Shown here: positions 1 through 64,000 of the stretch, in pieces | How the letters are laid out: each line of letters begins with the position of its first letter | Numbering within the stretch: the first letter of the stretch is position 1 | Translations under genes and position numbers: made by a program | Assembly: GCA_038064875.1 (NCBI GenBank) | Contig: JBBTSC010000001.1 | Span: forward strand, 443,004 to 507,003 | Origin: Patescibacteria group bacterium | Lineage (GTDB): Bacteria > Patescibacteriota > Saccharimonadia > Saccharimonadales > 2-12-FULL-41-12 | DNA length: 64,000 nt | Direction: 5' to 3' | The notes under the pieces: model-generated | The model's input: the letters and a program-made list of their open reading frames with translations, nothing else | Database searches by the model: none | What the model was told of the DNA's origin: nothing

Positions 1-284
1 TCAACGCTCGAAATGAGCACTTCTCTATCGTCACCGACAAAGCTTTGCAATGCAAGGTTATTGGCTTCTGTCCCACCTGAAGTAATCACTATTTCAGTTG
101 ATTTTACACCTAAATTTTGCGCAATTCTCTGCAAAGAATCCTCAAAGATTTTTCTAGCTTCACGAGCAGAAGCATACTCAGCCGACGGATTAACCCAGCC
201 GAATTCTAATTCATTCATTTTCTTTGTAACACCCGGATCTACAGGTGTTGAGCTCGCATAATCAAAGTAATAGATTTTACTCAT
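1..284 (-). CDS. cysteine desulfurase / class V aminotransferase (NifS/IscS-like), N-terminal part only; the gene runs off the left edge
   Basis: My translation of the minus strand from ATG 284-282 gives MSKIYYFDYASSTPVDPGV...VITSGGTEANNLALQSF, a typical NifS/IscS N-terminus. Track ORF 13..261(+) is its antisense shadow. Confidence 0.7.
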   Translation of the reverse strand, partial: MSKIYYFDYASSTPVDPGVTKKMNELEFGWVNPSAEYASAREARKIFEDSLQRIAQNLGVKSTEIVITSGGTEANNLALQSFVGDDREVLISSV

Positions 285-303
285 TTACTAATTATATCTG
301 ATT

Positions 304-693
304 TTAGGATTGAAAGATTGGTTGATAGATTTCTTCAGAAACTTTTGCTTCATATATCTTGGCAGCCTTGATAAGACGACGAAGCTCCTCACTGCCCACT
401 TTTTGGTACTGCATCTGACCATCCTGAGCCTTAACAACTCCATCAGGCCTAATCTCGTACCGTGTTGTCTGATAATGATCTTGTCCGTTTGCATCAAGCC
501 ATTCTTCGTGCCAAATCCAAGTATGGCTATCCAGACAAAAGAATTCACGACGTCGGTTGCGTGGAACAGGGCCAAATAGCTTACCGCCAATCCTTGCCTC
601 ATGTCGCATAAAATCATTGCTAAGTTTTGTGGCTCTATCGACACCTTCTGTTGTATCGCTGAAACCAAATAAATTACTAAACCAATCGAACAT
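304..693 (-). CDS. hypothetical protein (129 aa)
   Basis: Track ORF. Its start overlaps the stop of the upstream ORF (TAATG at 691-695). No family recognised. Confidence 0.55.
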   Translation of the reverse strand: MFDWFSNLFGFSDTTEGVDRATKLSNDFMRHEARIGGKLFGPVPRNRRREFFCLDSHTWIWHEEWLDANGQDHYQTTRYEIRPDGVVKAQDGQMQYQKVGSEELRRLIKAAKIYEAKVSEEIYQPIFQS

Positions 694-1031
694 TACAGCA
701 AGCTCCCTTCGTGGGAATCTGCAAACGGTGTACCCAGTTCTTCACTACTTATAGCTACACGATTTGCCTCCGCTCTAACCTGATCAAGAGCTTCTTGATC
801 AAAGCCGTCTTGACTTGTTACAGCAAGCTCACCCGCAACAATCACCGGTGTGCTAGTTTCAATAGTAGGATGATTTTTAACAGCTTCTGCTACCTTTTGG
901 TCAACATGACTTTCAAATACCACAAGGTTCCGAACACCATGACTCACAAGATTTTGCCTATACTGGGCAATCTCTAGCGGAGTTCTTTCTATCTCATGTG
1001 GACTTGCTTGTCCTGTGTTACTGTAAAACAT
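693..1031 (-). CDS. hypothetical protein (112 aa)
   Basis: Track ORF in an operon-like arrangement, overlapping the end of tatD by 14 nt. No family recognised. Confidence 0.5.
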   Translation of the reverse strand: MFYSNTGQASPHEIERTPLEIAQYRQNLVSHGVRNLVVFESHVDQKVAEAVKNHPTIETSTPVIVAGELAVTSQDGFDQEALDQVRAEANRVAISSEELGTPFADSHEGSLL

Positions 1032-1809
1032 CCTTTGTATTACCGAATAATTCCTTCGTATTTCTTAGTGTTATGTTTGCTACTTGCTCAACGTCAACTC
1101 TCTTGAGGTCACTCAAGAATTTGGCTACCAATCCCACATATTCTGGTTTATTTATTTTACCACGATATGGCTTTGGCGTCAAATATGGTGCATCCGTTTC
1201 TAGTAACATCTTCTCCAGCGGGGCTTGCCTGATAGCTTCAAGCATTTCCTCCTCACGGGAAAAAGTGATTATACCATTTATGCCTACATAAAGTCCATAC
1301 CCTATTATTGCGTCCATATCTTTTTGGCTACTACTAAAACTATGTACAACTCCACGCACTTTTTTAAACTTGCTCAAAACCTCCCAAAAATCATCAAAAG
1401 CCCCGCGTACGTGAAAACTTACCGGCAAATCATACGCTATAGCTAGTTCTAGTTGCATTTTCAGTAGCTTCTTTTGATCATCTCTGGGAGAATGCTCATA
1501 ATAATAATCCAGTCCACACTCGCCAATTCCACTGATGTTTTCTCTATTTTCTTTAACTAGCTTCTCCAGCTCTACAAATTCATTTCTTGCCAATGCTTCT
1601 TTTGCCTCATGTGGGTGAATTCCCACAAGTGCGGTAACATCGCTGTTTTCGCCAGCAAATTTGATTGATTCTCTAGATGTTTTTAAGTCAGTACTGACAG
1701 CAACGATATGGACTACTCCCGCATCTCTAGCGTCAGCAAGCGTCTTCTTAATATCATAATCGTACTCAGAAAAATGAATATGACAGTGCGAGTCGGCTAA
1801 TTGGATCAT
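1018..1809 (-). CDS. tatD: TatD-family metal-dependent hydrolase/DNase
   Basis: N-terminal DSHCHI motif, about 260 aa, 4-nt overlap with metG. Confidence 0.85.
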   Translation of the reverse strand: MIQLADSHCHIHFSEYDYDIKKTLADARDAGVVHIVAVSTDLKTSRESIKFAGENSDVTALVGIHPHEAKEALARNEFVELEKLVKENRENISGIGECGLDYYYEHSPRDDQKKLLKMQLELAIAYDLPVSFHVRGAFDDFWEVLSKFKKVRGVVHSFSSSQKDMDAIIGYGLYVGINGIITFSREEEMLEAIRQAPLEKMLLETDAPYLTPKPYRGKINKPEYVGLVAKFLSDLKRVDVEQVANITLRNTKELFGNTKDVLQ

Positions 1810-3260
1810 TTTACTGATTCTATACGCGGGAAGAGTGGAGTTAATTCTTTAGCAACAACGCCACTTTTGAAAGTTGTGATAATTTTTTCTGCGGTCTCCG
1901 GCATAAACGGCAACAATAAGTCACCGATTTCAAGTAGACAACTAGTCATATAAGCTAGCACTTCTTTAAGGTGATCCATGTCACCTGACTTAGCAATAGT
2001 CCAGGGTTTTTGCTCATCAATATATTGATTAAGCCCTCTAATTTGTTGCCAAACAACTTCGAGCGCAAGATCAAAATGGCAGTTTTCTAGATGTTTGATA
2101 TACTCTGCGATATCGTGTTCTGCAGGTGGTATGTCGCCAATGATTCCGCCTTGATATTGGTTGATCATTGCCGTAGTCCTCTGCACCGTATTGCCCAGTT
2201 CATTTGCAAGCTCTGAATTAAACACCGCTTCAAATCGCTCCCTGGAATAATCCCCATCTCCATACGAAGGGATATGCCTTAAAAAGAAATAACGAAAAGC
2301 GTCCACGCCGTAGGTGTCAACTATAGAATCTGGTGTAACGGCATTCCCAAGACTTTTGCTCATCTTCTGACCGCCAACTGCATTGATATATCCATGTACA
2401 TAGACAATCTGAGGCAAATCAATTTCGAGAGCGAGCAATATTCCTGGCCAGATTGCGGTGTGAAAACGATTGATACCCTTACCGATAACCTGGACATTGG
2501 CTGGCCAGAAGTCGGCAAAATCTTTGTGTTCAGGATAGCCTAGAACAGTTATATAGTTCATCAACGCCTCGAACCAAACATACATAATCTGCGTATCATC
2601 GCCTGGAACTGGTATGCCCCAGTCCAATTTGTCTTTAGGACGGCTGATACTTATGTCCTCTAGTCCTCCGCGGATTAAAGCTAGGGTTTCGTTCCTTCGA
2701 GTATCTGGAATAACCCTAAAGCTGGAATTTTCGATTTTTTCTTTTATGACGCCTTGGTATTTACTCAGTGCAAAGAAATAGTTTTCTTCCTCTAGCCTCT
2801 CGTACTTACGATTATGGTCCGGGCAGACCCCGTTAGTTTCTTTAACATGTGCTTCTGATTTGTATTCTTCACATCCCGTGCAGTACCACCCGATATAAGT
2901 GTTTTTATAAATATCTTTCTTCAGTTTTTCCCAAATTAATTTAGCACGTTGTTGATGTCCTGCGTCTGTAGTTCTTATAAATCTGTCGTTGCTAATATTC
3001 AATTTTTTAATCAAATCTTTGAAAGCCTGACTATTTATATCTGTCAGTTCTTTGATGGGCATATTTTTTTCTTTAGCTTTTTCTGCGATCTTGCTACCGT
3101 GCTCATCCGTGCCTGTAGAGAAAATGACTTTCTTTTTATTCTTACGAGCATACCGTGCCAGCACATCCGCCATAACAAATTCCATTGCGTGCCCTAAATG
3201 CGGTGCGCCATTTACATAAGGCAATGAGGTTGTAACATAGTAATTATCTTTTGTTGACAT
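1806..3260 (-). CDS. metG: methionine--tRNA ligase
   Basis: HIGH-type motif (APHLGHAMEF), KMSKS motif (KMSKSLGN) and a CxxC knuckle (WYCTGCEEY). Confidence 0.95.
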   Translation of the reverse strand: MSTKDNYYVTTSLPYVNGAPHLGHAMEFVMADVLARYARKNKKKVIFSTGTDEHGSKIAEKAKEKNMPIKELTDINSQAFKDLIKKLNISNDRFIRTTDAGHQQRAKLIWEKLKKDIYKNTYIGWYCTGCEEYKSEAHVKETNGVCPDHNRKYERLEEENYFFALSKYQGVIKEKIENSSFRVIPDTRRNETLALIRGGLEDISISRPKDKLDWGIPVPGDDTQIMYVWFEALMNYITVLGYPEHKDFADFWPANVQVIGKGINRFHTAIWPGILLALEIDLPQIVYVHGYINAVGGQKMSKSLGNAVTPDSIVDTYGVDAFRYFFLRHIPSYGDGDYSRERFEAVFNSELANELGNTVQRTTAMINQYQGGIIGDIPPAEHDIAEYIKHLENCHFDLALEVVWQQIRGLNQYIDEQKPWTIAKSGDMDHLKEVLAYMTSCLLEIGDLLLPFMPETAEKIITTFKSGVVAKELTPLFPRIESVK

Positions 3261-3277
3261 AGGTTAGTTCTATTTTA

Positions 3278-4315
3278 TCACTTTGAAATTGGTTTTAGTC
3301 TTTTTTCTTGGACCGAGTGAATTATTGAAGCTGTGATCACCACAACACCACTGAGCCCTGTGATGTACTCAGGAATCTCGTATTTGAGGCTAAGTATCAT
3401 GATCACCGCCAAAAGCCCAATAGCATAATGCGCCCCATGCTCCATGTATCTATAATTATCAAGCGTGTTACTTCTAAGCATATGGATAGTCATACTCCTC
3501 ACATAGATAGCACCTATCCCTAAGCCCACAGCGATGATCAAAATTTCCTTTGTTATTGCAAAAGCCCCGATAACACTATCTAGACTAAAGCTAGCATCTA
3601 CAACCTGTAGGTATATAAAGCCTATCAGCCCAGCTTTGAACGTTGCCTTTGCGCCTTTTGTGAGCGTCTTGTTGACGCCAGAGCGTGCTAGGACTATGTT
3701 CATCGCCCTGATAGCCAAGTAGACGAACATACCGACAATACCTGCCGTAAAGACATCTATTCTATGACTAGGATCAACCAAACTCGCAGCAAAAGGCAGG
3801 ACTAAAAGAGCAATCATTACGGTCAGACTTTCCATAGTTCCGGCTTTCATCATGATTGACTCAATTCCCTTAAGCCAACGAACTTTCTTGTTCTCAAAAA
3901 AGAAATCAAGCGCCAACATCAAAAGAAATATTCCACCAAAACTAGATATCATGTAATGAGCCTCATCGAGTAAATGTGCGTATTGCTCAGGATCATTAAG
4001 TGCCATATTCGTAATTTCAACTACGCTACTGCCGGCTATCATCGACACGATGAGTAGTGGTAAAAACACCCTGACACCAAAAACTGCTATCGGTATACCC
4101 ACCCAAATAAATGCCTGTTGCCAACCAGTGCTCATATTTTTTAATATTTTGGCATTGATGACTGCGTTGTCGAAACTAAAGGTAATCTCAAGTGCAGCTA
4201 ATACCAAAGTCAATATCAGAGCGCTCGTGCCAATCTTCCAACCAACCAAACCAATCAAGATCAAGCTGATAGCAGTCGATGTACCGTAAAATCGAATTAA
4301 GCTTTTATTATTCAT
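3278..4315 (-). CDS. integral membrane protein, DUF475/TerC-like
   Basis: Multi-TM protein with an FSFDNAVINA motif typical of the DUF475/TerC superfamily. Confidence 0.65.
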   Translation of the reverse strand: MNNKSLIRFYGTSTAISLILIGLVGWKIGTSALILTLVLAALEITFSFDNAVINAKILKNMSTGWQQAFIWVGIPIAVFGVRVFLPLLIVSMIAGSSVVEITNMALNDPEQYAHLLDEAHYMISSFGGIFLLMLALDFFFENKKVRWLKGIESIMMKAGTMESLTVMIALLVLPFAASLVDPSHRIDVFTAGIVGMFVYLAIRAMNIVLARSGVNKTLTKGAKATFKAGLIGFIYLQVVDASFSLDSVIGAFAITKEILIIAVGLGIGAIYVRSMTIHMLRSNTLDNYRYMEHGAHYAIGLLAVIMILSLKYEIPEYITGLSGVVVITASIIHSVQEKRLKPISK

Positions 4316-4357
4316 TTCTTGCTAGATATTATAGCACGCTCTAACCTGTTACAATGC

Positions 4358-4386
4358 TTGTGTTTTGTTGTGATTTGTGCTATAAT
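4358..4386 (+). promoter_or_regulatory. candidate sigma70-type promoter of ssrA
   Basis: TTGTGT (4358-4363), 17-nt spacer, extended -10 TGcTATAAT (4378-4386), 9 nt before the tmRNA 5' GGGG. Confidence 0.45.
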
Positions 4387-4395
4387 TTTACTAAT

Positions 4396-4793
4396 GGGGC
4401 TGATTTTAGCTCGACATTGGACTTTTACAGATTGGTTCGCATATCGCTTGCTGAGCGTCATACGGCAAAACCCTTAACTGCAAATGCATTTAAGAGCGTA
4501 AAGAATTTTGTTGCTAGTATTTTTACTCCTCAATATTCTTACGCAATAGCCTAAGTTTAATCTTAAGCCACGGACTTGATCGACATCAGATAGATCATCT
4601 TCCGTGTTATATTATCTGATTGCTAGAATCCCGCGCCTCTTTCCGTGGATTCTCTAAGACCATGAAAGATGCGAAAATATCGTTTTGTTTGTTTAACCGA
4701 TGTTTTCTAAGACAACTCAAACAAACTAAATATGTAGAAGACCAGTCAAAGTAAAACCGATGGACGTGGGTGCAATACCCACCAGCTCCACCA
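4396..4793 (+). ncRNA. ssrA: tmRNA (SsrA)
   Basis: 5' GGGGCTGATTTTAGCTCGAC and 3' GGACGTGGGTGCAATACCCACCAGCTCCACCA form the tRNA-Ala-like domain. The internal tag frame ends ...SIFTPQYSYAIA then TAA (4552-4554). Confidence 0.85.
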
Positions 4794-4798
4794 AAAAC

Positions 4799-4825
4799 AC
4801 ATCAGCGAAAGCTGGTGTTTTTTTA
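4799..4825 (+). terminator. intrinsic terminator after ssrA
   Basis: An 8-bp stem (ACATCAGC/GCTGGTGT, one G:U) with a GAAA loop, followed by a T-run. Confidence 0.55.
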
Positions 4826-4885
4826 TTAGACGACTACCCTTTGAGAGCAAATGACTGATATAATACCAGCAATTAAAGGGAAAAT

Positions 4886-5053
4886 ATGAGTAAATCAAAG
4901 AATCTAACAACGCCTCAGTTGCTTACTATCACATTAGTTTGCGTGGCATTGTGGCAAATACTGGGATCTGGGAAATTTCTCGGTTCGATGTTCTTTATTC
5001 TTGCTTTAATATTTGGCTTATTCACAATATCTAACTTTTTTAGAAAAAAATGA
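4886..5053 (+). CDS. small membrane protein (55 aa), below the ORF-track cutoff
   Basis: My translation: MSKSKNLTTPQLLTITLVCVALWQILGSGKFLGSMFFILALIFGLFTISNFFRKK. Two hydrophobic helices; AAAGGGAAAA lies upstream. Confidence 0.45.
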   Translation: MSKSKNLTTPQLLTITLVCVALWQILGSGKFLGSMFFILALIFGLFTISNFFRKK

Positions 5054-5223
5054 AGTTTTATATATATTTAGGAATTACGGTTGGTGGAGCTCTAGGTGGC
5101 TGGATAGGAACAATGCTGGACCATGGAAATGGGTTTGGACCGTGGAGTTTACTTCTTAGTACAGTTGGTGGGTTTGGCGGACTCTACATCGGTTATAAAT
5201 TTGGGAAAGCTGTTGGCAATTAG
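5050..5223 (+). CDS. small Gly-rich membrane protein (57 aa), below the ORF-track cutoff
   Basis: ATGA overlap with the previous micro-ORF. Sequence: MKFYIYLGITVGGALGGWIGTMLDHGNGFGPWSLLLSTVGGFGGLYIGYKFGKAVGN. Confidence 0.45.
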   Translation: MKFYIYLGITVGGALGGWIGTMLDHGNGFGPWSLLLSTVGGFGGLYIGYKFGKAVGN

Positions 5224-5366
5224 GTTTTAGGTCTGTTCCAGGCTATACTATAGATGTAAGAACTGAGAATTTCTCAGATATAACTCCGGAAGGTAGACGA
5301 TAATGTCAAAAGATAAAGGCCGAAAAGAAGTCAAAAAACCTAAGAAAATAAAGACTTAAGGTTTAT

Positions 5367-5618
5367 ATGATACAAAAGAACACAAAAGCAACTGCTCTAA
5401 AGATGATGGAAGAAGCAGGAGTTCATGACGCTCTTAGAGTTATGGAAAAAGACACTACGCTAAAGACAGAAGCTAGCTATAGTGGAAATGTAAATCTATA
5501 TCCTGATCACCAAATACCTTTTGTCGAAAAGCATATCACCTATCTTTTAGCGCATCCAAAAGTTGACCCAAAGCATTATTTGTCTAACCTCAGACTGATG
5601 CTCCGCGTCAAATCATAG
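5367..5618 (+). CDS. hypothetical protein (83 aa)
   Basis: Track ORF. No family recognised. Confidence 0.45.
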   Translation: MIQKNTKATALKMMEEAGVHDALRVMEKDTTLKTEASYSGNVNLYPDHQIPFVEKHITYLLAHPKVDPKHYLSNLRLMLRVKS

Positions 5619-5626
5619 CCTTCACA

Positions 5627-6040
5627 TCATAGTTTTGTCATATCTTTGTTGATAGTCTTTAGGGTTTTGATAATCTCGTCTTTTTTATTTATTTTGGAAA
5701 TTTTATTATTGAAATAACCATCAATGACTTTGTTACAGTTTTTTAGAACGAGCGCGCCCTTTTTAGTCAGTGCGATTACCTTCACCCTATCATCTGTGCG
5801 ATTATTTTTTCTTTTAATTATTAGCTCTTTTTCAAGCATTGCGATCTGTCGACTTATAGATGCTTCTGTCTTTCCTAAATTTTTAGAAATAATATTCGAC
5901 GTGTTATGACCTTCATTAATCTGCACGAGTATCAAAAATTTCGCATACGTTATGCCTAATCTCTCGCGGAGTATCTGGTCTGTGACACGACGATAGTTGT
6001 TCGACAATATTAGAGCTTGTTCAATAACTTCTGCTTTCAT
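5627..6040 (-). CDS. MarR-family transcriptional regulator
   Basis: Winged-HTH pattern (...ISKNLGKTEASISRQIAMLEKELIIKRKNNRTDDRVKVIALTKKG). I chose ATG 6040, which gives an ATGA overlap with the rsmA stop. Confidence 0.8.
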   Translation of the reverse strand: MKAEVIEQALILSNNYRRVTDQILRERLGITYAKFLILVQINEGHNTSNIISKNLGKTEASISRQIAMLEKELIIKRKNNRTDDRVKVIALTKKGALVLKNCNKVIDGYFNNKISKINKKDEIIKTLKTINKDMTKL

Positions 6041-6834
6041 ATAATACCCTCGTTTTTTAAAGTTTTGCATAGTACCTTCCAGTCGCTAACCTGCAAGTTT
6101 TGAGGACGAAGAGTTAAATCGACATCTTTGTGTTTACTTAAAACTTGTTCAAGGGTAGATTTTTCAATACCTAGCCCGCCTTGAAGCGAATTAAGAAGTG
6201 TTTTTCTTTTACTGTTAAACGCCAACTTGGCTAGACGAAACACTTGCCCTACTTCCTCCTCGGTTAGTTCCGGCCTATCGAGACGAACAAGTTTTACCAC
6301 TTGTGATTCGACTTTTGGCGGTGGGCTGAAAGCCTCTTTTCCTACTACAACACCGAGGGAAACTTCAAAATAAATCTTTGCAGCGAGCGACAAAAGAGAC
6401 ATATCACCCTCTTTGCCAACGAGCCTCTGGGCAACTTCTTTTTGTATCAGCAGGACAATTTCTTTTGGAAGATTTTCGCTCTCTGTAATGTTGCGAATCA
6501 ACTTTGAGGTCAGATAGTAAGGAATATTTGCCACTATTTTGAAATCTTTGGGCAAAGTGCTGAAGTCAAATTCCAAAATGTCTTGATTAATGACTTTTAA
6601 ATTATCAGCTTTTACTTTGTTCTTTAGCATGCTCGCCAAAGTATCATCAAATTCTATAGCCAAAACTTCTGATGCCTGAGCAACCAAATATTGAGTTAAA
6701 ACCCCATGACCTGGGCCAATCTCTAGAACAAAATCTTCTGAGTTCAGGTCCGCAAATTCTACTATTGCGTCTAAACTTCCTACGTCTACCAACCAATGTT
6801 GGCCGAGTGACTTCTTTGCAAAAGGTGTATCCAT
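6037..6834 (-). CDS. rsmA: 16S rRNA (adenine1518/1519-N6)-dimethyltransferase
   Basis: KKSLGQHWL and EIGPGHGVLT SAM motifs. Start trimmed to ATG 6834, just after the upstream stop at 6836. Confidence 0.9.
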   Translation of the reverse strand: MDTPFAKKSLGQHWLVDVGSLDAIVEFADLNSEDFVLEIGPGHGVLTQYLVAQASEVLAIEFDDTLASMLKNKVKADNLKVINQDILEFDFSTLPKDFKIVANIPYYLTSKLIRNITESENLPKEIVLLIQKEVAQRLVGKEGDMSLLSLAAKIYFEVSLGVVVGKEAFSPPPKVESQVVKLVRLDRPELTEEEVGQVFRLAKLAFNSKRKTLLNSLQGGLGIEKSTLEQVLSKHKDVDLTLRPQNLQVSDWKVLCKTLKNEGII

Positions 6835-6835
6835 A

Positions 6836-8002
6836 TTATCTGTAAATATCCTGTAGCCCCATTTTGTTCTTACAGGTTGGCCATGGTTGCCAACCACGTC
6901 GCTTGTAAGTCTCCCAAGCTTTTTGGTCTTGTACAGATGGAGGGGCTTGAGCAGCATTGAGATATCCACCATAATTGTTCCAGGTACCTACATCGAACTG
7001 ATATGCCCCGTAATAGCCATTCCCCGTAGCGCTTGTGTAGCTACCTTCACAACTCCGCAGACGTGACAATGCAGATGCAAAATCACCATCAAATTTAGCA
7101 TCTTGATTTGCTTTTGCGCCACGAGCGACTAGTTTCCTGACCGGCTGTAGAACAATTATTTCTTGCAGGGCTTTCTTACTGCCATTTTGAGATACTTCGT
7201 AAATGACTACTTTTTTGCCAACTGCTCCTTCTTCTCTGACTTTAGAAGAACCAATAGGCAAATCTGTACTATCTACATATTCTATTTTCTGAGCGATTGC
7301 TTCTTCTGTCGTAGTTATTTGTTTGCCTGGCTCCGTGATGAAAACTACATCGTTAGCTTTTAATTTTGCTTCTGGTTTGGGTAAAATAGAACTGTTATCA
7401 TAGTTAATCTTTCGCTCACGAGCCAAATCCGCAACTGTATTGGCTTGAGTACGAATGTCATAAATAACTCCATAGAGGCTTAGCTTTATCGGCAATGCCC
7501 GATCGATCACAATTTTTTCTCCCACTATCCCGCTACCTAAAGGATCGTTAGAAGTAGCAACGTCGATTTTGTCTTCTGGATATACCTTGAGGCCTGCTCT
7601 TTTAGCGATCTCCTCGGGTCGTCGTTCTGCGAGCCTGGCAGTAATCGGCTTATTATTGTCGTCGATGATAGTCACAGGCCGGGAATAATAGACATTAATA
7701 CTGAATTTATCCCCTGTTATCGGAGCGTCGCGAGCAGGCTCAACAACATCTTCCTCCCGCAAATTTATATTCATAGACTCCAGCAACTCTCCAACGCTTT
7801 TTGCCCTTGTTGGTATGGTTTTTGTACTACCATCTATGGTAATCCGAACCGCATGAACATCATCTGCACCTGATAGTGATCCGCCGAAAAATATGAAGCC
7901 AACAAAAGACATCACAACTAACAAAAAAGTTGTTGCGACTGGAATGATCAGTCTGTGACTTAACACGTTCGTGTTCTTGTTATTCCTTTTATTCTTCATC
8001 AC
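6836..8002 (-). CDS. RpfB-like secreted muralytic protein (DUF348 repeats, G5 domain, Rpf-type transglycosylase-like domain)
   Basis: N-terminal TM helix. C-terminus CEGSYTSATGNGYYGAYQFDVGTWNNYGG...GWQPWPTC matches the resuscitation-promoting-factor catalytic domain. Confidence 0.8.
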   Translation of the reverse strand: MMKNKRNNKNTNVLSHRLIIPVATTFLLVVMSFVGFIFFGGSLSGADDVHAVRITIDGSTKTIPTRAKSVGELLESMNINLREEDVVEPARDAPITGDKFSINVYYSRPVTIIDDNNKPITARLAERRPEEIAKRAGLKVYPEDKIDVATSNDPLGSGIVGEKIVIDRALPIKLSLYGVIYDIRTQANTVADLARERKINYDNSSILPKPEAKLKANDVVFITEPGKQITTTEEAIAQKIEYVDSTDLPIGSSKVREEGAVGKKVVIYEVSQNGSKKALQEIIVLQPVRKLVARGAKANQDAKFDGDFASALSRLRSCEGSYTSATGNGYYGAYQFDVGTWNNYGGYLNAAQAPPSVQDQKAWETYKRRGWQPWPTCKNKMGLQDIYR

Positions 8003-8097
8003 CTGCTATTGTTAGTTATCTCTGGTAGTATCAATTTCTAAAATATCTGTTTTTCTACAATTGAACTAACAATGTAAACTACATTTTACCATATATC

Positions 8098-10212
8098 TTA
8101 AAGCTTTGTGACCGGGGCAAACTCTAGGTTAATCTTCTTGTTGCCCTTACCTTTGAAGTAAATTAGAGCAAAAGACCCATCAACTTCAATCACTGTGCCA
8201 TTGCCAAACAACCCATGAGAGACACCGTCACCGGGATTTAGCTCAGGTATGTACACCGGCTCATCAGCTGTAACTTGCTGATTGATTGTCTCAAAAAAAC
8301 CTTTGGTATTTTTAGCAAAATTCTCATCAATATCACTCAAAAAACGTGATGGAATATTATAATCTTGCTTGCCAAAGAACATCCTACTGGTCGCATAGCT
8401 GAGATATAGTTTTTCTTTGGCCCTGGTCATACCAACGTAACAAAGTCGTCGCTCTTCTTCGATTTCACCACTGTCCATTATTGACCTTGAATGAGGGAAA
8501 ATCCCTTCCTCCATCCCAGAGATTATCACTACTGGAAATTCAAGTCCTTTTGCTGCATGAATGGTAGTAAGTGTAACCACTCCGTTAATCTTGTCTTTGT
8601 CATCCAAATCACTAATCAAAGCAGTCTGCTCTAAAAATTCACCTAAGCCCAAACCAGCAAATTGACTAGCAACGCTCAGAAGTTCTTTGACGTTCTCTTG
8701 CCTCGACTCACCCTGGACAGTGCCATCATGTAGATACTCGTAGTAATCTAGTTTTTCGACCAACTGACTGATCAGCTCTTCAACAGAGGTTGTGGCTACT
8801 TTTTCCCTAAAACTACTTAAAATATTATTGAATTCGCTGAAGCCACTTTTAGCAGTCGGTGTTAATTCGTCGCACGCTCCAGAGTTATTGAGCGCTTGCT
8901 CTAGATTCAGTCCCCTAGCTATCTTAAAATTATAGAAATTTGCCAAAGATTTATCGCCAATTTTTCGGCTCGGTACATTGTAGACTCTCTCAAAGCTTGC
9001 TTGATCTTCTGGCTGAACGATTAGTCGCAGGTACGCCAATATATCCTTGATTTCTTTGCGGTCATAAAATTTGACCCCACCAACAATTTTATAAGTAATA
9101 CTGTAGTGGATCATTGCCTCTTCCAGCGCACGGCTCTGGGCATTAGTCCTATACAACACCGCAATATCGTCATATGACTTTCCGCTAGCTAGCTCTTGTT
9201 GGATGATTAGAGCTACTCTTCGCCCTTCATCCCTCTCATTATGAGTCTGGACTATCTCTACTGGCTCGCCTGCCCCTGCGTCTGTATAGAGCTTCTTGTC
9301 TGAACGATTTGTATTTTTTGTTATAACCGAATGTGCAGAATCAAGAATATTCTTTGTGCTTCGATAATTTTTTTCCAGTTTGACCACATTTGCGCCAACA
9401 AAATCTTTCTCAAATTTTAAAATATTACGAAAATCTGCTCCACGCCAGGAGTAAATACTCTGCCAATCATCACCAACAACAGTGATGTTTTTGTTTGAAT
9501 TAATCAATAGTTTTACCAGTGTATATTGTGCCTGATTTGTGTCTTGATATTCATCAATAAAAATATAGTTTATTTTTTTGTGAAGCAGTGCCTTAGTTTG
9601 CTCTCCATGCTCCAACAAACGAACTGTTTTCATGATTAGATCATCAAAATCAAGCGCCTTAGAATTGGTGAGCTCTCTCTGATAGTCCAAAAATACACTG
9701 TAGACTACTTCAGCAAGTGGCCCATTTGAAACCTCTATGTAGTCGTCTGGCGACATTAAATCATTTTTTGCACCTGATATAACTGCCGAAATTTGTGCTG
9801 GGGGGTACTTCTTTTCGTCAATATGGTGAGTTTTTAGAATTTTTTTTATAAGATTTTTTTTATCCGCTTCGTCATAAATAACAAAGTTACTCGGAATATC
9901 AATTTCTTGACCATATTGCCTAAGCAACCTAACGCAAACACTGTGAAAAGTCCCAAGATAAGGCAAAGTTACCGGATGACCCATTATTTCCTCTAAACGA
10001 TCTGACATTTCTCTAGCTGCTTTATTGGTAAATGTTACTGCGAGAATCTGTGCCGGGTGGACATGTTTGTTCTGAAGTAAATATGCGATTTTGTGTGTCA
10101 GAGTTTTAGTCTTGCCACTACCAGCTCCTGCGAGTATCAGCATAGGTCCATCAGTCGTCACAACTGCAGATTTTTGCGATTCATTTAGCTGGCCCAAGAG
10201 AGACTCCGTCAT
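8098..10212 (-). CDS. pcrA: ATP-dependent DNA helicase, UvrD/PcrA family
   Basis: Walker A AGAGSGKT, DEYQDT, the VGDDWQSIYSWRGA motif and the TIHAAKGLEF motif. Confidence 0.9.
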   Translation of the reverse strand: MTESLLGQLNESQKSAVVTTDGPMLILAGAGSGKTKTLTHKIAYLLQNKHVHPAQILAVTFTNKAAREMSDRLEEIMGHPVTLPYLGTFHSVCVRLLRQYGQEIDIPSNFVIYDEADKKNLIKKILKTHHIDEKKYPPAQISAVISGAKNDLMSPDDYIEVSNGPLAEVVYSVFLDYQRELTNSKALDFDDLIMKTVRLLEHGEQTKALLHKKINYIFIDEYQDTNQAQYTLVKLLINSNKNITVVGDDWQSIYSWRGADFRNILKFEKDFVGANVVKLEKNYRSTKNILDSAHSVITKNTNRSDKKLYTDAGAGEPVEIVQTHNERDEGRRVALIIQQELASGKSYDDIAVLYRTNAQSRALEEAMIHYSITYKIVGGVKFYDRKEIKDILAYLRLIVQPEDQASFERVYNVPSRKIGDKSLANFYNFKIARGLNLEQALNNSGACDELTPTAKSGFSEFNNILSSFREKVATTSVEELISQLVEKLDYYEYLHDGTVQGESRQENVKELLSVASQFAGLGLGEFLEQTALISDLDDKDKINGVVTLTTIHAAKGLEFPVVIISGMEEGIFPHSRSIMDSGEIEEERRLCYVGMTRAKEKLYLSYATSRMFFGKQDYNIPSRFLSDIDENFAKNTKGFFETINQQVTADEPVYIPELNPGDGVSHGLFGNGTVIEVDGSFALIYFKGKGNKKINLEFAPVTKL

Positions 10213-10257
10213 CTATTTATTATACTCGAATTAGGCCTAAATATCTTGTTGTATAAG

Positions 10258-10905
10258 TTATTGCTGGGTCGTCATGTAGTAGTAGCCTACGCCAAGAGCC
10301 ACGGCAACTATCAAAATAAGAACTGCCAGGATTGCCCCCATCTTGCTATTCGTAGCTGAGTCTTTTATTGGCAAGAAATATTCCTTGGATTCAATTTTTT
10401 CCTCTAAGGCTTTAAGTTTTTCTTCTCTCTCTTTATTGGCAAGCTCCTCTTGGCGCTTTGTGTTAACCTCCCCAGCTAGAGCATCAACTTCTGCGGATCC
10501 CTCGTCTGAATTGGTGGAGTCAGGAGTCTTGTCTGAAGACTCTTCTTTTTTGACTTCAGAGGATTCTTCTTTTTCGTCCTTTGGTTGCTCAGCTTCTTCT
10601 GGCTCTTTCTGCCCTTCAGGATCCTTTGACTCTTCTTTCTCTTCTGGTTTTGGAGGATCAACCTTCACCTCTACTTTTTCAGAATCAGACTCTGCCTCTT
10701 TTTCTGTAGATGGAGCTTCTGTTGACTGTATTGTTGCCTTTTTCTCTTCATCTGTTAGGGGTGCAATAACTTTCTTTGACTTCTCAACTATTGTGCTGTC
10801 TACGACTTCGTTACTATTGCCTACAACTACCGGACGTGAAGTTGCTGACTGAGCCACCTTGTCCGCATCCTTAACATCATCCATTGATTTATTTTTTTCT
10901 GCCAT
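10258..10905 (-). CDS. acidic Glu/Lys/Ser-rich, tail-anchored membrane protein
   Basis: Low-complexity E/K/S-rich body with a single C-terminal TM helix (MGAILAVLILIVAVALGVGYYY). Its start abuts the tpiA stop. Confidence 0.55.
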   Translation of the reverse strand: MAEKNKSMDDVKDADKVAQSATSRPVVVGNSNEVVDSTIVEKSKKVIAPLTDEEKKATIQSTEAPSTEKEAESDSEKVEVKVDPPKPEEKEESKDPEGQKEPEEAEQPKDEKEESSEVKKEESSDKTPDSTNSDEGSAEVDALAGEVNTKRQEELANKEREEKLKALEEKIESKEYFLPIKDSATNSKMGAILAVLILIVAVALGVGYYYMTTQQ

Positions 10906-11690
10906 TATTTCCTCTCAGACGCCTTTTTTGTTGCTACTTCTATAATTTTATTAAATTTATGATAATTCAAACTGGCAGAACCTGGCAAAGCCCCATCACA
11001 TCCTTCAATATCTAGATAGCCCCCGACTGTATGTTCGTCAACACTCCCACCGTATATAATGCGAGTTTTTTTGGCCGTAGCTTCACCATAAAGATCACTC
11101 ACTTGTTTGCGAATAAATTTTATGTCTTCTTTAATCACACTTGGTTTTGCGAGCTGGCCACCGAAGGTGCTAATAGCCCAAACAGGCTCGTAGGCTATAA
11201 CCACCTCAGAAACTTCTTCTGCTGTTAAGTTGGAAAGGGCGGTTGTCACTTGATCATGAAGAACCATTTTTGTTTCTTTATCTCTACGCTCTTCTGCTGT
11301 CTCCCCAACACAAAGAATCGGCGTAATCTTATTACGCACACTAGCAGCTACCTTATCACGTATCGTCTCAAGGCTCTCGCCAAAATAAATTCTTCGCTCT
11401 GAATGACCGATAATTACATAATCAACTAAATTTCTAAGTTGTGAGAAAGAGACTTCACCCGTGAATGCTCCCTCATCTTTGAAATACGCATCCTGAGCAC
11501 ACAATTTGATACGGCGTCGGTCTACTTCAAGTGAAAGCGGTTGGAGCGCTAAAAAGCCTGGCGCGACCACCACCTCAACATTCCGATGAGGCACTATATG
11601 CTGATACAGACGAGCCAACAAAGTGCTTGATTGATGCACGTTGTTAAACATCTTCCAGTTTCCGACAATTAATGTTTTTCTCCCACTCAT
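10905..11690 (-). CDS. tpiA: triose-phosphate isomerase
   Basis: GNWKMF, IGHSERR and AYEPVWAI motifs. Confidence 0.92.
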   Translation of the reverse strand: MSGRKTLIVGNWKMFNNVHQSSTLLARLYQHIVPHRNVEVVVAPGFLALQPLSLEVDRRRIKLCAQDAYFKDEGAFTGEVSFSQLRNLVDYVIIGHSERRIYFGESLETIRDKVAASVRNKITPILCVGETAEERRDKETKMVLHDQVTTALSNLTAEEVSEVVIAYEPVWAISTFGGQLAKPSVIKEDIKFIRKQVSDLYGEATAKKTRIIYGGSVDEHTVGGYLDIEGCDGALPGSASLNYHKFNKIIEVATKKASERK

Positions 11691-11752
11691 AATTCTAGTG
11701 GTTATTTTACCACAAAATTGTAAGTGCTAGCTCTATTTAAATAATTTTTATA

Positions 11753-11789
11753 CTAACCCTTTTATTTACTTGGTCAATAAAAGGGTTAG
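11753..11789 (-). other. 14-bp perfect inverted repeat hairpin in the pgk-tpiA spacer
   Basis: CTAACCCTTTTATT (11753-11766) pairs with AATAAAAGGGTTAG (11776-11789) around a 9-nt loop. An A/U-rich tract follows on the minus strand. Confidence 0.4.
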
Positions 11790-11861
11790 ACCTAGGAAAG
11801 GGAGGATCACGAAGCAAAGCGGAGTCTAAGGAGGCGAAAAACCTATCTGGGTTTTCCCTCC

Positions 11862-13151
11862 TTAAGCTTTATTATCAAGAACTTCGACACCTGGTAATTT
11901 CTTACCTACCATCAAATCCATGCAAGCACCACCTCCGGTCGAAACATGATCAAAAAGATCAGAGATGCCTCTGTTTTCAACGTATCCTGCGGTGTCACCA
12001 CCACCAACGACAACTTTTGGTTTTTTGCCAAATTGCCCAGTCATAGCCTGAACTACCAAATCCGTACCATGTGAAAACGGCCCAATCGGTGAGTGCAGAG
12101 CATTAACTTCAATTACACCCATCGTTCCATTCCAAACAACTGTGCTCGCCATCTGTATAACCCCAGCCATAAATGCTCCAGAAAATGGTCCGATATCATA
12201 AATTGCCTCATTTTCTCTTAGCATATTGGTGATCATAGCCGGCTTCCTCGGATAACTTTCGATGTTGGCAATTGCATGTGCTGACCAATCAACTATCCGC
12301 GTAGTCGTACGACTATCCATCTTGGCTGAGACTACAGCATCCTGCGGTAGGTAGAAAAGGAAGTCCCCAGAATCTACTCGAGCATGAGCTTTGTCCATGA
12401 TCCTTTTAGCCTCACCTATCATATCTGGCTCATAAAGACTCTTACCAACATCATAGCCATTGGCCTTCAAAAAGGTATTTCCCATGGCTCCGCCGATCAA
12501 TACAACATCTGCTATTTCGATAAATTTATCGATCAGCTCAATCTTATCACTTACTTTTGCCCCACCTATCAATGCTACAAGTGGCTTCTGTGGATTTTTC
12601 ATAGCTAGGTTAATCTTTGTGACTTCTTTTTCTAACAAAAATCCCGCAACCCTATGTTTGATAAGTTTTGGTACTGCCTCAGTACTAGCATGTGCACGGT
12701 GGACAACCCCAAAACCGTCTTGAACAAAAACATCTATTCCTTCTGCAAGATTCTTAGCAAATTGGGCATTGTTGTCTGTCTCTCCTGAATAAAACCGGAC
12801 GTTCTCTATCATCAGAGCCTCACCTGGCTTCAGATCTTTCTTAAGTTTCCCTACATCATCCCCGACTGTTGATTCAGTAAATGCAATTTTTTTATCAAGT
12901 AATTTACTGAGTCTGTCTGCAACAGGGCGAAGACTGGAAGCCTTTTCTGGACCCTTTGGACGACCAAGATGCGAGCAAATTACCAATTTGGCTCCATGCT
13001 CCATCAAATACTTTACGGTGGGTAGAGATTGCTTGATCCTCAGATCACTGGTGATATGACCATTTTCGATAGGCACATTGTAGTCAGCCCGAAGCAGAAC
13101 TAATTTATTTTTGACGTCTACATCTTCAATTGTTTTTTTGTTGAAGCTCAT
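11862..13151 (-). CDS. pgk: phosphoglycerate kinase
   Basis: RADYNVP, SHLGRPKG and GGGDTA/STGGGA motifs. Confidence 0.95.
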   Translation of the reverse strand: MSFNKKTIEDVDVKNKLVLLRADYNVPIENGHITSDLRIKQSLPTVKYLMEHGAKLVICSHLGRPKGPEKASSLRPVADRLSKLLDKKIAFTESTVGDDVGKLKKDLKPGEALMIENVRFYSGETDNNAQFAKNLAEGIDVFVQDGFGVVHRAHASTEAVPKLIKHRVAGFLLEKEVTKINLAMKNPQKPLVALIGGAKVSDKIELIDKFIEIADVVLIGGAMGNTFLKANGYDVGKSLYEPDMIGEAKRIMDKAHARVDSGDFLFYLPQDAVVSAKMDSRTTTRIVDWSAHAIANIESYPRKPAMITNMLRENEAIYDIGPFSGAFMAGVIQMASTVVWNGTMGVIEVNALHSPIGPFSHGTDLVVQAMTGQFGKKPKVVVGGGDTAGYVENRGISDLFDHVSTGGGACMDLMVGKKLPGVEVLDNKA

Positions 13152-13158
13152 GTTTATA

Positions 13159-14592
13159 TTATTCTAGCATCCTTATCTTGATAGTATCAGTTGTTCCGAC
13201 GACACCAGGATGTTTGCCTGAGGCAGTGACAATAACATCGCCCTTTTTCATAATTTTATTTCTCTGCAACCAGTTGGATAATTTAGTCGCCATGATCGCA
13301 GACTCTGGCATAACGTAGCTCTGCACCCCAAAAACAATCGCCAGTTGCTGAGCCACACGGGAAGAAGAAGTTACAGCTATCTGCGGAACATCTGACCTAA
13401 ATGCCGCCACCTGCAGAGCAGTAGCACCCGATTTTGTCTCCGAGACTATTGCCTTTGCTGATACATCATTTGCCATCTTGATGATAGCTTTGCAAATAGC
13501 CTGTTGCATAGAAAGGTTCTTGAATTTTAATTTTTGATACAGGATATCTTCGTTAGTCTGCGTGTAAGTGATAACCTCTCTCATGACTTTAACAGCCTTG
13601 TCCGGATATTTACCTACCGCTGTCTCATCACTGAGCATGATCCCATCAGATCCTAGTATCACAGCGGTTGCTATATCGGAGACTTCGGCACGAGTCGGTT
13701 CTGGCTGGTCAGTCATGCTCGCTAGCATCTGTGTTGCCACAATAGTTGGCTTAGCATAATTCTTACCAATATGGATAATCCTTCGCTGAATTACCGGCAC
13801 TGATTCGGCTGAAACTTCATTTGCCAAATCACCTCTGGCTACCATAACAGCATCTGCTGTTTCGACTATTGCCTCAAGGTTGTTGACTGCTGACTCAGTC
13901 TCGATCTTGGCAATTATCCTGGAAGTGGAACCAAGATTGGTCAGTATCTTTCTCAAACTTTCTATATCTTCGGCTGTTTGCACAAAGCTCATTGCCACGT
14001 AATCAATATCTTTGGTTGACCCAAAGGCCAAATCCTCACGATCTTTTACCGTGATTACGTCTCCTGCAAAATCAGTTTCTGGCAGGTTTATACCTTTTCT
14101 CTTTACTATCACACCTGAATTTTCCGCTCGTAGATAGAGTGCGCCATCTTTTATCGTTTTGATCGTTGTGACTAATTTTCCGTCATTGAGCAATAACTTC
14201 TGACCACGCTTGGCTTTTTTGCTGAGATCGTATTGGGTCGGAAAATAGCCAGTTTTTTTATAGTCTGCATTATATTTGATACCGATTATCTCGCCTTTGC
14301 TGACCGCAACAGTCTCTTCAAAGTCACCAAGTCTGATCTTAGGACCCTGCAGATCCTGAATGATCGCTATTGGTTTGCCAGTATTTTTTGAAACTTCGCG
14401 AACCCATTTGATATGTCGCTCTTTTTCTGCGTGAGTACCGTGGCTAAAGTTCAGTCGTATACCATTTGCACCGTTTTTTATCAGCTTTTCGATAGCTTCT
14501 AGAGAATCAGTCGACGGGCCAATCGTTGCAATTATCTTAGTTCTTTTAAAGTCTTCCAGTGCTACACTCGGAAGCCCACTCTTTGTAACCAT
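13159..14592 (-). CDS. pyk: pyruvate kinase
   Basis: TKIIATIGPS, NFSHG and MVARGDL motifs. 477 aa. Confidence 0.95.
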   Translation of the reverse strand: MVTKSGLPSVALEDFKRTKIIATIGPSTDSLEAIEKLIKNGANGIRLNFSHGTHAEKERHIKWVREVSKNTGKPIAIIQDLQGPKIRLGDFEETVAVSKGEIIGIKYNADYKKTGYFPTQYDLSKKAKRGQKLLLNDGKLVTTIKTIKDGALYLRAENSGVIVKRKGINLPETDFAGDVITVKDREDLAFGSTKDIDYVAMSFVQTAEDIESLRKILTNLGSTSRIIAKIETESAVNNLEAIVETADAVMVARGDLANEVSAESVPVIQRRIIHIGKNYAKPTIVATQMLASMTDQPEPTRAEVSDIATAVILGSDGIMLSDETAVGKYPDKAVKVMREVITYTQTNEDILYQKLKFKNLSMQQAICKAIIKMANDVSAKAIVSETKSGATALQVAAFRSDVPQIAVTSSSRVAQQLAIVFGVQSYVMPESAIMATKLSNWLQRNKIMKKGDVIVTASGKHPGVVGTTDTIKIRMLE

Positions 14593-14642
14593 AGTATCAG
14601 TATAACGATTAACGCTTATGATTTAAAGTTTTCTTATCAAAT

Positions 14643-14665
14643 CAAAAACCCCACTTTGCGTGGGG
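14643..14665 (-). terminator. intrinsic terminator after tRNA-Glu
   Basis: CCCCAC/GTGGGG stem with a 5-nt loop, followed by TTTTT on the minus strand. Confidence 0.6.
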
Positions 14666-14674
14666 TACTTGATT

Positions 14675-14749
14675 TGGTGATCTCACGGGGAATCGAACCC
14701 CGATTGCCAGGATGAAAACCTGGTGTCCTAACCGTTAGACGATGAGACC
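14675..14749 (-). tRNA. tRNA-Glu (anticodon UUC), CCA encoded
   Basis: Hand-folded cloverleaf: GGTCTCA acceptor, anticodon arm CCAGG-TTTTCAT-CCTGG, T arm CGGGG-TTCGATT-CCCCG. Confidence 0.9.
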
Positions 14750-14773
14750 ATACATGCTGGGTGAATTGTTAAA

Positions 14774-14837
14774 GTGATCTTCTTCGAAGTTGCCAGGACG
14801 GAAAAATGATGTCCTAGACCGCTCTGACGATGAGACC
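14774..14837 (-). pseudogene. decayed tandem copy of tRNA-Glu (T arm collapsed, CCA lost)
   Basis: Shares GGTCTCATCGTC, the D/anticodon-region stretches (GTCCTA.ACCG, TTGCCAGGA) and GTGATCT with the adjacent tRNA-Glu. The anticodon stem is broken, and TTCGAAG replaces the T arm. Confidence 0.55.
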
Positions 14838-14847
14838 TCGAACCAAA

Positions 14848-14876
14848 ATTATAGCGTATTACCCCTGTAATATCAA
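14848..14876 (-). promoter_or_regulatory. consensus-like promoter firing into the pseudo-tRNA and tRNA-Glu
   Basis: On the minus strand: TTGATA, 17-nt spacer, TATAAT, ending 10 nt before the pseudo-tRNA 5' G. Confidence 0.5.
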
Positions 14877-14888
14877 TATTTTTGATAC

Positions 14889-14919
14889 AAAAAACCTCCC
14901 AGTCATAACAACTGGGAGG
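14889..14919 (-). terminator. intrinsic terminator after the LPXTG protein gene
   Basis: 9-bp stem CCTCCCAGT/ACTGGGAGG followed by TTTTTT on the minus strand. Confidence 0.65.
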
Positions 14920-15023
14920 CCTTTGACCTTTATAAGTACTTGAGCGGTCAGTCTTTGCTCTTATAGCTTATCTTTACTTTAGCATAAATTTGCTAATTTG
15001 TATAGATCTTATCCACAGGTGGA

Positions 15024-15725
15024 TTAGCTATTTCGACGAACAAGAGCTGAATAAGCTAATGTACTTAGACCAGTTACTCCAGCAAAGATAGCTAGAACAC
15101 TACCAGCACCAGTGTTTGGTAAGCTAGTTGGTGTTTTTGGAGTTTCTGGAGTCTTTGGAGTCTCACACTTTGGATAAACACCAGTTGTGCCTTCTGGGCA
15201 AACCTGGGTTTCAGGACAGCTTAGTTTTGCTTTAAACTGAACGAAACGTATCTGTTGTGTAGAAACACCGACGCTACCAACGTCAACACCAGCACCGATA
15301 ATACCATCAGGCAATGTGTTTAAGACGCTACTGTTAGCATCTAGAAGTTCTGTACTACCAGCAACGTAGCTAATAGTTGAACTTGTTGATACGTTTACTC
15401 CAGCAGTATCGGTAATAACACTTGGGTTACCGTTGCTTGAAGTAGTTGTAGCTAGTGAGCTAAAGCTAGTGTTTGTACCACTAGGCATAGTAGCCTTTAC
15501 GTTAACGTTGCCCAGAACTTCTGGACCACCGTTGTGCAAACGAATTTTGAACTGAATCACATCACATGGGTCAGCAGTGCTTGGGTCTGCATATGCACTA
15601 TTTTTAGTAAGGTTTTTTGAGTAGTAGATGTTTCCGCCGTCAACTTGAGCAGCAGAAGCAACACCACTTATTGCAACAGTTAATGTAACTGCAGCAACTG
15701 TGAAAAGTTTTGCAAATTTATTCAT
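15024..15725 (-). CDS. LPXTG-anchored surface protein with a DUF11-like repeat domain
   Basis: Signal peptide, then C-terminal LPNTG plus a hydrophobic stretch plus an RRNS tail (sortase signal). Also a PKTPETPKTP stalk. Confidence 0.8.
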   Translation of the reverse strand: MNKFAKLFTVAAVTLTVAISGVASAAQVDGGNIYYSKNLTKNSAYADPSTADPCDVIQFKIRLHNGGPEVLGNVNVKATMPSGTNTSFSSLATTTSSNGNPSVITDTAGVNVSTSSTISYVAGSTELLDANSSVLNTLPDGIIGAGVDVGSVGVSTQQIRFVQFKAKLSCPETQVCPEGTTGVYPKCETPKTPETPKTPTSLPNTGAGSVLAIFAGVTGLSTLAYSALVRRNS

Positions 15726-15809
15726 AAAATAAATCTCCTTCTTTAATTACTTATTGTTATTTGATCTGCAAATTAGATAGTCACTTATCTTTAATGGGGT
15801 TGTGTGCGA

Positions 15810-15864
15810 GGCTACTTCTTATGGATATTTTGGAGCGAGTTGCTCAACAAAAAAAGAAGTAGCC
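15810..15864. repeat. 11-bp perfect inverted repeat (33-nt loop)
   Basis: GGCTACTTCTT (15810-15820) pairs with AAGAAGTAGCC (15854-15864). Confidence 0.8.
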
Positions 15865-15870
15865 GTCGCA

Positions 15871-15930
15871 GGCGAGTTCGTCTCGAACAAATTTCGGTGA
15901 TTAAACCAAATTTCGTGAAACGAACTCGCC
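15871..15930. repeat. 11-bp perfect inverted repeat (38-nt loop with an internal CAAATTTCG direct repeat)
   Basis: GGCGAGTTCGT (15871-15881) pairs with ACGAACTCGCC (15920-15930). Confidence 0.8.
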
Positions 15931-15952
15931 CACAGTCGACTAATTGGTTGGG

Positions 15953-17125
15953 TTACTGGATGCGCGGGATGATCGTGGCTGTGAAGAACAGCGGATCGGC
16001 AGGTTTGCCTCCAGCGCTCGCGATTGCCTTGAACTCAGCAGTTCCGGGTGAGTCCGCCCACAGCGTTGCCGTGAAGCATTTTGACTTTGCCGGACATGGC
16101 TGATTGCTTCCGAGCACGGTGACTGGCTGAATGCCAGAAACGTGCGCGTATGGGTTGGGGCCAGTGGTCTGACCGTTTGTACCGGGAACGATCGAGAGGA
16201 TGTTGAAGGAGTCAATGTTGTCTCCGTCGGGATCCGTAACGATGAACCACAGTTGTCGGTTGTCACCGGCCATGGTGTGCGCGGTCATGCCGTCGTTGCT
16301 GATTGTTGGTGGACGATCACAGTCTCCATTGCTGGGGATTGGACGTCCGTCCGGGCACTTCGGCGTCGGTGGTGGTTCTGTTGGACCGCAGATGACTGTG
16401 CCACCTGGACTGTTCACGTTCGAACAGATGTTCGTGACGTTGCAGTTACCTCCTTGGTCGTTGTTATCTCCACCAACGTTGACGTTGCCACATTGGTTTT
16501 GAATCACAACGCATTGGTTGCCTTGCTTGATGGTGCCGGCCTGACAGTCTTGCGTGGTGGTCTGTGTCTGTACAACACATTGGTCGACGGAGTTAACCAC
16601 CTTGCCAGAGTCAGAGCAGACGATGGTCCCCTTGGGAGGCTTGGGCTTCTTCGGGGGCTTCGGCTTCTTCTTGCACGGACGTTTGACGAGCAAGTTTCCT
16701 ACCTGCTTGTTACCGCATCGTGCTTCGTAGCCGTGCTTCGTGCGTGCCTTCTTGCATGGCGCCGGAGCGTACTTCTCGGGAACCCAGTAGACGGATCCTT
16801 CCGGGATGTACTTCTTCGGGCCCTTGACCTTCTTGAACTTGCCACCTGTGCAGGTGAAGTTCGTCACGTAACCGCCCTTGACGACGATCGTTTTCACGAT
16901 GCCACCTTTGACGATTGAACGAGCCGAGCCGTCGAGGCCTGGTTTCTGACCGGTTGAACGTGCGACCTCGTCGAGGACGCCTTTGGACTTCCAGCCATTG
17001 ATGACCGAGGAAATTGACTTTCCTCCACCACAGGCTCCCGCTGCTGACGCAGATGAGACAAAAATCGTCCCAACCACAGCCATGCAGGCGAGCACCGCAG
17101 TCGTAGTTGCTATTACCTTACGCAT
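15953..17125 (-). CDS. secreted Cys/Gln/Asn-rich protein of unknown function, GC-rich (probably foreign) gene
   Basis: Longest ORF in a GC-rich block. Signal peptide MRKVIATTTAVLACMAVVGTIFVSSASA; SD GGAGGTG 7 nt upstream. The antisense track ORFs here are GC artefacts. Confidence 0.7.
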   Translation of the reverse strand: MRKVIATTTAVLACMAVVGTIFVSSASAAGACGGGKSISSVINGWKSKGVLDEVARSTGQKPGLDGSARSIVKGGIVKTIVVKGGYVTNFTCTGGKFKKVKGPKKYIPEGSVYWVPEKYAPAPCKKARTKHGYEARCGNKQVGNLLVKRPCKKKPKPPKKPKPPKGTIVCSDSGKVVNSVDQCVVQTQTTTQDCQAGTIKQGNQCVVIQNQCGNVNVGGDNNDQGGNCNVTNICSNVNSPGGTVICGPTEPPPTPKCPDGRPIPSNGDCDRPPTISNDGMTAHTMAGDNRQLWFIVTDPDGDNIDSFNILSIVPGTNGQTTGPNPYAHVSGIQPVTVLGSNQPCPAKSKCFTATLWADSPGTAEFKAIASAGGKPADPLFFTATIIPRIQ

Positions 17126-17152
17126 TGTTTTTCACCTCCATGGTGATCGAGA

Positions 17153-17176
17153 GTTTCCGATCGGGTTTCCGATCGG
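17153..17176. repeat. perfect tandem 12-mer x2, each holding the palindrome CCGATCGG
   Basis: GTTTCCGATCGG repeated at 17153-17164 and 17165-17176, in the 5' leader of the GC-rich gene. A CCGGG-TGCGCAT-CCCGG hairpin follows at 17181-17197. Confidence 0.8.
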
Positions 17177-17574
17177 ATCTCCGGGTGCGCATCCCGGGTC
17201 ACAACCTATTGTGGTCGGAACAAAAAACAGACAAAAATTGCCTGCTCATTATTCCGACCAATAGATGTTCACTTGGTAACGTTATCTTTCATTAGTCGAT
17301 TGTGTGGGCTAAATTCTGCGAGTCAAAATACAGAGACTCAAGCAGTCTTAAAGACCCATGACTATCTAATTTGCTAGGTGAAGACATCGGTATTGATGTC
17401 TATCAAAGCATAAATTGTTAATATGCCATCTTCTCCCCGAGTGACTTCCACCTCACCAGAAGCGATTCCAATAACCAGTTTATCATAAACGTTATGTTTT
17501 GTCAAGATCATTACAGAGTATAGAAAAGCTTATGCTATCTATTAAAATGTCCAAAATGTTATAATTATTACTAA

Positions 17575-18888
17575 ATGAACATAGTTATTTTAGGATTTGG
17601 AGCGCAAGGCAAAAGTTCTCTTAAGTATTGGCAAAAACTTGGCGCATCAGTAACAGTGGCAGATATCAATCCCAAGCTGGAGTTAACATATGGTGTAACT
17701 GGCAAACTTGGGCCTGACTATCTGTCAAATCTAGATCAGTATGACCGTATAGTTCGTGCTCCAATAATCCACCCACACCAGATCGTGGAGGCAAACCCAG
17801 ATAGCCCTAATATCCTCGAGAAAGTCACTAGTAACACTAACGAATTCTTCCATACTAGCAAAACTAAAAACATTATCGGTGTAACTGGCACTAAAGGCAA
17901 AGGCACCACAAGCACACTGATCACCAAGATGTTAGAAGCTAGTGGCAAAAAAGCACATCTGATAGGCAATATTGGGACCCCACCTCTGGACGTATCTGAA
18001 CAGATACAGCCAGATGACTGGGTAGTTATGGAACTAGCTAATTTTCAGCTGATTGACCTCAAATATTCACCTCATATCGCCGTTTGTGTCATGGTAGAGC
18101 CTGAACACTTGGATTGGCACGAAGATACCGAAGAGTATATATCCGCAAAACAGCAACTTTTCATTAATCAAAAAGAGACAGATATCGCCATCTACTACCA
18201 TGATAATGAGCTATCTGAAGAAGTAGCCAGCGCTAGTATTGGACGGCTAGTATCCTACTACAGCCCTGATGGAGCATATGTCAAAGATGACAAAGAAGTG
18301 TGGATAGAAAATCAGAAAATCTGTGGTGTTGAGGAGATCAAACTTGTTGGTAAGCACAACTGGCAGAATATATGCGCCGCGATAACCGCCATCTGGCAAA
18401 TTGATCAAAATATTAAAGCTATTCGCCAAGTTGTTACCACTATAACAAGTCTGCATTATAGACTTGAATTTGTCAGAGAAGTTGGTGGTGTTAAATTCAT
18501 TAATGATTCATTCTCTTCTGCTCCCGGTGCATGCAATGCAGCAATTAATGCTATCTCTGGGCCAAAAATCATAATCATCGGAGGAAAAGATAGAATGCTT
18601 GATCTTAAAGAACTCTGTCAAGAAGTTATTAAGAATAGCTCTTCAATTAGTAAGATTCTACTTATTGGTGAATCAAAAGATCGGATTGCAAAAGAATTTA
18701 AGTCTGTTGGGTTTGATAATTTCATGATCATTAAAGAAACCACTATGACAGAAATAGTACACCAAGCTAAAAATCTGGCAAAGCCAGGTGACTGTGTTGT
18801 ACTAAGCCCTGGGTTCCCAAGTTTTGATATGTTTAAAAACTTCGAAGACAGGGGTGATAAATTTGTTTCAGAGGTGAACGCACTATGA
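17575..18888 (+). CDS. murD: Mur ligase, MurD-like (UDP-MurNAc-L-Ala--glutamate ligase)
   Basis: Rossmann-like N-terminus IVILGFGAQGKS, P-loop GVTGTKGKGTT and the Mur-ligase central and C-terminal pattern. Confidence 0.8.
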   Translation: MNIVILGFGAQGKSSLKYWQKLGASVTVADINPKLELTYGVTGKLGPDYLSNLDQYDRIVRAPIIHPHQIVEANPDSPNILEKVTSNTNEFFHTSKTKNIIGVTGTKGKGTTSTLITKMLEASGKKAHLIGNIGTPPLDVSEQIQPDDWVVMELANFQLIDLKYSPHIAVCVMVEPEHLDWHEDTEEYISAKQQLFINQKETDIAIYYHDNELSEEVASASIGRLVSYYSPDGAYVKDDKEVWIENQKICGVEEIKLVGKHNWQNICAAITAIWQIDQNIKAIRQVVTTITSLHYRLEFVREVGGVKFINDSFSSAPGACNAAINAISGPKIIIIGGKDRMLDLKELCQEVIKNSSSISKILLIGESKDRIAKEFKSVGFDNFMIIKETTMTEIVHQAKNLAKPGDCVVLSPGFPSFDMFKNFEDRGDKFVSEVNAL

Positions 18889-20156
18889 GCAAATACCGAA
18901 CTTTTTGTTTTGACAACTATGTTTTTGATAAAGCCAACAAAACCCTAGTGCTTAGATATAATTTCGACTCTCAGGAATCACTAGAAGAAAGATACGTATT
19001 TAATTGTGATTTTGTAGATTATAACCAGGACGCCCTGGATCGTGCTTTGCAATTACTTTTTTTGATGGCAGGAATTTCATATTATAAAGCTTATCTGCCA
19101 CCAAAAATAATTACCAAGAACTTAACTATTGATCCTACTGTAGCTAATTTTTTGTCTAAAACATACCAAAAAGGTTTGGGAGAATTTTTTTATGAAAATT
19201 CTTTAGCTTTTAATAATTCTATCGAATTCCCGATTACTGCCACCGAAATATCTCCTCTAGAAATTGATTCAGATGGAACATTAGTTGCGGTCGGGGGAGG
19301 CAAAGATTCTATCGTATCTGTAGAAAAAATGAAAGGCAATCTTGATGTCACCACTTGGTCTCTTGGCCACAGGCAACAACTTGAGCCCTTGATCAAACAG
19401 CTAGATACAGAGCATATATGGGTTGAGCGACAACTCGACCCAAAGCTTTTTAAACTAAATTCTCAAGGAGCTTATAACGGACATGTTCCTATTTCTGCTA
19501 TTTTTGGTTGTGTTGGCGCTATCTTATGTATTCTAACCGGTAAAAAAGATATTGTTATGTCTAATGAGTATTCAGCTAATGAAGAAACGATGGTGTATCA
19601 GGGATATAAGATAAATCACCAGTATTCTAAGACTTCTGAATTTGAAGAAGATTTTCAGAGAATACTCACACACCTATTTGGTAATGGTATTCGGTATTAC
19701 TCCTTGCTCAGACCCTTTTCAGAGCTACAGATCAGCGAAATGTTTGCCCAATATTTTGATAAATACCGTGATGTATTCAGCTCTTGCAATCGTGCTTTTG
19801 TCCAACGAAGCGATGCTTTAGGTTGGTGTGGCGAATGTCCAAAATGTGTTTTTACTTTTCTAGCCTTGGCAACATATTTGGATATTGACCAAGTTACTGC
19901 ACTTTTTGGTGGAAAGAACTTACTACTAAATAAGGATTTGCGTAAATCTTTTCAAAAGCTCATCAGTTCCGACCAACGAAAGCACTTTGATTGTGTTGGC
20001 ACGATAGAAGAAAGTCGATACGCTATGAAGCAACTACTCGATCAATTCCCTGAGTCAAAAGCACTTTTCGGTGAACTTCACACCAATTATGATCACGCTA
20101 CTACGCAACCTCATTTGATACCGCAAGATATTGTGTCGAAATTAGATCTTTTGTGA
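18885..20156 (+). CDS. PP-loop (adenine nucleotide alpha-hydrolase-like) protein with a C-terminal CxxCxxC; possible MurL-type partner of MurD
   Basis: ATGA overlap with murD. Has VAVGGGKDS (PP-loop-like) around aa 135 and WCGECPKC near aa 315. Confidence 0.65.
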   Translation: MSKYRTFCFDNYVFDKANKTLVLRYNFDSQESLEERYVFNCDFVDYNQDALDRALQLLFLMAGISYYKAYLPPKIITKNLTIDPTVANFLSKTYQKGLGEFFYENSLAFNNSIEFPITATEISPLEIDSDGTLVAVGGGKDSIVSVEKMKGNLDVTTWSLGHRQQLEPLIKQLDTEHIWVERQLDPKLFKLNSQGAYNGHVPISAIFGCVGAILCILTGKKDIVMSNEYSANEETMVYQGYKINHQYSKTSEFEEDFQRILTHLFGNGIRYYSLLRPFSELQISEMFAQYFDKYRDVFSSCNRAFVQRSDALGWCGECPKCVFTFLALATYLDIDQVTALFGGKNLLLNKDLRKSFQKLISSDQRKHFDCVGTIEESRYAMKQLLDQFPESKALFGELHTNYDHATTQPHLIPQDIVSKLDLL

Positions 20157-20945
20157 AATTGCTTTAAGAACATTTTCGTAGAGCGCTGTAACCGTTAGTG
20201 GGCCAACGCCACCTTTGAGTGGAGTTATCGTAATATCCGACATTTCTCGAACTTCATCTGATACGTCACCCACGAGACCATTTTTGTCTGTGGCTACTCC
20301 AGCATCGACTATTACCGCATCTGGCTTAACCATATCACCAGTTATAAGCGCCGGCACTCCAGTACAAGTGACTATAACATCGGCTTTCAAAGTCTCAGCT
20401 TTCAAATCAGTGGTTTTTTTATCGGCACCGTGGACATCCAGACTTGAATCTTTCATCATTTTAAGTAGTGGCGCACCGACAAGACCACCAAGACCGACAA
20501 TTAAAATTCTCTTATCCCTCAAATCTATATTGTAGCCAGCCAGTAGCCAGATAATAGCAAGTGGTGTCGGACAGTCAAATTTACTCCCTTGTGCTAACCC
20601 ATCAACATCCTTTTCAAGCGCCACAGTATTGAGCACTTCCTTTTCCAGAGATCTGTCAGGCAGTGGTATCTGAACAATTATTCCGTGAATCAGGTAGTCT
20701 TTGTTCAGCTTTTTTATCAGATCTACTGCTTTTGATTGGTCTATTTCGTAAACCTCAGCCTCGGCACCTATGTCACGCGCGTAGCCAGTTTTTATTTTCA
20801 TGTAACTACTCACCACTGGGTCAGGGTTGGTTCTGATTATCGCTAGCTTTGGCACGACGCCATGTTCTTGAATAAGTTCGCGGACTACTTTTTCTTGTCG
20901 TTGCTTGATATACGAAGCAACTTCGAGGCCATTTAGTATTTTCAC
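20142..20945 (-). CDS. folD: bifunctional methylenetetrahydrofolate dehydrogenase/cyclohydrolase
   Basis: Typical FolD layout (YxxxK region SYMKIKTGYA, GxGxxVG LGGLVGAP, PGGVGP-like KGGVGPLT). Confidence 0.9.
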   Translation of the reverse strand: MKILNGLEVASYIKQRQEKVVRELIQEHGVVPKLAIIRTNPDPVVSSYMKIKTGYARDIGAEAEVYEIDQSKAVDLIKKLNKDYLIHGIIVQIPLPDRSLEKEVLNTVALEKDVDGLAQGSKFDCPTPLAIIWLLAGYNIDLRDKRILIVGLGGLVGAPLLKMMKDSSLDVHGADKKTTDLKAETLKADVIVTCTGVPALITGDMVKPDAVIVDAGVATDKNGLVGDVSDEVREMSDITITPLKGGVGPLTVTALYENVLKAISQKI

Positions 20946-20981
20946 TGTTTTATTATACAGACTGTTGGCTAGATCATCAAT

Positions 20982-21404
20982 CTAGAGAGGTGCTTTTTTA
21001 ATTTTCTTAACGATAGTCTTGGCTACCTGTTTACGTTCATGCTCATCGTCACCCACTCCGTGCTCCTCAAGTGCCGCCACAATAGCACGGTCTAGCTCTA
21101 GATCTTGCCTGATCTCTTCTTTCATCAGCCTATCTTCGCGCACCAATATTTCAAGTTGCCTACTCGTCTCTTGGACTAATTGAGATGCACGCTTGGTTAT
21201 CTTTGCTTGGCGCGCAATGGATATGCTCTGAGTTGTTGTCATGATAAGTGCCGCTACAGTAAGAACAAAGGCAACTAATCCAAAGGCTATGACACTAGGT
21301 TTTTGATCAAAGTTGCTCGCAAAAAAAGCAATCAGCCCTATCACCCCTGTCACCAAAAAGATCTTTACTAGCAGAATAAATCTTTCTTCGTACTTCAAAT
21401 TCAT
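20982..21404 (-). CDS. hypothetical membrane protein with a coiled-coil tail
   Basis: Track ORF with two N-terminal TM helices. Confidence 0.5.
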   Translation of the reverse strand: MNLKYEERFILLVKIFLVTGVIGLIAFFASNFDQKPSVIAFGLVAFVLTVAALIMTTTQSISIARQAKITKRASQLVQETSRQLEILVREDRLMKEEIRQDLELDRAIVAALEEHGVGDDEHERKQVAKTIVKKIKKAPL

Positions 21405-21422
21405 AAGTTGATTATAGCATTA

Positions 21423-22880
21423 TTATTGATCAAGTGGCTTGCCGGTGTTCGACAAATCTTTGACCAAGAAAAGAGCAAAAATTGATGCAGCCACGGCAAA
21501 TCCCGCGCCGACATAAAAGGCACTGTGAAATCCTTGAACCAATGCATCCGCTTGGACCAAGGGAGTAATCTGTCCTTGTGCTTTTTCTAAAACGTCTGCG
21601 GTCTTCGATGCAGAAACGCCACTGAGTATGGCCAAGCCCAAGGCTCCACCAATCTGCTGAGAAGTGTTTAGCACTCCTGATGCAAGACCCGATTCGTCCT
21701 TTGGTACCCCAGAAGTAGCTGCTATCGTAAGTGAGACAAACGACATTCCAAGCCCTACTGCCATCACAGCAAGTCCTGGGAACACATCGCCCAAATAAGT
21801 TCCGCCAACAGGAGTCCCTTTAGCAAGGATAAAAAGGCCGAGCGCCATCACAAGTGGTGCTATAACTAAAATCTTTTTATAGCCTGTTCTAGCGATGAGG
21901 CTAGAAACAATTCCGGAGACAATACCAATTATTATCGTCACTGGCAAGAAGCTCAGTCCTGATTTTACCGGAGAATACTGTAAAATCGTTTGGATGTAGA
22001 GTGATAGGAAAAAGAACATTGAGAACAAGCTAGCGGTGATCGGAAACTGTGTTAAGTTGGCTCCAAGCACATTTCTTATCTTAAATAACTGTAGAGGCAT
22101 CAGTGGATGCTTGACTTTAATCTCGTTGACGATAAAGCCTATCAGCAGAATCGCTGAAAGTCCTAAAGTTATAATGCTGTTATCCGAAGTCCACCCTTTA
22201 CTCGGCGCTTCTGTTAGACCATAAACTAGAAGCATAAGTCCTGATGTAACCAGCGTTGCGCCTCTAAGATCAAGATGTCTGTGCCCCAAATCTGTTGTGC
22301 TCTCAGGAATATGTTTGAGACCAAGATAAACCACACCAAGGGCAACTGGTACGTTGATGAAGAAATTCCACCGCCAGCTAGCATATTCAGTTATGATTCC
22401 GCCGAGCAGTACACCAGCAGCCGCACCTCCGGCTGCAACGGCAGCCCATACACCAAGCGCTTTGTTACGTTCTTTTCCTTCTTTGAACATAGTGATCACA
22501 ATAGATAGGGCTGCTGGGGACATGAAGGCAGCTGTAAGTCCTTGTAGGGCCCTTGCCAGGATCATAGTTGTTTCAGAATTTGAAAATCCAGTGATCAGCG
22601 AAGCTATGCCGAATAGTGCAGTTCCGATAAGAAAAGTTCTTTTGCGACCATACAGATCGGCCACACGCCCACCAAGTAGCAGAAATCCACCTACTGCTAA
22701 CGTATAGGCAGTAACAATCCACTGTAGATTTTCCGGACTGAATCTAAGAGCGCTTTGTATGTGTGGCAATGCTATGTTCACGACAGAAACATCCAAAACA
22801 ACCATAAACTGGGCGATTGCCAGAAGCGTCAGAACAAACCACTTATTTTTATCTTCCTTAATTTTGTCTTTTTTAGCCAT
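21423..22880 (-). CDS. MFS transporter, DHA2/EmrB-like (14-TM type)
   Basis: Motifs LDVSVVNIALP and GGRVADLYGRKR. Start trimmed to ATG 22880 (MAKKDKIKEDK...). Confidence 0.85.
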   Translation of the reverse strand: MAKKDKIKEDKNKWFVLTLLAIAQFMVVLDVSVVNIALPHIQSALRFSPENLQWIVTAYTLAVGGFLLLGGRVADLYGRKRTFLIGTALFGIASLITGFSNSETTMILARALQGLTAAFMSPAALSIVITMFKEGKERNKALGVWAAVAAGGAAAGVLLGGIITEYASWRWNFFINVPVALGVVYLGLKHIPESTTDLGHRHLDLRGATLVTSGLMLLVYGLTEAPSKGWTSDNSIITLGLSAILLIGFIVNEIKVKHPLMPLQLFKIRNVLGANLTQFPITASLFSMFFFLSLYIQTILQYSPVKSGLSFLPVTIIIGIVSGIVSSLIARTGYKKILVIAPLVMALGLFILAKGTPVGGTYLGDVFPGLAVMAVGLGMSFVSLTIAATSGVPKDESGLASGVLNTSQQIGGALGLAILSGVSASKTADVLEKAQGQITPLVQADALVQGFHSAFYVGAGFAVAASIFALFLVKDLSNTGKPLDQ

Positions 22881-22948
22881 GATAATCACTACCTTCCTGA
22901 TGCATTTTATTATCTTTAGAGACATGGTATCACAAAATACTTTAATAT

Positions 22949-22979
22949 ATCAAGTATTGATTTCATCAAGTATTTTGAT
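22949..22979. promoter_or_regulatory. two palindromic boxes (candidate MarR operator) in the MFS/marR divergent region
   Basis: ATCAAGTATTGAT (22949-22961) and ATCAAGTATTTTGAT (22965-22979), directly upstream of TATAAT 22981-22986. Confidence 0.4.
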
Positions 22980-22995
22980 GTATAATATACATACT

Positions 22996-23415
22996 ATGTT
23001 ACCGGAATCTTCTAACTTATATTTGAAACTCATGGAGAGTTTGTTTAAAGGTAAGCAAGCTCTTATCCCTACATTTGAAAAGTACGGACTTACTTCCCTT
23101 CAGGCTTTTTTATTACTCCTTCTCTCATCAGACAAAGGCACTTCTATGAGCTCACTTGCACAGTACTTGCACTGTGACGCTTCGAACATCACGATACTTA
23201 CAGAAAAACTTGCAAGCGCAAAACTAATAAAACGAGTTGAAGACCCTGATGACAGACGATACAAACTGATATTCCTTTCTAAAAAAGGCGATCTTTTGAA
23301 AAAAAGAATTCTCTCAGAAATAAAAAAGATTCAGGAAGCTTCGCTCAAAAGTAACAAGATCTCACCTAAACAGCTCGACGGCGCTATAGACACTATAAAT
23401 AAATTTTTTGCCTAA
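22996..23415 (+). CDS. MarR-family transcriptional regulator
   Basis: Winged-HTH pattern (SSLAQYLHCDASNITILTEKLASAKLIKRVEDPDDRRYKLIFLSKKG). Start trimmed to ATG 22996, 9 nt after the TATAAT. Confidence 0.8.
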   Translation: MLPESSNLYLKLMESLFKGKQALIPTFEKYGLTSLQAFLLLLLSSDKGTSMSSLAQYLHCDASNITILTEKLASAKLIKRVEDPDDRRYKLIFLSKKGDLLKKRILSEIKKIQEASLKSNKISPKQLDGAIDTINKFFA

Positions 23416-23419
23416 GACT

Positions 23420-24151
23420 TCAGGCGTTTGCAGATTCAATAAAAGCTTTAAAAAGTTTTGCCCACTCTACAACGGTGGTTGATTCGACAGATTCGGGATG
23501 AGATTGAACGCCTATCCAAAAAGTCTTGCTTGGATCCTCAACTGCTTCGACCATGCCATCGTCAGCTTTGGCTACAACTCTAAGCCCTGTACCCAGCGAA
23601 TCGATTGCCTGGTGATGATAGCTGTTAGCTTGTATCTGTTCTTGCCCCAGGATAGTGGCAAGTTTTGAATCTGGTTCAATGAGTATTGGGTGTGAAACGC
23701 TATCAAGACCTTTATTCTTCAGGTCTCCCATGTGATCAATATCACCATCTGGCAGGTCTTGGATAAGTGTACCTCCACGATGCACATTCATCAGTTGCAT
23801 ACCCCTACAAATGCCAAGTGTAGGCTTATCGTCTGCTTCGGCCCATTTCATGATCTGAATTTCGCTATTATCACGCACTTCTGAAGCGTGACCATCGTCA
23901 TATTCTGAAGAACCTCCATAGAGATTTGGAGTTAGGTCATATCCACCAGAGAAGAGAATACCATCACATTTGTCATAGACAGCTTTTAGGGTCTGCGTAT
24001 CCTCTAAGTTAGGTATAAAAACGGGCGCACCACCGGAATTAACAACTGCATCAATATATGTGTAGAATTGGCCCTGCATCGTCGGAGATCCAGGCCTCTC
24101 TAGATCATTTACGTAAGAAATCGTGATACCAATAATTGGCTTTTTCTTCAT
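23420..24151 (-). CDS. class I glutamine amidotransferase-like hydrolase, peptidase C26 / PuuD family
   Basis: Nucleophile elbow GICRGMQ and C-terminal HH...HPE. Confidence 0.8.
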   Translation of the reverse strand: MKKKPIIGITISYVNDLERPGSPTMQGQFYTYIDAVVNSGGAPVFIPNLEDTQTLKAVYDKCDGILFSGGYDLTPNLYGGSSEYDDGHASEVRDNSEIQIMKWAEADDKPTLGICRGMQLMNVHRGGTLIQDLPDGDIDHMGDLKNKGLDSVSHPILIEPDSKLATILGQEQIQANSYHHQAIDSLGTGLRVVAKADDGMVEAVEDPSKTFWIGVQSHPESVESTTVVEWAKLFKAFIESANA

Positions 24152-24170
24152 ATTCGCATACTATGATAGC

Positions 24171-24470
24171 ATGTCTGATCATCGTAGACGCAATGATTCA
24201 CTCTTTGACTCTTGGAGCGTTGTCCATGTGTTTTCTGGTGTTTTGTTTGGCTGGATAATGGATCCTTTTGTAGCACTGGTGATCTTAACGCTATGGGAGC
24301 CATTAGAAATACTTGTAATCTCGCCCATTCTAGCAAAGTACGGGATAGTTTTTGGTCACGAGGCGCTCAGAAATTCCTTATCTGACATTGTTTTCAATAT
24401 CATTGGTTTGATTATCGGTATTTATTTGCTGAGAGAATTCGCTCCCCCGCCATTTTATCTATTTGGCTAG
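24171..24470 (+). CDS. small membrane protein
   Basis: Track ORF 24123..24470; ATG 24171 preferred. Three hydrophobic helices. Confidence 0.45.
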   Translation: MSDHRRRNDSLFDSWSVVHVFSGVLFGWIMDPFVALVILTLWEPLEILVISPILAKYGIVFGHEALRNSLSDIVFNIIGLIIGIYLLREFAPPPFYLFG

Positions 24471-24988
24471 ATAGGAGAACCACTAGTCGCAAGAGAGTGA
24501 TTACTAAAATCTGGGTTTCCGGTCACTTCTTCTCCGAACCAATTCGGTGGTTCAAAAGCTTGCGCTTGATCTTCGTCAGCAAATTCAACTTCTGCTACTT
24601 TGAGGCCTTCGAGAGCTCCGCCATAAACATCATATTCTATGACACTACCTTCGTAAGGTAGCTCATATCTAGTTTTTTCAACAATGCCTTCTACTTTCTC
24701 CCAAAGTGCATCAAAAACCTTTCGGGTGATGACTTTTTCCGTCTCTTCTCTGACTATTCCCGCGCCTTGTTTTCTGGTTCTTGTATAGACATCGTCGCCA
24801 CGATAAGTTTTTGTGTGGCGAACTCTCTCTTCGTTACCAACAGCTCTGACGGGTAAATATCCTTGACGGATTTTGGCTCTCGCAAAATGATCTAAAAAAC
24901 CTTCGGGAAGTTCGTCTGTAATTAGAAATTTTCTCTCGATTTCCTTTTTTCTTGTTTCGCCTGTTGTTGGTGTTTCTAGATTTGTCAT
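24467..24988 (-). CDS. CYTH-domain protein (CyaB / thiamine triphosphatase family)
   Basis: N-terminal EIERKFLI signature. Confidence 0.8.
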   Translation of the reverse strand: MTNLETPTTGETRKKEIERKFLITDELPEGFLDHFARAKIRQGYLPVRAVGNEERVRHTKTYRGDDVYTRTRKQGAGIVREETEKVITRKVFDALWEKVEGIVEKTRYELPYEGSVIEYDVYGGALEGLKVAEVEFADEDQAQAFEPPNWFGEEVTGNPDFSNHSLATSGSPI

Positions 24989-25032
24989 AGGATGTATTCT
25001 ATATTATTGAGTCGTATATGCAAGCTTGAGCT

Positions 25033-25302
25033 TTACAGAAGAGTTGCGTTCTCGCTAACGTTGGGATCAATTACAACTACGTTTTCTACACCTAGCTGAC
25101 TTAGAGAATCAACTACTTCTTCACGTGAATATGGATCAGTCCCACCATCTATAGTTGCCCTCAAAGCCAAGCCAGTATCGGAAGAGATGGCACGAACAGT
25201 CATATTGAGTCCTGGGAAAAATTCACCCATATATTCTCTAGTCTCATCTATCACGCCCTGTGCGCACTCTGTTTCGATAGTTGTAATTCTACGTCCTGCC
25301 AT
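25033..25302 (-). CDS. hypothetical protein (89 aa)
   Basis: Track ORF trimmed to ATG 25302. No family recognised. Confidence 0.45.
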   Translation of the reverse strand: MAGRRITTIETECAQGVIDETREYMGEFFPGLNMTVRAISSDTGLALRATIDGGTDPYSREEVVDSLSQLGVENVVVIDPNVSENATLL

Positions 25303-25357
25303 AATGTAAGAAATTTTACACCTATAGATGTGGACTTGCAAGCATAAGCCTAATATA

Positions 25358-25933
25358 TTAAATTATTTCTGCTGATTTGAGCTGTGTCTCTAGCCCAGGG
25401 CAATCCACATATTCAATACTCCTCAGACCATATTTCTCTGCTGCCTGCGTGTTGATAGCACTATCGTCAATAAAGATAGATTCCTGTATATTACAGCCGA
25501 GTTTTGAGATAGTGTGCTCAAAAATATTTCTGTCCGGCTTGATTATGCCAATATCTGATGAGACAACAATCACATCAAACAAATCACTTATTTTATGTTC
25601 GTCTAATATTTCTAAGACTGTCTCGCTTTGTGCGTTAGACAATAGAGCTATTTTATATTGTTTTTTAAGTTTTCTGGTGAGACTAACGAGATTTTGATCT
25701 ATTATCATCGCCTCTTGCATACCCTTTATAACATCATCTGCATCAACACCTGCTAAATTAGCCAGTTTTTCATGGAACTGGTCTATGGTTATTTTTCCTG
25801 CATCGTTCTGCTGACATATTTCAAGATACTCTGGTAGCTTTTTCTCATAATCCGGAGATGTAGTCTTCAGCCATTCAAGAGATAAGTTAGTACAAAAAAC
25901 ACCGAAAAAATCAAAAATAATAGCCTTGTACAT
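25358..25933 (-). CDS. HAD-superfamily hydrolase
   Basis: Motif I IIFDFFGV and motif IV FIDDS. Confidence 0.8.
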   Translation of the reverse strand: MYKAIIFDFFGVFCTNLSLEWLKTTSPDYEKKLPEYLEICQQNDAGKITIDQFHEKLANLAGVDADDVIKGMQEAMIIDQNLVSLTRKLKKQYKIALLSNAQSETVLEILDEHKISDLFDVIVVSSDIGIIKPDRNIFEHTISKLGCNIQESIFIDDSAINTQAAEKYGLRSIEYVDCPGLETQLKSAEII

Positions 25934-25975
25934 AAGGATATTGTATCAAATATAGGTATTAGTCGGGGGTGATGA

Positions 25976-26521
25976 CTATTTGGCTCGAACTCCACCCGGC
26001 TGGATTACCCACCACAGACCTCCGTGTGTACTAACATTGTGGCATTTTACTTCACCGACTTTCTCATGCGCATAGTAGTATAACGGGTGACCATTGTAGG
26101 TAACTTGAGTGGTACCATCAGTGCGTTCTGTCGTTCCGAGAAGTTCACTATTGATGCCACTGGATGCGACTGGTGAACCACTTGTAACTACAGGTGGCCA
26201 CGCTTTGGCACAATCACCGTAACATTCAGCTTTCGTTGACTTCTCTAATTCCCAGATGTATATGGCCTGTCCTCTGCTGTCAAAAAGTATTGGACCAAAC
26301 TCGCTGTTACCAGACTTTATAATTGTTCCTGTAGCAACATCTTCCTTTTTAACTTCAGCTTTGGCCTCAGGTTGCGTTACTCTAGTTTCTTGATTAATTG
26401 CGGGTTCATTGCTTTTAGTGTTTGATTTAGATACAAAATAGCCAACGCCAGCGACTCCTATTACAACCACAAGTACAGCCAGCCAGACCAAACGAGTACG
26501 CTTTACGCTTATTAATGTCAT
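25976..26521 (-). CDS. secreted/lipoprotein-like protein, COG4315 (Lipoprotein_15 repeat) family
   Basis: N-terminal TM/signal helix, CAKAWPP, and a GHPLYYY repeat pattern. Confidence 0.7.
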   Translation of the reverse strand: MTLISVKRTRLVWLAVLVVVIGVAGVGYFVSKSNTKSNEPAINQETRVTQPEAKAEVKKEDVATGTIIKSGNSEFGPILFDSRGQAIYIWELEKSTKAECYGDCAKAWPPVVTSGSPVASSGINSELLGTTERTDGTTQVTYNGHPLYYYAHEKVGEVKCHNVSTHGGLWWVIQPGGVRAK

Positions 26522-26705
26522 GAACTAATCATATCAAAAACAAAGACAAATTGCTTATATTTGGAGGACTCGCCCACATTCTACGGGCCCAGAACTTTCA
26601 AGCTAGCAACAAGTAGCTATGCTGAAAGATTCTCTTGCAAAATGCTAACAGCATTTCTCACCCTCTCCACCCTTTTGGCGTGTTGAAGTTTCGAGCCCGC
26701 TATCC

Positions 26706-26733
26706 AAATAAAATACCGATCACAAGGATCGGC
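26706..26733 (-). terminator. intrinsic terminator after tRNA-Lys
   Basis: CCGATC/GATCGG stem followed by TATTTTATTT on the minus strand. Confidence 0.45.
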
Positions 26734-26741
26734 GCTTTATT

Positions 26742-26818
26742 TGGAGGGCCAGGAGGGACTCGAACCCTCGACACCCTGCTTAAGAGGCAGGTGCTCTAAC
26801 CAGCTGAGCTACTGGCCC
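26742..26818 (-). tRNA. tRNA-Lys (anticodon CUU), CCA encoded
   Basis: Hand-folded: acceptor GGGCCAG/CTGGCCC, anticodon arm CCTGC-CTCTTAA-GCAGG, T arm GAGGG-TTCGAGT-CCCTC. Confidence 0.9.
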
Positions 26819-26889
26819 ATGATCACTCAACTTTACCAGATTATCTCTGTTAATTCAAGCTGGGAGGTGGTATAATGATCTTCTGATTT

Positions 26890-26966
26890 GCACCCGTAGC
26901 TCAGCGGATTAGAGCACTGGTCTTCGGAACCAGGTGTCGTAGGTTCGAATCCTACCGGGTGTACCA
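26890..26966 (+). tRNA. tRNA-Arg (anticodon UCG), CCA encoded
   Basis: Hand-folded: anticodon arm CTGGT-CTTCGGA-ACCAG, T arm GTAGG-TTCGAAT-CCTAC. TGgTATAAT lies upstream. Confidence 0.9.
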
Positions 26967-26980
26967 AGATTGTTAATTTA

Positions 26981-27012
26981 AAAATCCTGAGTATTTTCTT
27001 AGGATTTTTTGT
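26981..27012. terminator. bidirectional hairpin between tRNA-Arg and the convergent HTH gene
   Basis: AAAATCCT/AGGATTTT stem flanked by A- and T-runs. The stop codon of the minus-strand gene lies inside it. Confidence 0.45.
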
Positions 27013-27520
27013 TTTGATCGAAAGATTTGATTGTCTCTTTGAGAACTTCTATCATTTTCTCTGCATGCTCTCGGCTCATGCCTACACGTGATACGGGGGT
27101 TGATTGCCCGTTTATCTGTTGTGAGAATTGGATAACTACTCCACCTTGATTGACTGTGGCCTGCATACTGTCTGTATAAACTACTTTGCTGTCCAAGGGC
27201 ATGAGCATTACCATTTGTTTAGTTAGCGCATCCTCAAGTCCACGACCGAGCGCCTCCTGAGTCTTCGTATCATAATCTTCAATTGTTTTGAGCAGTTCAT
27301 CAGCCTGTTCGTCTGTCAGCAAGAAGTGCTCGATAATCATATCCAAAATGTCTTCACTCGGTAGGGTTTTTCCAGACTCTATAGCGTGTAACAAAGCCTC
27401 ATCGAGTTCTAATGTACCAGACAGTTCACCAATGGACTGATTCCATTGCTCTCGCAGAGATCGTATCTTGGCACCGAGATCTTGAAATGGTTGATTTTGG
27501 TCGTTTTTGTTAGAACCCAT
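26999..27520 (-). CDS. XRE-type HTH protein with a DUF3467-like C-terminal domain
   Basis: N-terminal HTH pattern (LGAKIRSLREQWNQSIGELSG...IESGK). The C-terminal VVYTDSMQATVNQGGVVIQFSQ...MSREHAEKMIEVL resembles DUF3467. Confidence 0.6.
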   Translation of the reverse strand: MGSNKNDQNQPFQDLGAKIRSLREQWNQSIGELSGTLELDEALLHAIESGKTLPSEDILDMIIEHFLLTDEQADELLKTIEDYDTKTQEALGRGLEDALTKQMVMLMPLDSKVVYTDSMQATVNQGGVVIQFSQQINGQSTPVSRVGMSREHAEKMIEVLKETIKSFDQNKKS

Positions 27521-28604
27521 ATCTACATGCTACGCCTATTTAACGTACGATTCAAGCATAACAAGTTATAATAATAATGTGATAGATATCAAAGAAAATA
27601 TTAGCTTAAAAGAACACTCGACAATGCGACTGGGTGGCAATGCTCGCTACTACTGCGTCGTAACCACTATGTTTGAGCTAAAAGAAGCTGTGGAATTCGC
27701 TGATAGCAAGTCAATCGATGCAATCATGATTGGCGGAGGAAGTAATATCATCTGGCAAGACAGTGGATACGACGGACTTGTTATTGTGGGTAATATAAAG
27801 AATTATGAAGTTAATGATTCGCTTGATCAAACATTTGTAACGGTTGGCAGTGGCGAGAATTGGGACGAAGTCGTTGGAAAAACTGTTGAAGCGGGACTAT
27901 CTGGACTAGAATTTATGTCTCTCATACCAGGAACCGCTGGTGGCACACCAGTGCAAAATGTTGGTGCATATGGTGGTGAAGTTGCGCAAACACTTGTTTC
28001 TGTCCAAGCTTATGACCGGAAGGCCAAAAATTTTGTAACTCTTTCTAACGCAGATTGTGAATTTGGTTATCGCACCAGTCGATTTAAAACAAATGACAAG
28101 GGTCGGTTTTTTATCTTTTCACTAACATTCTCCTTGTCTATGAATCCACCGAAAGGTCCTTTTTATGGATCTCTCGAGGGTTATTTGAAACAAACTGGCG
28201 TGACGAGCCCTACATCAGCCGACATAAGAAATGCTGTCGTAGAAATTCGAACCAATAAATTACCAAATCCTGAGCAATACCCTAATTGTGGATCCTTTTT
28301 TGCTAATCCTGTAATCGAGATGAACCAACTAAGACTTATAAAAGAGAGTTATCCGGGCATTAAATACTGGGAAGTTCCAGGCGGAAAGGCAAAGATTTCG
28401 GCTGCTTGGCTGATAGAAGCTATCGGACTAAAGGGATTTGTGGAGCAAAATACAGGAATTCGCGTCTGGGACAAACAGCCACTTGTTCTAATAAATGATC
28501 ATGCTACGAGTACAGCTCAGCTGATTGCATTTCGTGACGCAGTCATTCAAAAAATAAAAGCTAAATTTGAAATCACCCTACACCAAGAACCGGAGATTAT
28601 TTAA
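27507..28604 (+). CDS. murB: UDP-N-acetylenolpyruvoylglucosamine reductase
   Basis: HSTMRLGGNARYY, GGGSNI and the C-terminal MurB pattern. The true start may be GTG 27579, 6 nt after TATAAT 27567-27572. Confidence 0.9.
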   Translation: MLEPISTCYAYLTYDSSITSYNNNVIDIKENISLKEHSTMRLGGNARYYCVVTTMFELKEAVEFADSKSIDAIMIGGGSNIIWQDSGYDGLVIVGNIKNYEVNDSLDQTFVTVGSGENWDEVVGKTVEAGLSGLEFMSLIPGTAGGTPVQNVGAYGGEVAQTLVSVQAYDRKAKNFVTLSNADCEFGYRTSRFKTNDKGRFFIFSLTFSLSMNPPKGPFYGSLEGYLKQTGVTSPTSADIRNAVVEIRTNKLPNPEQYPNCGSFFANPVIEMNQLRLIKESYPGIKYWEVPGGKAKISAAWLIEAIGLKGFVEQNTGIRVWDKQPLVLINDHATSTAQLIAFRDAVIQKIKAKFEITLHQEPEII

Positions 28605-29038
28605 AAATTATATTCGCTGTAGTACTGATCTTTTGCCAGCAAAGGTAATACTGTTGATACGTCGGGTGCAATATTAGTTGGTAAATTATCCATATCAAAC
28701 CATTTAAGTTCATCGCATTTGCTTGGTTCTGCATTATGTAAATCACCAGACCATTCTGTAATCTCAAAGAAAAAATGCACCCGTTCATGATCTTTTTTGT
28801 CCGACATAGCATGTGCTACATGGACAAATTTTAATTGTTCAACTACAACATCAATGCCAATTTCTTCTTTTAATTCACGGATGATTGAACTTTTGGCACT
28901 CTCTTTAGTTTCAACGTGTCCAGCCGGTAGACTATACATTCCATCCATGTACCCAGTGTTTGCACGCTTAATTAATAATACTTGGTTCTTGTTACGCACG
29001 ATGCCATAAACTGCTGGAACTATTTTATGTCTAGCCAT
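28601..29038 (-). CDS. NUDIX hydrolase
   Basis: Nudix box GHVETKESAKSSIIRELKEEIGI. Confidence 0.85.
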   Translation of the reverse strand: MARHKIVPAVYGIVRNKNQVLLIKRANTGYMDGMYSLPAGHVETKESAKSSIIRELKEEIGIDVVVEQLKFVHVAHAMSDKKDHERVHFFFEITEWSGDLHNAEPSKCDELKWFDMDNLPTNIAPDVSTVLPLLAKDQYYSEYNF

Positions 29039-30320
29039 TTTTCTGATCGCTTGGGAGTGGGAATTGATGAGCTAGTTCAGTGACTTCTTTTTTGATCTGC
29101 GCGAGTTTTTTCTCGTCATTTCTATTTACTACTGCTTGTTTCATCCATTCGGCAATCAATATCATGTGCTCTTCCTTGAGCCCACGTGTTGTGATAGCGG
29201 GAGTGCCAAGTCGTAGCCCTGACGGCCTAAATGGCGGATTTGTATCATTAGGAATTGAATTACAGTTAGCATTAAGCTCTACTCTATCGAGAACGTCTTG
29301 AATTTCTCTACCATCAACGTCAAAACTCTTAACCATATCAATCATGATCAGATGATTATCTGTACCATTGGTGATAAGTTTAAAACCTCGACTCATTAGC
29401 TCGTCAGCGAGTTTGCTGGCATTAACAACAATTTGCTTTGCATATGTCTTGAATTCTGGCTGAAGCGCTTCCTGGAAAGCTACCGCCTTGGCAGCAATGG
29501 TGTGCATGTGTGGGCCACCTTGGAATCCTGGAAATACTTCTCGGTCAATTAGAGTTGGTAGATTTTCAATGGTCTTTTCTGGAGCTTTCATTGGATTACT
29601 AACGGTTCCGTTACTCAAAACTAATCCTCCGCGTGGGCCACGGAGCGTCTTGTGAGTTGTGGTAGTAATAATATGAAAACCGAAGTCCAGTGGATTTGGT
29701 AGAATCTTACCGGCAATCAATCCCGCTATGTGCGCCATATCAGCCATCAAAACTGCACCTACTTCATTACCAATATCTGCAATCTTCTTATAGTCAAGAT
29801 TTCGCGGAAAAGCAGAAAATCCAGCAAGCAAAATTTTGGGTTTTTCTTTAAGAGCAACTGCACGCATCTCTTCATAGTCAATCTCACCTGTCTCAATATC
29901 TTTCATACCGTAACGAACAAAATTGTATAGTTTTGCACTTGAGGTTATTGGATGCCCGTGTGTTAAATGCCCGCCGTGGTCAAGCTTCATAGCCATGACC
30001 GTATCGCCAGGCTCAAGCCATGATTGATAAACAGCAATGTTCGCCGGGGCACCAGAGTGAGGTTGGACATTTGCATGATCAGACCCAAAAAGCTGTTTAG
30101 CACGGTCAATTGCAATCTGTTCTAATTTGTCAGTATTTTGCTGGCCACCGTAGTATCTTTTGCCCGGGTATCCCTCTGCGTATTTGTTGGTAAATTCACT
30201 ACCAAGAGCGTCAAGAACTTGACGTGAAACATAGTTTTCGCTGGGTATGAGCTCTAAGCCATCACGTTGCCTCTGAATCTCGGCAATGATTAGCTTGTCT
30301 ATGACCTCATCTCTCTTCAT
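29031..30320 (-). CDS. glyA: serine hydroxymethyltransferase
   Basis: LELIPSENY and TTTTHKTLRGPRGG (PLP lysine). Start trimmed to ATG 30320, 7 nt after a TATAAT. Confidence 0.95.
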   Translation of the reverse strand: MKRDEVIDKLIIAEIQRQRDGLELIPSENYVSRQVLDALGSEFTNKYAEGYPGKRYYGGQQNTDKLEQIAIDRAKQLFGSDHANVQPHSGAPANIAVYQSWLEPGDTVMAMKLDHGGHLTHGHPITSSAKLYNFVRYGMKDIETGEIDYEEMRAVALKEKPKILLAGFSAFPRNLDYKKIADIGNEVGAVLMADMAHIAGLIAGKILPNPLDFGFHIITTTTHKTLRGPRGGLVLSNGTVSNPMKAPEKTIENLPTLIDREVFPGFQGGPHMHTIAAKAVAFQEALQPEFKTYAKQIVVNASKLADELMSRGFKLITNGTDNHLIMIDMVKSFDVDGREIQDVLDRVELNANCNSIPNDTNPPFRPSGLRLGTPAITTRGLKEEHMILIAEWMKQAVVNRNDEKKLAQIKKEVTELAHQFPLPSDQKNG

Positions 30321-30410
30321 TACTTTAATTATAGCGAAAGTTATTGGCTCTACCAAACGTAAGCTGATCAAGTTGAAATAATTCATTTGATGATATAGAA
30401 TGTCTTACAC

Positions 30411-31931
30411 ATGCCAAAAACAAATGCGAAAATTGGTCTTTTAATCCAACACGTGCGACAAGAACGCGGAATGACCCAGGCCAGCCTAGCAAAACATCTA
30501 GGAACAAGTCAGAGTGCGATCAACCGCATAGAAAAAGGTAATCAGAACCTAAGTATTAATATGATCGGCAAGATCAGCGACATCCTCAACAAGCCGATCC
30601 TGCAAGTAGACAGTGGTGCCACAAACCTCCGAATAGAAGGCGGACAAGAGCTATCTGGAAGTGTATCTCTCAAAAAGAGCAAAAATGCAGCTGTTGCACT
30701 TCTGTGCGCGAGCTTGCTCAACCACGGGATAACTCGGTTCAAATCTTTTCCAAAAATAGAAGAGGTCAACAGAATTATTGAAACACTTGAGAGTATCGGC
30801 GTAAAAATCAAATGGGGCAAGAACGGTGACATAGAAATCAGAAGACCGGCAAAACTCAATCTAGAAAAAATAAACTCAAACTCAGCCAAAAAAACAAGAA
30901 GCGTTATTATGTTACTCGGCGCACTGATGCATGAATACAGTGAGTTCAAAATACCATATGCAGGGGGCTGTAAGCTGGGCGAACGTACGGTTACACCACA
31001 TCTTTATGCGCTGGAACAATTCGGTGTATCAATAGATACCAAAAATCATTATTATCATGTTAAATCTACTCCAAAGCACGTTAAGAGAGTAGTATTGTAC
31101 GAAGCTGGAAATACTGTTACCAACAACGTGCTGATGGCTGCGGCTTTCGATACGACTCCTACCATCATTCAGGGCGCAAGTGCTGACTATATGGTGCAAG
31201 ATCTTTGCTCATTTCTGAAAAGATTGGGTGTAAAGATAGACGGAGTTGGATCGCCAGTACTTACGGTCACAGGCATTTCAAAAGCAAAGAAAAATATATC
31301 TTTCAGTGCAACAGAAGACCCGATAGAGGCTATGTTCTTTATTTCTGCAAGTGTGACAACAAATTCTAGTATCACAATCGAGCGAGTACCTTTTCATTGG
31401 ATAGGTCTAGAGCTACTAAAGTTAGAGAAAATGGGCCTTGCCTTTAAAGTTGGTAAGCCCTACCCGTGTGACAACGGAGTTACTGAGCTTGCTGACATAA
31501 AAATCGAAAAGCACGATGGAAATCTCCGCGCACCTATAGAAAAGATCCATCCGAATTTGTGGCCTGGGCTCAACCCGGATAATATTCCATACTTCGTACC
31601 AATTTGTGCAACCGCAAAAGGTAGGACTCTAATCCACGACTGGATGTTTGAAAATCGAGCAATATACTACACCGAACTGACAAAGATTGGGGCACATGTA
31701 GAGCTAGCTGATCCTCATAGATTATATGTAACTGGACCAACAAAGTGGGAAAATAGCGACGTTATTTGCCCCCCTGCTCTACGCCCAGCTAGTCTGCTAC
31801 TGATAGGAATGCTTGCTGCCGATGGAATTAGCACTCTTCGAAATGTTTATACAATAAATAGAGGTTACGAAGATTTGGCTAATAGGCTTAATTCGCTTGG
31901 TGCTAAAATAACCGTAATGAGCGAAATCTAG
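30411..31931 (+). CDS. murA: fusion protein: N-terminal XRE HTH domain plus MurA-type UDP-GlcNAc 1-carboxyvinyltransferase
   Basis: aa 1-65 match the XRE HTH (RQERGMTQASLAKHLGTSQSAINRIEKG). The rest aligns by eye with MurA (SKNAAVALL for K22/N23; YAGGCKLGERTV for the Cys115 loop). Confidence 0.85.
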   Translation: MPKTNAKIGLLIQHVRQERGMTQASLAKHLGTSQSAINRIEKGNQNLSINMIGKISDILNKPILQVDSGATNLRIEGGQELSGSVSLKKSKNAAVALLCASLLNHGITRFKSFPKIEEVNRIIETLESIGVKIKWGKNGDIEIRRPAKLNLEKINSNSAKKTRSVIMLLGALMHEYSEFKIPYAGGCKLGERTVTPHLYALEQFGVSIDTKNHYYHVKSTPKHVKRVVLYEAGNTVTNNVLMAAAFDTTPTIIQGASADYMVQDLCSFLKRLGVKIDGVGSPVLTVTGISKAKKNISFSATEDPIEAMFFISASVTTNSSITIERVPFHWIGLELLKLEKMGLAFKVGKPYPCDNGVTELADIKIEKHDGNLRAPIEKIHPNLWPGLNPDNIPYFVPICATAKGRTLIHDWMFENRAIYYTELTKIGAHVELADPHRLYVTGPTKWENSDVICPPALRPASLLLIGMLAADGISTLRNVYTINRGYEDLANRLNSLGAKITVMSEI

Positions 31932-31982
31932 TATTTTCACCTCTGCTCATGTTATACTTTTCAAACCTGAGGCACGCCATAT

Positions 31983-32057
31983 GCGGGTGTCGTATAACGG
32001 CTAATATGCCTGCCTTCCAAGCAGGCGATGAGAGTTCGATTCTCTCCACCCGCACCA
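31983..32057 (+). tRNA. tRNA-Gly (anticodon UCC), CCA encoded
   Basis: Hand-folded: anticodon arm CCTGC-CTTCCAA-GCAGG, T arm GAGAG-TTCGATT-CTCTC. Confidence 0.9.
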
Positions 32058-32066
32058 AATTTAAAT

Positions 32067-32143
32067 GCCCTGGTAGCTCAGCTGGATAGAGCAGGAGACT
32101 TCTAAGCTCAAGGCCGTAGGTTCGAATCCTACCCGGGGCACCA
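32067..32143 (+). tRNA. tRNA-Arg (anticodon UCU), CCA encoded; weak anticodon stem
   Basis: Good acceptor, D and T arms. The anticodon loop CTTCTAA is flanked by only 3 Watson-Crick pairs (G27/A43 and A31/G39 are mismatched). Confidence 0.7.
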
Positions 32144-32194
32144 CATTTTTATAAACACTTTTCCCGATAAGTAATCAAGATTTGATAATTTATC

Positions 32195-32225
32195 GGGGCC
32201 AGGAGTTTACTCTTTGGCTCCACCA
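32195..32225 (+). other. tRNA-Ala-like acceptor minihelix ending in ACCA (relic or small RNA)
   Basis: GGGGCCA pairs with TGGCTCC, including G3:U70, then GGAG-TTTA-CTCT, then ACCA. The same acceptor signature occurs in tRNA-Ala and tmRNA. Confidence 0.35.
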
Positions 32226-32244
32226 CGTTTTTACTCAAAATTGT

Positions 32245-32322
32245 GGCGGGTGTAGCTCAGCTGGTTAGAGCGCCGGGTTGTGGTTCCGGAGGCCGTGGGT
32301 TCAAGACCCATCACTCGCCCCA
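32245..32322 (+). tRNA. tRNA-His (anticodon GUG) with encoded G-1 and CCA
   Basis: G-1 lies opposite C73. Anticodon arm CCGGG-TTGTGGT-TCCGG, T arm GTGGG-TTCAAGA-CCCAT. Confidence 0.9.
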
Positions 32323-32328
32323 AAATTA

Positions 32329-32979
32329 TTACAAATTTGAAATCAGAAAAACTACTGCTATGGGTACGAGCAGGTTATCCAAGCCCTTGATAGTGGTATT
32401 TTCTATAATGCTAAGAGTTATTGGCATTGCTATCAATAGCCAGACATAATCCTCGTACCTTCCAGAAAGCAAGATATAAAAAGTCGTTATCACCAAAGAA
32501 CATAGTAAGAAAGTTACTGAGCCGAGCACTGTCTTGGCTTCGTGTCCTATATGATAAGCAATCTTTTTGCCCCATTTTTTGCCAACAACTGCTGCCAAAC
32601 CATCAGCCAATGCCAAGTGTGCTACGGCAACAAAAAATACCCATGGGTCTTCTGTTATAAACGATGTCATGAGTATCCCTAGTGGGAAAAGCACTGCTCC
32701 GTACGTCTGTCGGCTGACACTATGTATCGACGAAAAAATCTTGAAGTAGTGCGAAGTGAGCGCTACAGTGAACATGAGAGCAGACAAAACTTTTATCTCT
32801 GGAAAATCTATCAAAAAGGGCCAGCTAGCTATCCAAAGACCGCCAACAATATGTATGAACTTCCGAGAGAGTTCGTTTGAAAGTATTTTTTTGTACCATA
32901 GTATTTCGCCTGCAAAAACCACAAAGCCAAGAACGGCTGATACTACAATAATTGAAAAGATATTCAGTTGCTCTATCAT
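32329..32979 (-). CDS. membrane protein of the CTP-dependent polyprenol/diacylglycerol kinase / cytidylyltransferase (CdsA-related) family
   Basis: Multi-TM protein with RKFIH and LADGLAAVVGKKWGK motifs. Confidence 0.6.
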   Translation of the reverse strand: MIEQLNIFSIIVVSAVLGFVVFAGEILWYKKILSNELSRKFIHIVGGLWIASWPFLIDFPEIKVLSALMFTVALTSHYFKIFSSIHSVSRQTYGAVLFPLGILMTSFITEDPWVFFVAVAHLALADGLAAVVGKKWGKKIAYHIGHEAKTVLGSVTFLLCSLVITTFYILLSGRYEDYVWLLIAMPITLSIIENTTIKGLDNLLVPIAVVFLISNL

Positions 32980-35378
32980 TGTTCTTGGCTCTCAAAATCA
33001 GCGACAGTCAAATTTATAACTCCACCTGCACCAATTTCTTGGCTGAGAACCTTTTTAGCAACAATGTTTTCAACATATCTCTGCGCCATGCGCCTCATAG
33101 GCCGGGCGCCAAGCATTGGGTCATACCCCTTATTGATCAACCATTTCTTGCCTGCTTCGTCGACGCTAACCTGAATTTTCTGTGGCTCAAGAGTTTTGTT
33201 GATTGAGCCAATTATAATACTAACTACCTGCACCAAATCATCCGGAGTTAGCGGTTCAAACAACACCACTTCGTCATATCTATTAACAAATTCTGGGGTA
33301 AATATTCTATCGTTGATCAGTTTTTCAACAATCTTATCCTCAGCATCTGGCTGATTAATTTCACCACTGGAGACCATTGATCTAATATCATTTGCCCCAG
33401 CGTTTGACGTGGCAATAATTATTGAATCTTTAAAAGAAACTTGTTTGTTATTTGAATCTTTCATGACTCCTTCGTCGAGCATTTGAAGCAACAGCCCTAG
33501 AACACTTGGATGTGCCTTTTCAATCTCATCTAGTAGCACCACACTAAATGGTTTCTTTCGCATTTGTCCTAGGAAACTAAGCTGATCGCCTTCGTTACCA
33601 GCGCTGACAAGTCTATTGACATCACTTGGTTCAACGAATTGGTTCATGTCTACTCTAACTATTGATGATTCATCCCCAAAATAAACTCTTGCTAAAGCCT
33701 TGGTAAGCTCTGTCTTACCAACACCAGTTGGGCCAATGAACAAGAATGTACCTACTGGTCGATCAGCAGACCCAACGCCACTCCTAGAACGACGTAGTGC
33801 ATCTGACACCGCTCTAATTGCCCGCTTTTGGCTAATAACATGCTGGCTGAGATTTTTCTCTAAATCGAGCAAGTTGGTTGCCTCTCCTGCCTGCGCAGTT
33901 TGCAGTTTTACACCTTTAGAACGCTCAAGGCTTAGCTTTATAACTGCATCTGTCACGTAACCATTTTCCGTATAGGCCGGGGCTTCTTCTAAAACTTTGA
34001 GGGCAGCACCTGGCATGGCCAGACTATCTTCATATCTTTTACCAAGCTTGTACGCCTCACGAAGAGCTTGATAAGTAAAAGTGCATTTATGTTTGAACTC
34101 AACCAAAAGTATTTGATTCTGCAAAATTCTGATAGAGTCTGATTCGTTTGCTTCAGGTAAATTAACAGACTGTATCTTGGATGTTAGTGAGCTTCCTCTC
34201 GCCTGCAAACTTTGCCACTGCTTTGGCGTTATCGCAAAAATCATTCTGACAGCGCCTGATTCAAGCGCCTGCGAGAGCACGTTAGACAGATCAACTGCTC
34301 CAACACCCTCACTGAAAAACACTTCTGCATTATCAAAAAACAAGATAATATTCTTGGCTTTATGTGCTTCGTTGATCATATGAATAACAAGCTGTTCGAG
34401 TTGACCGGGTCTGGTAGCCCTAGAAATCATAGCGCTGGCATCCAACATGACTACTTGCTTGTACCTGAGATTTTTTGGAGAAGAAGCGCTCAGGATTTGC
34501 TCGGCAAAAGCATATGCGGTAGTTGTTTTGCCAGATCCGTTTTCACCAACAATAGCTATAGATTTGTTTGTGTTGCTCATTGACTGAATCATGCCACCAA
34601 CCACCTGCTGATGAAGCGACGTGTCTTGGAAAAATCCATAGAGTTCAATTTCTCGCGAGATACTATAGCCAAAACTTTGAAGCACCGGCGTATAACCATA
34701 CGTCCAGTCACGAGCCAATCCTCCAAAATTCTTTTTTTCTCTTGCTTGTTTATGCTGATAACTTAGGCTACTCATCCAAAGCACTCCATTCTCAATATCG
34801 GCTCGTGACAACTTGAGTTTGTTCAGAAGACCCTCTGCGTCAGGCAAAGAAAGTATAAGGCCAGCCATGACAAGTTCCTGGGAATAGTAGCTCATGGATA
34901 GCTTGCTCCTGAGCGCCTCTGTATTGCGCCAAACCACGGCCTCACTGGAAGGATCTTTAGAGAGCATATTTTCAAAAATCTCTGTCGGTAACACAAATCT
35001 ATTTTGGAAAAAGTACCGAGCAGACAGTCTCTCTATCGCTTTCCAAATTAAATATGCAGACTGTGAGCCATTTTTCATATTTGCCAAAATCTGTTGATCA
35101 AGTACATCGTCTACTTTACCTGTCTTGTTGCCAATATTTTTATTTAACTGTGACAACTCACCTGCAGTCCAAAACCTAATTGACAAAGTTAACAGTCCTA
35201 CGCTCAAGAATAAGCCTGAAAGTTTCGGCATCGCATAGAGCAACATAAGTCCAAATAACAAGAAAGCCACTGCTGACAAATTCAAAATCTGGCGGAGGAA
35301 TTTATTATCAAGCGCTTTAAATATACGTGCTTTGACAGCTCTATCAGAATCTAGATTTAAATAATTACCCTGCACCAT
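32976..35378 (-). CDS. membrane-anchored double-AAA+ Clp/Hsp100-like ATPase
   Basis: Two N-terminal TM helices and Clp_N-like repeats. D1 has GENGSGKT and ILFFDNAE; D2 has GPTGVGKTE, LLDEIEKAH and GARPMRR. Start taken at ATG 35378. Confidence 0.85.
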   Translation of the reverse strand: MVQGNYLNLDSDRAVKARIFKALDNKFLRQILNLSAVAFLLFGLMLLYAMPKLSGLFLSVGLLTLSIRFWTAGELSQLNKNIGNKTGKVDDVLDQQILANMKNGSQSAYLIWKAIERLSARYFFQNRFVLPTEIFENMLSKDPSSEAVVWRNTEALRSKLSMSYYSQELVMAGLILSLPDAEGLLNKLKLSRADIENGVLWMSSLSYQHKQAREKKNFGGLARDWTYGYTPVLQSFGYSISREIELYGFFQDTSLHQQVVGGMIQSMSNTNKSIAIVGENGSGKTTTAYAFAEQILSASSPKNLRYKQVVMLDASAMISRATRPGQLEQLVIHMINEAHKAKNIILFFDNAEVFFSEGVGAVDLSNVLSQALESGAVRMIFAITPKQWQSLQARGSSLTSKIQSVNLPEANESDSIRILQNQILLVEFKHKCTFTYQALREAYKLGKRYEDSLAMPGAALKVLEEAPAYTENGYVTDAVIKLSLERSKGVKLQTAQAGEATNLLDLEKNLSQHVISQKRAIRAVSDALRRSRSGVGSADRPVGTFLFIGPTGVGKTELTKALARVYFGDESSIVRVDMNQFVEPSDVNRLVSAGNEGDQLSFLGQMRKKPFSVVLLDEIEKAHPSVLGLLLQMLDEGVMKDSNNKQVSFKDSIIIATSNAGANDIRSMVSSGEINQPDAEDKIVEKLINDRIFTPEFVNRYDEVVLFEPLTPDDLVQVVSIIIGSINKTLEPQKIQVSVDEAGKKWLINKGYDPMLGARPMRRMAQRYVENIVAKKVLSQEIGAGGVINLTVADFESQEQ

Positions 35379-35739
35379 CACCTCCAACGACCAACATTAA
35401 TATAGGCAGAATGATGATGGCGAGCGGGATAAAAGCCCAAGAGGCTAAAACAACAAAAAAACAAACGCTCAATAACGATATTATGATTCCTGCACCTATA
35501 AGTACAAATATCCTTATGATAAAACCAATTACCCTTGAAACAGTATTGTCCACTAACGCCTGGAAGAAATTACGAAGCGTAGCCTCTGTGTAGAGCTGTT
35601 TCCAGGGAGAGAACAGTGTTTTGAGCAATATAACAACTGAAAAACTCCTCAACAATGAAGATAATTTCTTGCTGTATTCGGATAAAATCCAAGCCCATCC
35701 AGCACCATACCACCACTTTAAATATAAGATAATTGCCAT
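35365..35739 (-). CDS. small polytopic membrane protein, overlaps the Clp-like gene start
   Basis: Track ORF, 124 aa, hydrophobic, with a 14-nt overlap with the downstream gene. Confidence 0.5.
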   Translation of the reverse strand: MAIILYLKWWYGAGWAWILSEYSKKLSSLLRSFSVVILLKTLFSPWKQLYTEATLRNFFQALVDNTVSRVIGFIIRIFVLIGAGIIISLLSVCFFVVLASWAFIPLAIIILPILMLVVGGDGAG

Positions 35740-35906
35740 AACTGGTAGTATTTTAACACTTATGGTTATCTATGTTAATTTGCATTAGAATATTATGTGC
35801 TGTAAAGTATTATCTGTGAAAACATTTGTAACAACCAGCAATCTCATTCTCCTCAGTCAAAAACTGATGGCTTGAGCGTGTAGTTACAAAAATAATTTAG
35901 AAAAAC

Positions 35907-35938
35907 AAAATCCCGTCTCAAGTCAGATGGGATTTTTT
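35907..35938 (+). terminator. orphan intrinsic terminator immediately upstream of an SD (candidate attenuator)
   Basis: AAAATCCCGTCT pairs with AGATGGGATTTT (one G:U) around a 6-nt loop, with six Ts. AAGGAG and ATG 35957 follow within 19 nt. There is no upstream plus-strand gene. Confidence 0.5.
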
Positions 35939-35956
35939 AATATATAAGGAGAAAAT

Positions 35957-36229
35957 ATGGAAGGCTCAATAACCGAAAGTTTAAGATCACAAAATATAGA
36001 ACCAAGTAGGTGCAATGTACCGGATGAAGCCACTGTCAGAAAATACGGCGCATTTACTTTCACTATGTACACTGGTCCTGGGTCTATCGAGCCCATGCGT
36101 GATTTTTTTGTGAATTTTCCAAATGAGGAAGATTTTGAACAGATGCTTCAAGAAAGATTGGGCGAATGGGCCCAAGAAAATGTAGTTAATAACCCCGATG
36201 GTAACTTTTGGAGAGACAAGCCCGCATAA
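35957..36229 (+). CDS. hypothetical protein (90 aa)
   Basis: Track ORF with a strong SD (AAGGAG). Confidence 0.5.
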   Translation: MEGSITESLRSQNIEPSRCNVPDEATVRKYGAFTFTMYTGPGSIEPMRDFFVNFPNEEDFEQMLQERLGEWAQENVVNNPDGNFWRDKPA

Positions 36230-36275
36230 GGTGTTAATTTGAAATTTGCCGAGATTTGAAGGATAATTAACATCT

Positions 36276-37178
36276 ATGGAAAGTTTTCTACCGAAATGCT
36301 ATTTTCAGGGCAAAATTATTAATTTTAAAGATGCCAAAATCTCGGTAGCAACCCACGCACTACATTATGGAACTGGAGCTTTTGGCGGACTCAGAGCAAC
36401 CGTAGACACAAAAACCAAACAGGTCGTACTTTTTAGATTAAAAGATCACTGCAAACGCCTAAGTAAAAGCGCCAAACTCCTAGGCTACGATTTATCACCT
36501 AAATTCATTGAAGAAAAAATTACCGAATTCGTAAAAGCCAATCCAACTAAAAAAGATTATTATATTAGGCCTTTGATTTATGTATCTGATCTTGGCATAG
36601 CACCTAGACTACATAATGTATCCTATGATTTTCTGATATATGGGTTACCAATGGGCGATTACCTCAACAAGGGAGGTGTGAAAGTTTGTTTTAGCTCATG
36701 GGTGCGCGGTGAAGATAGAAGCCTTCCCCTAAGAGGAAAAATAACGGGCACTTACGTCACAAGTGCGCTTTCAAAAACAGAAGCTCACGCTAGAGGCTTT
36801 GATGAAGCAGTCTTGCTCAATTCACAAGGGAAAATTGCTGAGGCAAGTGCTATGAATATATTTATTGTCAGAGATGGTGAGCTTATTACCCCTTCAGTTA
36901 ATCAAGATATTTTAGAAGGGATTACTCGTGACAGCATCATGAAGATTGCAGAAAATCTTGGCTACAAAGTGACTGAACGTGCTGTTGATAAATCAGAACT
37001 GATTATTGCCGATGAAGTTTTCCTTACCGGAACCGCTGCACGAATAACTCCTGTTAAAAAAATTGAAGGTTATAGCTTGCCAAGAAACAATCCCGTGACA
37101 AAAGCTCTTTCTAAAGAATTCGCAAATATATTTGAAAACCCAAATTCACAATACTCAGAGTGGCTGACTAAGATATAA
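36276..37178 (+). CDS. ilvE: branched-chain amino acid aminotransferase (class IV PLP enzyme)
   Basis: THALHYGTGAFGGLRA signature. 300 aa. Confidence 0.85.
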   Translation: MESFLPKCYFQGKIINFKDAKISVATHALHYGTGAFGGLRATVDTKTKQVVLFRLKDHCKRLSKSAKLLGYDLSPKFIEEKITEFVKANPTKKDYYIRPLIYVSDLGIAPRLHNVSYDFLIYGLPMGDYLNKGGVKVCFSSWVRGEDRSLPLRGKITGTYVTSALSKTEAHARGFDEAVLLNSQGKIAEASAMNIFIVRDGELITPSVNQDILEGITRDSIMKIAENLGYKVTERAVDKSELIIADEVFLTGTAARITPVKKIEGYSLPRNNPVTKALSKEFANIFENPNSQYSEWLTKI

Positions 37179-37184
37179 AAGTGA

Positions 37185-37904
37185 CTACCTGCCCAGAGAC
37201 CTGGCAACTTTGCGTGCTTCAACAGCCAACTGATCATCAACTAATTTTGGCTGATAGTTGCCGAATTTTCTGACAACTGCTTTTTCTATTAACCAGTCTG
37301 CTATAGCTGGATTTTTAGGCAAAAGCGATCCGTGGAGATAGCTACCAATTACGTTTTTATACAGAGCACCTTCTGATTTGTCTTTGCCGTTATTGCCTGC
37401 TCCTCTGACTACTTTCGCCAGCGCCTTTTGATCAGCATCAAGAACAGTCAACCCACTATGATTTTCATAGCCAACAATCTCGCCAAATAAATCACTCTTT
37501 GTCACGATATTACCAATCAATCTCTTTGGTCCACCGACTGTCTGAGCTCCAAAAATACCTATTCCTTCTATCCTATCGCCTTGTGCCGTTTCAAAATACC
37601 GGCCAAAGAGCTGATAGAGACCACAGATCATCAACATTGGCACTCCATCGTCAGCAAGTTTGTGTAAATTTTTACTTATTTTAAGAAGATCGTCACGAAT
37701 TTTATCCTGGCCAGAATCCTGTCCCCCGCCACCGACAATGATGTCCACTTCTTTAGGAAAAGGTTTCCCGGGATGGTGCTCTAAAATTTCAACGCTATAT
37801 CCCTGCCATTCGAGTCGTTTTTTTAAGGTCAGGGCATTTCCCCAGTCACCATATATATTCATCTCCGAGGGATAGAGTTGTAATAGTCTAATTTGCTTGG
37901 TCAT
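37185..37904 (-). CDS. gatD: lipid II isoglutaminyl synthase, glutamine amidotransferase subunit (GatD, CobB/CobQ-like GATase)
   Basis: LYPSEMNIYGDWGN, ICGLYQLFG (Cys nucleophile) and a 4-nt overlap with murT. Confidence 0.85.
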   Translation of the reverse strand: MTKQIRLLQLYPSEMNIYGDWGNALTLKKRLEWQGYSVEILEHHPGKPFPKEVDIIVGGGGQDSGQDKIRDDLLKISKNLHKLADDGVPMLMICGLYQLFGRYFETAQGDRIEGIGIFGAQTVGGPKRLIGNIVTKSDLFGEIVGYENHSGLTVLDADQKALAKVVRGAGNNGKDKSEGALYKNVIGSYLHGSLLPKNPAIADWLIEKAVVRKFGNYQPKLVDDQLAVEARKVARSLGR

Positions 37905-39169
37905 AATACCCTCTCTATATCTGTCTTTTTTCGAAGCAGTTGCCGGAATTCAAGCATTGCAGTATAGGTGCAAAAGATTCTCTTGGGTTTTGTTGGTTTA
38001 GACTCAATAAATTGGTTTAGCGCTTTTGAAAGCTTTGGCTCAACTAAATTTACATGAATATCATCGTACTGAAGTCTAAGAGCCATATCATAAGCACGAA
38101 TTCCGCTTACTGTATTGACCAAATGGCCCAGTGAAGTAAAATCAACATCCCAAAGCCACGACATATCACGCCCATCAGCATAATTATCATTTATTGCGAT
38201 CATGGTCTCCACATTGCTGGAGTTGAATGATTTAAGACCGAGACGAAATCCAGCTGGATTTTTTACCAGCACGAGCTCAAGTGGCTGGCCATTTACGTGG
38301 ACAACCTCGCCTCGCCCAAAAGCAGGCGTTATATCCTCTAAACGTTTTGCGAGAGCATCAAGGTTAATATCATCTTCACAGACCGCTTTTACTAAACAAA
38401 GTGCCGCTGCGATATTGAAAATATTGTAGATACCGGTTATCTTCAGATTAACTGCCAGTGGCTTATTATCAATATATATTTCTGCCTGACTATCTTTAAA
38501 ATCACTCAGTATGACTTCTGCTTCGACCGATGGCTGGTCTGATTTTTTGACACCGTACATCTCATCATCATTTGGAAAATTCTCCTGTAATTTGGGGTCA
38601 ATGCCAAAAAACTTTATTTTTTTGTCACCAAGATCGTCTGCTATTTTCCTAAGCCGAGCATCCTCGCGATTTATAACAACTGTGTCTTTTGTCGCTAGAG
38701 CAATCTTCTGAAGCATACCGGCCGTTACGTCTATCTCACCAAACCGATCGAGCTGATCACGCATGACATTTAGAAGCAAGCTATACCTCGGCTTTATTTC
38801 GCTCACAAAATGTACTGCGTGAGCTTCATCAAGTTCAAGTACGGCGATGTCTGCATCAAGATTGCCATTTAGATCCATCTCGCTAATCAGAGCTGATATC
38901 ACTCCTCTCTTAAAATTACTGCCTGTCGAATTAGAGAACACCTTAAAACCTTGGCTCTCTAAAAGTTCTGTGACTATTTTTGAAGTTGTTGTCTTACCAT
39001 TCGTTCCACTAATGACAATAACGCCATGAGGTAATGTACCAAGTGCTTTTTTTAGGAAAGTTTTGTCTATCTTTTCAACAGCCAAACCAGGCAAAGCTGA
39101 TCCGCCACCCCTGAGTCGTGACGCTACTCGAACGCCTTTACCTATTAATACGGTTGATTTCTTGACCAT
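37901..39169 (-). CDS. murT: lipid II isoglutaminyl synthase, Mur-ligase-like subunit (MurT)
   Basis: P-loop GTNGKTTT, Mur-ligase middle domain and a DUF1727-like C-terminus (DGRDMSWLWDVDF). Confidence 0.85.
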   Translation of the reverse strand: MVKKSTVLIGKGVRVASRLRGGGSALPGLAVEKIDKTFLKKALGTLPHGVIVISGTNGKTTTSKIVTELLESQGFKVFSNSTGSNFKRGVISALISEMDLNGNLDADIAVLELDEAHAVHFVSEIKPRYSLLLNVMRDQLDRFGEIDVTAGMLQKIALATKDTVVINREDARLRKIADDLGDKKIKFFGIDPKLQENFPNDDEMYGVKKSDQPSVEAEVILSDFKDSQAEIYIDNKPLAVNLKITGIYNIFNIAAALCLVKAVCEDDINLDALAKRLEDITPAFGRGEVVHVNGQPLELVLVKNPAGFRLGLKSFNSSNVETMIAINDNYADGRDMSWLWDVDFTSLGHLVNTVSGIRAYDMALRLQYDDIHVNLVEPKLSKALNQFIESKPTKPKRIFCTYTAMLEFRQLLRKKTDIERVL

Positions 39170-39271
39170 GTCAATAATTATAACAGTAAGCTACTACACA
39201 AATTACTAGAAAAAATATGTTATGATATATTTTGCTATTTCTGCAAAATCTATACTCCTGAGGAGGAGACA

Positions 39272-40243
39272 ATGCTAGATAATACGCACCTCGACAATTC
39301 AAGAGGAGCTGTTGTTGATGTCCAGCCTAACAGCTGGGTGCACGACGTTGTCACTCTTTTGGGAGTGACTCTGCCGATCGTGGCAGTTCTGATCGGAGCG
39401 ATCAGCCTGACAGATGGGCTTCCACCGCTCTACGTCATCGTGATGATGGTCGTCTTTCGCTACTTGACTGCCTGGGGAATAACGATTGGTTTTCACCGAT
39501 TGTTCACTCATCGCAGTTTCGAAGCAAGACGTCCTGTCGTAATCATGCTCGCAGTCCTGGGATCACTGGCTCTTGAAGGAGCTATCATCGCATGGGTTGC
39601 CGATCATCGACGACATCACGACTTCACGGACGAGCCGGAAGATCCACACTCCCCGCACGTTTCAACAAGTGGCGAATTCAAAGATCTGGCATGGGGAACA
39701 TTCCGCGGTCTTTGGCACGCCCATTGGGGATGGCTTTTCACCGTTGGTTCATCCAACGAAGGAAGGTACGCCAACGATCTGGTTAAAGACCCCACAATCC
39801 GCCTGATCAGCAAGCTGTTCCCGCTCTTTGCGCTTCTAACGATAGCCATTCCAGTAGTTTTGGGATATGCAATCGACGGGACGCAAGGTATGTGGGATTG
39901 TCTGATTTGGGCTGTAGGAGTCAGAATCTTCTGGGTTCACCACGCAACCTGGTTCGTCAACTCAATCGGCCATATGTACGGCAAACGTCCGTTTGTTCCG
40001 CGCACAAAAGAAGATAAGAGCACTAACAACGCCTTTGTTGCGCTCGTAGCCGAGGGAGAAGGATGGCATCACAACCATCACGTCTTTCCTTTGTCTGCAA
40101 AGCACGGCATTCTTCCCGGTCAAATCGATGTTTCATACCGCATCATCAAAGCCCTCGAAAAAGTCGGCCTCACAAGGAATGTGGACATGCACGTCCCGTC
40201 CGAGGAAAAAATTTCTGCCAAACTCGCCGAAGCCAAAAGCTGA
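39272..40243 (+). CDS. membrane acyl-CoA (stearoyl-CoA-type, DesA3-like) fatty acid desaturase; GC-rich gene
   Basis: Three His boxes (HRLFTH, HRRHH, HHNHH) and TM helices. GC is 50-60% in the sampled lines. Confidence 0.85.
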   Translation: MLDNTHLDNSRGAVVDVQPNSWVHDVVTLLGVTLPIVAVLIGAISLTDGLPPLYVIVMMVVFRYLTAWGITIGFHRLFTHRSFEARRPVVIMLAVLGSLALEGAIIAWVADHRRHHDFTDEPEDPHSPHVSTSGEFKDLAWGTFRGLWHAHWGWLFTVGSSNEGRYANDLVKDPTIRLISKLFPLFALLTIAIPVVLGYAIDGTQGMWDCLIWAVGVRIFWVHHATWFVNSIGHMYGKRPFVPRTKEDKSTNNAFVALVAEGEGWHHNHHVFPLSAKHGILPGQIDVSYRIIKALEKVGLTRNVDMHVPSEEKISAKLAEAKS

Positions 40244-40348
40244 CGCTTGAGTCGAACCGGACCAAAAGTCTGAAGGCAGTAACCCCCCGGTTATATAATT
40301 TATAAAATTATTAATCGGGGGGAGCAGTACAAAATTATTTTAGTTAAG

Positions 40349-40383
40349 AAAAAAGACCACCTGAAATGGTGATCTTTTTTGTT
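40349..40383. terminator. bidirectional hairpin with flanking A- and T-runs
   Basis: AAAAGACCACC pairs with GGTGATCTTTT (one C/A mismatch) around a 6-nt loop. Confidence 0.5.
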
Positions 40384-40500
40384 TGGTCGGGGTGAAAGGG
40401 GCTGCCTCTGGCACGTTTGCCAGAAGACTGGCTTCACGAGCAAACCTCCGACTATTGCCTGCCATAGGCAGTCAAGTCGAAGAACCGACTCTTTTCTCCA
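40384..40500. other. GC-rich hairpin-dense element (about 117 nt) whose minus-strand 3' end duplicates the tRNA-Pro 3' end
   Basis: The 16-nt TGGTCGGGGTGAAAGG at 40384-40399 is identical to 40538-40553. Hairpins at 40419-40432, 40459-40471 and 40475-40490. Terminator-like hairpins sit on both sides. Confidence 0.35.
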
Positions 40501-40501
40501 A

Positions 40502-40528
40502 CAAAAAAATACCCCGTCAAACGACAGG
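40502..40528 (-). terminator. intrinsic terminator after tRNA-Pro
   Basis: On the minus strand: CCTGTC-GTTT-GACGGG followed by GTATTTTTTT. Confidence 0.55.
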
Positions 40529-40537
40529 ATATTTTTC

Positions 40538-40613
40538 TGGTCGGGGTGAAAGGACTCAAACCTTCGACCTCTCGGTCCCAAACCGAGCGCGCTATCAACT
40601 GCGCCACACCCCG
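40538..40613 (-). tRNA. tRNA-Pro (anticodon UGG), CCA encoded; unusual D and T loops
   Basis: Hand-folded: anticodon arm CTCGG-TTTGGGA-CCGAG. T loop is TTTGAGT (U56) and D loop is AGTTGATA (A19). Confidence 0.88.
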
Positions 40614-40634
40614 ATAATCCAATTAGCCTATTAT

Positions 40635-40673
40635 AACAGATTGATTAGATGATAAAAAGATATTCAATCTGTT
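40635..40673. promoter_or_regulatory. 10-bp perfect inverted repeat in the tRNA-Pro / purF divergent region
   Basis: AACAGATTGA (40635-40644) pairs with TCAATCTGTT (40664-40673). It lies between a minus-strand TATAAT (40630-40635) and the purF TGgTATAAT (40692-40700). Confidence 0.35.
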
Positions 40674-40720
40674 TATCTAACCCACTATTTCTGGTATAAT
40701 ACTACCTTAGTAATCTAAAA

Positions 40721-42193
40721 GTGGTAAAGGATTATCATACACTCGTGGCTATAGACCATAAATTAAGTGAAAAATGTGCAGTATTCGGAATTTACGGATC
40801 CGAGGACGCAGCACGAACAGCTTACTTCGGTCTCTGGGCTCTCCAACATCGTGGCCAAGAAGGCTCTGGGATAGTCAGTAGTGACGGGCAACAAATCCAC
40901 CGCTTTGCAGACTTTGGGTTAGTCGCACACGTATACACAGAAGAAGATCTTTCAGCACTTCCTGGATCAATCGCAATAGGTCACAACCGATATGCAACTT
41001 CTGGTGAAACCGATGGAGACTATCTACAACCTTTCCTGGACAATAAGAATAGTTTTGCTGTAGCTCACAATGGCAACTTGCCAGATTGTAGCAAGCTTAT
41101 AGAATTTCTAAAGCAAAATAATCTCTGGGCTGAGAACCTAAATGACTCACAGATGATGCACCGGGCAATCGGACACTTTATGAGCCAAGGATCATCACTC
41201 CCTGAAAGCATAAAACAAGCATACCCCTTACTAACAGGGGTTTTTTCATGCGTTGCTATGGACAAGAACCAACTAGTAGCTTTCCGCGATGAGTGCGGAA
41301 TACGTCCTCTCTCTATAGGTCATCTAGAAAATGGTAGTTACGTCGTCGCATCGGAGACTTGTGCTTTTGAAACTATCGGTGCAACCTATGTTCGTGACGT
41401 GGCACCTGGAGAAATAGTCTTTATTGATGATAATGGTATCAACTCTATCCAGGCTGTCACCGCCAACCCCAAATTTGATATTTTTGAATTTGTATATTTT
41501 GCGCGACCTGATAGCGTGATCATGGGTAAAAGCGTCAGTACAGTACGCGAAAATCTTGGCAAACAAATGGCAAAAGAATTTAACGTAACTGCAGATGTTG
41601 TTATACCGGTTCCGGATTCATCTGTCCCAGCAGCACTTGGTTATGCAGAGCAAAGTGGTATCAAATTCAGCATGGGACTTGTCAAAAACAGATACATCAA
41701 TAGAACTTTTATCCAACCTACCGATGCCCTCCGAAAAAGAGATGTAAAAATGAAACTCAACCCTGTTATTGACATGATAAAGGGCAAACGAGTTATCTTG
41801 GTAGATGATTCGATCGTCCGCGGAACAACTATGAGACAAGTTATTGAAATGCTCCGTTCAGCTGGTGCTACAGAAGTGCATCTTGCTATTAGCTCCCCCC
41901 CTATTCGCTATCCTGACTTTTACGGCATAAACACCCCTCTTCAAAGTGAACTGATAGCTTCTAAAATGAGCGTCAAAGAAATGTGTGATAACCTCGGTGC
42001 AGACTCACTTAATTTCCTATCTATTGACGGGATGATTGCCTCTACAGGGCTCCCTGCAGACGGATTCTCTTTGTCATTTTTTGACGGGGTTTATCCTATT
42101 GATATCGGGAGCCGAGCTAAGGAAGTAGCTCAGATAGCAGAAGATTTTGACTCCACTCAAGAGACAAGTAATCTGGTAGAATCTCACGCCTAG
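40721..42193 (+). CDS. purF: amidophosphoribosyltransferase
   Basis: GTG start. Has a propeptide then CAVFGIYG (N-terminal Cys nucleophile) and the PRPP motif VILVDDSIVRGTT. Confidence 0.9.
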   Translation: MVKDYHTLVAIDHKLSEKCAVFGIYGSEDAARTAYFGLWALQHRGQEGSGIVSSDGQQIHRFADFGLVAHVYTEEDLSALPGSIAIGHNRYATSGETDGDYLQPFLDNKNSFAVAHNGNLPDCSKLIEFLKQNNLWAENLNDSQMMHRAIGHFMSQGSSLPESIKQAYPLLTGVFSCVAMDKNQLVAFRDECGIRPLSIGHLENGSYVVASETCAFETIGATYVRDVAPGEIVFIDDNGINSIQAVTANPKFDIFEFVYFARPDSVIMGKSVSTVRENLGKQMAKEFNVTADVVIPVPDSSVPAALGYAEQSGIKFSMGLVKNRYINRTFIQPTDALRKRDVKMKLNPVIDMIKGKRVILVDDSIVRGTTMRQVIEMLRSAGATEVHLAISSPPIRYPDFYGINTPLQSELIASKMSVKEMCDNLGADSLNFLSIDGMIASTGLPADGFSLSFFDGVYPIDIGSRAKEVAQIAEDFDSTQETSNLVESHA

Positions 42194-42202
42194 GATGGGT
42201 CT

Positions 42203-42856
42203 ATGAGTCATCCGAAAATCGCAATCTTAGCATCAGGATCTGGGACAACCGCTGAAGCCTTTGTCTTAGCTGGAGTTAATGGCACTATAGATACTCAAGT
42301 GGAGCTTGTTATATGTAGCAACAGATCTGCTGGTATATTTGAGAGGATTGAAAATTTAAACAAGATGCATGGACTGAACATCAAATGTATCTACATCGGT
42401 AAAGATAGCCATCCAGATCCCAAAGGTGAAGAAGAAGCATTACTTAACATGTTAAGTAACTCAAATGTTGATGCTATTGTTCTGATGGGTTACATGAAAA
42501 AGATTGGGCCAAAGTTAGTGAAAGCTTTTGGTTGGCGGAACGACTTCACCAGCCCATATCAAGCAAAAATGCTAAATACCCACCCGGGGCTTTTACCTGA
42601 ATCAGCAGGAATGTATGGCAGGAACGTTCAGCAACACACACTAGACCTGGACCTACCTTTTAGCGGGCAAACCCTCCATGTAGTATCTGAGCAATACGAT
42701 GAAGGACCAATCATTGCAGAACACAAAGTTGCTGTGGCATCTGGTGAAACTGCAGACACTTTATTTGCGAAAGTTCAGAAAGCAGAAAAAGAATACTTAC
42801 CAAAAGATGTTGATACCTTCATAAAGAAAAGGTTAGAGTATTTAGAGGAGAATTGA
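42203..42856 (+). CDS. purN: phosphoribosylglycinamide formyltransferase
   Basis: ILASGSGT, NTHPGLLP and the DEGPIIAEHKV pattern. Confidence 0.85.
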   Translation: MSHPKIAILASGSGTTAEAFVLAGVNGTIDTQVELVICSNRSAGIFERIENLNKMHGLNIKCIYIGKDSHPDPKGEEEALLNMLSNSNVDAIVLMGYMKKIGPKLVKAFGWRNDFTSPYQAKMLNTHPGLLPESAGMYGRNVQQHTLDLDLPFSGQTLHVVSEQYDEGPIIAEHKVAVASGETADTLFAKVQKAEKEYLPKDVDTFIKKRLEYLEEN

Positions 42857-44127
42857 TGAGCAAGACTTTATTAGTTATTGGTAGCGGTGGCCGTGAGCAT
42901 GCATTGATCTGGAAACTCGCCCAGTCGCCTAAAGTTGGCAAAATCTATTGTGCGCCTGGAAACGGGGGAATTTCAGAGATTGCTGAGATTGTACCAATAG
43001 GGATGCTAGAAACAGACAAGTTGGTAGATTTTGCAAAGAAAAATTCTATCGATTTCACAGTAGTAGCACCTGATGACGCGCTGGCGGCAGGGGTAGTCGA
43101 TGCTTTTGAATCAGCGGGCTTGAGAGCATTTGGACCGACAAAATCAGCTTCACAAATAGAAGCCTCTAAAGCATTCTCTAAAGACCTCATGCAAAAAAAT
43201 AATATACCAACAGCAAATTATATGAACTTCTCTGATGCTGAACAGGCAAAAAAATATCTAGAAACCTGCAAATACCCGACAGTTGTAAAAGCCAGTGGAC
43301 TCGCTGCCGGAAAAGGCGTAATCATATGCGAAGACTACGGCGCTGCAACAAAAGCTATAGATGAAATTATGGGTGACAAAATATTTGGAAGCTCTGGCGA
43401 TACTATAGTCATAGAAGATTTTTTAGTTGGCCAAGAAGTCTCTATCCACGCGCTCAGTGACGGTAAGAAATTCGTTCTTTTCCCCACTTCACAAGACCAC
43501 AAACAAGTTTTTGACGGTGACAAAGGACCAAATACCGGTGGCATGGGAGTCATTGCTCCAATAGATTGGGTTACGGAAGCCAATCTCAACACCGTTAAAG
43601 AAAAGATAGTCCAGCCAGTGCTTGACGGTCTACGTAATGAAAATGCTAATTTTGTTGGTTGCCTGTATCCAGGGCTGATGATCAATGGTGATGATGTTAA
43701 TACGGTTGAATTCAATTGTAGATTTGGCGACCCAGAGACTGAAGCCTACATGCGACTTTTCGACGGAGATCTATATGAGGTGTTTGAATCTTGTGTAGAT
43801 GGCAACCTAGATCCTAGTGCCGTCAAATGGCAAGATGGATATGCGGTCACAATCATCCTGGCTTCTGGAGGATATCCAGCAAAATACGAAACAGGGCTAC
43901 CCATTTCTGGTATTGATAAAGCTCAGAAAATTGAAAATGTAATTGTCTTTCATGCCGGAACTAAAAAAACAGATTCTGGTTTTGTAACCGCAGGTGGAAG
44001 AGTCCTAAATGTAACTGCAACCGGTGCTACTTTGGATCAAGCACTAGCGACCGCCTACAAAGCTGTTGATTTGATTCATTTTGAGGGTATGCACTACCGC
44101 ACCGACATCGGCCGACGTCCAAGTTAG
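42853..44127 (+). CDS. purD: phosphoribosylamine--glycine ligase
   Basis: VIGSGGREHAL, an ATP-grasp core and a 4-nt overlap with purN. Confidence 0.9.
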   Translation: MMSKTLLVIGSGGREHALIWKLAQSPKVGKIYCAPGNGGISEIAEIVPIGMLETDKLVDFAKKNSIDFTVVAPDDALAAGVVDAFESAGLRAFGPTKSASQIEASKAFSKDLMQKNNIPTANYMNFSDAEQAKKYLETCKYPTVVKASGLAAGKGVIICEDYGAATKAIDEIMGDKIFGSSGDTIVIEDFLVGQEVSIHALSDGKKFVLFPTSQDHKQVFDGDKGPNTGGMGVIAPIDWVTEANLNTVKEKIVQPVLDGLRNENANFVGCLYPGLMINGDDVNTVEFNCRFGDPETEAYMRLFDGDLYEVFESCVDGNLDPSAVKWQDGYAVTIILASGGYPAKYETGLPISGIDKAQKIENVIVFHAGTKKTDSGFVTAGGRVLNVTATGATLDQALATAYKAVDLIHFEGMHYRTDIGRRPS

Positions 44128-44143
44128 TTTTCAGTTCTTAAGT

Positions 44144-45112
44144 TTATGTTTGGTTTTCGCCGTCAAATAGTGCTGAGACTGATCCATCTTCAAAGATAGC
44201 TTGGATTGCTTGAGCAATCAAGTCGACTACTGAAATAACTTCTATCTTAGGTGATTTAGGCAAATTCTTAGGCAAAGGCAAAGTATCAGTGACTGCTAGA
44301 TAGTCAATATCTGATTTACCAATACGATCCATCGCAGGGTTAGAAAACAGTCCATGAGTTGCCACGACTGAGACTGATTTGGCACCTTTTTTCTTCAACA
44401 TCTCGGCTGCTACACAAATAGTACCAGCAGTGTCTATCATATCGTCGTTTATCACACAGTGCCTACCTTTGATGTCCCCAATTACATCAAGAGCTTCTGC
44501 TTGATTGTTCTTGACTCTTCTCTTGTGGACTATCGCGATATCAGTGCCAAGACGACTGGCGTATCTCTCTGTTAGCTTCACTCTACCTGCATCAGGTGAG
44601 ACCATGACACAGTCGGTTCCAAATCGTTTTTTTATGTGACTAGCTATCGCTGGCAAAGCTATTAGGTGATCAAATGGCCCGTTGAAAAATCCTTGTATCT
44701 GACCAGAATGCAAATCTACACTTACAATCCTATTAGCACCCGCTGTACTCAGGATATCTACAACTAGTTTTGCAGTTATCGGCTCACGACCTTTTGATTT
44801 TCTATCTTGTCTGGCATAACCAAAAAACGGACAGACTGCTGTAATATGTGCGGCCGAAGCTCTTTTTGCAGCGTCGATTAAAACCGCTTGCTCAATGATG
44901 GCTTCTGCAACAGATTCATTATGCGCCTGAAAAATAAAAACGTCGGCTCCACGAACCGACTCATCTAGTTGATACTTAACTTCACCGTTTGCAAAACTTT
45001 GTTTACCGGACCGACTGACTTTTACTCCAAGTTTTTTTGCTATATTTTCAGCCAGCTCAGGATAATGGCTTCCTGCCAAGATCATCAGTCTCTTGTTTTT
45101 TACTTCGATCAT
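44144..45112 (-). CDS. prs: ribose-phosphate pyrophosphokinase
   Basis: ARQDRK and DDMIDTAGT motifs. Confidence 0.9.
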   Translation of the reverse strand: MIEVKNKRLMILAGSHYPELAENIAKKLGVKVSRSGKQSFANGEVKYQLDESVRGADVFIFQAHNESVAEAIIEQAVLIDAAKRASAAHITAVCPFFGYARQDRKSKGREPITAKLVVDILSTAGANRIVSVDLHSGQIQGFFNGPFDHLIALPAIASHIKKRFGTDCVMVSPDAGRVKLTERYASRLGTDIAIVHKRRVKNNQAEALDVIGDIKGRHCVINDDMIDTAGTICVAAEMLKKKGAKSVSVVATHGLFSNPAMDRIGKSDIDYLAVTDTLPLPKNLPKSPKIEVISVVDLIAQAIQAIFEDGSVSALFDGENQT

Positions 45113-45138
45113 TGGCTATATTCTACCACATTAAGAAG

Positions 45139-45762
45139 CTACTTTTGCAATAGATCAGCTATATAAGGTTGTATTTGTTGGAACAGCCAGTCATGGCCAT
45201 CAGTGTTAGGATGGGTGCCATCATCGATCATACTAGCCCAACCAATTTTCTTTGCCTCTGAATTAAGATCCAAATATTTTACTTCTTTTTCAGAACATAG
45301 ATTTTGAATACTAACGTTATAAGAATCAATAGTCTCATTAAAATATGAAATATCTTCCCAGGACACAGGCGTTGATCTTAATTCATCAACTGGCAATATT
45401 GAACATATAAATACATATTTCGCTTCAACTTTCGCCATATCAATTAATCGAGAAAAATCCGTAACAAATGCAGATTTGTCTGTTACCGAATCTGGATTTT
45501 TTCCCTGTTTGTAAGTGTCATTTGTTCCTACGGCCAATATAATCACTGAATCATCAAAACTATCCCAACGTTTAGTCCTAGCTTCTGTTTCATGTTTGAA
45601 TCTTTTTACAACGTGCTCGACTTTATCTCCGCTTATTCCAAGATTAAATATCGATGCATCTTTTTGATTTTTTAAAACATAATTTTGGAGTCGACCAACC
45701 CATCCTCCATTTGTATCGTGATAACCCTGTGCGATACTATCACCAAAGACAATTACCCTCAC
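45139..45762 (-). CDS. SGNH/GDSL-family hydrolase
   Basis: GDS block (VFGDSIAQG), GTND and DGTHP. GTG start with SD GGAGGT. Confidence 0.75.
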   Translation of the reverse strand: MRVIVFGDSIAQGYHDTNGGWVGRLQNYVLKNQKDASIFNLGISGDKVEHVVKRFKHETEARTKRWDSFDDSVIILAVGTNDTYKQGKNPDSVTDKSAFVTDFSRLIDMAKVEAKYVFICSILPVDELRSTPVSWEDISYFNETIDSYNVSIQNLCSEKEVKYLDLNSEAKKIGWASMIDDGTHPNTDGHDWLFQQIQPYIADLLQK

Positions 45763-45859
45763 TCTTTACCTCCTATTAATTTCAGGAGCTCTGAATACGT
45801 ATAATAGCCTGTGTCAGTATTTAGGTGACCGTCAATACCAAGAATGGTAAGTACTATTT

Positions 45860-46324
45860 TCATTCTATTTCCATTTCGAGCTCTAGAGAATATGGCTCAA
45901 AGCCAACTGACTTGTAAAATTCTATTGCCGAAGTATTTGGAATTGATGGGCTTACTGTCATTTTCTGCGCCCCATTCTCTTTTGACCAGTTTTTTAATTC
46001 TTCAAACAACCGTCTGCCAATACTTTGATGTCGGTATTTTTCTTCAATAAATATGTTTTCAAGTTCTGAGATATGAACAGATCGCCAGCTTATATCCTTT
46101 TTTACTTCACCTGTTATATAACCAACCACCTCGCCATCATCCTCTGCAACAAAACAAACACCTCTATTTTCAATTCGATCGGTAAAATATTTTTCGCCCT
46201 CTGGCCCCTGCGACCAGTCCATAACAAGATTGGATATCCGCCCTTCATCATTTCTAAAAAGTTTATAGCTTAAATTTTGTATTGGTTTTAGGTCGCCGAT
46301 ATTAGCTTTTCGAATAGTGATCAT
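45860..46324 (-). CDS. GNAT-family N-acetyltransferase
   Basis: Acetyl-CoA motif HQSIGRRLFEEL. Start trimmed to ATG 46324 (GGAG upstream) to remove the overlap with rny. Confidence 0.8.
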   Translation of the reverse strand: MITIRKANIGDLKPIQNLSYKLFRNDEGRISNLVMDWSQGPEGEKYFTDRIENRGVCFVAEDDGEVVGYITGEVKKDISWRSVHISELENIFIEEKYRHQSIGRRLFEELKNWSKENGAQKMTVSPSIPNTSAIEFYKSVGFEPYSLELEMEIE

Positions 46325-46337
46325 GAGAGACAGTCTC

Positions 46338-47852
46338 CTATTTAGCGTATTCTGTGGCACGAGTTTCGCGAATGACATTAACCTTGATTGTTCCAGGATA
46401 CTGCATAGTGGATTCAATCTTTGTGGCTACATCACGAGCTAATTTGATAGCTCCGAGATCATCAAGCTGAGTTGGCTTTACAAAGACACGTACCTCTCGT
46501 CCAGCGCTGATCGCATATGCTTTTTCAACTCCGCTAAATCCTGTGGCAACATTTTCAAGTTCCTTCATTCGCTCTGCAAAGTTTTCTACGCTGATATTTC
46601 GACCGCCTGGTCGGGCAGCAGAGATAGCGTCAACAACACGGACAACTAAAGCTTCTGGCGTTGTGGCCTCCATGTCATCGTGGTGAGCTTCGGCTGCATG
46701 AGCAACTGCTTCTGACACACCGTATTTTCGAGCTATTTCACCGGTAATGTGGTGGTGTTTTCCTTCAACTTTGTGGGTTAAGGCTTTGCCCATATCGTGG
46801 ATTAGAGCCGCATATTTAGCCACTTTTGCATCTGCACCTATTTGGTCAGCTATAACACCGGCGATGTGAGCCATCTCAGTACTGTGCTTCAACACGTTCT
46901 GTCCATAACTTGTTCGGAATTTAAGTTCGCCAAGGTATTGTAAAATCTCTTTTGGAATTCCTACGATCCCAACTTCTCGAGCAGCATCTTCACCGGTTCG
47001 CATAACATCTTTTTGAACTTGCTTTTGTGCTTTTTCAACAACTTCCTCGATTCGACCTGGGTGAATACGCCCGTCCTTGAGAAGCATCTCAAGAGTCAAC
47101 CTAGCAACTTCACGTCGCACTGGGTCAAATGAGCTAAAGACGATCATGCCTGGCGTATCATCAACCATGATGTCCACACCTGTGGCTTTTTGTAGCGCCT
47201 GGATATTACGTCCTTCTTTACCGATAATTCGGCCTTTCATTTCCTCGTCTTCTAGTTTCATAGATGTCAGCGTTCTCTCGGCAGTTACTTCACTAGCCAT
47301 ACGCTCCATTGCCTCGACTATTATCACGCCTGCCTTTTCCTCTGCATTGTCGCGCGCTTCATTTTGCAATTTTGCGACAAGTCCGACTAGGTCTTCCTTG
47401 ATGTCTCGCTCTGTCATCTGCATTAATTTATCAGCTGCATCTTTTTTGGTCAGCTTGGCGATTTTTTCTAATTTGTCTTGTTGTTTTGTCCGAATCTCTT
47501 TGATGTGATTCTTTAGGCTCTCATTTTCATCTTCGCTCTTGCGAAGTGATTCACTCCTCTTGTCGAGCTCATCAAGTTTTTTGTCTAAAGATTCCTCGCG
47601 AGTTAAAAGTCGCTTTTCGATATCTTTGTATTCCTCACGTCGCTTGGCATCGCCTTTGCGCGCTTCGTCGCTCAATTTAGTTGCTTCAGCTTTAGCCTCT
47701 TCGACTAATTTGTCAGCTTTTGCTTTTGCTTTTTTTAGCTCTTTTTCTGCTTCTGCTTCAGCGTTGTTTAGTTTTTTCTTAGTTGTATATGTACTAGCAC
47801 CATAACCCGCGCCCAAGGCGATTACGGCAAGCACGATAGAAATTGGTTCCAT
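46338..47852 (-). CDS. rny: ribonuclease Y
   Basis: N-terminal TM helix, coiled coil, KH (IGKEGRNIQ) and an HD domain (HDMGK). Confidence 0.92.
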   Translation of the reverse strand: MEPISIVLAVIALGAGYGASTYTTKKKLNNAEAEAEKELKKAKAKADKLVEEAKAEATKLSDEARKGDAKRREEYKDIEKRLLTREESLDKKLDELDKRSESLRKSEDENESLKNHIKEIRTKQQDKLEKIAKLTKKDAADKLMQMTERDIKEDLVGLVAKLQNEARDNAEEKAGVIIVEAMERMASEVTAERTLTSMKLEDEEMKGRIIGKEGRNIQALQKATGVDIMVDDTPGMIVFSSFDPVRREVARLTLEMLLKDGRIHPGRIEEVVEKAQKQVQKDVMRTGEDAAREVGIVGIPKEILQYLGELKFRTSYGQNVLKHSTEMAHIAGVIADQIGADAKVAKYAALIHDMGKALTHKVEGKHHHITGEIARKYGVSEAVAHAAEAHHDDMEATTPEALVVRVVDAISAARPGGRNISVENFAERMKELENVATGFSGVEKAYAISAGREVRVFVKPTQLDDLGAIKLARDVATKIESTMQYPGTIKVNVIRETRATEYAK

Positions 47853-48021
47853 CAGTGTCTCCTTTTTGTTTCTCGCAGTTTTTAGTAGAGAGTACCTGGG
47901 GTCATCACTATCACTTCATTAGACCAGAGGTAGACTCAGAAAATTCTTCGAAAATATTAATAATTTGTTATCTGTAAACTCACTTAGATAAGTCTTCTTA
48001 TCTGGCAATAATTATACCACA

Positions 48022-48414
48022 TTATTTACGGGGTTTTGTAATGTTTGGCTCGTTGCCATAATGTATTTTTGCAATTCTGTCATTGACGCCCTTTTTAATA
48101 CTCGCCAAGCCTTTATCTTGCCAATCTTTCCCGCTCACGCCAACAATAGGGACTTTTAGAGAATAGGCTAGCGTATTTGCGACTGATGCGCCTATCCGAA
48201 GTCCTGTGAAACTACCAGGGCCAGCAAAAAAGACGATCCCTGAGATGTCTTTAAATTCGAGATTATTCTCTTTCAGAAGTTTTTCTATTTTAGCATTCAA
48301 GGTCAACGAAAGTTGGTTGCCAGCCAGCCATTCAAGGCTCGCGGTTACTTCTAAATCTTCAGCAAGTCCAACAAAAGCGTCTGTCTGATCTGTCTTTATA
48401 AGTAAAATTCCCAT
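48022..48414 (-). CDS. tsaB: tRNA t6A biosynthesis protein TsaB (short form)
   Basis: GPGSFTGLRIG motif. 130 aa. Confidence 0.75.
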   Translation of the reverse strand: MGILLIKTDQTDAFVGLAEDLEVTASLEWLAGNQLSLTLNAKIEKLLKENNLEFKDISGIVFFAGPGSFTGLRIGASVANTLAYSLKVPIVGVSGKDWQDKGLASIKKGVNDRIAKIHYGNEPNITKPRK

Positions 48415-48875
48415 CAGGCTAGACCTTCAGTAATATATGAGTATTTGCTCGGTGCAGATATTGTTATCTTTCTCTTGTTCTCATCCGGCTGTGACTGTAG
48501 CTGTATTTTTATGAGATCATCAATGTATTCGATTTGCTTAGCCCATTCGATAATTGTGATTGCGCCAGGCTGACTTATCGCTTCGTCAATTTCATGCTTC
48601 ACTTCACCTATATCTTCTAGTCTATATAAATCAAAGTGGTTGATCAGAAAGGCTGTTTTGTAAACATTGAGCAGACTAAAGGTTGGACTAGTCACAGGGC
48701 CTGCATATCCTAAAGCTCTTGCGAGCCCAGACACAAAAGTTGTCTTGCCCGCGCCTAGATCACCGATCATTTCTATAACCTCTCCGCCCCTCAGGTTTTT
48801 AGCTAGGGCCTCCGCCAAAGATACCGTTGATTCGGAATTGTCGGAATAAATTTGATATCTCAAATCTGTACTCAT
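48414..48875 (-). CDS. tsaE: tRNA t6A biosynthesis ATPase TsaE
   Basis: P-loop GDLGAGKTTF. ATG 48875 preferred over the TTG at 48896. Confidence 0.8.
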   Translation of the reverse strand: MSTDLRYQIYSDNSESTVSLAEALAKNLRGGEVIEMIGDLGAGKTTFVSGLARALGYAGPVTSPTFSLLNVYKTAFLINHFDLYRLEDIGEVKHEIDEAISQPGAITIIEWAKQIEYIDDLIKIQLQSQPDENKRKITISAPSKYSYITEGLA

Positions 48876-50190
48876 ATATACCGTATGATAACGCAAGCAG
48901 TCCTGTCATGGCTAGCATAAGTGGATGAACTGTCTGCGGAGCTTCTGTTTCTTGGAAATTATTTGTCGGCCCTTTTTCATCCTTCTTTGTAGATTTTTTC
49001 TGCGCAGTAGCTTTGGCTGTTTTTGCTGAGGCTTGCTTTGCTTTGGTGGTCTTTGCGGTAGTTGTCTTTGGTTTTTTGGCACTTACTGCCTTCAAGGTTG
49101 AGAGGGCTGTCGGCAAAGTTTGTATGTTATTAGCTCCCGGCGACCCAGAGATTGACCATTGCCAAGCTCCTGCATAAAATTGCCACACTTCGCCTTCTTT
49201 AGCATCGCTGTATGGATCTGTTTCGCTCACTGTCTGACCTTCCTTGTCCTGGAGTCGAGCTTTGGATGAAGTATTGGATAAAGTCAATCCGCTATCTTTA
49301 GAATAAAATGCTACGTATGATTTTGCTGGAATACTAATGCCACTTATAGCATACGAGTAAGAGTATGTATTACCTGTCTGAATTTTATAGCCAGATAGAT
49401 CAAAAGCAACGTCGTTAGGATTATAAAGTTCAACATATTCATCATCTGCATCAGTCAGTGGTGAAGCAGGATTTGGCAGTAGCTCCGTAATATATGGTTC
49501 TAATAATTGAACAACAGGTGGCAAAACAACAGGAACTTCTTCTACCGGAGCTTGTTCTTCTGGATTGTCTGTACTCTCTGGCGATTCTTCGATTGGTACT
49601 TCTGGTGGCAATTCTTCTTCAGGAACATAAATATAATTTACTAGCCTAGGGTTTGGGGTATCAAGTGTACTAAAATCACTATGATTATTATCAGTATCAA
49701 TGTAGTCTGTCTGCCCGATGGAACGAGCAAGACTTTTGCTTTTGGCAGGTGCAGAGCTAGCTTGCCCTTCAAATCGAGTTGAGCCTCCCCAACCCAAGCC
49801 GTCGACAACAAGCCCCGAGTTCTTTTGCACAATTCGAACATAGCCACCACTATCAGCAAGGGCGCTGGTAAATTCCTGGTCTCTTTTGTCCGTCAAATAA
49901 CTTGTCCGTGCCAGCAAATAATAGCTGTCTGCTCCTAAATTACCAGTCAATTCAACTGACCAAGTCGCTGTCGCTGAGGTTGAGCTTGCAGAAAAATATT
50001 CTAAAACGTAATTGGACAGATCGACACTATTTTCCGCAGAATTATAGACTTCAATAAATTCTTGGTTGGAGGATGTGGTTGTTGCTGTCTGAAGTTCAGT
50101 GAGCAAAAGTTCATTTTGCCCAGTATCAGCGTGCGCCAAATTAGAACAAAAGAAAACAGAGCAAAATACAATAAGCATAAGCTTTTTCAT
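48799..50190 (-). CDS. secreted protein with two lamin-tail domains (LTD) and a C-terminal TM anchor
   Basis: Signal peptide. Two LTD signatures (NQEFIEVYNSAENSVDLSNY and DDEYVELYNPNDVAFDLSGY). Lys/Thr/Ala-rich stalk and a TM helix. Confidence 0.75.
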   Translation of the reverse strand: MKKLMLIVFCSVFFCSNLAHADTGQNELLLTELQTATTTSSNQEFIEVYNSAENSVDLSNYVLEYFSASSTSATATWSVELTGNLGADSYYLLARTSYLTDKRDQEFTSALADSGGYVRIVQKNSGLVVDGLGWGGSTRFEGQASSAPAKSKSLARSIGQTDYIDTDNNHSDFSTLDTPNPRLVNYIYVPEEELPPEVPIEESPESTDNPEEQAPVEEVPVVLPPVVQLLEPYITELLPNPASPLTDADDEYVELYNPNDVAFDLSGYKIQTGNTYSYSYAISGISIPAKSYVAFYSKDSGLTLSNTSSKARLQDKEGQTVSETDPYSDAKEGEVWQFYAGAWQWSISGSPGANNIQTLPTALSTLKAVSAKKPKTTTAKTTKAKQASAKTAKATAQKKSTKKDEKGPTNNFQETEAPQTVHPLMLAMTGLLALSYGIYEYRFEISNLFRQFRINGIFGGGPS

Positions 50191-50249
50191 TCAATGAATT
50201 TTAACATCTATATATTTGGTCATCCAAATACTTAGCTGTGGATATTCCC

Positions 50250-51767
50250 CTATCTTACTGAATCTTCGCCGAAGTGCTTTATTAGTCTGGCTCTTATTGA
50301 CCCTGGATGACGACCAAACTTTTCTGTGAGATCTTTGATCTTTATTGGCTTGTTTGCAGAAAATAATTTAACCAGTTTTTCATCATCTTCTTTTTTCCAT
50401 GGTCTGTAGGCATTCGGATACTGCTCACGCATTTTAGATAGCTTGTCATTCCAGTTACCACTTTTACTCTTTGTTTCTGGCAGTGGTTTTAATTTACGCT
50501 TTTTAGCTTGCTCCCGCAGATGTTCAAATTTCTTAGCATGCTTGGCAGAACTACTACGAAGCTTTTTGTCGATTTCCAGAGCCTCAGGACTAACCCTAAG
50601 CGCCATCTGGTTAATGCCTTCCAGGCTCAGAGTATCTAGACTCCTGACTCTAGACAATGCGACGTAACCCATGCCTTCTACAAATGCTTTCCGCAGATCA
50701 ACTCGTGCAGAGTCAAGAGTCATCCCCTGACTTTTGTGCACTGTTATTGCCCATGCAAGTCGTAGTGGCAACTGTGTCAGACCCGCACGCTTCTTGTCCC
50801 CGTCTCTCAGATCCCAAGTCTCTGGCGTTATGGTCAAAGTCCGCCCGTTTTTAAGTTCGACAATTGGGTACTCTGATTCTTTATCAAATCCAACTATAAT
50901 GCCCAGAGACCCATTCACGTATCTTTTTTCTGGATTGTTTTTAATGCACATAACCAATGCACCTTTTTTAAGAACCAATGTCTCAAGTGCCAAACAAGAT
51001 CTTTTGAGATTTTCTACATAATTGGAGGAGCCAGTGCTGTTCATCGAATAATAATATTCCTCTCCAGGAAGCTCTGACAGGCGCTGCGTGTTAATACTAT
51101 CCACATCGATATTATTGGTATGGAGCTCCGTCGCCTCACCCACGTCAATTCCTCTACGACCCAGCAGTGTCTCTGCGTGACCACGCCTAATGTCTCCAGC
51201 CCTAAGTGCTGTCAAAATCTCTAAAAACTTATCATCATTCTGTCTGTACTGTTCATCCAGATAACAAATAACTGGGTCAAATTCTTCCCAGACGTTTGCT
51301 CCCACAACGAAAGAGCCTTGCGGTCCATCCGCTCTGTTAATAGGTGGCAATTGGAAAAAATCCCCACACAAAATAACTTGTATGCCACCAAAAGGCTCAT
51401 CTGTCTCCCTAACCTCTCTAGCCACCCAATCGACCATATCTAACCTAAAATCATGCAACATCGATATTTCATCTATGATCAAGACATCTGTGGATTTTAT
51501 AGTATCCAGTCTGCCCTTTGCCATATCCTGCAACAAATATTTTGACACCGAGTCTTTAATACCTATACCACTCCACGCATGGATAGTGTTCCCACCAAGA
51601 TGCGTTGCAGCCAAGCCTGTTGTTGCAGTCACTGCCACTTTTTTCCCGGAATTTTTAGCGTGCCGAATAAACTGATTTAACACATACGTTTTTCCAGACC
51701 CGGCTGGGCCTGTCAGCAGTGAGTTTTCTCCAGATATTAATATTTCAAGCGCTAAAGACTGATCCAC
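50250..51767 (-). CDS. Pif1/RecD-like SF1 DNA helicase with a C-terminal HTH extension
   Basis: GPAGSGKT, IIDEISM, CGDFFQLPP and TVHKSQG motifs. Confidence 0.85.
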   Translation of the reverse strand: MDQSLALEILISGENSLLTGPAGSGKTYVLNQFIRHAKNSGKKVAVTATTGLAATHLGGNTIHAWSGIGIKDSVSKYLLQDMAKGRLDTIKSTDVLIIDEISMLHDFRLDMVDWVAREVRETDEPFGGIQVILCGDFFQLPPINRADGPQGSFVVGANVWEEFDPVICYLDEQYRQNDDKFLEILTALRAGDIRRGHAETLLGRRGIDVGEATELHTNNIDVDSINTQRLSELPGEEYYYSMNSTGSSNYVENLKRSCLALETLVLKKGALVMCIKNNPEKRYVNGSLGIIVGFDKESEYPIVELKNGRTLTITPETWDLRDGDKKRAGLTQLPLRLAWAITVHKSQGMTLDSARVDLRKAFVEGMGYVALSRVRSLDTLSLEGINQMALRVSPEALEIDKKLRSSSAKHAKKFEHLREQAKKRKLKPLPETKSKSGNWNDKLSKMREQYPNAYRPWKKEDDEKLVKLFSANKPIKIKDLTEKFGRHPGSIRARLIKHFGEDSVR

Positions 51768-51892
51768 TAGCTACTATTTTCTTTTGATTGTTCATGTAAC
51801 TAACATTGTACACCTACTCAGAGAACGGAAATATTGTGTTTTTTGTGATAAAATTAGTTTCAGTCCTCAAAAATTTCAACAAGGAAAATTCA

Positions 51893-53023
51893 ATGACAAA
51901 GAAATCTATTAAAGTAGCCATTGTAGGTGTTGGTAACTGTGCCAGTTCACTCTACCAAGGATTCGCATATTACACAGGTAAGAAGGGAGATAATATCCCA
52001 GGACTTATGTTCGCCGACATCGGCGGATACAGACTAGATGACATCGAAGTGGTCGCAGCATTTGATGTAGATAGCCGTAAAGTTGGCAAGCCCATAGGAG
52101 AAGCTATCTTTGCCCTACCTAACTGTGCTCGTCAGTTCTCAAAAGTGCCAAAGGGTCCAAAAGTACAGATGGGACACATTCTTGACGGCGTATCAAGCCA
52201 CATGCTTGAGCAACCCGAAGACGAAGGATTTAGAATCGCCAAACAAAAGCCAGTTGATATAGTCAAAGTTCTTAAAGATACTAAAGCGGATATATTAATC
52301 AACTACCTGCCTGTGGGGTCTCAAGAAGCAAGCGAATATTATGCTCAGTGTGCTATCGACGCGGGAGTTATGTTCCTCAACTGTATTCCTGTGTTTATCG
52401 CATCTGATCCAAAATGGGAAAAGAAATTTATTAACGCAGGACTCGCACTTATTGGTGACGATATGCGAAGTGCTCTTGGTGCCAGCATTATGAGCCAAGT
52501 TCTTCAAGAACTAGCCTTTGACCGAGGATTTGAAGTTGATTTTCATCAACAAATTAATATTGGCGGAAATACTGACTTCAACAACATGATGGTTCAATCT
52601 CGCCTCGCTAGCAAAAAGAAATCTAAAGAAAACGTTATCCGCGCCCAGAACGAAATTCGTGGAATTCCTGTGGCAAAAAACAGTCTGTTTGCAGGACCAA
52701 GCACTTACCTTCCATACCTGGAAGACAACAAAGTTGCTTACTTTAACATCAGACTTCGTGGATTTGGTGATGCACCAGTCACAATCGACGCGAAATTGTC
52801 TGTTCAAGATTCAGAAAATTCTGCTGGAGTTGTTGTAGATGCAATTCGCTATCTCAAAGTTGCTCAGGAGCTTGGAGTAGTTGGAGCTCTTCGTGGCCCA
52901 AGTGCTTGGACACAAAAAACGCCTCCAGTACAAATGATGTACGCCGACGCCAAGGCTGAATGTGAATCTCTAGCACAACGCAAAGCTAACGGCACTATTG
53001 CTTCACAGATCAAGAAAAAATAA
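51893..53023 (+). CDS. ino1: myo-inositol-1-phosphate synthase
   Basis: VAIVGVGNCASSL Rossmann start and the overall MIPS pattern. Start trimmed to ATG 51893 (AAGGAAAA upstream). Confidence 0.85.
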   Translation: MTKKSIKVAIVGVGNCASSLYQGFAYYTGKKGDNIPGLMFADIGGYRLDDIEVVAAFDVDSRKVGKPIGEAIFALPNCARQFSKVPKGPKVQMGHILDGVSSHMLEQPEDEGFRIAKQKPVDIVKVLKDTKADILINYLPVGSQEASEYYAQCAIDAGVMFLNCIPVFIASDPKWEKKFINAGLALIGDDMRSALGASIMSQVLQELAFDRGFEVDFHQQINIGGNTDFNNMMVQSRLASKKKSKENVIRAQNEIRGIPVAKNSLFAGPSTYLPYLEDNKVAYFNIRLRGFGDAPVTIDAKLSVQDSENSAGVVVDAIRYLKVAQELGVVGALRGPSAWTQKTPPVQMMYADAKAECESLAQRKANGTIASQIKKK

Positions 53024-53047
53024 CCCGCTATAGGTTATAATTAACCT

Positions 53048-53569
53048 ATGCTTAAATTATCAAAAGCTCTGATAAATTACCCTATCATGTCACTGCGTGC
53101 AGGTGGACAGATAGCTACTACAATTGGGCCGATCATCAACCCTGACAATTTAAAAATCGAAGCGTGGGCAGTACAAGATACATTCAACAAAAAGACGCTA
53201 TATCTATTGTCACAGGATATTAGAGAAACTCTACCTGTGGGGTTTGCTATAAATGACTACGACAACCTGGCGGAAGCTGAAGACCTGATTCGACTCAAGT
53301 CATTGCTCGAGCTCAATTACTCAGTTATCGGAAAGTACGTAACAACTGAACGCAACCGAAATATAGGCAAGGTTACTGACTACGCCGTAGAGATTGAAAG
53401 CATGATGATCAAAAAAATTTATTGCTCTAAGGGCCTGATCAAAGGTTTTGCTTCTGGAGAAATAAGTATTGACCGAACTCAGGTTATTGAAACCACCAAA
53501 ACTCGAATTATTGTCGAAGACACTGAGGTAAAATCTCAAGAGCCAGACTTCAACCCAGCTAGCGCCTAG
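53048..53569 (+). CDS. PRC-barrel-like domain protein (two repeats)
   Basis: Pattern resembles YlmC/YmxH-type PRC barrels (GKYVTTERNRNIGKVTDYAVE). By-eye call only. Confidence 0.5.
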   Translation: MLKLSKALINYPIMSLRAGGQIATTIGPIINPDNLKIEAWAVQDTFNKKTLYLLSQDIRETLPVGFAINDYDNLAEAEDLIRLKSLLELNYSVIGKYVTTERNRNIGKVTDYAVEIESMMIKKIYCSKGLIKGFASGEISIDRTQVIETTKTRIIVEDTEVKSQEPDFNPASA

Positions 53570-53572
53570 TGA

Positions 53573-53740
53573 CTAAGGTTTTTTCTTTGTAATCGGTGTC
53601 TCAGTAACGACCCAAGCGTCGTCGTCTTCACATTGATAGGTTATCTTTTTATATTCTTTGTATAGCTCAGCCTGCTTTAGATTATTAGAAATTCCGTCAT
53701 TAACTTTCTTCATTTCTTTACCGCAAACAGGGCATTTCAT
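53573..53740 (-). CDS. small Cys-containing (zinc-ribbon-like) protein, 55 aa, below the ORF-track cutoff
   Basis: My translation: MKCPVCGKEMKKVNDGISNNLKQAELYKEYKKITYQCEDDDAWVVTETPITKKKP. Starts 8 nt after the recX stop. Confidence 0.4.
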   Translation of the reverse strand: MKCPVCGKEMKKVNDGISNNLKQAELYKEYKKITYQCEDDDAWVVTETPITKKKP

Positions 53741-53747
53741 GAGAATA

Positions 53748-54338
53748 TTATATCAAACCTTTGATGTCTGAGTAGTTGAAGCCTTGACGAATTAGGTACT
53801 GGATTAGTTTTTGATCGTCCTGATAGCGTGTTTGCGAACGCTTTTTTTCTATTAGAGCTTTGAGCACATCGGCCTCATCGGTAGGATCTTCGCTTAGAAC
53901 TTTTTGGATAATTTCATCACTAACTCTCTTCTGACGAAGCTCTTGCTGAAGACGCCTTTTACTAGTATTTTTAAACATGCGTCTATCACGAACCCAAGCT
54001 TCTGCAAACTTCTCATCGTCAACATATTTTTTATTACTTAGCATGTTAAGTATTTGTTCTATCACTTCCTCTCCGTAGTCTTTGCGCTTTAAATAATCTC
54101 TTATTTCCCAGGTGGACCTTACCCTGCGCGCGATGAGATTTAGAGTACTGTCATATGCTTTATCTAGCACAACCTTCTTCTGAAGATTATCCAGATCAGC
54201 ACCTTCATATTCTTGCCCAATCTTGATTCCTGAATTCAGAAGCTCATGCTCTGACAATGAAAAACTATATTTGCCATCAGCATAGATCGAATACCTGTCT
54301 GAACGCTTAACCTGTTTTTTGATATCGGTAATTTTCAT
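53748..54338 (-). CDS. recX: recombination regulator RecX
   Basis: Three-helix repeat pattern (RSTWEIRDYLKRK..., YVDDEKFAEAWVRDR). Confidence 0.85.
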   Translation of the reverse strand: MKITDIKKQVKRSDRYSIYADGKYSFSLSEHELLNSGIKIGQEYEGADLDNLQKKVVLDKAYDSTLNLIARRVRSTWEIRDYLKRKDYGEEVIEQILNMLSNKKYVDDEKFAEAWVRDRRMFKNTSKRRLQQELRQKRVSDEIIQKVLSEDPTDEADVLKALIEKKRSQTRYQDDQKLIQYLIRQGFNYSDIKGLI

Positions 54339-54901
54339 CGAAGATCCTTGATGAATTTTATTAATTCTCTGCCATCTTGTTTGACATGAGTTCCTTGCTC
54401 TGCAAATCCTGCGCGTGTGAGCAACCTCTTTGACGCACTATTTTCTGGCATCACTAGAGCGTACAGCTCTCTAAAGCCTACATCTTGAGCTGACTTGATC
54501 AAAGAATTTAGAGCATTAGTCATATAACCTTTAGTTCCCTCTGTATCCGACCAATATCCAACTTCTGCCGTGTACTGATCTGGTAGCTTAATCCCTACTG
54601 TTCCGACAATATTATTGACTTCGTCTCGCACCATATATGAAGACCTCACCCCCGCATGCCATTCTTGATTAGACGAATCAACAAATTTGCGTGCATCATC
54701 TACAGTATATTCACCATCTACGCCAGTAGCGTACTGAAAAGTAACCCATTTCTTAACTTCTGGTTGATTGCAGATATTAACAATCCTTTTTAGATCCAGC
54801 TCTGTGATGTCATCGTAAGCTATAGAAATCAGTCGCGCTCTACCACCACCAAATCTCTCAAACGATATTTCTCTCTCTAGGTTGGATAAATTTGGCTTCA
54901 T
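54335..54901 (-). CDS. GNAT-family N-acetyltransferase
   Basis: RimJ/RimL-like layout with a 4-nt overlap with recX. Confidence 0.7.
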   Translation of the reverse strand: MKPNLSNLEREISFERFGGGRARLISIAYDDITELDLKRIVNICNQPEVKKWVTFQYATGVDGEYTVDDARKFVDSSNQEWHAGVRSSYMVRDEVNNIVGTVGIKLPDQYTAEVGYWSDTEGTKGYMTNALNSLIKSAQDVGFRELYALVMPENSASKRLLTRAGFAEQGTHVKQDGRELIKFIKDLR

Positions 54902-54914
54902 AATCCCATTTTAT

Positions 54915-55463
54915 CTACTTGTCTGAACTCAGCCAAGTCAAATCAAGTTCCATGACACGTGCATTCTTCAGTTTTGGTACGTCAAAAAAGTTTGCGGGAT
55001 TTTCGCCCGATTTTAAAATATCTATCATTTTTGCAGTTCCACCATGGGCTACAACCAACGTGGTACCTGGATACTCATTAAATTCCAATAAAGCGTCCTT
55101 AACCCTCTTGGCAAACATATTGGGATCTTCTGAACCCTCCGCATAGGCTACCATTTCTGCTGTGACGTCTTTTAGAGGCGTCCCTCCAAGGGTTCCTGTA
55201 TCCCTTTCTGTGATCCGAGACTCCTTTTGAATATCATTTGGATCAAATCCTATTTCTTTGGCGATAATTACTGCTGTATCGTAAGCCCTAGCTTTTGGAG
55301 AACAGATAATACGGTCTATTTGGGTGCCTTTTAACTCTTGCCCTAATTCCTTTGCTTGTTGCCTGCCTGTATCGGTTAACTGAGTCTCGTCTGTGCTATC
55401 TGACAATACACCAAGCACGTTAGATTCTGTCTGTCCGTGTCTAACGTAAAGAACTTTTGCCAT
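54915..55463 (-). CDS. histidine phosphatase (phosphoglycerate mutase-like) family protein
   Basis: RHG motif (YVRHGQTESN) and a distal HGG. Confidence 0.8.
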   Translation of the reverse strand: MAKVLYVRHGQTESNVLGVLSDSTDETQLTDTGRQQAKELGQELKGTQIDRIICSPKARAYDTAVIIAKEIGFDPNDIQKESRITERDTGTLGGTPLKDVTAEMVAYAEGSEDPNMFAKRVKDALLEFNEYPGTTLVVAHGGTAKMIDILKSGENPANFFDVPKLKNARVMELDLTWLSSDK

Positions 55464-55465
55464 GG

Positions 55466-56494
55466 CTACTCTTGTTCAGCGACTTCTCTTACCTTTTTAG
55501 CTATTTCATCGAGAACTTTTGGATTTTCTTCTAGGTATTTCTTTGCCGCTTCACGTCCTTGGGCAATCTTGGCGTCTTTGTAGGCAAACCAAGCGCCTGA
55601 CTTTTCAACAATTTCGTCCGCTACAGCAAGATCAAGTATATCGCCCGATTTTGAAATTCCTTGATTGTACATAATATCGAATTCGGCTTCGCGGAAAGGT
55701 GCTGCCACCTTGTTTTTTACCACTTTTACCCGCACACGGTTGCCTATTATCTCGTCAGCTTGTTTGATCTGCCCGATTCTGCGAATATCCATACGCACAC
55801 TTGCGTAGAATTTCAGCGCATTTCCGCCAGTTGTTGTCTCTGGGTTGCCAAACATCACCCCAATTTTCATACGAATTTGGTTAATAAATATGACTGTGCA
55901 GTTAGACCGACTTACAATTCCTGTTAATTTACGAAGTGCCTGGCTCATCAAACGTGCTTGAAGCCCCATGTGTGAATCACCCATGTCGCCTTCTATCTCA
56001 GCCCTAGGAACAAGTGCCGCCACTGAGTCGACAACTACGAGGTTAACTGCACTCGATCGAACCAATGTCTCGGTAATTTCCAGTGCTTGTTCACCGTTAT
56101 CTGGCTGAGAGATTAGCAAATTGTCTGTGTCTACCCCAAGTCTTTTAGCATATGACGGGTCAAGTGCGTGCTCCGCATCGATGAAGGCTGCTGTACCGCC
56201 AGCCTTTTGGACTTCAGCAATAGCATGCAAGGCAAGTGTTGTCTTGCCCGAACTCTCAGGCCCATAAACTTCTATAATTCGACCTTTGGGAATTCCTCCG
56301 CCAAGGGCAAGATCTAGGCTCAAACAGCCTGTCGGTACCGTCTCGACGTTGACCTTGTGCGCTTCGCCTAGTTTCATGATTGAGCCTTTGCCAAATTGCT
56401 TTTCGATTGAGTCCAATGCTACACCTAGCGCTTGATCTTTGCCTGCATTCTCTTCTGGTGTTGATTTTTCAGATTTAGCTACTTTTTTTGCCAC
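55466..56494 (-). CDS. recA: recombinase RecA
   Basis: [17 protein letters not shown] and canonical RecA sequence throughout. Confidence 0.97.
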
Positions 56495-56601
56495 TATAAT
56501 TACCCTCTCTATTTTACTTCTCTTTTATTTGTATTTATTATACCAGGATTAATGGTAAAATGTATCCAGAATGAAAACGGTTATGGTGGGAAAATCCTAG
56601 T

Positions 56602-58410
56602 ATGAAGATCAGTGATAAGCAACTCGAGAAGTTACTCGTTGGTTCTGGAGTAATTGGCAAAGAAGCCCTGGATACTATCAAGGCTCAAGCAGATACGGAG
56701 AAAGTTGGCCTTCAAGAAGTTGTCATAAAAAATGGTACTATCAGCGAAAAAGAGCTGACCAAGATGTATTCCGAGACCATTGATACTAACTTTATTGACC
56801 TAAATCCAAAAGAAATAAAACGCGAAATTCTAAAACTTATCCCAGAGAAATTTGCCAAGCAGTACAAAGTAGTACTTTTTGGAGTAGAAGAAGACGGTGG
56901 CAAGCTAATTGCCATGGAAGACCCTGATGATGTACAAGCCATCAACTTCCTTCAAAAACAAATAGGCACTAACCTAAAAACATATATTGCTCCTAGTTCA
57001 TCTATACTCCAAGCTCTGGATCAATACCGTGAAAATGCGTCCTCAGAGCTTACTAAAGTCCTAGCGCCAGACGAAGAAGAGGCGGATGAAGACGAAGAAG
57101 TTTCTGAAGAAGATCTGACGGAAGATTCACCGATAGCACAGACTGTGAATCTGGTTATCGAATATGCTATTAAGTCCGGAGCCAGCGATATTCATATTGA
57201 ACCCCGTGAAACATATGTAAGTGTTCGTTATAGAATAGATGGGATCTTAAAGGAAGCAAACAAGCTACCGAAAAAAGTCCATGGACCATTAGTCAGCCGT
57301 ATCAAAATCCTAAGTAACCTAAAAATTGATGAAAGGCGGGCCCCACAAGATGGTCGATTCAAGATACAAATAGGCTCTGGATTTTATGCCCTTCGTGTAT
57401 CGACCCTACCGATATCCGAGGGAGAGAAAGTCGTTATGCGTATTCTCAACGAATCAAACAAAGCTCTAACTCTTGAAGAGCTCGGTTATTGGGGAGTATC
57501 TCTTGGCAATATAAATAAGGCAATTGTTCAACCACACGGTATGATTTTGGTAACAGGACCAACAGGCTCAGGAAAATCAACAAGTTTGTTTAGCACACTG
57601 AGTTTGCTCAACAAACCAAGTATCAATATCTCAACTATTGAAGATCCTGTTGAGTACAAAATACCTGGGGCTAACCAAACACAAGTAAACCCAAAAGCTG
57701 GAATGACCTTCGCAGCCGGACTGCGTGCCCTACTTCGACAAGACCCAAATGTGATTATGGTAGGTGAGATTCGTGATGGTGAAACTGCAGGACTCGGTGT
57801 TCAAGCAGCACTAACCGGTCACTTGGTTTTTGCAACACTTCACACCAACAACGCTGCCACTTGTCTACCACGTCTACTAGATATGGGGATTGAGCCATTT
57901 TTGATTGCTAGCACCGTACGTGCGGTAGTAGGACAAAGGTTGGTTAGAAGACTCTGCGTCGACTGTAGATCTTCAGAAAAGCCAGACGCAGCCACAATAA
58001 AAGAGATCTTTGAAACATTCAACATAGTGGATAAAACCAAGATGAAATACATACATGACCTTGAGAAACAGGCAGTTGCTGGTGGTATCGGTAAAAGCAA
58101 CGATAAAGCTTCTGACACAGATGCTCTATCTACATCAGAAGATACTATCGAAAAAATTTGGAAAGCAAAAGATGGTGGCTGTGAATCATGCAATCATACT
58201 GGATACAAAGGCAGGATGGGTATATATGAAGTACTTGATAATTCAAACGAGGTCCAAAAACTAATTGTTAAGAACGGTACCAGTGACGACATACAAAACC
58301 AAGCAATTGCCGATGGTATGATAACCATGCAGATAGACGGATTTATCAAAGCGTTGCGTGGACAGACTAGCGTAGAAGAGATATTAAGAGTAACTACTTC
58401 AGAAAGATAA
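56602..58410 (+). CDS. pilB: type IV pilus assembly ATPase PilB (GspE family)
   Basis: GPTGSGKST Walker A, Asp/His boxes and the tetracysteine CVDC...CESC. Confidence 0.9.
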   Translation: MKISDKQLEKLLVGSGVIGKEALDTIKAQADTEKVGLQEVVIKNGTISEKELTKMYSETIDTNFIDLNPKEIKREILKLIPEKFAKQYKVVLFGVEEDGGKLIAMEDPDDVQAINFLQKQIGTNLKTYIAPSSSILQALDQYRENASSELTKVLAPDEEEADEDEEVSEEDLTEDSPIAQTVNLVIEYAIKSGASDIHIEPRETYVSVRYRIDGILKEANKLPKKVHGPLVSRIKILSNLKIDERRAPQDGRFKIQIGSGFYALRVSTLPISEGEKVVMRILNESNKALTLEELGYWGVSLGNINKAIVQPHGMILVTGPTGSGKSTSLFSTLSLLNKPSINISTIEDPVEYKIPGANQTQVNPKAGMTFAAGLRALLRQDPNVIMVGEIRDGETAGLGVQAALTGHLVFATLHTNNAATCLPRLLDMGIEPFLIASTVRAVVGQRLVRRLCVDCRSSEKPDAATIKEIFETFNIVDKTKMKYIHDLEKQAVAGGIGKSNDKASDTDALSTSEDTIEKIWKAKDGGCESCNHTGYKGRMGIYEVLDNSNEVQKLIVKNGTSDDIQNQAIADGMITMQIDGFIKALRGQTSVEEILRVTTSER

Positions 58411-58416
58411 TAAAAG

Positions 58417-59640
58417 ATGGCTTCATATAAATTTACCGGAACAAAAGAAGGCAAGAAAATATCTGGCAATGTTGATGCTCCGACCAAAGATGTGGCCATG
58501 TCAACACTATCACACCAGAACGTACATGTACTGAGCCTACGCGCTACTTCGGGCGGTAGCATAATGAGCAAACTACCTATCGGTAAACCTAAAGTAAAGC
58601 AAAAAGATTTGGTTATCTTTACTCGCCAACTTTCTACTATGATTTCCGCAGGTGTTCCTTTAACTCGCTCTTTGACTACCATGCAAACTCAAGCCGAAAA
58701 TAAATATTTTGGCAGTATCATAGGTTCAATATCCAAAGACATAGAAGGCGGTATGGCTTTGGCTGATTCATTTGAAAAACACCCTGACACATTTAGTGAT
58801 GTATACGTGAACATGGTTAGAGCCGGTGAATCAGGAGGAATACTTGACGAAATTCTGCAGAGGTTGGCGGCACAGGTAGAAAAAGACGCCACTATCCGCA
58901 AAAAAGTAAAAAGTGCCATGGCCTACCCTGTAGTTATCCTTGGCGTGACAGTAATCGCATTTTTTGGAATCATGATATTCGTCATTCCGAAACTTGGAAA
59001 AATCATTAAAGACTTAGGTGGACCAGATGCTGAGTTGCCTGTTTATACCCAGGCTATGCTGGGGCTCAGTGGTTTTATGCAAAAAAACGCTATTCTCATA
59101 TTTATTGTTATGTTTATTGGAACATTCTTCTTCCGTCGCTACATAAAAACACCAAAAGGCAAATACAAACTGCATTCTACACTACTGAAAATACCAGTTA
59201 TTAAAGTCATTTTGATCAAAATAGCTATTGCCCGTTTTGCCAGAACTTTTGCCTCTCTTATGGCTGCAGGTGTGGGTGTGCTTGATGCTTTAGAAGTGAC
59301 AGGAAAAGCTATCGGAAATTTAGTCATAGAAGAGGAGCTAAAAGAAGCAGCTGATCAGATAAAAGCCGGCAAACAATTATCTGAACCTCTGAGCAAGAGC
59401 CCCCACTTCCCAGCTATTGTGGCGCAGATGCTCGCTATTGGTGAAGAGACAGGTCAGATTGACACGATACTGCTCAAAGTAGCTGACTTTTATGAAGAAG
59501 AGGTTGATGCGGTTATAGATGGTATTAGCTCACTAATAGAGCCTGTGATGATCTTAGTATTGGGTGGCATGGTAGGTATAATTGCGGCCAGTGTTATGGG
59601 CCCTATCGCTAGCTTGAGTCAAAATGTTGGCAAAGAGTAA
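58417..59640 (+). CDS. pilC: type IV pilus platform protein PilC (GspF family)
   Basis: Duplicated T2SS-F domains with three TM segments. Confidence 0.9.
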   Translation: MASYKFTGTKEGKKISGNVDAPTKDVAMSTLSHQNVHVLSLRATSGGSIMSKLPIGKPKVKQKDLVIFTRQLSTMISAGVPLTRSLTTMQTQAENKYFGSIIGSISKDIEGGMALADSFEKHPDTFSDVYVNMVRAGESGGILDEILQRLAAQVEKDATIRKKVKSAMAYPVVILGVTVIAFFGIMIFVIPKLGKIIKDLGGPDAELPVYTQAMLGLSGFMQKNAILIFIVMFIGTFFFRRYIKTPKGKYKLHSTLLKIPVIKVILIKIAIARFARTFASLMAAGVGVLDALEVTGKAIGNLVIEEELKEAADQIKAGKQLSEPLSKSPHFPAIVAQMLAIGEETGQIDTILLKVADFYEEEVDAVIDGISSLIEPVMILVLGGMVGIIAASVMGPIASLSQNVGKE

Positions 59641-59683
59641 TAGGCATAAATAGCATTTATGAAACAATTTGGGGAAAAGTCTC

Positions 59684-59712
59684 TTGACTTCTTAAGCGCT
59701 TATGGTTACTAT
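59684..59712 (+). promoter_or_regulatory. near-consensus promoter of pilA
   Basis: TTGACT (59684-59689), 17-nt spacer, TACTAT (59707-59712). SD AAGGAGGG lies before ATG 59782. Confidence 0.5.
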
Positions 59713-59781
59713 ATCTTCAGATGCTTACCCCCTATGGTAAGATCGTGTTAAAAATTAATAATTCAAGGAGGGTGGGTCCAT

Positions 59782-60255
59782 ATGGTCTCTCTAAAAAATA
59801 AGCAACAAGGTTTCACTATTGTTGAGCTCTTGATCGTAATCGTTGTGATTGGTATCTTGGCTGCATTAGTGGTAACAACATTTAGCGGAATACAACAAAA
59901 AGCTCGAAACACAGAGCGAGAAACAGATATTAAGGCTATTCATGGTCAGCTAGAAGCTTACTATGCACAAAATGGTCGATATCCAACACTTGACAACATG
60001 AACGACAGCGGAACTGCAACTGCGTTTGTTGAAACAAGTCTTAAAGGTCTAGACCGTGAGTCATTAAAAGACCCTAAGAGTAATGCAGCCGATACTTATG
60101 ATCTAGGTGCTGCTGCAGCCAACATCTACGGCTACGCCCCACTTGATTCAGGTGGCGGTGCTTGTAACAACGCTGGTGGCGACGACTGTGTCAGCTACAC
60201 TTTGACTGCTACAAAAGAAGGTGGCGGTACATTCGAAAAGAAATCTCTTAACTAG
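59782..60255 (+). CDS. pilA: type IV pilin
   Basis: Prepilin signature KQQG/FTIVELLIVIVVIGILAAL (G-1, F+1, E+5). Confidence 0.88.
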   Translation: MVSLKNKQQGFTIVELLIVIVVIGILAALVVTTFSGIQQKARNTERETDIKAIHGQLEAYYAQNGRYPTLDNMNDSGTATAFVETSLKGLDRESLKDPKSNAADTYDLGAAAANIYGYAPLDSGGGACNNAGGDDCVSYTLTATKEGGGTFEKKSLN

Positions 60256-60276
60256 AATATAAGATTTCACAAAATT

Positions 60277-60311
60277 AAGCCCTCTCTTAAAAGTAAGATT
60301 GGGCTTTTTTG
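60277..60311 (+). terminator. intrinsic terminator after pilA
   Basis: AAGCCC/GGGCTT outer stem with a TCTTA/TAAGA inner stem, then TTTTTT. Confidence 0.55.
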
Positions 60312-60357
60312 TTGTAGCAGATCATTAAAATATTGTATAATTTGAGAAGAAAACATT

Positions 60358-61434
60358 ATGGGTGGCCAAAACAAAACACTAATCTTCAAAGACAGACCGA
60401 TTTTCGGGCTAGATATTGGCTCTAGCACTGTTAAAGTGATGCAACTCTCTGAAGTCAACAAAAAGACCTGTAAGCTACAGGCGTACGGAGTTGGCAAGTT
60501 TGATCAGTCGGCTATCAAAGATGGGGTTATCGAAGACTTTGACTCTATGGCAAAGTCTATAGTTGAGCTTTTTAACAAAAATGTCGTCGGCAAAGTCACC
60601 ACCTCGCGCGTTGCGATGACAGTCCCGGCTAATCATACATTCAGCAAAGTATTGACCCTACCCAAGATTAAGGCTAGTGAGCTTAAACAAGCTGTAGAAC
60701 TAGAATCAGAGCAATATATCCCGATGGCTTTTGATGAGCTATATTTTGACTACTCGGTTATAGAGTCTAGGAAAGACGATATTGAGGTATTAGTGGTTGC
60801 ATCTCCTAGAAAAATTGTTGATTCACATATGACACTAGCCAGGCTTTTAGGTCTTGAGCCCATTGCCTTTGAAACAAATATAAGTGCTGTGGCGAGACTT
60901 TTTGAAAAACAAGACCAGCACAACGATGTTCCTTCTGTTTTAATAGATCTTGGATCTTTCTCTTCAGACATAACTATCCACGACAAGACAATGATTGTCA
61001 CCAACACCATACCTTCTGGTGGCGAAATGTTTACCAACAGCCTTGTAGAGAAACTGAACGTAAGCCCTCAAGAAGCCCATATAATCAAGACTAAGTACGG
61101 GCTGGGAAAAAGCAAAAAGCAAAAACAAGTTATCGAAGCGCTGACTCCTGAACTAGAGCAACTTATCAAAGAGATTAAGAGAATGATCCGATACTATGAA
61201 GATAGAGTTGATAAAAAATCTCAGATTGGCCAGATAGTAACTATGGGTGGCGGTGCGAATATGCTTGGACTTAGTGAATACATAATCCAATCTCTACGGC
61301 TACCAGTACGGACATGCAACCCTTGGCAAAATATTGACCTCAATAAATTACAATCACCTTCACAAATAGAAAAATCAATGTACGTAACAGTAGCTGGATT
61401 AGCCCTGATTGACTCAAAGGAGATCTTTGCATGA
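60358..61434 (+). CDS. pilM: type IV pilus assembly protein PilM (actin-like ATPase fold)
   Basis: FGLDIGSSTVKVMQL start and its position in the pilMNO order. Confidence 0.85.
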   Translation: MGGQNKTLIFKDRPIFGLDIGSSTVKVMQLSEVNKKTCKLQAYGVGKFDQSAIKDGVIEDFDSMAKSIVELFNKNVVGKVTTSRVAMTVPANHTFSKVLTLPKIKASELKQAVELESEQYIPMAFDELYFDYSVIESRKDDIEVLVVASPRKIVDSHMTLARLLGLEPIAFETNISAVARLFEKQDQHNDVPSVLIDLGSFSSDITIHDKTMIVTNTIPSGGEMFTNSLVEKLNVSPQEAHIIKTKYGLGKSKKQKQVIEALTPELEQLIKEIKRMIRYYEDRVDKKSQIGQIVTMGGGANMLGLSEYIIQSLRLPVRTCNPWQNIDLNKLQSPSQIEKSMYVTVAGLALIDSKEIFA

Positions 61435-62054
61435 TAAATCTACTACCTACAGACTATAGAGAAGATATATTCTATGCACGAAAAAACACTATTTTAATAA
61501 AGTGGCTAGTGGTTTTGGTGATTTCAAGCTTGGGCGTAGCTCTTATAATCGTCAGTGGGCTACTATACACTAGGCATCTTGCTCAAGTTCAGTCTAAAGA
61601 AAATAGTGTAAAACTTGAGAGCCTAAAATCTCAGAATATTGATGAGGTTAACAAAGAACTAGCTACGATCTCTGACAACATAAAATTAACGCTACAAGTT
61701 CTCTCTAAAGAAGTTCTGTTCTCAAAACTTATCAAACAAATTGGTTCGATTCTGCCAGCCAACACCGCGCTAGATGGTCTGACTATTGAAAGTATCGAAG
61801 GTGGCCTAACACTAAAAGCATCAGCTCAAGATGTCGAGTCAGCTACCCAACTCCAACTTAATTTAGAAGATAAAAACAATGGCATTTTTGAAAAAGCAGA
61901 TATAGATAACATTTCATGCAAAACAGAATCCTCAGGAGGATATCCTTGCACGGTCCTAATAAGAGCAGTCTTCAAAAAACAGAATAACCCTTACCTATTC
62001 ATCGACCCCAAATATGCTCCAAAAGCCAGCAGTAGCACGGAGAAAAAACCATGA
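61431..62054 (+). CDS. pilN: PilN-like bitopic membrane protein
   Basis: MINLLP start, a single TM helix and a 4-nt overlap with pilM. Confidence 0.7.
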   Translation: MINLLPTDYREDIFYARKNTILIKWLVVLVISSLGVALIIVSGLLYTRHLAQVQSKENSVKLESLKSQNIDEVNKELATISDNIKLTLQVLSKEVLFSKLIKQIGSILPANTALDGLTIESIEGGLTLKASAQDVESATQLQLNLEDKNNGIFEKADIDNISCKTESSGGYPCTVLIRAVFKKQNNPYLFIDPKYAPKASSSTEKKP

Positions 62055-62692
62055 ATTCAAAAAGATTTTTCTACGCACTAATAGCGCTTGTCACCCTAAC
62101 ACTTATGGCAATTATTGGAATGGCAGTGCTGGGCAATATTGTTCTTAAAAAACAGTCCGTAAAACTTATAGAAGCAAAGACTGAGTACGCTAGCTTGGAA
62201 GCCCAGGAAATATCGCTCAACCAAGCCAAGAAAGATGTAATCAAATATTCTGAACTGAATAAACTGACAAAGAGCATTGTCCCTCAAGACAAAGACCAAG
62301 CAAAAACCGTGAGAGAAATATACAAAATAGCTGCAAATAATGGTGTGCCCGTTAAGTCTATAGTCTTCAATAGCTCAACCTTAGGTCAAACCACCTCAAA
62401 TGCCTCAGGCGGTAGCACCACCACAAAAACCAAGCAAACTCCTCCACCTATCACCCAAGCAAAGCCTGTTGAGGGCATAAATGGGGTTTATACTATAGAA
62501 ATAGTGATATCAAATGATTCTGAAAGCCTAGTGAGCTATAACAACATCATAAAATTCTTGAGTTCTCTAGAATCAAATAGACGGACTGCCCATATCAGCA
62601 ATATCATCCTGACCCCTGACAGAAAGAACAATAACAACCTAACTTATAACATCACTTTAAAGGTTTACGTTAAACCAGAGGCAACCAAATGA
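62051..62692 (+). CDS. pilO: PilO-like bitopic membrane protein
   Basis: Single TM helix, coiled coil, position after pilN and a 4-nt overlap. Confidence 0.6.
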   Translation: MNSKRFFYALIALVTLTLMAIIGMAVLGNIVLKKQSVKLIEAKTEYASLEAQEISLNQAKKDVIKYSELNKLTKSIVPQDKDQAKTVREIYKIAANNGVPVKSIVFNSSTLGQTTSNASGGSTTTKTKQTPPPITQAKPVEGINGVYTIEIVISNDSESLVSYNNIIKFLSSLESNRRTAHISNIILTPDRKNNNNLTYNITLKVYVKPEATK

Positions 62693-62985
62693 AAGATATA
62701 AATGTATCAGTATACTTAGAAAAAATAAAGAACGGTTTTGTTTCTTATCGAAAAGTAATTTTTGTGGTGTTCATAATATTACTTTACTCGGCTCTAGTAT
62801 TCAGGATCAACCAACTATCTTCTCAGGCCCCGACTGATGACCAAATATCTCAAAAACTATCAGAGACAAAAAGGCCAAAAATCGATCAAGATTCACTGGA
62901 TAAAATACAAAAGCTTCAAGACGAAAGTGTATCAGTTCAGGCTCTATTCAAGGAAGCCAGAGATAATCCGTTCTCTGACGAATAA
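62689..62985 (+). CDS. small bitopic membrane protein, last gene of the pilus operon
   Basis: Track ORF with a 4-nt overlap with the pilO-like gene and one TM helix. Confidence 0.45.
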   Translation: MKDINVSVYLEKIKNGFVSYRKVIFVVFIILLYSALVFRINQLSSQAPTDDQISQKLSETKRPKIDQDSLDKIQKLQDESVSVQALFKEARDNPFSDE

Positions 62986-62997
62986 TAGGGTAAACTA

Positions 62998-63576
62998 CTA
63001 TTCTGACTTGTGTTGCATTAAAAAGGATTCGCGTGCATCAAGTATTAACTTGGCAGCAACGTTAGGATTTACGCAATATGTGTAAGTAAAGTTATTCTGC
63101 TCACCTGCAGTCTCAATCTTCAAAACACCAAAATTAAATATCGTAGGGAATATTCCCTCTTTGTGACTTGTAACATCCTCTATATTCGTCATCGCGATTT
63201 CTGAGACTTTGCGATTGAATAATCCTATCTGATTTATCAGAGTCACATTCCTAGTGGTCACAATCAACAAGCTCCTGTTATATATCCATGTCGCTATCAG
63301 CAAAAACAAAACCACTAGCACCAAAGCAATGAGCCCAAATAGTCCAACAATTGCATTAGTCGCGCCAGAAGAAAGACCAAGGGTCTCTGTCACAGATGGC
63401 AGTAAAAATACTATCAAAAGTGTTGACAGCAAAAGTGCAAAAGTCGCTTGTATATATAGGATAATAATCCCAAAAGGGTGTCTTCGAATCTCGGTGAGCT
63501 TTTGTTCGCCAACGCTCAGTGTGTCTATGGCTGTCTTTGTTGCAGTAGGATCTACTCCCTGATAACTATCGTGCAT
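62998..63576 (-). CDS. membrane protein with a bacterial PH domain (YdbS/YdbT-like)
   Basis: RRHPFGIIILY, two TM helices and a C-terminal bPH-like region. Confidence 0.65.
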   Translation of the reverse strand: MHDSYQGVDPTATKTAIDTLSVGEQKLTEIRRHPFGIIILYIQATFALLLSTLLIVFLLPSVTETLGLSSGATNAIVGLFGLIALVLVVLFLLIATWIYNRSLLIVTTRNVTLINQIGLFNRKVSEIAMTNIEDVTSHKEGIFPTIFNFGVLKIETAGEQNNFTYTYCVNPNVAAKLILDARESFLMQHKSE

Positions 63577-63584
63577 AGGTATAA

Positions 63585-64000
63585 TTATAGCAGTTTTTCT
63601 TGCTTAGTATCTTTGTGGCTGGATGGGAAATCTTTTTTCAAATGTTTGTAGGCCTTTTCTGTAACCTTTCGCCCTCTTGGAGTCCTTTCCAGAAGTCCTA
63701 TCTGCATCAGGTACGGCTCAAAGAAATCCTCTATAGTGATCTTCTCATCACCGGTCAACGCAGAAATTGTATCAAGCCCCACAGGACGTGTCTGATAATT
63801 TTCAATTATAGTCTGCAGTATCTTCCTATCTGCCGGGTCAAGCCCGAGCTCGTCAATCTCAAGCATCTCCATTGCCTTATGGCTGATAACCCCGTCGATA
63901 AATCCATCACCGTTAACATCAGCATAATCACGCACTCTCTTAAGGAGCCTGTTGGCTATTCGTGGAGTCAGACGCGATCTCTTTGCTAAATGCTCAGCTG
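63585..64000 (-). CDS. ruvB: Holliday junction helicase RuvB, C-terminal part; the gene runs off the right edge
   Basis: The frame stays open to 64000 (...[28 protein letters not shown]...), and the LDPADRKIL...[18 protein letters not shown] winged-helix domain is present. Confidence 0.9.

What the first reader, a model, noticed from the sequence alone, without database searches (positions are those of the whole stretch)
30411..31931. XRE-type HTH domain fused to a full-length MurA
Seen:
- One 506-aa ORF begins with a classic XRE helix-turn-helix: IGLLIQHVRQERGMTQASLAKHLGTSQSAINRIEKGNQNLSINMIGKISDIL.
- It continues, without a break, into a complete enolpyruvyl transferase.
- Catalytic-site equivalents are visible by eye: SKNAA for Lys22/Asn23, and GGCKLGERTV for the Cys115/Arg120 loop.
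- It is divergent from glyA.

Inference: a DNA-binding domain on the first committed enzyme of peptidoglycan synthesis suggests autoregulation or substrate-responsive transcription control. It could also be a moonlighting or tethering role. Such fusions are not part of the textbook MurA architecture.
Basis: partly seen in the sequence, partly recalled or inferred. Interest (0 to 1): 0.55.

Follow-up and report, generated by a model that had tools for sequence, protein, structure and literature searches.

The report
MurA enzyme fused to autoregulatory HTH
In this Saccharibacteria genome, as in many other CPR bacteria, the first enzyme of cell-wall synthesis (MurA) carries a built-in DNA-binding domain; across the family a conserved palindrome sits on the gene's own promoter, so the enzyme most likely represses its own gene, a control circuit for cell-wall synthesis I found no description of.

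Summary
Window 30411-31931 (+) is one 506-aa ORF with three parts:
- an XRE/Cro-C1 HTH (Pfam HTH_3, E 5e-13);
- a disordered tether of about 10 residues;
- a complete MurA with every core catalytic residue intact (K91, N92, R163, C187, R192, D390, R416, R458, R484).

It is not a frameshift or an assembly artefact. More than 230 independent protein clusters and 80 species-level Saccharibacteria genomes have the same architecture. So do Parcubacteria-type lineages (Colwell-, Taylor-, Liptonbacteria).

New here:
- A 16-bp palindrome (ATAYCA-N4-TGRTAT) lies between the -35 and -10 boxes of the gene's own promoter. 48 of 56 exact matches in 554 kb sit 5-25 nt before the murA ATG, against about 3 expected by chance.
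- The palindrome persists at about 40% protein identity, alongside a near-invariant recognition helix (TSQSAxxRxE).
- Catalytically dead fused paralogues keep the HTH and the operator. They sit divergent from mur operons that contain a separate, unfused MurA.

Best reading: a bifunctional enzyme-autorepressor ("trigger enzyme").

Caveat: in the window's own subclade the left half-site is degenerate (two mismatches), although the HTH is still under strong purifying selection.

I found no paper on this. Verdict: new variant of a known kind.

The parts
30411..31931 (+). Complete CDS of the HTH-MurA fusion protein (506 aa plus stop codon)
   Evidence: A single ORF. The architecture is conserved in more than 230 homologous clusters.
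30411..30599 (+). XRE/Cro-C1-type helix-turn-helix domain (aa 1-63). Predicted helices: 2-18, 23-30, 34-41, 49-59.
   Evidence: Pfam HTH_3, E 5e-13. AF2 model. Mean top-residue frequency is 0.85 across 86 orthologues, higher than for the enzyme body. dN/dS is about 0.04.
30504..30539 (+). Recognition-helix region TSQSAINRIEKG (aa 32-43)
   Evidence: Near-invariant (TSQSA[VI][NA]R[IM]E.G) from 100% down to about 34% overall identity, including in the catalytically dead paralogues.
30588..30626 (+). Flexible tether between the HTH and the enzyme (aa 60-72)
   Evidence: AF2 pLDDT is below 50 at aa 65-69. This is the least conserved segment, with a top-residue frequency of 0.56.
30627..31919 (+). 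MurA (UDP-GlcNAc 1-carboxyvinyltransferase) body, aa 73-503, Cys-type active site
   Evidence: K91, N92, R163, C187, R192, D390, R416, R458 and R484 correspond to E. coli K22, N23, R91, C115, R120, D305, R331, R371 and R397.
30969..30971 (+). Codon TGT for the catalytic Cys187 (E. coli Cys115, the fosfomycin target residue)
   Evidence: Alignment; sequence.
30373..30401 (+). murA promoter: TTGAAA, 17-nt spacer, TAGAAT. The -10 box ends 9 nt before the ATG, so the mRNA is probably leaderless or nearly so.
   Evidence: 10 of 12 consensus positions match. This block is the best-conserved part of the intergenic region within the window's subclade, although synonymous sites there are saturated.
30381..30396 (.). 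Degenerate remnant of the family operator: ATTCATTTGATGATAT against the consensus ATAYCAyatrTGRTAT. The right half is intact; the left half has two mismatches.
   Evidence: It occupies the same position as the canonical palindrome in 62 of 79 other loci. Its PWM score is only 3.3 bits, and the null probability of two or fewer mismatches is 0.17.
29031..30320 (-). Divergent glyA (serine hydroxymethyltransferase). Its own promoter is TTGGTA-17-TATAAT (30356..30328), ending 7 nt before its ATG.
   Evidence: glyA is divergently upstream of murA in 80 of 80 Saccharibacteria loci.
27507..28604 (+). murB (the next enzyme of the pathway), two genes away: conserved synteny murB-NUDIX-glyA<>murA
   Evidence: ORF. 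Pfam FAD_binding_4 and MurB_C in the syntenic loci L082, L083 and L088.

Best explanation
The gene encodes a bifunctional 'trigger enzyme'.

- **Enzyme (sequence-supported).** The C-terminal 430 residues are a catalytically competent Cys-type MurA. It catalyses the first committed step of peptidoglycan precursor synthesis and is probably the cell's working MurA.
- **Tether (predicted).** A flexible linker of about 10 residues joins the two parts.
- **DNA binding (inferred from comparative evidence).** The N-terminal XRE-type HTH binds, most likely as a dimer, a 16-bp palindrome, ATAYCA-N4-TGRTAT. The two half-sites are one helical turn apart, as in 434/Cro-type operators.
- **Promoter geometry (inferred).** The palindrome lies between the -35 and -10 boxes of the gene's own promoter, spanning about -25 to -10. 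Its right half coincides with the extended -10 element TGnTAT.
- **Consequence (inferred).** A bound protein would block RNA polymerase. MurA would then repress its own synthesis and hold its level constant.
- **Ligand control (speculative).** Binding may be modulated by the open/closed state of the enzyme, which is set by UDP-GlcNAc, PEP or the feedback inhibitor UDP-MurNAc.

This circuit is ancient in the CPR. In the window's own subclade the left half-site has decayed, so repression there is probably weaker or remodelled.
For: 1. **The fusion is real and old.** All 120 best hits, 80 of 80 genome loci and 118 further CPR proteins are about 506 aa with HTH plus EPSP_synthase. The further proteins include Colwell-, Taylor-, Lipton- and Parcubacteria.
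2. **The enzyme is intact.** The catalytic signature KNRCRDRRR is kept in all 85 close loci and in 115 of 126 distant fused proteins.
3. **The HTH is functional.**
   - It is better conserved than the enzyme body (0.85 against 0.80).
   - Its recognition helix is near-invariant down to about 34% overall identity.
   - dN/dS is about 0.04 while synonymous sites are saturated.
4. **The operator is gene-specific.**
   - ATA[CT]C-N6-G[AG]TAT has 56 matches in 553,765 bp of loci.
   - 48 of them lie 5-25 nt upstream of the murA ATG and 3 more lie about 120 nt upstream.
   - Shuffles give 2.9.
5. **The left half is not a generic promoter feature.** It is perfect in 48 and one mismatch off in 14 of 79 murA promoters. 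The corresponding rates are 0.3% and 3.4% at 2,919 other GRTAT sites, and 0% perfect at 328 GRTATWWT sites.
6. **The same palindrome recurs in distant lineages** at 0-12 nt before the start codon: L089 Colwellbacteria, L090 Liptonbacteria, L088, and the pseudo-enzyme loci L086 and L087. It also precedes further HTH-MurA genes of 45-49% identity recovered by searching metagenomes for the 16-mer alone.
7. **Catalytically dead fused paralogues keep the HTH and the operator.** They sit divergent from mur operons that hold a separate unfused MurA, MurB and Mur ligases. This shows the lineage has a function independent of catalysis that is linked to mur genes.
8. **The promoter geometry fits repression**.
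9. **The structure fits a tethered DNA-binding head.** The AF2 model has pLDDT 90 and shows an independent HTH on a disordered tether.
Against: - No DNA-binding, dimerisation or ligand data exist. Everything regulatory is comparative inference.
- In the window itself there is no canonical operator anywhere in the 64 kb. The promoter site scores 3.3 bits and ranks 43rd in the window. Two left-half mismatches are not significant on their own (P about 0.17).
- The right half-site cannot be separated from an extended -10 element.
- Half-site co-variation (position 4 against position 13) is not significant (p = 0.40).
- The palindrome is not unique to this system: about 90% of the metagenome occurrences are unrelated.
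- E. coli MurA is generally described as monomeric (my own knowledge), so the source of dimerisation is unknown.
- Another regulator could be the protein that binds the palindrome.
Confidence: 0.65

Rival explanations
1. The protein is an active MurA whose HTH binds DNA but does not autoregulate. Instead the HTH tethers the enzyme to the nucleoid or controls other genes. The promoter palindrome is the site of a different regulator, or simply part of an unusual promoter.
For: The window's own promoter lacks a canonical site. The right half equals an extended -10 element. The 16-mer also occurs in many unrelated contexts.
Against: - The left half-site is absent from other promoters and from other GRTATWWT sites.
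- The palindrome co-occurs with this gene across lineages that share only about 40% identity and have different neighbours: glyA, mreB or mur operons.
- That pattern tracks the one constant feature, the invariant recognition helix.
- No additional sites were found within 3 kb either side in 80 genomes: 5 against about 3 expected.
Confidence: 0.15
2. In this genome the fused protein is mainly a regulator that uses the MurA fold as a sensor, like the pseudo-enzyme branch. A second, unfused murA elsewhere in the genome does the catalysis.
For: Such a division of labour exists in L086 and L087: a dead fused paralogue plus a separate 437-aa MurA. The whole genome of the window's organism could not be scanned.
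Against: - All core catalytic residues are intact and conserved in 85 of 85 close relatives.
- The enzyme body is under the same strong purifying selection as the HTH.
- There is no second MurA in the 64 kb.
- murB is two genes away.
- Saccharibacteria genomes are under about 1 Mb, and I would not expect such reduced genomes to carry a second murA (my own knowledge).
Confidence: 0.08
3. The HTH is a non-DNA-binding module, for example a protein-protein interaction or stability domain such as a degradation tag or adaptor site for the nearby ClpC-like ATPase.
For: In Firmicutes MurA levels are controlled by ClpCP proteolysis (established knowledge, not tested here). A ClpC-like gene lies two genes downstream at 32976-35387. 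It has counterparts in L082 and L087.
Against: The most conserved part of the HTH is the canonical recognition helix rather than a surface patch. A matching palindromic DNA element is conserved at the promoter.
Confidence: 0.05
4. A sequencing or assembly frameshift has artificially joined an XRE gene to murA.
For: None found.
Against: - The identical architecture and length (504-508 aa) appear in hundreds of independent assemblies from four data sources.
- The junction motif (NLRIEGG) is conserved.
- No unfused split version was seen in any of the 80 genomes.
Confidence: 0.01

Closest known systems
BirA (biotin protein ligase / bio-operon repressor of E. coli)
   Same: One polypeptide carries an N-terminal HTH and a fully active enzyme. 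BirA binds a palindromic operator that overlaps divergent promoters and represses the pathway it belongs to. It is the textbook 'trigger enzyme' (established knowledge).
   Different: - BirA has a winged HTH rather than an XRE/Cro-C1 type.
- The enzyme fold and the pathway are different.
- BirA dimerises on its reaction intermediate, bio-5'-AMP. No co-repressor is known here.
- BirA regulates the bio operon, not only its own gene.
PutA (proline dehydrogenase/P5C dehydrogenase with an N-terminal ribbon-helix-helix) and NadR (HTH plus NMN adenylyltransferase)
   Same: Both are enzymes fused to DNA-binding domains that autoregulate or regulate their own pathway according to substrate status (established knowledge).
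   Different: The DNA-binding folds and the enzymes are different. Neither acts in cell-wall synthesis.
Canonical MurA (E. coli, E. cloacae; PDB 1UAE, 1NAW and others)
   Same: The same two-lobed enolpyruvyl-transferase fold and catalytic residues, and the same fosfomycin-target Cys.
   Different: - Canonical MurA is about 419 aa with no DNA-binding domain.
- It is only about 27% identical to this protein.
- The window protein scores below the TIGR01072 equivalog cut-off.
- The equivalent of D369 is not conserved, a trait shared with the closest unfused relatives.
XRE-HTH fused to a shikimate-kinase-like domain (NCBIfam NF006015 / PRK08154, 'anaerobic benzoate catabolism transcriptional regulator')
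   Same: An XRE-type HTH is fused N-terminally to a metabolic-enzyme fold. The window's HTH hits this model weakly (E 1.9e-7).
   Different: The enzyme domain is different. That family is annotated as a regulator rather than as a working enzyme.
Proteolytic control of MurA/MurAA in Firmicutes (ClpCP with ReoM/ReoY/PrkA)
   Same: The control point is the same: the cellular level of the first committed peptidoglycan enzyme is actively regulated (established knowledge).
   Different: That control is post-translational (regulated proteolysis). The control proposed here is transcriptional self-repression. No homology is implied.

Membership tests
MurA (UDP-N-acetylglucosamine 1-carboxyvinyltransferase, EC 2.5.1.7) | Enolpyruvyl-transferase (EPSP_synthase, PF00275) fold over its full length | tested here: met
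   Pfam E 5.3e-39, covering 2-416 of 417 profile positions. All top PDB matches are MurA. The AF2 model has pLDDT 90.
MurA (UDP-N-acetylglucosamine 1-carboxyvinyltransferase, EC 2.5.1.7) | Score above the curated family cut-offs | tested here: inconclusive
   NF006873 (subfamily) scores 307.9, above its cut-off of 297, so that model is met. TIGR01072 (equivalog) scores 294.3, below 392.7, so that one is not met. aroA scores far lower (64.6).
MurA (UDP-N-acetylglucosamine 1-carboxyvinyltransferase, EC 2.5.1.7) | Catalytic and substrate-binding residues K22, N23, R91, C115 (or Asp), R120, D305, R331, R371, R397 | tested here: met
   All are present (K91, N92, R163, C187, R192, D390, R416, R458, R484) and conserved in 85 of 85 close relatives. 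The reference sequence was verified against 1UAE.
MurA (UDP-N-acetylglucosamine 1-carboxyvinyltransferase, EC 2.5.1.7) | Enzymatic transfer of enolpyruvate from PEP to UDP-GlcNAc | not testable with these tools
   Needs a biochemical assay.
XRE / Cro-C1-type HTH transcription factors | HTH_3-type helical domain with a recognition helix | tested here: met
   PF01381 at 49.2 bits against a cut-off of 23. Four predicted helices, with the recognition helix at aa 34-41.
XRE / Cro-C1-type HTH transcription factors | Palindromic operator at or near the regulated (often its own) promoter | tested here: inconclusive
   Met at family level: 48 of 56 exact matches lie at the murA promoter and the operator is also present in distant lineages. 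Not met in the window itself, where only a remnant with two mismatches survives (3.3 bits).
XRE / Cro-C1-type HTH transcription factors | Sequence-specific DNA binding as a dimer | not testable with these tools
   Needs EMSA or footprinting, plus SEC-MALS or a multimer/DNA structure prediction.
Trigger enzymes (bifunctional enzyme-repressors such as BirA, PutA, NadR) | An active enzyme and a DNA-binding domain in one polypeptide | tested here: met
   by sequence. Activity itself was not assayed.
Trigger enzymes (bifunctional enzyme-repressors such as BirA, PutA, NadR) | DNA binding modulated by the enzyme's substrate or product state | not testable with these tools
   Indirect support only: catalytically dead paralogues keep the MurA-like domain, the HTH and the operator next to mur operons.

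The most novel reading that the evidence does not exclude
HTH-MurA is an ancestral, CPR-wide sensor-regulator. The MurA body reads the peptidoglycan-precursor pool (UDP-GlcNAc, UDP-MurNAc, PEP) through its open/closed transition and passes that state to the tethered HTH. Transcription of murA would then be set directly by pathway flux. In lineages where the enzyme has died, the same mechanism would set transcription of whole mur operons. On this reading one polypeptide serves as the master cell-wall regulator in bacteria that have very few transcription factors.
Probability: 0.3. Interest if true: 0.85.

Novelty: new variant of a known kind. Interest (0 to 1): 0.62.

Why it matters
**Why the control point matters.** MurA catalyses the first committed step of peptidoglycan synthesis and is the target of fosfomycin. 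How cells set MurA levels is an active question; in Firmicutes the answer is ClpCP/ReoM-mediated proteolysis.

**What would be new.** CPR/Patescibacteria have tiny genomes with few regulators, and almost nothing is known about their gene regulation. If this reading is right, there would be a deeply conserved transcription factor-operator pair built into MurA itself. It would provide:
- a rare, directly testable cis/trans regulatory module for this huge uncultivated radiation;
- a new solution to control of cell-wall precursor supply;
- a natural series from working enzyme-repressor to pseudo-enzyme regulator, which illustrates how metabolic enzymes can become sensor domains.

**Practical consequences.**
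- Thousands of database entries annotated simply as "MurA" hide a DNA-binding function.
- The defined 16-bp operator could serve as a genetic tool, for example a regulated promoter, in the few tractable Saccharibacteria.

Tried and rejected
1. **Frameshift or assembly artefact.** Rejected.
2. **Loss of active-site residues in the window protein.** Rejected.
3. **Half-site co-variation.** By eye, ATACC..GGTAT seemed to pair against ATATC..GATAT. I tested this on 52 distinct sites and it is not significant (Fisher p = 0.40), so I dropped it as evidence.
4. **Canonical operator in the window.** There is none. The PWM site at the murA promoter scores 3.3 bits (rank 43). The best window hit, 13042 AGATCACTGGTGATAT at 12.6 bits, lies inside an ORF and I treated it as chance.
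5. **Regulon search.** Additional operator copies within 3 kb either side in 80 genomes number 5 against about 3 expected, so there is no evidence for further nearby targets. Whole genomes could not be scanned.
6. **Reverse search with the exact 16-mer in metagenomes.** Only 6-10 of 120 contigs are linked to HTH-MurA. The palindrome alone is therefore not diagnostic.
7. **Second murA.** None in the window.
8. **Literature.** Eight full-text searches found nothing that describes an HTH-MurA fusion. Of the papers returned, I opened only PMC12173739, and it was irrelevant. This is absence in the held library only.
9. **Named or cultivable carriers.** The listing of cluster members gave only MAG names.
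10. **MAFFT --auto on 189 sequences.** It timed out. I reran it with fast settings. Columns around E. coli 160-164 and 369 are unreliable in that alignment and were not used.
Full report
**1. The observation**

The window contains a single uninterrupted ORF at 30411..31931 (+) of 506 aa (sequence).
- Pfam finds HTH_3 at aa 14-63 (E 5.4e-13). It also finds EPSP_synthase at aa 76-492, covering essentially the whole profile (E 5.3e-39).
- NCBIfam places the C-terminal part in MurA rather than AroA. NF006873 scores 307.9 bits against a cut-off of 297, TIGR01072 scores 294 (below its strict equivalog cut-off of 392.7) and aroA scores only 64.6.
- All strong PDB sequence matches are MurA (best 5UJS, E 4e-53). 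The N-terminus hits HipB-type HTH proteins.
- I checked that my recalled E. coli MurA sequence is identical to 1UAE chain A and aligned against it. K22, N23, R91, C115, R120, D305, R331, R371 and R397 correspond to K91, N92, R163, C187, R192, D390, R416, R458 and R484.

**2. Not an artefact, and not rare**

- All 120 best matches in a 5.8-billion-protein collection are 504-522 aa and carry both Pfam domains. They run from 100% to 70% identity and come from NCBI, JGI, ENA and Logan assemblies, some on 0.8-1.2 Mb contigs.
- A scan of one genome per species returned 140 relatives. All 80 retained loci are Candidatus Saccharibacteria/Saccharimonadales MAGs with a full-length fusion.
- A search seeded with a distant member returned 118 more fused proteins. 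Their source names include Ca. Colwellbacteria, Taylorbacteria, Liptonbacteria and Parcubacteria.
- An exhaustive HMMER search of 50%-identity representatives shows fused full-length members down to about 34% identity.

The architecture therefore spans at least two major CPR branches. It is annotated everywhere simply as MurA.

**3. Both halves are under selection**

- Across 86 orthologues the HTH (aa 8-62) has a mean top-residue frequency of 0.85. The enzyme body has 0.80 and the linker (aa 63-72) has 0.56.
- The recognition helix TSQSA[VI][NA]R[IM]E.G.QN is almost unchanged even in proteins only 34-40% identical overall.
- Within the window's own subclade synonymous sites are saturated (pS 0.7-0.9), while pN in the HTH is 0.02-0.12, the same as in the enzyme. 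dN/dS is about 0.04 for window against L081.
- AlphaFold2 with an 83-sequence alignment gives pLDDT 90.1 and pTM 0.83. The model shows a four-helix HTH, a disordered tether (pLDDT below 50 at aa 65-69), and then the MurA body.

**4. A conserved operator on the gene's own promoter**

*Synteny.* In 80 of 80 Saccharibacteria loci glyA is divergently upstream of murA.

*Promoter layout.* Aligning the intergenic regions on the -10 box reveals this arrangement: TTGnnn, about 7 nt, ATAYC, 6 nt, GR|TATAAT, 7-12 nt, ATG. This is a 16-bp palindrome (for example ATATCATATATGATAT, ATACCTTATAAGGTAT, ATATCACATGTGATAT). It lies between the -35 and -10 boxes, and its right half coincides with an extended -10 element.

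*Specificity.*
- The regular expression ATA[CT]C.{6}G[AG]TAT has 56 matches in the 553,765 bp of loci. 48 lie 5-25 nt upstream of the murA ATG, 3 lie about 120 nt upstream (L012, L024, L080) and 5 lie elsewhere. Shuffles give 2.9.
- The left half cannot be explained by promoter function. It is perfect in 48 and one mismatch off in 14 of 79 murA promoters. The rates are 0.3% and 3.4% at 2,919 other GRTAT sites, and there are no perfect cases among 328 GRTATWWT sites.

*Depth of conservation.* The same palindrome sits 0-12 nt before the start codon in these loci:

| Locus | Lineage or type | Sequence |
|---|---|---|
| L089 | Colwellbacteria | ATATCAGATATGATAT |
| L090 | Liptonbacteria | ATATCATATATGATAT |
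| L088 | fused member with divergent glyA | ACATCACTTTTGATAT |
| L086 | pseudo-enzyme paralogue | ATATCATATATGATAT |
| L087 | pseudo-enzyme paralogue | TAATATATCATACATGATATATTA |

*Reverse test.* I searched metagenome contigs for the bare 16-mer. It recovered at least six further HTH-MurA genes of 45-49% identity with the palindrome just upstream. About 90% of the occurrences are unrelated AT-rich contexts.

An invariant recognition helix paired with an invariant, gene-specific palindrome across such divergence is the signature of a conserved transcription factor-operator pair. This is inference; no binding data exist.

**5. The pseudo-enzyme branch**

- Small side branches have lost R91, C115, R120, R371 and R397, or nearly everything. 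These are P0131, P0271-P0274 and P0125, and also P0137, P0141, P0143, P0152 and P0159. All keep the HTH.
- In L086 and L087 such a dead fused gene lies divergent from a mur operon. The operon contains MurD-like and other Mur ligases, a separate unfused 437-438-aa MurA and (in L087) MurB. Another Mur ligase follows the dead fused gene.
- The unfused MurA there is only 27-29% identical to the window's enzyme. The dead fused domain is 39% identical to it. The dead copy therefore descends from the fused lineage and was retained after catalysis became dispensable.
- This is the strongest comparative argument that the lineage has a function that does not depend on catalysis and is linked to the mur genes; regulation is the obvious candidate. 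It also suggests that the MurA fold can act as the effector or sensor domain.

**6. The window itself**

- The promoter scan finds TTGAAA(30373-30378), a 17-nt spacer and TAGAAT(30396-30401), ending 9 nt before the ATG. For glyA it finds TTGGTA-17-TATAAT, ending 7 nt before its ATG at 30320.
- Neither gene has a visible Shine-Dalgarno sequence. Both are probably leaderless or nearly so (inference).
- At the operator position the window has ATTCATTTGATGATAT (30381-30396). The right half is intact and the left half has two mismatches in five positions. Its PWM score is 3.3 bits against 14-23 for true sites, ranking 43rd in the window, and there is no exact site anywhere in the 64 kb.
- The same degeneracy is shared by its closest relatives L081, L001, L082-L084 and L085 (75-91% identity).
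- Even so, the promoter block including the spacer is the only well-conserved part of the intergenic region in that subclade, although neutral sites are saturated.
- I conclude that the enzyme and the HTH are functional here. Autoregulation in this particular lineage is probably weakened or remodelled. This is the main uncertainty for the window as opposed to the family.

**7. Mechanism**

- *Shown by sequence:* an active-type MurA plus an XRE HTH joined by a flexible tether.
- *Inferred from comparative genomics:* the HTH binds the palindrome, whose half-sites are 10 bp apart. That spacing fits a dimer on one face of the DNA, as in 434 Cro/repressor (established knowledge). Bound at about -25 to -10, the protein would exclude RNA polymerase, which gives negative autoregulation of murA.
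- *Speculative:* the ligand-driven open/closed transition of MurA modulates DNA binding. UDP-MurNAc feedback inhibition of MurA is established knowledge but was not tested here.
- *Unknown:* which part of the protein provides dimerisation.

**8. Comparison with known systems and novelty**

- Functionally this resembles BirA, PutA and NadR, the 'trigger enzymes'. It passes the sequence-level tests for MurA and for the XRE HTH.
- It is not canonical MurA architecture.
- Eight full-text literature searches returned nothing on an HTH-MurA fusion. The one paper I opened, PMC12173739, was not relevant.
- I rate it a new variant of a known kind: an enzyme-repressor fusion, new for MurA and peptidoglycan synthesis and for the CPR.
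- Interest is moderate to high at family level. It is tempered because all regulatory claims are inferential and because the window's own operator is degenerate.

Noticed in passing
window 30321-30410; loci L001-L090: Both glyA and murA have a sigma-70-type -10 box ending only 7-12 nt before the start codon, and neither has a visible Shine-Dalgarno sequence. This suggests leaderless or near-leaderless mRNAs. The pattern holds in nearly all 75 Saccharibacteria intergenic regions and in the Parcubacteria-type loci.
   Followed up: partly
window 27507-31931; L081-L083, L088: The synteny murB - NUDIX hydrolase - glyA <> HTH-murA is conserved. glyA is divergently upstream of murA in 80 of 80 Saccharibacteria loci. 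I have no explanation for why serine hydroxymethyltransferase is locked to murA.
   Followed up: partly
L086 (95-6201) and L087 (3174-13106): Catalytically dead HTH-MurA paralogues sit divergent from mur operons that contain a separate, distantly related unfused MurA (437-438 aa, 27-29% identical to the window's enzyme), MurB and several Mur ligases.
   Followed up: yes
L089 (5675-6682), L090 (2855-3862), and the P0335 context: In Colwell-, Lipton- and Taylorbacteria the fused murA is adjacent to mreB, either divergent or directly downstream, instead of glyA. The operator could therefore also affect a cell-shape gene there.
   Followed up: no
window 32976-35387 (-): An 803-aa ClpC/ClpB-like AAA+ ATPase lies two genes downstream of murA. 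Counterparts lie near the fused gene in L082 and L087. In Firmicutes MurA is a ClpCP substrate (my own knowledge), so the proximity may or may not be meaningful.
   Followed up: no
window 31983-32322 (+): A tRNA-Gly(TCC), tRNA-Arg(TCT), tRNA-His(GTG) cluster lies immediately downstream of murA. No terminator-like structure was looked for between murA and the tRNAs.
   Followed up: no
window 4396-4793 (+): A tmRNA gene (Rfam RF00023, 87.5 bits).
   Followed up: no
window 13042-13057: The best match in the window to the family operator PWM (AGATCACTGGTGATAT, 12.6 bits, one mismatch). It lies inside the 5' part of the ORF 11862..13151 (-). Probably chance.
   Followed up: partly
L012, L024, L080: In three Saccharibacteria genomes the canonical palindrome lies 116-124 nt upstream of the murA ATG instead of 10-15 nt. 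This implies a long 5' UTR or an insertion between promoter and gene.
   Followed up: no
L154, L106, L192, L193, L169 (metagenome contigs): The exact 16-mer ATATCATATATGATAT occurs in clusters of 3-7 copies on unrelated metagenome contigs. This points to other repeat elements or regulators that use the same palindrome.
   Followed up: no
window 32329-32979 (-): A 216-aa ORF, hydrophobic by eye, with no Pfam hit on record. It is conserved directly downstream of the tRNA cluster in the 91%-identity relative L081.
   Followed up: no
P0122, P0124, P0126, P0127, P0133, P0136: The closest apparently unfused MurA representatives (38-55% identical, 440-462 aa, catalytic residues intact) belong to the same MurA clade as the fused proteins, for example in lacking the D369 equivalent. 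Their taxonomy is unknown, and I did not check whether a separate XRE gene sits upstream of them.
   Followed up: no

What the first reader, a model, noticed from the sequence alone, without database searches (positions are those of the whole stretch)
32163..32232. Genomically encoded tRNA-Ala-like acceptor minihelix (G3:U70, ACCA end) between tRNA-Arg and tRNA-His
Seen:
- At 32195-32225 the sequence GGGGCCAGGAGTTTACTCTTTGGCTCCACCA folds as a 7-bp stem GGGGCCA/TGGCTCC containing a G3:U70 wobble.
- This stacks on a 4-bp stem GGAG/CTCT with a UUUA loop (one bulged U) and ends in single-stranded ACCA.
- TTTTT follows 2 nt later.
- The 5' GGGGC... and 3' ...GCTCCACCA signature is that of tRNA-Ala and of the tmRNA in this same window.
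- Directly upstream is a competing hairpin CCCGATAA...TTATCGGG (32163-32197) that shares the GGG.

Established: acceptor minihelices carrying G3:U70 are sufficient substrates for alanyl-tRNA synthetase in vitro.

Inference: either a tRNA-Ala gene that lost its D, anticodon and T arms while keeping a perfectly paired acceptor stem and CCA, or a functional minihelix RNA (chargeable decoy, processing signal or terminator).
Basis: partly seen in the sequence, partly recalled or inferred. Interest (0 to 1): 0.6.

Follow-up and report, generated by a model that had tools for sequence, protein, structure and literature searches.

The report
Conserved alanine-tRNA-like minihelix in tRNA operon
Inside a tRNA gene cluster of one small group of Saccharibacteria sits a 31-base hairpin that is conserved as tightly as a tRNA and looks like the amino-acid-accepting end of alanine tRNA with nothing else attached, so it may be a natural "mini-tRNA" that is loaded with alanine but cannot read codons.

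Summary
Window 32195-32225 folds into an 11-bp hairpin with G3·U70, G2-C71, G4-C69 and A73. It ends in a single-stranded, genome-encoded ACCA and lies between tRNA-Arg(TCT) and tRNA-His. An AU-rich hairpin abuts it upstream.

It is neither chance nor decay. The same hairpin-plus-minihelix module occurs at the same locus in six independent Saccharibacteria lineages, plus one partial copy. The 31 bases are identical in five lineages. The sixth differs by two substitutions that form one compensatory pair. MurA third codon positions in the same lineages are only 39-55% identical. Conservation stops exactly after ACCA. More distant relatives (MurA at or below 75%) lack it at this locus. No Rfam family, ARAGORN call or retrieved paper describes it.

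Best reading (about 0.42): a tRNA-derived minihelix RNA, co-transcribed with the tRNAs, matured to G1...CCA and probably charged by AlaRS. Its use outside decoding is unknown.

Main rival (about 0.25): a leaky terminator or processing hairpin whose tRNA-Ala look is only inherited. The T-run lies 4-7 nt from the stem, which is not canonical.

Expression, processing and charging are untested. In the precursor, a competing fold that sequesters G1-G3 is slightly favoured.

The parts
31828..31855 (+). Promoter-like site (TTAGCA-16-TACAAT) in the 3' end of murA. It is a candidate promoter of the tRNA cluster.
   Evidence: Consensus scan only. No promoter-like site was found between tRNA-Arg and tRNA-His.
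31983..32057 (+). tRNA-Gly(TCC) with encoded CCA
   Evidence: ARAGORN; Rfam 65.7 bits
32067..32143 (+). tRNA-Arg(TCT) with encoded CCA. In relatives its 3' end is a target of insertions.
   Evidence: ARAGORN; Rfam; L224 carries a direct repeat of the tRNA 3' end
32153..32162 (+). Semi-conserved 5' flank AAACACTTTT of the module
   Evidence: Conserved as AAACACYTYT in 5 of 6 lineages, even where an insertion separates it from tRNA-Arg
32163..32194 (+). AU-rich leader hairpin. The core stem is 32166-32178 paired with 32182-32194. CCC at 32163-32165 can pair with G1-G3 of the minihelix.
   Evidence: - Folds.
- Of 13 pairs, 2 show changes on both sides and 4 show one-sided changes to wobble pairs.
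- Its G·U and U·G pairs are valid only on the plus-strand RNA.
32195..32221 (+). Minihelix stem-loop: a 7-bp acceptor-like stem with G3·U70, then G·U plus 3 bp, one bulged U and a UUUA loop
   Evidence: - Fold.
- Identical in 5 lineages.
- G11-C16 becomes A11-U16 in the L001 lineage.
32222..32225 (+). Single-stranded A73-C-C-A tail, genome-encoded
   Evidence: Invariant in all 7 lineages. Conservation ends at this A. All 7 tRNAs and the tmRNA of the window also encode CCA.
32226..32244 (+). T-rich trailer (TTTTT at 32228-32232), which is also the short leader of tRNA-His
   Evidence: The trailer is T-rich in 6 of 7 lineages but variable in sequence and in distance from the stem. Only 19 nt separate ACCA from G-1 of tRNA-His.
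32245..32322 (+). tRNA-His(GTG), including the encoded G-1 at 32245, with encoded CCA
   Evidence: ARAGORN; Rfam; sequence read

Best explanation
The element is a tRNA-derived acceptor-minihelix RNA gene that sits inside the tRNA-Gly/tRNA-Arg/tRNA-His transcription unit. One genus-level clade of Saccharibacteria maintains it by selection.

Proposed mechanism:
1. The cluster is transcribed as one precursor. This is inferred from the 9-20 nt spacers, the absence of an internal promoter-like site, and the fact that tRNA-His starts 20 nt after ACCA.
2. The AU-rich hairpin directly 5' of G1 is the leader. RNase P cuts 5' of G1, and 3' trimming stops at the encoded CCA, as for the neighbouring tRNAs. 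This is inferred from the known ability of bacterial RNase P to cut hairpin-CCA substrates, and from conservation ending exactly at CCA.
3. The 31-nt product carries every acceptor-stem identity element of bacterial AlaRS (G3·U70, A73, G2-C71, G4-C69), so it is most likely alanylated. This is inferred from in vitro work on synthetic minihelices.
4. It has no anticodon arm and cannot decode. Its charged or uncharged form therefore acts outside decoding, as a non-ribosomal alanine donor or as a buffer or decoy for AlaRS and other tRNA-binding proteins.

The competing pairing of the upstream CCC with G1-G3 may gate maturation.

Shown here: the structure, its conservation and covariation, its position, its strand, and its restricted distribution. 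Not shown: expression, the cleavage sites, charging, and the cellular role.
For: - **Structure and identity set.** The structure is read directly from the sequence and from the folds. The bacterial Ala identity set is A73, G2-C71, G3·U70, G4-C69 (PMC9976931). All four acceptor-stem members are present.
- **Recurrence.** The module recurs at the same locus in the window, L224, L201, L001 (=L155/L225/L226), L229-231 and L233, and partly in L234.
- **Conservation.** Pairwise identity of the minihelix is 29-31 of 31, like the flanking tRNAs (72-77 of 77). MurA third codon positions are 39-55% identical, and the rest of the spacer cannot be aligned and varies from 19 to 188 nt.
- **Covariation.** The only two substitutions in the minihelix are G11>A and C16>U, which are partners.
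- **Unpaired bases.** The loop UUUA, the bulged U and ACCA are invariant. The first variable column is the one right after ACCA.
- **Strand.** Wobble pairs in both helices fit only the plus-strand RNA.
- **Genomic context.** All tRNAs and the tmRNA of this genome encode CCA, and the tmRNA shows that AlaRS here reads a GGGGC.../...GCUCCACCA stem.
- **Chance.** Only the family members combine a hairpin of at least 10 bp, an NCCA overhang and G3·U70 in 618 kb.
Against: - There are no expression, end-mapping or charging data.
- In the precursor context, the fold that pairs the upstream CCC with G1-G3 is 1.6-1.8 kcal/mol better than the full minihelix in 5 of 6 lineages. It is also the RNAalifold consensus.
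- The base 5' of G1 is C in 5 of 6 lineages. All 8 bona fide RNase P substrates in the window have U there.
- The inner helix is 4 bp with a 4-nt loop, not a 5-bp T stem with a T loop. The helix is therefore 11 bp plus a bulge, not 12 bp.
- A T-run follows in 6 of 7 lineages. In more distant relatives a canonical terminator occupies the equivalent position after tRNA-Arg(tct), which favours a 3'-end-formation role.
- The distribution is narrow (one genus-level clade, one copy), so only one covarying pair supports the minihelix stem.
- No candidate partner enzyme (Fem-type transferase, aminoacyl-lipid synthase) or AlaRS lies in the 64-kb window.
Confidence: 0.42

Rival explanations
1. The element shapes the operon architecture and nothing more. 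The GC-rich hairpin plus the downstream T-run acts as a leaky intrinsic terminator, an attenuator, or a 3'-end-protecting or processing hairpin. It sets the ratio of tRNA-Gly/Arg to tRNA-His. The resemblance to the tRNA-Ala acceptor end is inherited from a tRNA fragment and has no aminoacylation role.
For: - A T-rich run follows ACCA in 6 of 7 lineages.
- In many more distant Saccharibacteria a canonical terminator sits directly after tRNA-Arg(tct), at the equivalent place.
- The stem is GC-rich and stable (-16.3 kcal/mol).
- In four lineages tRNA-His lies 94-140 nt downstream, and L234 has a TATAAT box there, so tRNA-His could have its own promoter in those lineages.
Against: - The T-run starts 4-7 nt after the stem, not 0-2 nt. 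The terminator scan did not call it.
- The genome's real terminators, such as the one after the tmRNA, have the T-run flush with the stem.
- L001 has no T-run (TTCTTCGC).
- In the window, L224 and L229, tRNA-His starts 20-26 nt after ACCA with no promoter-like site. An efficient terminator there would silence the only tRNA-His gene seen at this locus.
- Terminators normally keep structure and not sequence. Here the loop, the bulge and ACCA are invariant, and conservation stops exactly at CCA.
Confidence: 0.25
2. The whole module (leader hairpin, second hairpin, U-tail) is an independent small regulatory RNA of about 70-80 nt. It acts by base pairing or protein binding, and its tRNA-like 3' part is incidental.
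For: - The two-hairpin module, with about 10 nt of 5' flank, is conserved as a unit while its distance to both tRNAs varies.
- A -10-like GATAAT/GATTAT/GATAGT lies at -11 to -6 from G1.
- The layout of two hairpins followed by a U-run resembles that of many bacterial sRNAs.
Against: - No convincing -35 element is present, and the promoter scan gave no call there.
- The -10-like hexamer is also the 3' arm of the hairpin, so its conservation is already explained by pairing.
- This reading does not explain the complete AlaRS identity set, or why conservation ends at CCA and not at the U-run.
- No Rfam family matches.
Confidence: 0.1
3. The element is a DNA-level site. It could be an attachment or recombination site left by an integrative element that targets tRNA genes, or an operator/promoter palindrome.
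For: - The neighbouring tRNA-Arg(tct) is an insertion hot spot. L224 has a 151-nt insert flanked by an 18-nt direct repeat of the tRNA 3' end, and L201 and L233 have related inserts.
- Both helices are inverted repeats.
- An XRE-type HTH domain is fused to the adjacent MurA.
Against: - A tRNA 3' fragment left by integration would not carry the matching 5' acceptor strand.
- Conserved G·T positions and C>T changes that keep pairing only in plus-strand RNA argue against a duplex DNA palindrome.
- The double substitution in L001 keeps a base pair.
- The inserts lie upstream of the module, not at it.
- It is single-copy in the window and absent from 80 other loci.
Confidence: 0.05
4. The element is a decaying pseudogene: a tRNA remnant drifting neutrally.
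For: - It lies in a tRNA cluster.
- It lacks D, anticodon and T arms.
- Positions 2-11 equal the joined 1-7 and 49-51 of the window's tRNA-Lys(ctt).
Against: - It is 94-100% identical across lineages whose MurA third codon positions are 39-55% identical.
- Its only change is compensatory.
- The flanks cannot be aligned.
Confidence: 0.02

Closest known systems
Synthetic tRNA-Ala minihelix and microhelix substrates of AlaRS (Francklyn and Schimmel 1989, cited in PMC9976931)
   Same: - A 7-bp acceptor stem with G3·U70, G2-C71, G4-C69 and A73.
- A free CCA end.
- A hairpin topology with no D or anticodon arm.
   Different: - This one is natural, genome-encoded and under purifying selection.
- The inner helix is G·U plus 3 bp with a bulged U and a UUUA tetraloop, not a 5-bp T stem with a 7-nt T loop.
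- Charging is untested.
tRNA-like domain of tmRNA (Rfam RF00023), present in this window at 4396-4793
   Same: - GGGGC.../...GCUCCACCA ends with G3·U70 and A73.
- An encoded CCA.
- An alanine-accepting RNA that does not decode with an anticodon.
   Different: - No T arm, no D-loop analogue for SmpB, no pseudoknots and no tag reading frame.
- 31 nt instead of 398 nt.
- The acceptor stem differs at pairs 6 and 7.
- No Rfam hit.
Natural hairpin-type RNase P substrates and tRNA-like processing signals: the 4.5S RNA precursor, phage P1/P7 C4 RNA, and mammalian mascRNA from MALAT1 (recalled from memory, not checked here)
   Same: - An acceptor-like helix with a 3' CCA-type tail embedded in a longer transcript.
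- The expected outcome is cleavage at the first base of the helix.
   Different: - Those RNAs have other bodies and functions.
- mascRNA is a full cloverleaf and gets its CCA added after transcription.
- None carries the AlaRS identity set as its only content.
Rho-independent terminators of tRNA operons
   Same: - A GC-rich hairpin followed by a T-run at the end of the tRNA-Gly/Arg pair.
- More distant relatives have a canonical terminator at this position.
   Different: - The T-run is 4-7 nt from the stem.
- The sequence is invariant, including the loop and the ACCA.
- An essential tRNA gene follows within 20 nt in three lineages.
Non-proteinogenic tRNAs and acceptor-arm helices used by aminoacyl-tRNA transferases (S. 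aureus tRNA-Gly isoacceptors, PMC7826273; FemX of Weissella with Ala-helices, PMC2655667)
   Same: - An aminoacyl carrier that is kept away from decoding.
- FemX accepts Ala-helices, and its main determinant, G2-C71, is present here.
   Different: - Those carriers are full tRNAs in vivo.
- No Fem-type enzyme was found in the window.
- The link is a hypothesis only.
tRNA 3'-fragment scars of integrative elements (attR-type repeats)
   Same: - A short tRNA-end sequence with CCA next to intact tRNA genes.
- Genuine scars of this kind occur at tRNA-Arg(tct) in L224 and L078.
   Different: - Scars repeat only the 3' part of the neighbouring tRNA and decay.
- This element has both acceptor strands, matches no neighbouring tRNA end, and is conserved.

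Membership tests
tRNA (Rfam RF00005 / ARAGORN) | Cloverleaf with D, anticodon and T arms that is detected by tRNA models | tested here: not met
   ARAGORN finds 7 tRNAs but not this element. Rfam at E up to 10 gives only the two flanking tRNAs and noise. A 31-nt hairpin has no room for the arms.
tRNA-Ala acceptor identity (substrate class of bacterial AlaRS) | G3·U70 wobble pair in a 7-bp acceptor helix | tested here: met
   G32197·T32219 pair in the fold. The pair is invariant in 6 lineages.
tRNA-Ala acceptor identity (substrate class of bacterial AlaRS) | A73 discriminator, G2-C71, G4-C69 and a single-stranded CCA-3' (identity set from PMC9976931) | tested here: met
   Read from the sequence. 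All are invariant in the alignment.
tRNA-Ala acceptor identity (substrate class of bacterial AlaRS) | Actual alanylation by AlaRS | not testable with these tools
   This needs an in vitro charging assay or charged-RNA sequencing.
Canonical acceptor-T minihelix (12 bp, T loop) | A 5-bp T stem stacked on the acceptor stem, with a 7-nt T loop (TTCRANY) | tested here: not met
   The inner helix is G·U plus 3 bp with a bulged U. The loop is UUUA.
tmRNA (RF00023) | tRNA-like domain plus pseudoknots and a tag reading frame | tested here: not met
   Rfam and ARAGORN give no hit at this site. The true tmRNA is at 4396-4793.
Intrinsic (Rho-independent) terminator | GC-rich stem-loop | tested here: met
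   11 bp, of which 6 are G-C pairs; -16.3 kcal/mol.
Intrinsic (Rho-independent) terminator | U-tract starting 0-2 nt after the stem | tested here: not met
   The scan does not call it. T-runs start 4-7 nt after the stem, and L001 has none.
Intrinsic (Rho-independent) terminator | Ends a transcription unit, so that downstream genes have their own promoter | tested here: inconclusive
   tRNA-His lies 20-26 nt downstream with no promoter-like site in three lineages. It lies 94-140 nt downstream in four others, and L234 has a TATAAT box there.
Repetitive extragenic palindrome / dispersed repeat | Many copies per genome | tested here: not met
   The covariance model finds one copy in the 64-kb window and none in 80 other loci. 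The rest of the genome was not available.
Integration scar (attR-type tRNA 3' fragment) | Direct repeat of the 3' end of an intact tRNA or tmRNA gene, with no matching 5' strand | tested here: not met
   The 5' strand GGGGCCA is present and fully paired. The 3' end differs from every tRNA and from the tmRNA of the window. Comparison with tRNA-Ala of this genome was not possible.
Structured RNA under selection (general test) | Compensatory changes, and strand-specific wobble pairs | tested here: met
   3 pairs have changes on both sides and 96.5% of cells are paired. Structures slid by 1-3 columns give 37-60% paired and no such pairs. With only 6 sequences the support is modest, and only 1 of the 3 pairs lies in the minihelix.

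The most novel reading that the evidence does not exclude
A living bacterium maintains a dedicated, genome-encoded alanine-accepting minihelix. This would be a 31-nt RNA matured by the tRNA machinery and charged by AlaRS through G3·U70. It would work as an anticodon-less aminoacyl carrier, for example an alanine donor for cell-wall or lipid aminoacylation, or a charged/uncharged sensor that buffers AlaRS. That would be a natural counterpart of Schimmel's operational-code minihelices.
Probability: 0.15. Interest if true: 0.9.

Novelty: new variant of a known kind. Interest (0 to 1): 0.6.

Why it matters
Acceptor minihelices carrying G3·U70 have been a laboratory construct since 1989 and a cornerstone of ideas about an "operational RNA code" that predates anticodons. 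As far as the Rfam scan and four full-text searches could tell, no organism has been reported to keep such a molecule as a gene.

A selected, CCA-encoding, alanine-type minihelix inside a tRNA operon would give a natural system to ask three questions:
- Do cells use anticodon-less aminoacyl carriers?
- How do RNase P, AlaRS, EF-Tu and the CCA enzyme treat such carriers in vivo?
- What are they used for in ultra-small, host-dependent CPR bacteria?

If it turns out to be only a processing or termination hairpin, it still shows how a tRNA fragment can be recruited and frozen as an operon signal.

Tried and rejected
- **Rfam.** Gathering thresholds on the whole window and E up to 10 on 32100-32300 gave no family.
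- **Genome collection.** The scan with MurA returned 80 Saccharibacteria loci. Only L001 has the element. The covariance model R1 found no further copies in them or elsewhere in the window. A weak hit in L023 (16 bits, E 0.5) overlaps a 120-codon ORF, and I treat it as chance.
- **Metagenome pattern scan.** Almost all were chance matches in GC-rich DNA, with extended stems about as frequent as expected. Only L155 and L201 belong to the family.
- **Viral scans.** The same pattern and two other tRNA-Ala acceptor stems gave 17, 9 and 5 hits. None lies next to tRNA genes, and several are long hairpins in which ACCA is paired. There is no evidence for a phage counterpart.
- **Partner enzymes.** Pfam and NCBIfam scans of 54 window ORFs found no Fem-type transferase, aminoacyl-lipid synthase or AlaRS. 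They found only a concentration of peptidoglycan genes.
- **tRNA-Ala of this clade.** I could not obtain one.
- **Choosing between the two folds by covariation.** This failed because the columns involved are invariant.
- **Internal promoter ending at G1.** Only a -10-like hexamer that doubles as the hairpin arm is present, with no -35 element.
- **Reverse-strand terminator for the convergent gene.** Rejected. The fold is weak (z = -1.1) and no T-run follows.
- **Literature.** Four full-text searches found no report of a natural bacterial alanine minihelix.

Full report
**1. The observation**

Window 32195-32225 reads GGGGCCAGGAGTTTACTCTTTGGCTCCACCA.
- Folded alone as RNA it forms G1-C27 to A7-U21, with G3·U25 as the G3·U70 equivalent. 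Inside that come G8·U, G9-C18, A10-U17 and G11-C16, one bulged U and a UUUA loop. ACCA stays single-stranded.
- The energy is -16.3 kcal/mol, z = -3.2 against dinucleotide shuffles. The opposite strand is unremarkable.
- TTTTT follows at 32228-32232.
- Directly upstream, CCCGATAAGTAATCAAGATTTGATAATTTATCGGG (32163-32197) forms an AU-rich hairpin whose last three pairs use G1-G3.
- ARAGORN and Rfam place tRNA-Gly(tcc) at 31983-32057, tRNA-Arg(tct) at 32067-32143, tRNA-His(gtg) at 32246-32322 and a tmRNA at 4396-4793.
- The tmRNA ends are GGGGCTG...CAGCTCCACCA.

**2. The organism and the neighbourhood**

- The window comes from a Saccharibacteria (TM7, Patescibacteria) genome from Hainich groundwater assemblies.
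- The cluster follows an HTH-fused murA (30411-31931) and precedes a convergent 216-aa membrane protein (32329-32979).
- All seven tRNAs and the tmRNA of the window carry a genome-encoded CCA. All have U immediately 5' of the RNase P site. The minihelix has C there.
- The promoter scan finds no promoter-like site between tRNA-Arg and tRNA-His. The terminator scan does not call the minihelix.

**3. Relatives**

- A MurA-based scan of one genome per species returned 80 Saccharibacteria loci. Only L001 (MurA 85% identical) carries the element, as GGGGCCAGGAATTTATTCTTTGGCTCCACCA.
- A pattern scan of metagenomes added L155 (same lineage as L001) and L201.
- Look-ups of MurA homologues added L224 (91%) and L225/L226.
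- Look-ups of homologues of the downstream membrane protein added L229-231, L233 and a partial copy at the end of L234.

That makes six full lineages and one partial lineage. All show the same gene order: murA, tRNA-Gly, tRNA-Arg(tct), hairpin plus minihelix, tRNA-His.

The next relatives (MurA 75% or less) lack the element at this locus. Most of those that keep tRNA-Arg(tct) have an ordinary terminator right after it. A covariance model of the module finds no second copy in the window, and none in 80 other Saccharibacteria loci.

**4. Selection**

| Feature compared between lineages | Result |
|---|---|
| MurA protein identity | 83-94% |
| MurA third codon position identity | 39-55% |
| Minihelix pairwise identity | 29-31 of 31 |
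| Flanking tRNAs pairwise identity | 72-77 of 77 |
| Leader hairpin pairwise identity | 23-30 of 33 |
| Rest of the spacer | cannot be aligned; 19-188 nt and 20-100 nt |

- The minihelix is identical in five lineages. In the sixth it has exactly two substitutions, G11>A and C16>U, which are pairing partners.
- The leader hairpin shows two pairs with changes on both sides. It also has several one-sided changes to G·U or U·G that remain pairs only in the plus-strand RNA.
- In blastn, the 81-nt module of L201 matches the window at 90%, against 71.5% for the surrounding coding DNA.
- The unpaired loop, the bulge and ACCA are invariant. The first variable column is the one after the terminal A.
- A neutral remnant is therefore excluded. 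The element is a sequence-constrained, plus-strand RNA structure whose conserved block ends where a mature tRNA would end.

**5. Chance**

In 618 kb of Saccharibacteria DNA, both strands, 21 hairpins have at least 10 bp and a 3' NCCA overhang. Only the two family members have G3·U70, and they also have G2-C71, G4-C69 and A73.

**6. What it resembles functionally**

- The identity set of bacterial AlaRS is A73, G2-C71, G3·U70 and G4-C69, plus G20 in the D loop (PMC9976931). All acceptor-stem members are present.
- Work cited in that review (Francklyn and Schimmel 1989) established that minihelices with G3·U70 are charged with alanine.
- From general knowledge, which I did not check here, bacterial RNase P cuts hairpin substrates that have a 3' CCA, and CCA-adding enzymes accept minihelices.
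- The most economical reading is that the precursor is handled like a pre-tRNA and yields a 31-nt, alanine-accepting hairpin.
- What that RNA would then do is open. Fem-type cell-wall transferases accept Ala-helices, with G2-C71 as the main determinant (PMC2655667). The window is rich in peptidoglycan genes: MurA, MurB, a MurD-like ligase, a MurL-like protein, MurT/GatD and a class IV aminotransferase. No Fem-type enzyme, aminoacyl-lipid synthase or AlaRS lies in the window, so this remains a hypothesis.

**7. Evidence that pulls the other way**

- In the unprocessed transcript the fold that pairs the upstream CCC with G1-G3 is 1.6-1.8 kcal/mol more stable than the full minihelix in five lineages. 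It is also the RNAalifold consensus. Only in L001 is the full minihelix favoured. The two folds cannot be separated by covariation.
- C at -1 differs from the U seen before all true RNase P sites here.
- A T-rich trailer follows in six of seven lineages, and the element occupies the place of the terminator seen in more distant relatives.
- Against a terminator role:
  - The T-run lies 4-7 nt from the stem.
  - L001 has no T-run.
  - The sequence is invariant at unpaired positions.
  - tRNA-His begins 20-26 nt after ACCA, without a promoter-like site, in three lineages.
- A leaky terminator whose terminated product is trimmed back to CCA would be compatible with both readings.

**8. Origin**

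- No tRNA-Ala of this clade could be obtained.
- Within the window, the closest match is unexpected. Positions 2-11 of the minihelix (GGGCCAGGAG) equal positions 1-7 joined to 49-51 of tRNA-Lys(ctt). This hints at an internal deletion of a tRNA followed by remodelling, but it is not proof.
- The site is not an integration scar. Real scars, which are direct repeats of the tRNA-Arg 3' end around short inserts, occur just upstream in L224, L201 and L233 and leave the module intact.

**9. Comparison with known systems and novelty**

- The element fails the membership tests for tRNA, tmRNA, a canonical T-arm minihelix, a canonical terminator, a dispersed repeat and an att scar.
- It meets the sequence definition of an AlaRS acceptor-stem substrate.
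- No Rfam family covers it, and four literature searches found no natural bacterial counterpart.
- I rate it a new variant of a known kind, namely tRNA-like RNA elements.

**10. Verdict and scores**

| Reading | Probability |
|---|---|
| Processed, probably alanylated minihelix RNA | 0.42 |
| Purely architectural terminator or processing hairpin | 0.25 |
| Independent sRNA | 0.10 |
| DNA-level site | 0.05 |
| Neutral relic | 0.02 |
| Something not considered | remainder |

Interest is 0.6. The sequence evidence for a selected alanine-type minihelix is strong and would surprise tRNA specialists. Its distribution is narrow, and nothing is yet known about expression or charging.

Noticed in passing
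L224:4610-4796 (also L201:4294-4459, L233 between tRNA-Arg and the module, L078:5398-5483): tRNA-Arg(tct) is an insertion hot spot. L224 has a 151-nt insert flanked by an 18-nt direct repeat of the tRNA 3' end (ATCCTACCCGGGGCACCA at 4610-4627 and 4779-4796). L201 and L233 carry related, longer inserts with a decayed repeat. L078 has a tRNA 3'-fragment ending in GCGCACCA.
   Followed up: partly
L224:4628-4778, L201:4294-4420, L233 (reverse strand, about 2040-2240), L052 after 4870, L023 after 7390, L030 after 4873: The sequences inserted after tRNA-Arg(tct) share a hairpin followed by AGGTTCGG (for example ATATCGTAGTCGTAGGTTCGGTAAAGC in both L201 and L233). No Rfam family reaches its gathering score in the four of these loci that were scanned (L201, L023, L030, L052). 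This could be a small mobile element or an undescribed structured RNA.
   Followed up: partly
window 17575-18888 and 18885-20156: A MurD-type ligase is followed, with overlapping stop and start, by a 423-aa protein. That protein matches the MurL epimerase model NF041275 (E = 9e-103, below the curated cut-off) and has no Pfam hit. This suggests the L-Glu ligase plus epimerase (MurD2/MurL) route for the peptidoglycan stem peptide in this Saccharibacterium.
   Followed up: partly
window 30411-31931 and all of L001-L080: MurA carries an N-terminal XRE-type helix-turn-helix domain (506 aa). The fusion is conserved in all 80 related loci and in the 120 best of 7991 database homologues.
   Followed up: no
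window 37185-39169, 36276-37178, 27507-28604: MurT/GatD (lipid II amidation), a class IV (D-amino-acid) aminotransferase and MurB lie within 5 kb of the tRNA cluster. The neighbourhood is unusually rich in cell-wall genes.
   Followed up: no
window 26742-26818 (minus strand) compared with 32196-32205: Positions 2-11 of the minihelix (GGGCCAGGAG) are identical to positions 1-7 joined to 49-51 of tRNA-Lys(ctt). This may be a trace of origin by internal deletion, or a coincidence.
   Followed up: partly
window 32153-32162 and the equivalent in L224, L201, L229, L233: About 10 nt 5' of the leader hairpin (AAACACYTYT) are conserved with the module, even where an insertion separates them from tRNA-Arg. 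No role is known.
   Followed up: no
L001:4737-5048 (=L225, L226): In one lineage a GIY-YIG nuclease ORF is inserted between tRNA-Gly and tRNA-Arg, preceded by a tandem repeat (TGTGCTCGCTCATGGTGAACCATTCAA, two copies).
   Followed up: no
L248:4112-4148, L250:402-438, L251:398-434; L243:632-670: Viral contigs hold hairpins with a tRNA-Ala-like stem and a free ACCA. GGGGCCTCTTGCGTTGGATGCGAGCTAGGCTCCACCA occurs in three related contigs, and L243 has a 15-bp perfect hairpin. No tRNA genes are nearby, and these probably lie in coding DNA.
   Followed up: no
window 5082-5089, 10512-10519, 16468-16475, 17023-17030, 21644-21651: CTCCACCA occurs 7 times in the window against 1.6 expected (0 of 100 shuffles reach 7). 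Apart from the tmRNA and the minihelix, the copies lie at positions not examined.
   Followed up: no

What the first reader, a model, noticed from the sequence alone, without database searches (positions are those of the whole stretch)
32976..35739. Membrane-anchored two-ring Clp/Hsp100-like ATPase with a degenerate first Walker B, coupled to a small polytopic membrane protein
Seen:
- The roughly 800-aa protein starts with two hydrophobic helices (LNLSAVAFLLFGLMLLYAMP and LSGLFLSVGLLTLSIRFW).
- Clp_N-like repeats follow.
- D1 has Walker A GENGSGKT, but its Walker B reads ILFFDNAE. Asn sits where the catalytic Glu of ...DE... is expected.
- A short linker follows, with no long ClpB-type M-domain.
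- D2 is intact (GPTGVGKTE, LLDEIEKAH, GARPMRR).
- I see no obvious ClpP-docking IGF/L loop.
- Its start overlaps by 14 nt the stop of a 124-aa multi-TM protein.

Inference: a membrane-tethered unfoldase/extractase with an ATP-binding but hydrolysis-impaired first ring, working with the small membrane partner. It does not look like a standard ClpA/B/C.
Basis: partly seen in the sequence, partly recalled or inferred. Interest (0 to 1): 0.55.

Follow-up and report, generated by a model that had tools for sequence, protein, structure and literature searches.

The report
Membrane-anchored Clp ATPase lacking pore loops
This is a real two-gene unit, found throughout the ultra-small "CPR" bacteria, that pairs a tiny membrane protein with a membrane-anchored relative of the Clp/Hsp100 protein-unfolding motors; the motor has lost the gripping loops such machines use to thread proteins, so it probably works in a different, still unknown way near the cell-wall and division machinery.

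Summary
A 124-aa membrane protein gene (35365-35739, -) overlaps by 14 nt an 800-aa two-ring Clp/Hsp100-like ATPase gene (32976-35378, -). The ATPase has an N-terminal transmembrane hairpin, Asn at the D1 Walker B Glu position, no M-domain and no ClpP-docking loop.

- D1 also lacks the Arg fingers and the pore-loop Tyr.
- The GYVG pore loop of the catalytically complete D2 is excised (a 5-6 residue deletion; 0 of 72 relatives keep an aromatic there).
- The pair is a large, uncharacterised, Patescibacteria-wide family. I found at least 1,300 ATPase relatives and about 1,400 small-protein clusters.

The small gene sits directly upstream of the ATPase in every informative locus: 69 of 69 metagenome loci, 10 of 10 Saccharibacteria loci and 4 of 4 Parcubacteria loci. 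Most junctions overlap.

Neighbours are repeatedly cell-wall or division genes: MurT/GatD in Saccharibacteria and mraZ-rsmH-ftsL-ftsI in Parcubacteria. The likely ortholog pair in Southlakia epibionticum (SEML1_0700/0701) is non-essential by Tn-seq, with a late growth-defect call.

Best reading: a membrane-tethered hexamer driven by D2 alone, acting with its small partner and not a canonical threading or ClpP-coupled unfoldase. I rate it a new variant of a known kind, interest about 0.6.

The parts
35750..35778 (-). Promoter-like site (TTAACA, 17 nt spacer, TG-TAAAAT) just upstream of the small gene
   Evidence: Consensus scan only, 10 of 12 matches with an extended -10 TG. Not evidence of function.
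35365..35739 (-). Small partner gene. It encodes a 124-aa membrane protein with a conserved N-terminal aromatic motif (WWYGxGW), a FSxxxLLxTLFSPW[KR] motif and a C-terminal hydrophobic hairpin.
   Evidence: ORF. 43 close homologs share invariant W9 W10 Y11 G14 S34 L38 T41 L42 F43 P45 D64 S68 R69 G72 R76 W101 P105. 1,396 clusters at 50% identity match at E<=1e-3. No hit in Pfam, NCBIfam or PADLOC. AF2 model pLDDT 80; no PDB fold match.
32976..35378 (-). Membrane-anchored two-ring Clp/Hsp100-like ATPase gene (800 aa from the ATG; an alternative TTG start lies at 35387)
35304..35378 (-). Conserved basic cytosolic N-terminal segment (aa 1-25, SxRAxKAR motif, helix 12-23)
35154..35303 (-). Transmembrane hairpin (aa 26-75; helices 26-49 and 51-75 with the short turn MPK)
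   Evidence: AF2 helices. Kyte-Doolittle scan: 73 of 75 Saccharibacteria-clade and 115 of 115 Parcubacteria-clade relatives have 1-3 (two in 99) strongly hydrophobic N-terminal segments, against none in 38 of 41 ordinary Clp proteins.
34734..35153 (-). Divergent Clp_N-like helical N-domain (aa 76-215)
   Evidence: hhalign 87.5% probability, E 3.6e-6, to Clp_N repeat 2 plus linker. 8-9 helix bundle in the model. The full-length Foldseek match to ClpC spans 803 columns. No Pfam hit.
34659..34733 (-). Hyper-conserved linker motif FGGxARDWxxGYTPxLxxFG (aa 216-240), the equivalent of the TPxLDxFGxDLT linker of ordinary Clp proteins
   Evidence: Invariant G219 G220 R223 D224 G228 L233. Lowest entropy outside D2, 1.08. 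Aligned by hhalign.
33909..34571 (-). D1 AAA+ module (aa 270-490), a predicted pseudo-ATPase. Walker A GENGSGKT is kept. Walker B is ILFFDN. The pore-loop position reads SRATRPGQ (no Tyr). The Arg-finger position reads SLTSKIQS (no RR). There is no M-domain insertion.
34323..34346 (-). D1 Walker B ILFFDNAE, with Asn350 at the catalytic Glu position
33249..33761 (-). D2 AAA+ large domain (aa 540-710) with a complete active site: Walker A GPTGVGKT, Walker B LLDEIEK, sensor-1 TSN and Arg finger NRYDE
   Evidence: Pfam AAA_2 E 8e-44. The motifs are invariant across the family.
33576..33605 (-). Remnant of the D2 pore loop (aa 592-601, SAGNEGDQLS). The GYVG tip is missing.
   Evidence: Alignments. 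Walker A to Walker B spacing is 57 or 56 residues against 62 in ordinary Clp. 0 of 72 relatives have an aromatic here; entropy is 1.89 against 0.93 for D2 overall.
32994..33248 (-). D2 small domain (aa 711-795) with sensor-2 GARPMRR
   Evidence: Pfam ClpB_D2-small E 1.6e-19.
32329..32979 (-). Third gene of the local operon: a 216-aa polytopic membrane protein with a weak CTP_transf_1 (CdsA / polyprenol-kinase clan) match. It overlaps the ATPase stop by 4 nt. It is lineage-specific and not part of the conserved pair.
   Evidence: Pfam E 0.003, below the cut-off. Found near the ATPase in only 5 of 75 loci, and directly downstream in L003.

Best explanation
**What it is (shown).** The locus is an operon for a Patescibacteria/CPR-wide, membrane-anchored paralog of the class-I Clp/Hsp100 AAA+ ATPases together with its obligate small membrane partner.

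**How I think it works (inferred).**
- The ATPase forms a ring, probably a hexamer, because D2 keeps a trans-acting Arg finger and the D2-small domain.
- Twelve N-terminal transmembrane helices tether the ring to the cytoplasmic membrane. The N-domain/D1 face therefore points at the membrane.
- D1 is a structural ring that binds nucleotide but does not hydrolyse it. In Saccharibacteria the Walker A Lys is kept, but the catalytic Glu, both Arg fingers and the pore-loop Tyr are missing. In Parcubacteria the Walker A itself is degenerate.
- D2 is the only motor.
- The aromatic pore loops are absent from both rings, there is no ClpP-docking loop and there is no M-domain. So the machine is unlikely to be a processive polypeptide-threading unfoldase, a ClpP partner or a DnaK-coupled disaggregase.
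- I propose that D2's ATP cycle drives rigid-body movements that pass through the N-domain and transmembrane hairpin to the small 2-TM partner. That partner would be the anchor/adaptor or the client. This mode resembles Torsin and its membrane cofactors more than ClpB.
- The process served is probably cell-envelope or division biogenesis, judged from conserved gene neighbourhoods.

My confidence is about 0.9 for the identity and architecture and about 0.4 for the non-threading, envelope-linked mechanism. The single figure given is a compromise.
For: **Architecture and motifs**
- ORFs and translation.
- Pfam AAA_2, ClpB_D2-small and AAA_lid_9, with no Clp_N.
- Scores far below the ClpA, ClpB, ClpG, ClpK and ClpV equivalog cut-offs.
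- Residue-level alignment to ClpC and ClpB shows DN for DE, TRPG for KYRG, TSKIQ for ERRFQ, and a shortened D2 loop.
- AF2 model: pLDDT 87, pTM 0.78, two long N-terminal helices; the Foldseek top hits are full-length ClpC, ClpB and ClpA.

**Family-wide conservation of the oddities**
- 72-75 Saccharibacteria relatives.
- 115 Parcubacteria-clade relatives: D1 P-loop GxxGSGRKS, no RR, D2 loop 'GSPG------EEGLLTT'.
- Spacing statistics and 0 of 186 relatives with a ClpP tripeptide.
- The same genomes keep a canonical Clp paralog with GYVG, DE and RR (L066; SEML1_0512 plus ClpP SEML1_0493). The losses are therefore specific to this paralog.

**Pairing with the small gene**
- Directly upstream in 10 of 10 Saccharibacteria loci.
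- In 69 of 69 informative metagenome loci retrieved with the small protein as bait, with 0 unpaired.
- In L011, L012 and L167-169.
- 67 of 77 junctions overlap.

**Size of the family**
- 1,316 ATPase hits at E<=1e-5.
- 1,396 small-protein clusters.

**Neighbourhood**
- MurT in 35 and GatD in 24 of 75 loci.
- mraZ-rsmH-ftsL-ftsI directly downstream in 4 of 4 Parcubacteria loci.
- rsmH/ftsL, MraY/WecA-like GT4 and a WbaP-like transferase in other clades.
- Cell-wall genes around the pair in the window itself.

**Genetics**
- The probable S. epibionticum orthologs SEML1_0700/0701 have the same Pfam coordinates, a 22-nt overlap and an adjacent MurT/GatD.
- Both tolerate many insertions and both are called NE, NE, GD. 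Normalised reads fall 4124 to 1638 and 258 to 51 (PMC10633639 Table S1/S2).

**Precedent**
- Torsins are Clp/Hsp100-related and membrane-associated, lack aromatic pore loops and depend on transmembrane cofactors. Aromatic pore loops are critical for processive Clp/Hsp100 unfolding (PMC5425593).
Against: - No experiment bears on mechanism. Absence of aromatic pore loops argues against canonical threading but does not exclude gripping by aliphatic or other loop residues.
- In 22 of 65 Saccharibacteria relatives a G-F-L-G tetrapeptide lies 5-6 residues after the expected GYVG site. By alignment and by the model it is the N-terminus of the helix before Walker B, but I cannot exclude that it faces the pore.
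- Unlike Torsin, D2 has its own Arg finger and the protein has two rings.
- Gene-neighbourhood evidence is partly phylogenetic inertia within each clade. In the window itself MurT/GatD are separated from the pair by two inserted genes and lie in a different orientation.
- Physical interaction between the two proteins was not modelled, because no multimer tool was available.
- Orthology with SEML1_0700/0701 rests on domain coordinates and synteny, not on a sequence alignment.
- The GD call is modest and comes from an HMM that smooths over neighbours. The essential MurT gene is adjacent.
- Asp at the Walker B Glu position (40 of 72) might retain weak hydrolysis.
Confidence: 0.5

Rival explanations
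1. The protein is a membrane-tethered unfoldase or extractase, like Msp1/ATAD1 or the AAA module of FtsH. It pulls membrane proteins out of the bilayer through its central channel using D2 as the motor. The small protein would act as adaptor or substrate receptor.
For: - The transmembrane hairpin places the D1/N-domain (entry) face at the membrane.
- The N-domain is Clp_N-like, a domain type that binds adaptors and substrates.
- D2 has a complete catalytic site.
- The overall fold matches substrate-threading ClpC, ClpB and ClpA hexamer subunits.
- The obligate membrane partner could deliver clients.
Against: - Neither ring has the aromatic-hydrophobic pore-loop motif. The D2 loop is shortened by 5-6 residues, has no aromatic in 0 of 72 relatives and evolves twice as fast as the rest of D2.
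- Aromatic pore loops are critical for processive Clp/Hsp100 unfolding (PMC5425593).
- There is no associated protease domain and no ClpP-docking loop to dispose of extracted clients.
Confidence: 0.25
2. It is an ordinary but divergent ClpC or ClpA that docks on ClpP and feeds it substrates. On this view the unusual features are just rapid CPR sequence drift.
For: [quoted passage not shown]
- Saccharibacteria do encode ClpP (SEML1_0493).
- The D1-D2 spacing is ClpA-like.
Against: - No [ILVM]G[FL] docking tripeptide in 0 of 186 relatives, against 22 of 34 ordinary Clp proteins.
- Scores are far below the ClpA, ClpB and ClpC-type cut-offs.
- The same genomes carry a separate canonical ClpC-type paralog with all motifs, so drift is not genome-wide.
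- The transmembrane anchor and the pore-loop deletion are conserved synapomorphies.
Confidence: 0.03
3. It is a purely structural, enzymatically dead scaffold. On this view it is a pseudo-enzyme in both rings and only organises a membrane complex with the small protein.
For: D1 is clearly degenerate and the pore loops are lost.
Against: D2 Walker A, Walker B DE, sensor-1, Arg finger and sensor-2 are invariant or nearly so across more than 180 relatives in two deep clades. D2 is the most conserved part of the protein, with a mean top-residue frequency of 0.75. That pattern indicates selection for ATP hydrolysis.
Confidence: 0.07
4. It is an anti-phage or other defence module built on a ClpB-D2-like ATPase, related to DolB or PDC-M37B.
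For: PADLOC gives partial hits of the D2 region to DolB (E 2.6e-29) and PDC-M37B (E 3.8e-20).
Against: - The hits cover only the generic AAA_2 core (aa 494-671).
- The small protein has no PADLOC hit.
- The pair is a single-copy, vertically conserved core gene pair with stable housekeeping neighbours: MurT/GatD and the dcw cluster. It is flagged 'core family' in PMC10633639 Table S1. Defence islands are variable.
Confidence: 0.03

Closest known systems
ClpA / ClpC (class-I Clp/Hsp100 unfoldases, ClpP partners)
   Same: - Two AAA+ modules in one chain (D1 classic AAA, D2 AAA_2) plus the D2-small domain.
- ClpA-like D1-D2 spacing with no long M-domain.
- A Clp_N-derived N-domain and the TPxLxxFG linker.
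- Best structural matches are full-length ClpC chains.
   Different: - N-terminal transmembrane hairpin.
- D1 without the catalytic Glu, the Arg fingers or the pore-loop Tyr.
- D2 GYVG loop excised.
- No IGL/VGF ClpP-docking loop and no UVR/M-motif.
- An obligate small membrane partner.
- NCBIfam ClpA score of 336 against a cut-off of 993.
ClpB / Hsp104 disaggregases
   Same: - The D2 region is about 40% identical to ClpB D2, and ClpB is the best NCBIfam hit for D2.
- There is no ClpP loop, as in ClpB.
   Different: - No M-domain coiled coil, which is the defining DnaK/Hsp70-coupling element.
- No pore-loop tyrosines.
- Membrane anchored.
- Score of 386 against a cut-off of 1232.
Torsin ATPases with the LAP1/LULL1 cofactors (eukaryotic ER and nuclear envelope)
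   Same: - Related to the Clp/Hsp100 D2 type.
- Membrane-associated through an N-terminal hydrophobic segment.
- Lack aromatic pore loops.
- Work with transmembrane partner proteins.
- Believed not to thread substrates processively (PMC5425593).
   Different: - Torsins have a single AAA+ ring, lack their own Arg finger (the cofactor supplies it), are lumenal and occur only in eukaryotes.
- Here there are two rings, D2 has its own Arg finger, the enzyme is cytoplasmic, and the partner is a 124-aa 2-TM protein with no AAA-like fold.
- Only sub-threshold Pfam Torsin matches appear, and only in distant relatives (E 0.02-0.09).
- This is an analogy, not membership.
FtsH and Msp1/ATAD1 (membrane-anchored AAA+ extractases and proteases)
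   Same: An N-terminal transmembrane anchor holds a hexameric AAA+ ring at the cytoplasmic face of a membrane.
   Different: - Those are single-ring classic-clade AAA proteins with aromatic pore loops, and FtsH also has a protease domain.
- This protein is a two-ring Hsp100-clade enzyme without pore-loop aromatics or a protease.

Membership tests
Class-I Clp/Hsp100 AAA+ superfamily (broad sense) | Two tandem AAA+ modules (D1 and D2/AAA_2) followed by the ClpB_D2-small domain | tested here: met
   Pfam AAA_2 E 8e-44 and ClpB_D2-small E 1.6e-19, with the D1 P-loop module at 270-410. Foldseek E 1e-45 to full-length ClpC.
Class-I Clp/Hsp100 AAA+ superfamily (broad sense) | Clp_N (double repeat) N-terminal domain | tested here: inconclusive
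   No Pfam hit. hhalign gives 87.5% probability, E 3.6e-6, over repeat 2 plus the linker. The model has a helical bundle of the right size. About 20 of 120 Parcubacteria-clade relatives carry a precomputed PF02861 hit.
Class-I Clp/Hsp100 AAA+ superfamily (broad sense) | Aromatic pore loops (D1 K-Y-R; D2 G-Y-V-G) used for substrate threading | tested here: not met
   D1 reads TRPG and D2 reads SAGNEGDQLS. 71 of 72 (D1) and 72 of 72 (D2) relatives have no aromatic there. D2 carries a 5-6 residue deletion.
Class-I Clp/Hsp100 AAA+ superfamily (broad sense) | Catalytically competent D1 (Walker B Glu and Arg fingers in ERRFQ) | tested here: not met
   N350 sits at the Glu position (family: D 40, N 25, E 7). 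The RR pair is replaced by SK or other residues in all relatives.
ClpB / Hsp104 | Long coiled-coil M-domain inserted in the D1 small domain | tested here: not met
   The D1-D2 P-loop distance is 272 residues, against up to 417 in ClpB-type proteins. There is no coiled coil in the model. TIGR03346 scores 386 against a cut-off of 1232.
ClpA / ClpC / ClpE (ClpP-coupled) | ClpP-docking [ILV]G[FL] loop in D2 | tested here: not met
   0 of 74 and 0 of 112 relatives have it, against 22 of 34 ordinary Clp proteins. There is a gap at the ClpC VGF position in the alignment.
ClpA / ClpC / ClpE (ClpP-coupled) | Score above the curated equivalog cut-off | tested here: not met
   ClpA TIGR02639 scores 336 against 993. 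PRK11034 scores 281 against 1350.
Torsin | Single AAA+ module lacking an Arg finger, matching Pfam PF06309 | tested here: not met
   The window protein has no PF06309 hit. Distant relatives have only sub-threshold hits (E 0.02-0.09, 13-15 bits against a cut-off of 27). The protein has two modules and the D2 Arg finger is present.
FtsH | C-terminal M41 zinc-protease domain after a single AAA module | tested here: not met
   There is no peptidase domain. The C-terminus is ClpB_D2-small.
CPR membrane-anchored Clp-like ATPase plus small partner (family delineated here; not a named family) | N-terminal TM hairpin, degenerate D1, D2 with an excised pore loop, and a roughly 125-aa WWY/TLFSP membrane protein encoded directly upstream | tested here: met
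   The window pair has all four features. They are shared by Saccharibacteria, Parcubacteria and other CPR loci.

The most novel reading that the evidence does not exclude
The pair is a previously unrecognised, Patescibacteria-wide membrane machine. It would be a bacterial functional analogue of Torsin and its transmembrane cofactors, in which an Hsp100-derived ring that has given up polypeptide threading uses D2 ATP hydrolysis to remodel or gate a small membrane partner. The role would lie in cell-wall precursor handling or division, given the dcw- and MurT/GatD-linked neighbourhoods. That could compensate for divisome or envelope factors these reduced genomes lack.
Probability: 0.3. Interest if true: 0.8.

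Novelty: new variant of a known kind. Interest (0 to 1): 0.6.

Why it matters
- Clp/Hsp100 machines are the textbook case of unfolding by pore-loop threading. A large, strongly conserved branch that is membrane-anchored, has a dead first ring, has excised the tyrosine loop of its only active ring and always travels with a tiny membrane protein implies a different way of using the Hsp100 scaffold.
- The branch sits in Patescibacteria, a group that makes up a large share of bacterial diversity and whose envelope and division biology is poorly understood.
- Its conserved position beside dcw and lipid-II-amidation genes gives a concrete hypothesis that can now be tested, because Saccharibacteria such as Southlakia epibionticum are genetically tractable and already carry viable transposon insertions in both genes.
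- In practice, current annotations ('ClpC', 'Clp protease ATP-binding subunit') are misleading for more than 1,000 database proteins.

Tried and rejected
- **Small-protein fold.** Foldseek of the small-protein model against PDB gave nothing (best E 4.0).
- **Small-protein families.** Pfam, NCBIfam and PADLOC gave no family.
- **Genome scan.** It returned mostly ordinary Clp genes and only 5 family members. It still exposed the wider CPR relatives (L011, L012, L015, L036, L079).
- **GFLG false alarm.** A regex suggested that 22 of 65 relatives carry a 'G-aromatic-hydrophobic-G' motif in D2. On inspection this is GFLG at the start of the helix preceding Walker B, aligned with G[Q/Y]LT of ordinary Clp. 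I rejected it as the pore loop.
- **Fusions.** I looked for fusions of the small protein to the ATPase among the top 150 representatives and found none.
- **The 216-aa downstream gene.** I considered it part of the system and rejected that: it is near the ATPase in only 5 of 75 loci.
- **Taxonomy check.** Exact-sequence look-ups meant to verify the taxonomy of the 'Gammaproteobacteria'-labelled loci returned no names.
- **Literature.** Searches for a described membrane-anchored bacterial Hsp100 or CPR Clp paralog found nothing specific.
- **Signal peptide.** I rejected this reading of the hydrophobic helices. The first hydrophobic helix starts at residue 26, a second one follows, and ATP-dependent domains must be cytoplasmic.

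Full report
**1. What is in the window**

On the minus strand three ORFs are packed head to tail:
- a 124-aa ORF at 35365..35739;
- an 803-aa ORF at 32976..35387 with a TTG start;
- a 216-aa ORF at 32329..32979.

The junction sequence reads ...GTTGGAGGTGATGGTGCAGGGTAA. Starting the large ORF at the ATG at 35378 gives an 800-aa product. That product is 100% identical to an NCBI protein named 'AAA family ATPase [Patescibacteria group bacterium]' on a 766-kb contig. Its N-terminus also lines up with all relatives. The 216-aa ORF overlaps the ATPase stop by 4 nt.

A promoter-like site lies just upstream of the small gene. A convergent tRNA-His ends the unit.

**2. The ATPase is Clp/Hsp100-like but fits no named subfamily**

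- Pfam finds AAA_2 (543-706, E 8e-44), ClpB_D2-small (713-791) and a weak AAA_lid_9. It finds no Clp_N.
- NCBIfam equivalogs are missed by a wide margin: ClpB 386 against 1232 bits, ClpA 336 against 993, with ClpG, ClpK and ClpV lower still.
- phmmer against PDB aligns D2 at about 40% identity to ClpC and ClpB, and aligns the whole D1-D2 body to ClpA in one stretch.
- An AlphaFold2 model built on 72 relatives is confident (pLDDT 87, pTM 0.78). It shows helices 12-23, 26-49 and 51-75, then an 8-9 helix bundle (89-213), D1, a four-helix lid without insertion, and D2.
- Foldseek's best hits are full-length ClpC, ClpB and ClpA subunits (E 1e-45 downward).

**3. Motif by motif**

*D1*
- Walker A GENGSGKT is kept. 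In 72 relatives Lys is kept in 69 and Thr or Ser in 71.
- The Walker B Asp is kept, but the catalytic Glu position is Asn here. Across the family it is D in 40, N in 25 and E in 7.
- The D1 pore loop KYRG is replaced by TRPG or similar, with no aromatic in 71 of 72.
- The Arg-finger pair of ...ERRFQ... is absent in all relatives. Assigning these residues as Arg fingers rests on established ClpB/Hsp104 knowledge.
- D1 is therefore predicted to bind nucleotide but not hydrolyse it.

*D2*
- Walker A, Walker B DE, sensor-1 TSN, the Arg finger (NR[FY]DE) and sensor-2 (GARP) are invariant.
- The GYVG pore loop is gone. The Walker A to Walker B spacing is 57 residues (56 in Parcubacteria) against 62 in ordinary Clp.
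- The remnant (SAGNEGDQLS here) has no aromatic in 72 of 72 relatives. It is about twice as variable as D2 overall (entropy 1.89 against 0.93).
- A 'GFLG' seen in some relatives is the start of the next helix and not the loop.

*Other elements*
- No ClpP-docking [ILVM]G[FL] tripeptide occurs in 0 of 186 relatives, against 22 of 34 ordinary Clp proteins.
- No M-domain: the D1-D2 P-loop distance is 272 residues, against 277-417.

**4. Membrane anchor and N-domain**

The two hydrophobic helices follow a conserved basic 25-residue segment and are joined by a 3-residue turn. Basic residues flank both cytoplasmic ends. 73 of 75 Saccharibacteria-clade relatives have one or two strongly hydrophobic N-terminal segments, and all 115 Parcubacteria-clade relatives have one to three (two in 99). 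38 of 41 ordinary Clp proteins have none. This is a hairpin anchor with both ends inside, not a signal peptide.

The N-domain gives no Pfam Clp_N hit. A profile-profile comparison aligns its second half and the hyper-conserved FGGxARDWxxGYTPxLxxFG linker to Clp_N repeat 2 plus the TPxLDxFG linker of ordinary Clp proteins (probability 87.5%, E 3.6e-6). Some Parcubacteria relatives do carry Clp_N hits. 'Clp_N-like' is plausible but not proven.

**5. The small protein and the pairing**

- The 124-aa protein has no family in Pfam, NCBIfam or PADLOC, and no fold match in PDB.
- Its 43 close homologs share 17 invariant residues: WWYGxG, FSxxxLLxTLFSP, DxxxSRxxGxxxR, and W...P in the hydrophobic C-terminal half.
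- A profile search of 1.84 billion representative proteins finds 1,396 clusters at E<=1e-3 and 912 at E<=1e-10. Almost all are 116-137 aa, and none of the top 150 is fused to an ATPase.
- Starting from the ATPase, the small gene is directly upstream in 10 of 10 Saccharibacteria loci, including one where it was not called.
- Starting from the small protein, 69 of 69 metagenome loci with room have the family ATPase directly downstream. 11 run off the contig and none is unpaired.
- 67 of 77 junctions overlap, most often by 4, 13, 1 or 10 nt.

**6. The family is CPR-wide**

The small-protein HMM also hits ORFs directly upstream of TM-anchored, D1-degenerate Clp-like genes in several other groups:
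- a 'Patescibacteria group' MAG (L011);
- Parcubacteria DG_74_3 (L012);
- weakly, three MAGs labelled Gammaproteobacteria, a label I could not verify.

A profile of the N-terminal half of eight diverse members retrieves 1,316 proteins at E<=1e-5. The top 120 are proteins of about 850 aa from Parcubacteria, Nealsonbacteria, Pacebacteria and similar groups. In that clade:
- the D1 Walker A is itself degenerate (GxxGSGRKS), while Walker B DE is kept;
- D1 has no Arg fingers and no pore aromatic;
- D2 reads 'GSPG------EEGLLTT' where ordinary Clp has 'GSPPGYVGYEEGGQLTE'.

The two clades have therefore disabled D1 in different ways but share the D2 pore-loop excision and the anchor. Both features must be old in this lineage. 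Canonical Clp paralogs with all motifs coexist in Saccharibacteria (L066; SEML1_0512 and ClpP SEML1_0493). The changes are thus specific to this paralog.

**7. Context**

- In 75 Saccharibacteria loci, MurT occurs in 35 and GatD in 24. Together they form the lipid II iso-glutamine synthase. They usually lie directly adjacent to and divergent from the pair. Further out come a peroxiredoxin and an OpgC-like acyltransferase (17 loci each). Downstream genes vary.
- In the window, MurT/GatD are 1.4 kb away and co-directional with the pair. A class-IV aminotransferase and a 90-aa ORF lie in between, and an HTH-MurA fusion lies beyond the tRNAs.
- In 4 of 4 Parcubacteria loci the pair lies directly upstream of mraZ-rsmH-ftsL-ftsI(-mur).
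- Other clades show rsmH/ftsL upstream and MraY/WecA-like GT4 or WbaP-like transferases downstream.

This recurring link to peptidoglycan and division genes across deep clades is the only functional lead. It is guilt by association.

**8. Published genetics**

In the Tn-seq of Ca. Southlakia epibionticum (PMC10633639, Tables S1 and S2):
- SEML1_0700 ('AAA family ATPase') has Pfam AAA_2 at 544-706 and D2-small at 713-792, virtually the coordinates found here.
- SEML1_0701 is a 384-bp hypothetical gene that overlaps SEML1_0700 by 22 nt.
- The two lie divergent from MurT (SEML1_0702) and GatD (SEML1_0703).
- Both genes carry many insertions and are called NE, NE, GD at T0-T2. Normalised reads fall 4124 to 2517 to 1638 and 258 to 157 to 51.
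- SEML1_0700 is flagged as a core family but not as Patescibacteria-enriched.

I infer orthology from domain coordinates and synteny only. The result says the pair is dispensable in laboratory co-culture, with at most a mild and concordant fitness cost. The paper does not discuss these genes.

**9. Mechanism**

*Shown:* the architecture, the motif states, their conservation, the pairing and the neighbourhoods.

*Inferred:*
- a ring (hexamer) tethered with its D1 face toward the membrane;
- D1 as a structural nucleotide-binding ring;
- D2 as the sole motor;
- no ClpP coupling and no DnaK coupling;
- because aromatic pore loops are critical for processive Clp/Hsp100 unfolding (PMC5425593) and are absent from both rings, an action other than canonical threading.

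The most plausible such action is ATP-driven remodelling or gating of, or through, the small membrane partner within an envelope or division context. Torsin with LAP1/LULL1 is the nearest precedent for an Hsp100-related, membrane-associated, pore-loop-less ATPase that depends on transmembrane partners. This protein is not a Torsin family member: it has two rings, its own Arg finger, and no PF06309 hit.

It would require non-canonical substrate gripping.

**10. Verdict**

I found no description of this family in the searchable literature. I rate it a new variant of a known kind, with interest about 0.6.

Noticed in passing
window 30411-31931 (+): A 506-aa protein fuses an XRE-type helix-turn-helix domain (PF01381, aa 14-63) to a MurA/EPSP-synthase-fold enzyme (PF00275, aa 76-492). 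It joins a DNA-binding domain to the first committed enzyme type of peptidoglycan synthesis.
   Followed up: no
window 32329-32979 (-): A 216-aa polytopic membrane protein has a sub-threshold CTP_transf_1 (CdsA / polyprenol-kinase clan) match and is translationally coupled to the ATPase stop by a 4-nt overlap. It is conserved directly downstream only in the closest relatives (L003) and lies near the ATPase in 5 of 75 loci.
   Followed up: partly
window 31983-32322 (+): A tRNA cluster Gly(TCC)-Arg(TCT)-His(GTG) is convergent on the end of the operon.
   Followed up: no
window 35957-39169: Between the pair and GatD/MurT (37185-39169, -) lie a class-IV aminotransferase (36276-37178, +) and an unannotatable 90-aa ORF (35957-36229, +). 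MurT/GatD are co-directional with the pair here but divergent and directly adjacent in most other Saccharibacteria, which implies a local inversion or insertion.
   Followed up: partly
L012, L167, L168, L169 (Parcubacteria-clade loci): The small gene and ATPase pair sits immediately upstream of mraZ-rsmH-ftsL-ftsI in 4 of 4 loci. L168 and L169 also have a DUF4015/GHL10 gene between the pair and the dcw cluster.
   Followed up: partly
L028:869-3634 (+) and L028:738-1091 (+): A MAG labelled Saccharibacteria carries a further variant with N-terminal hydrophobic helices and only one recognisable P-loop (in D2). An upstream small ORF matches weakly (E 1.3e-4). This suggests still more degenerate branches of the family.
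   Followed up: no
L015, L036, L079: Three MAG contigs titled 'uncultured Gammaproteobacteria' carry the CPR-type pair plus a MraY/WecA-like GT4 gene downstream. The taxonomic label looks doubtful but could not be checked.
   Followed up: partly
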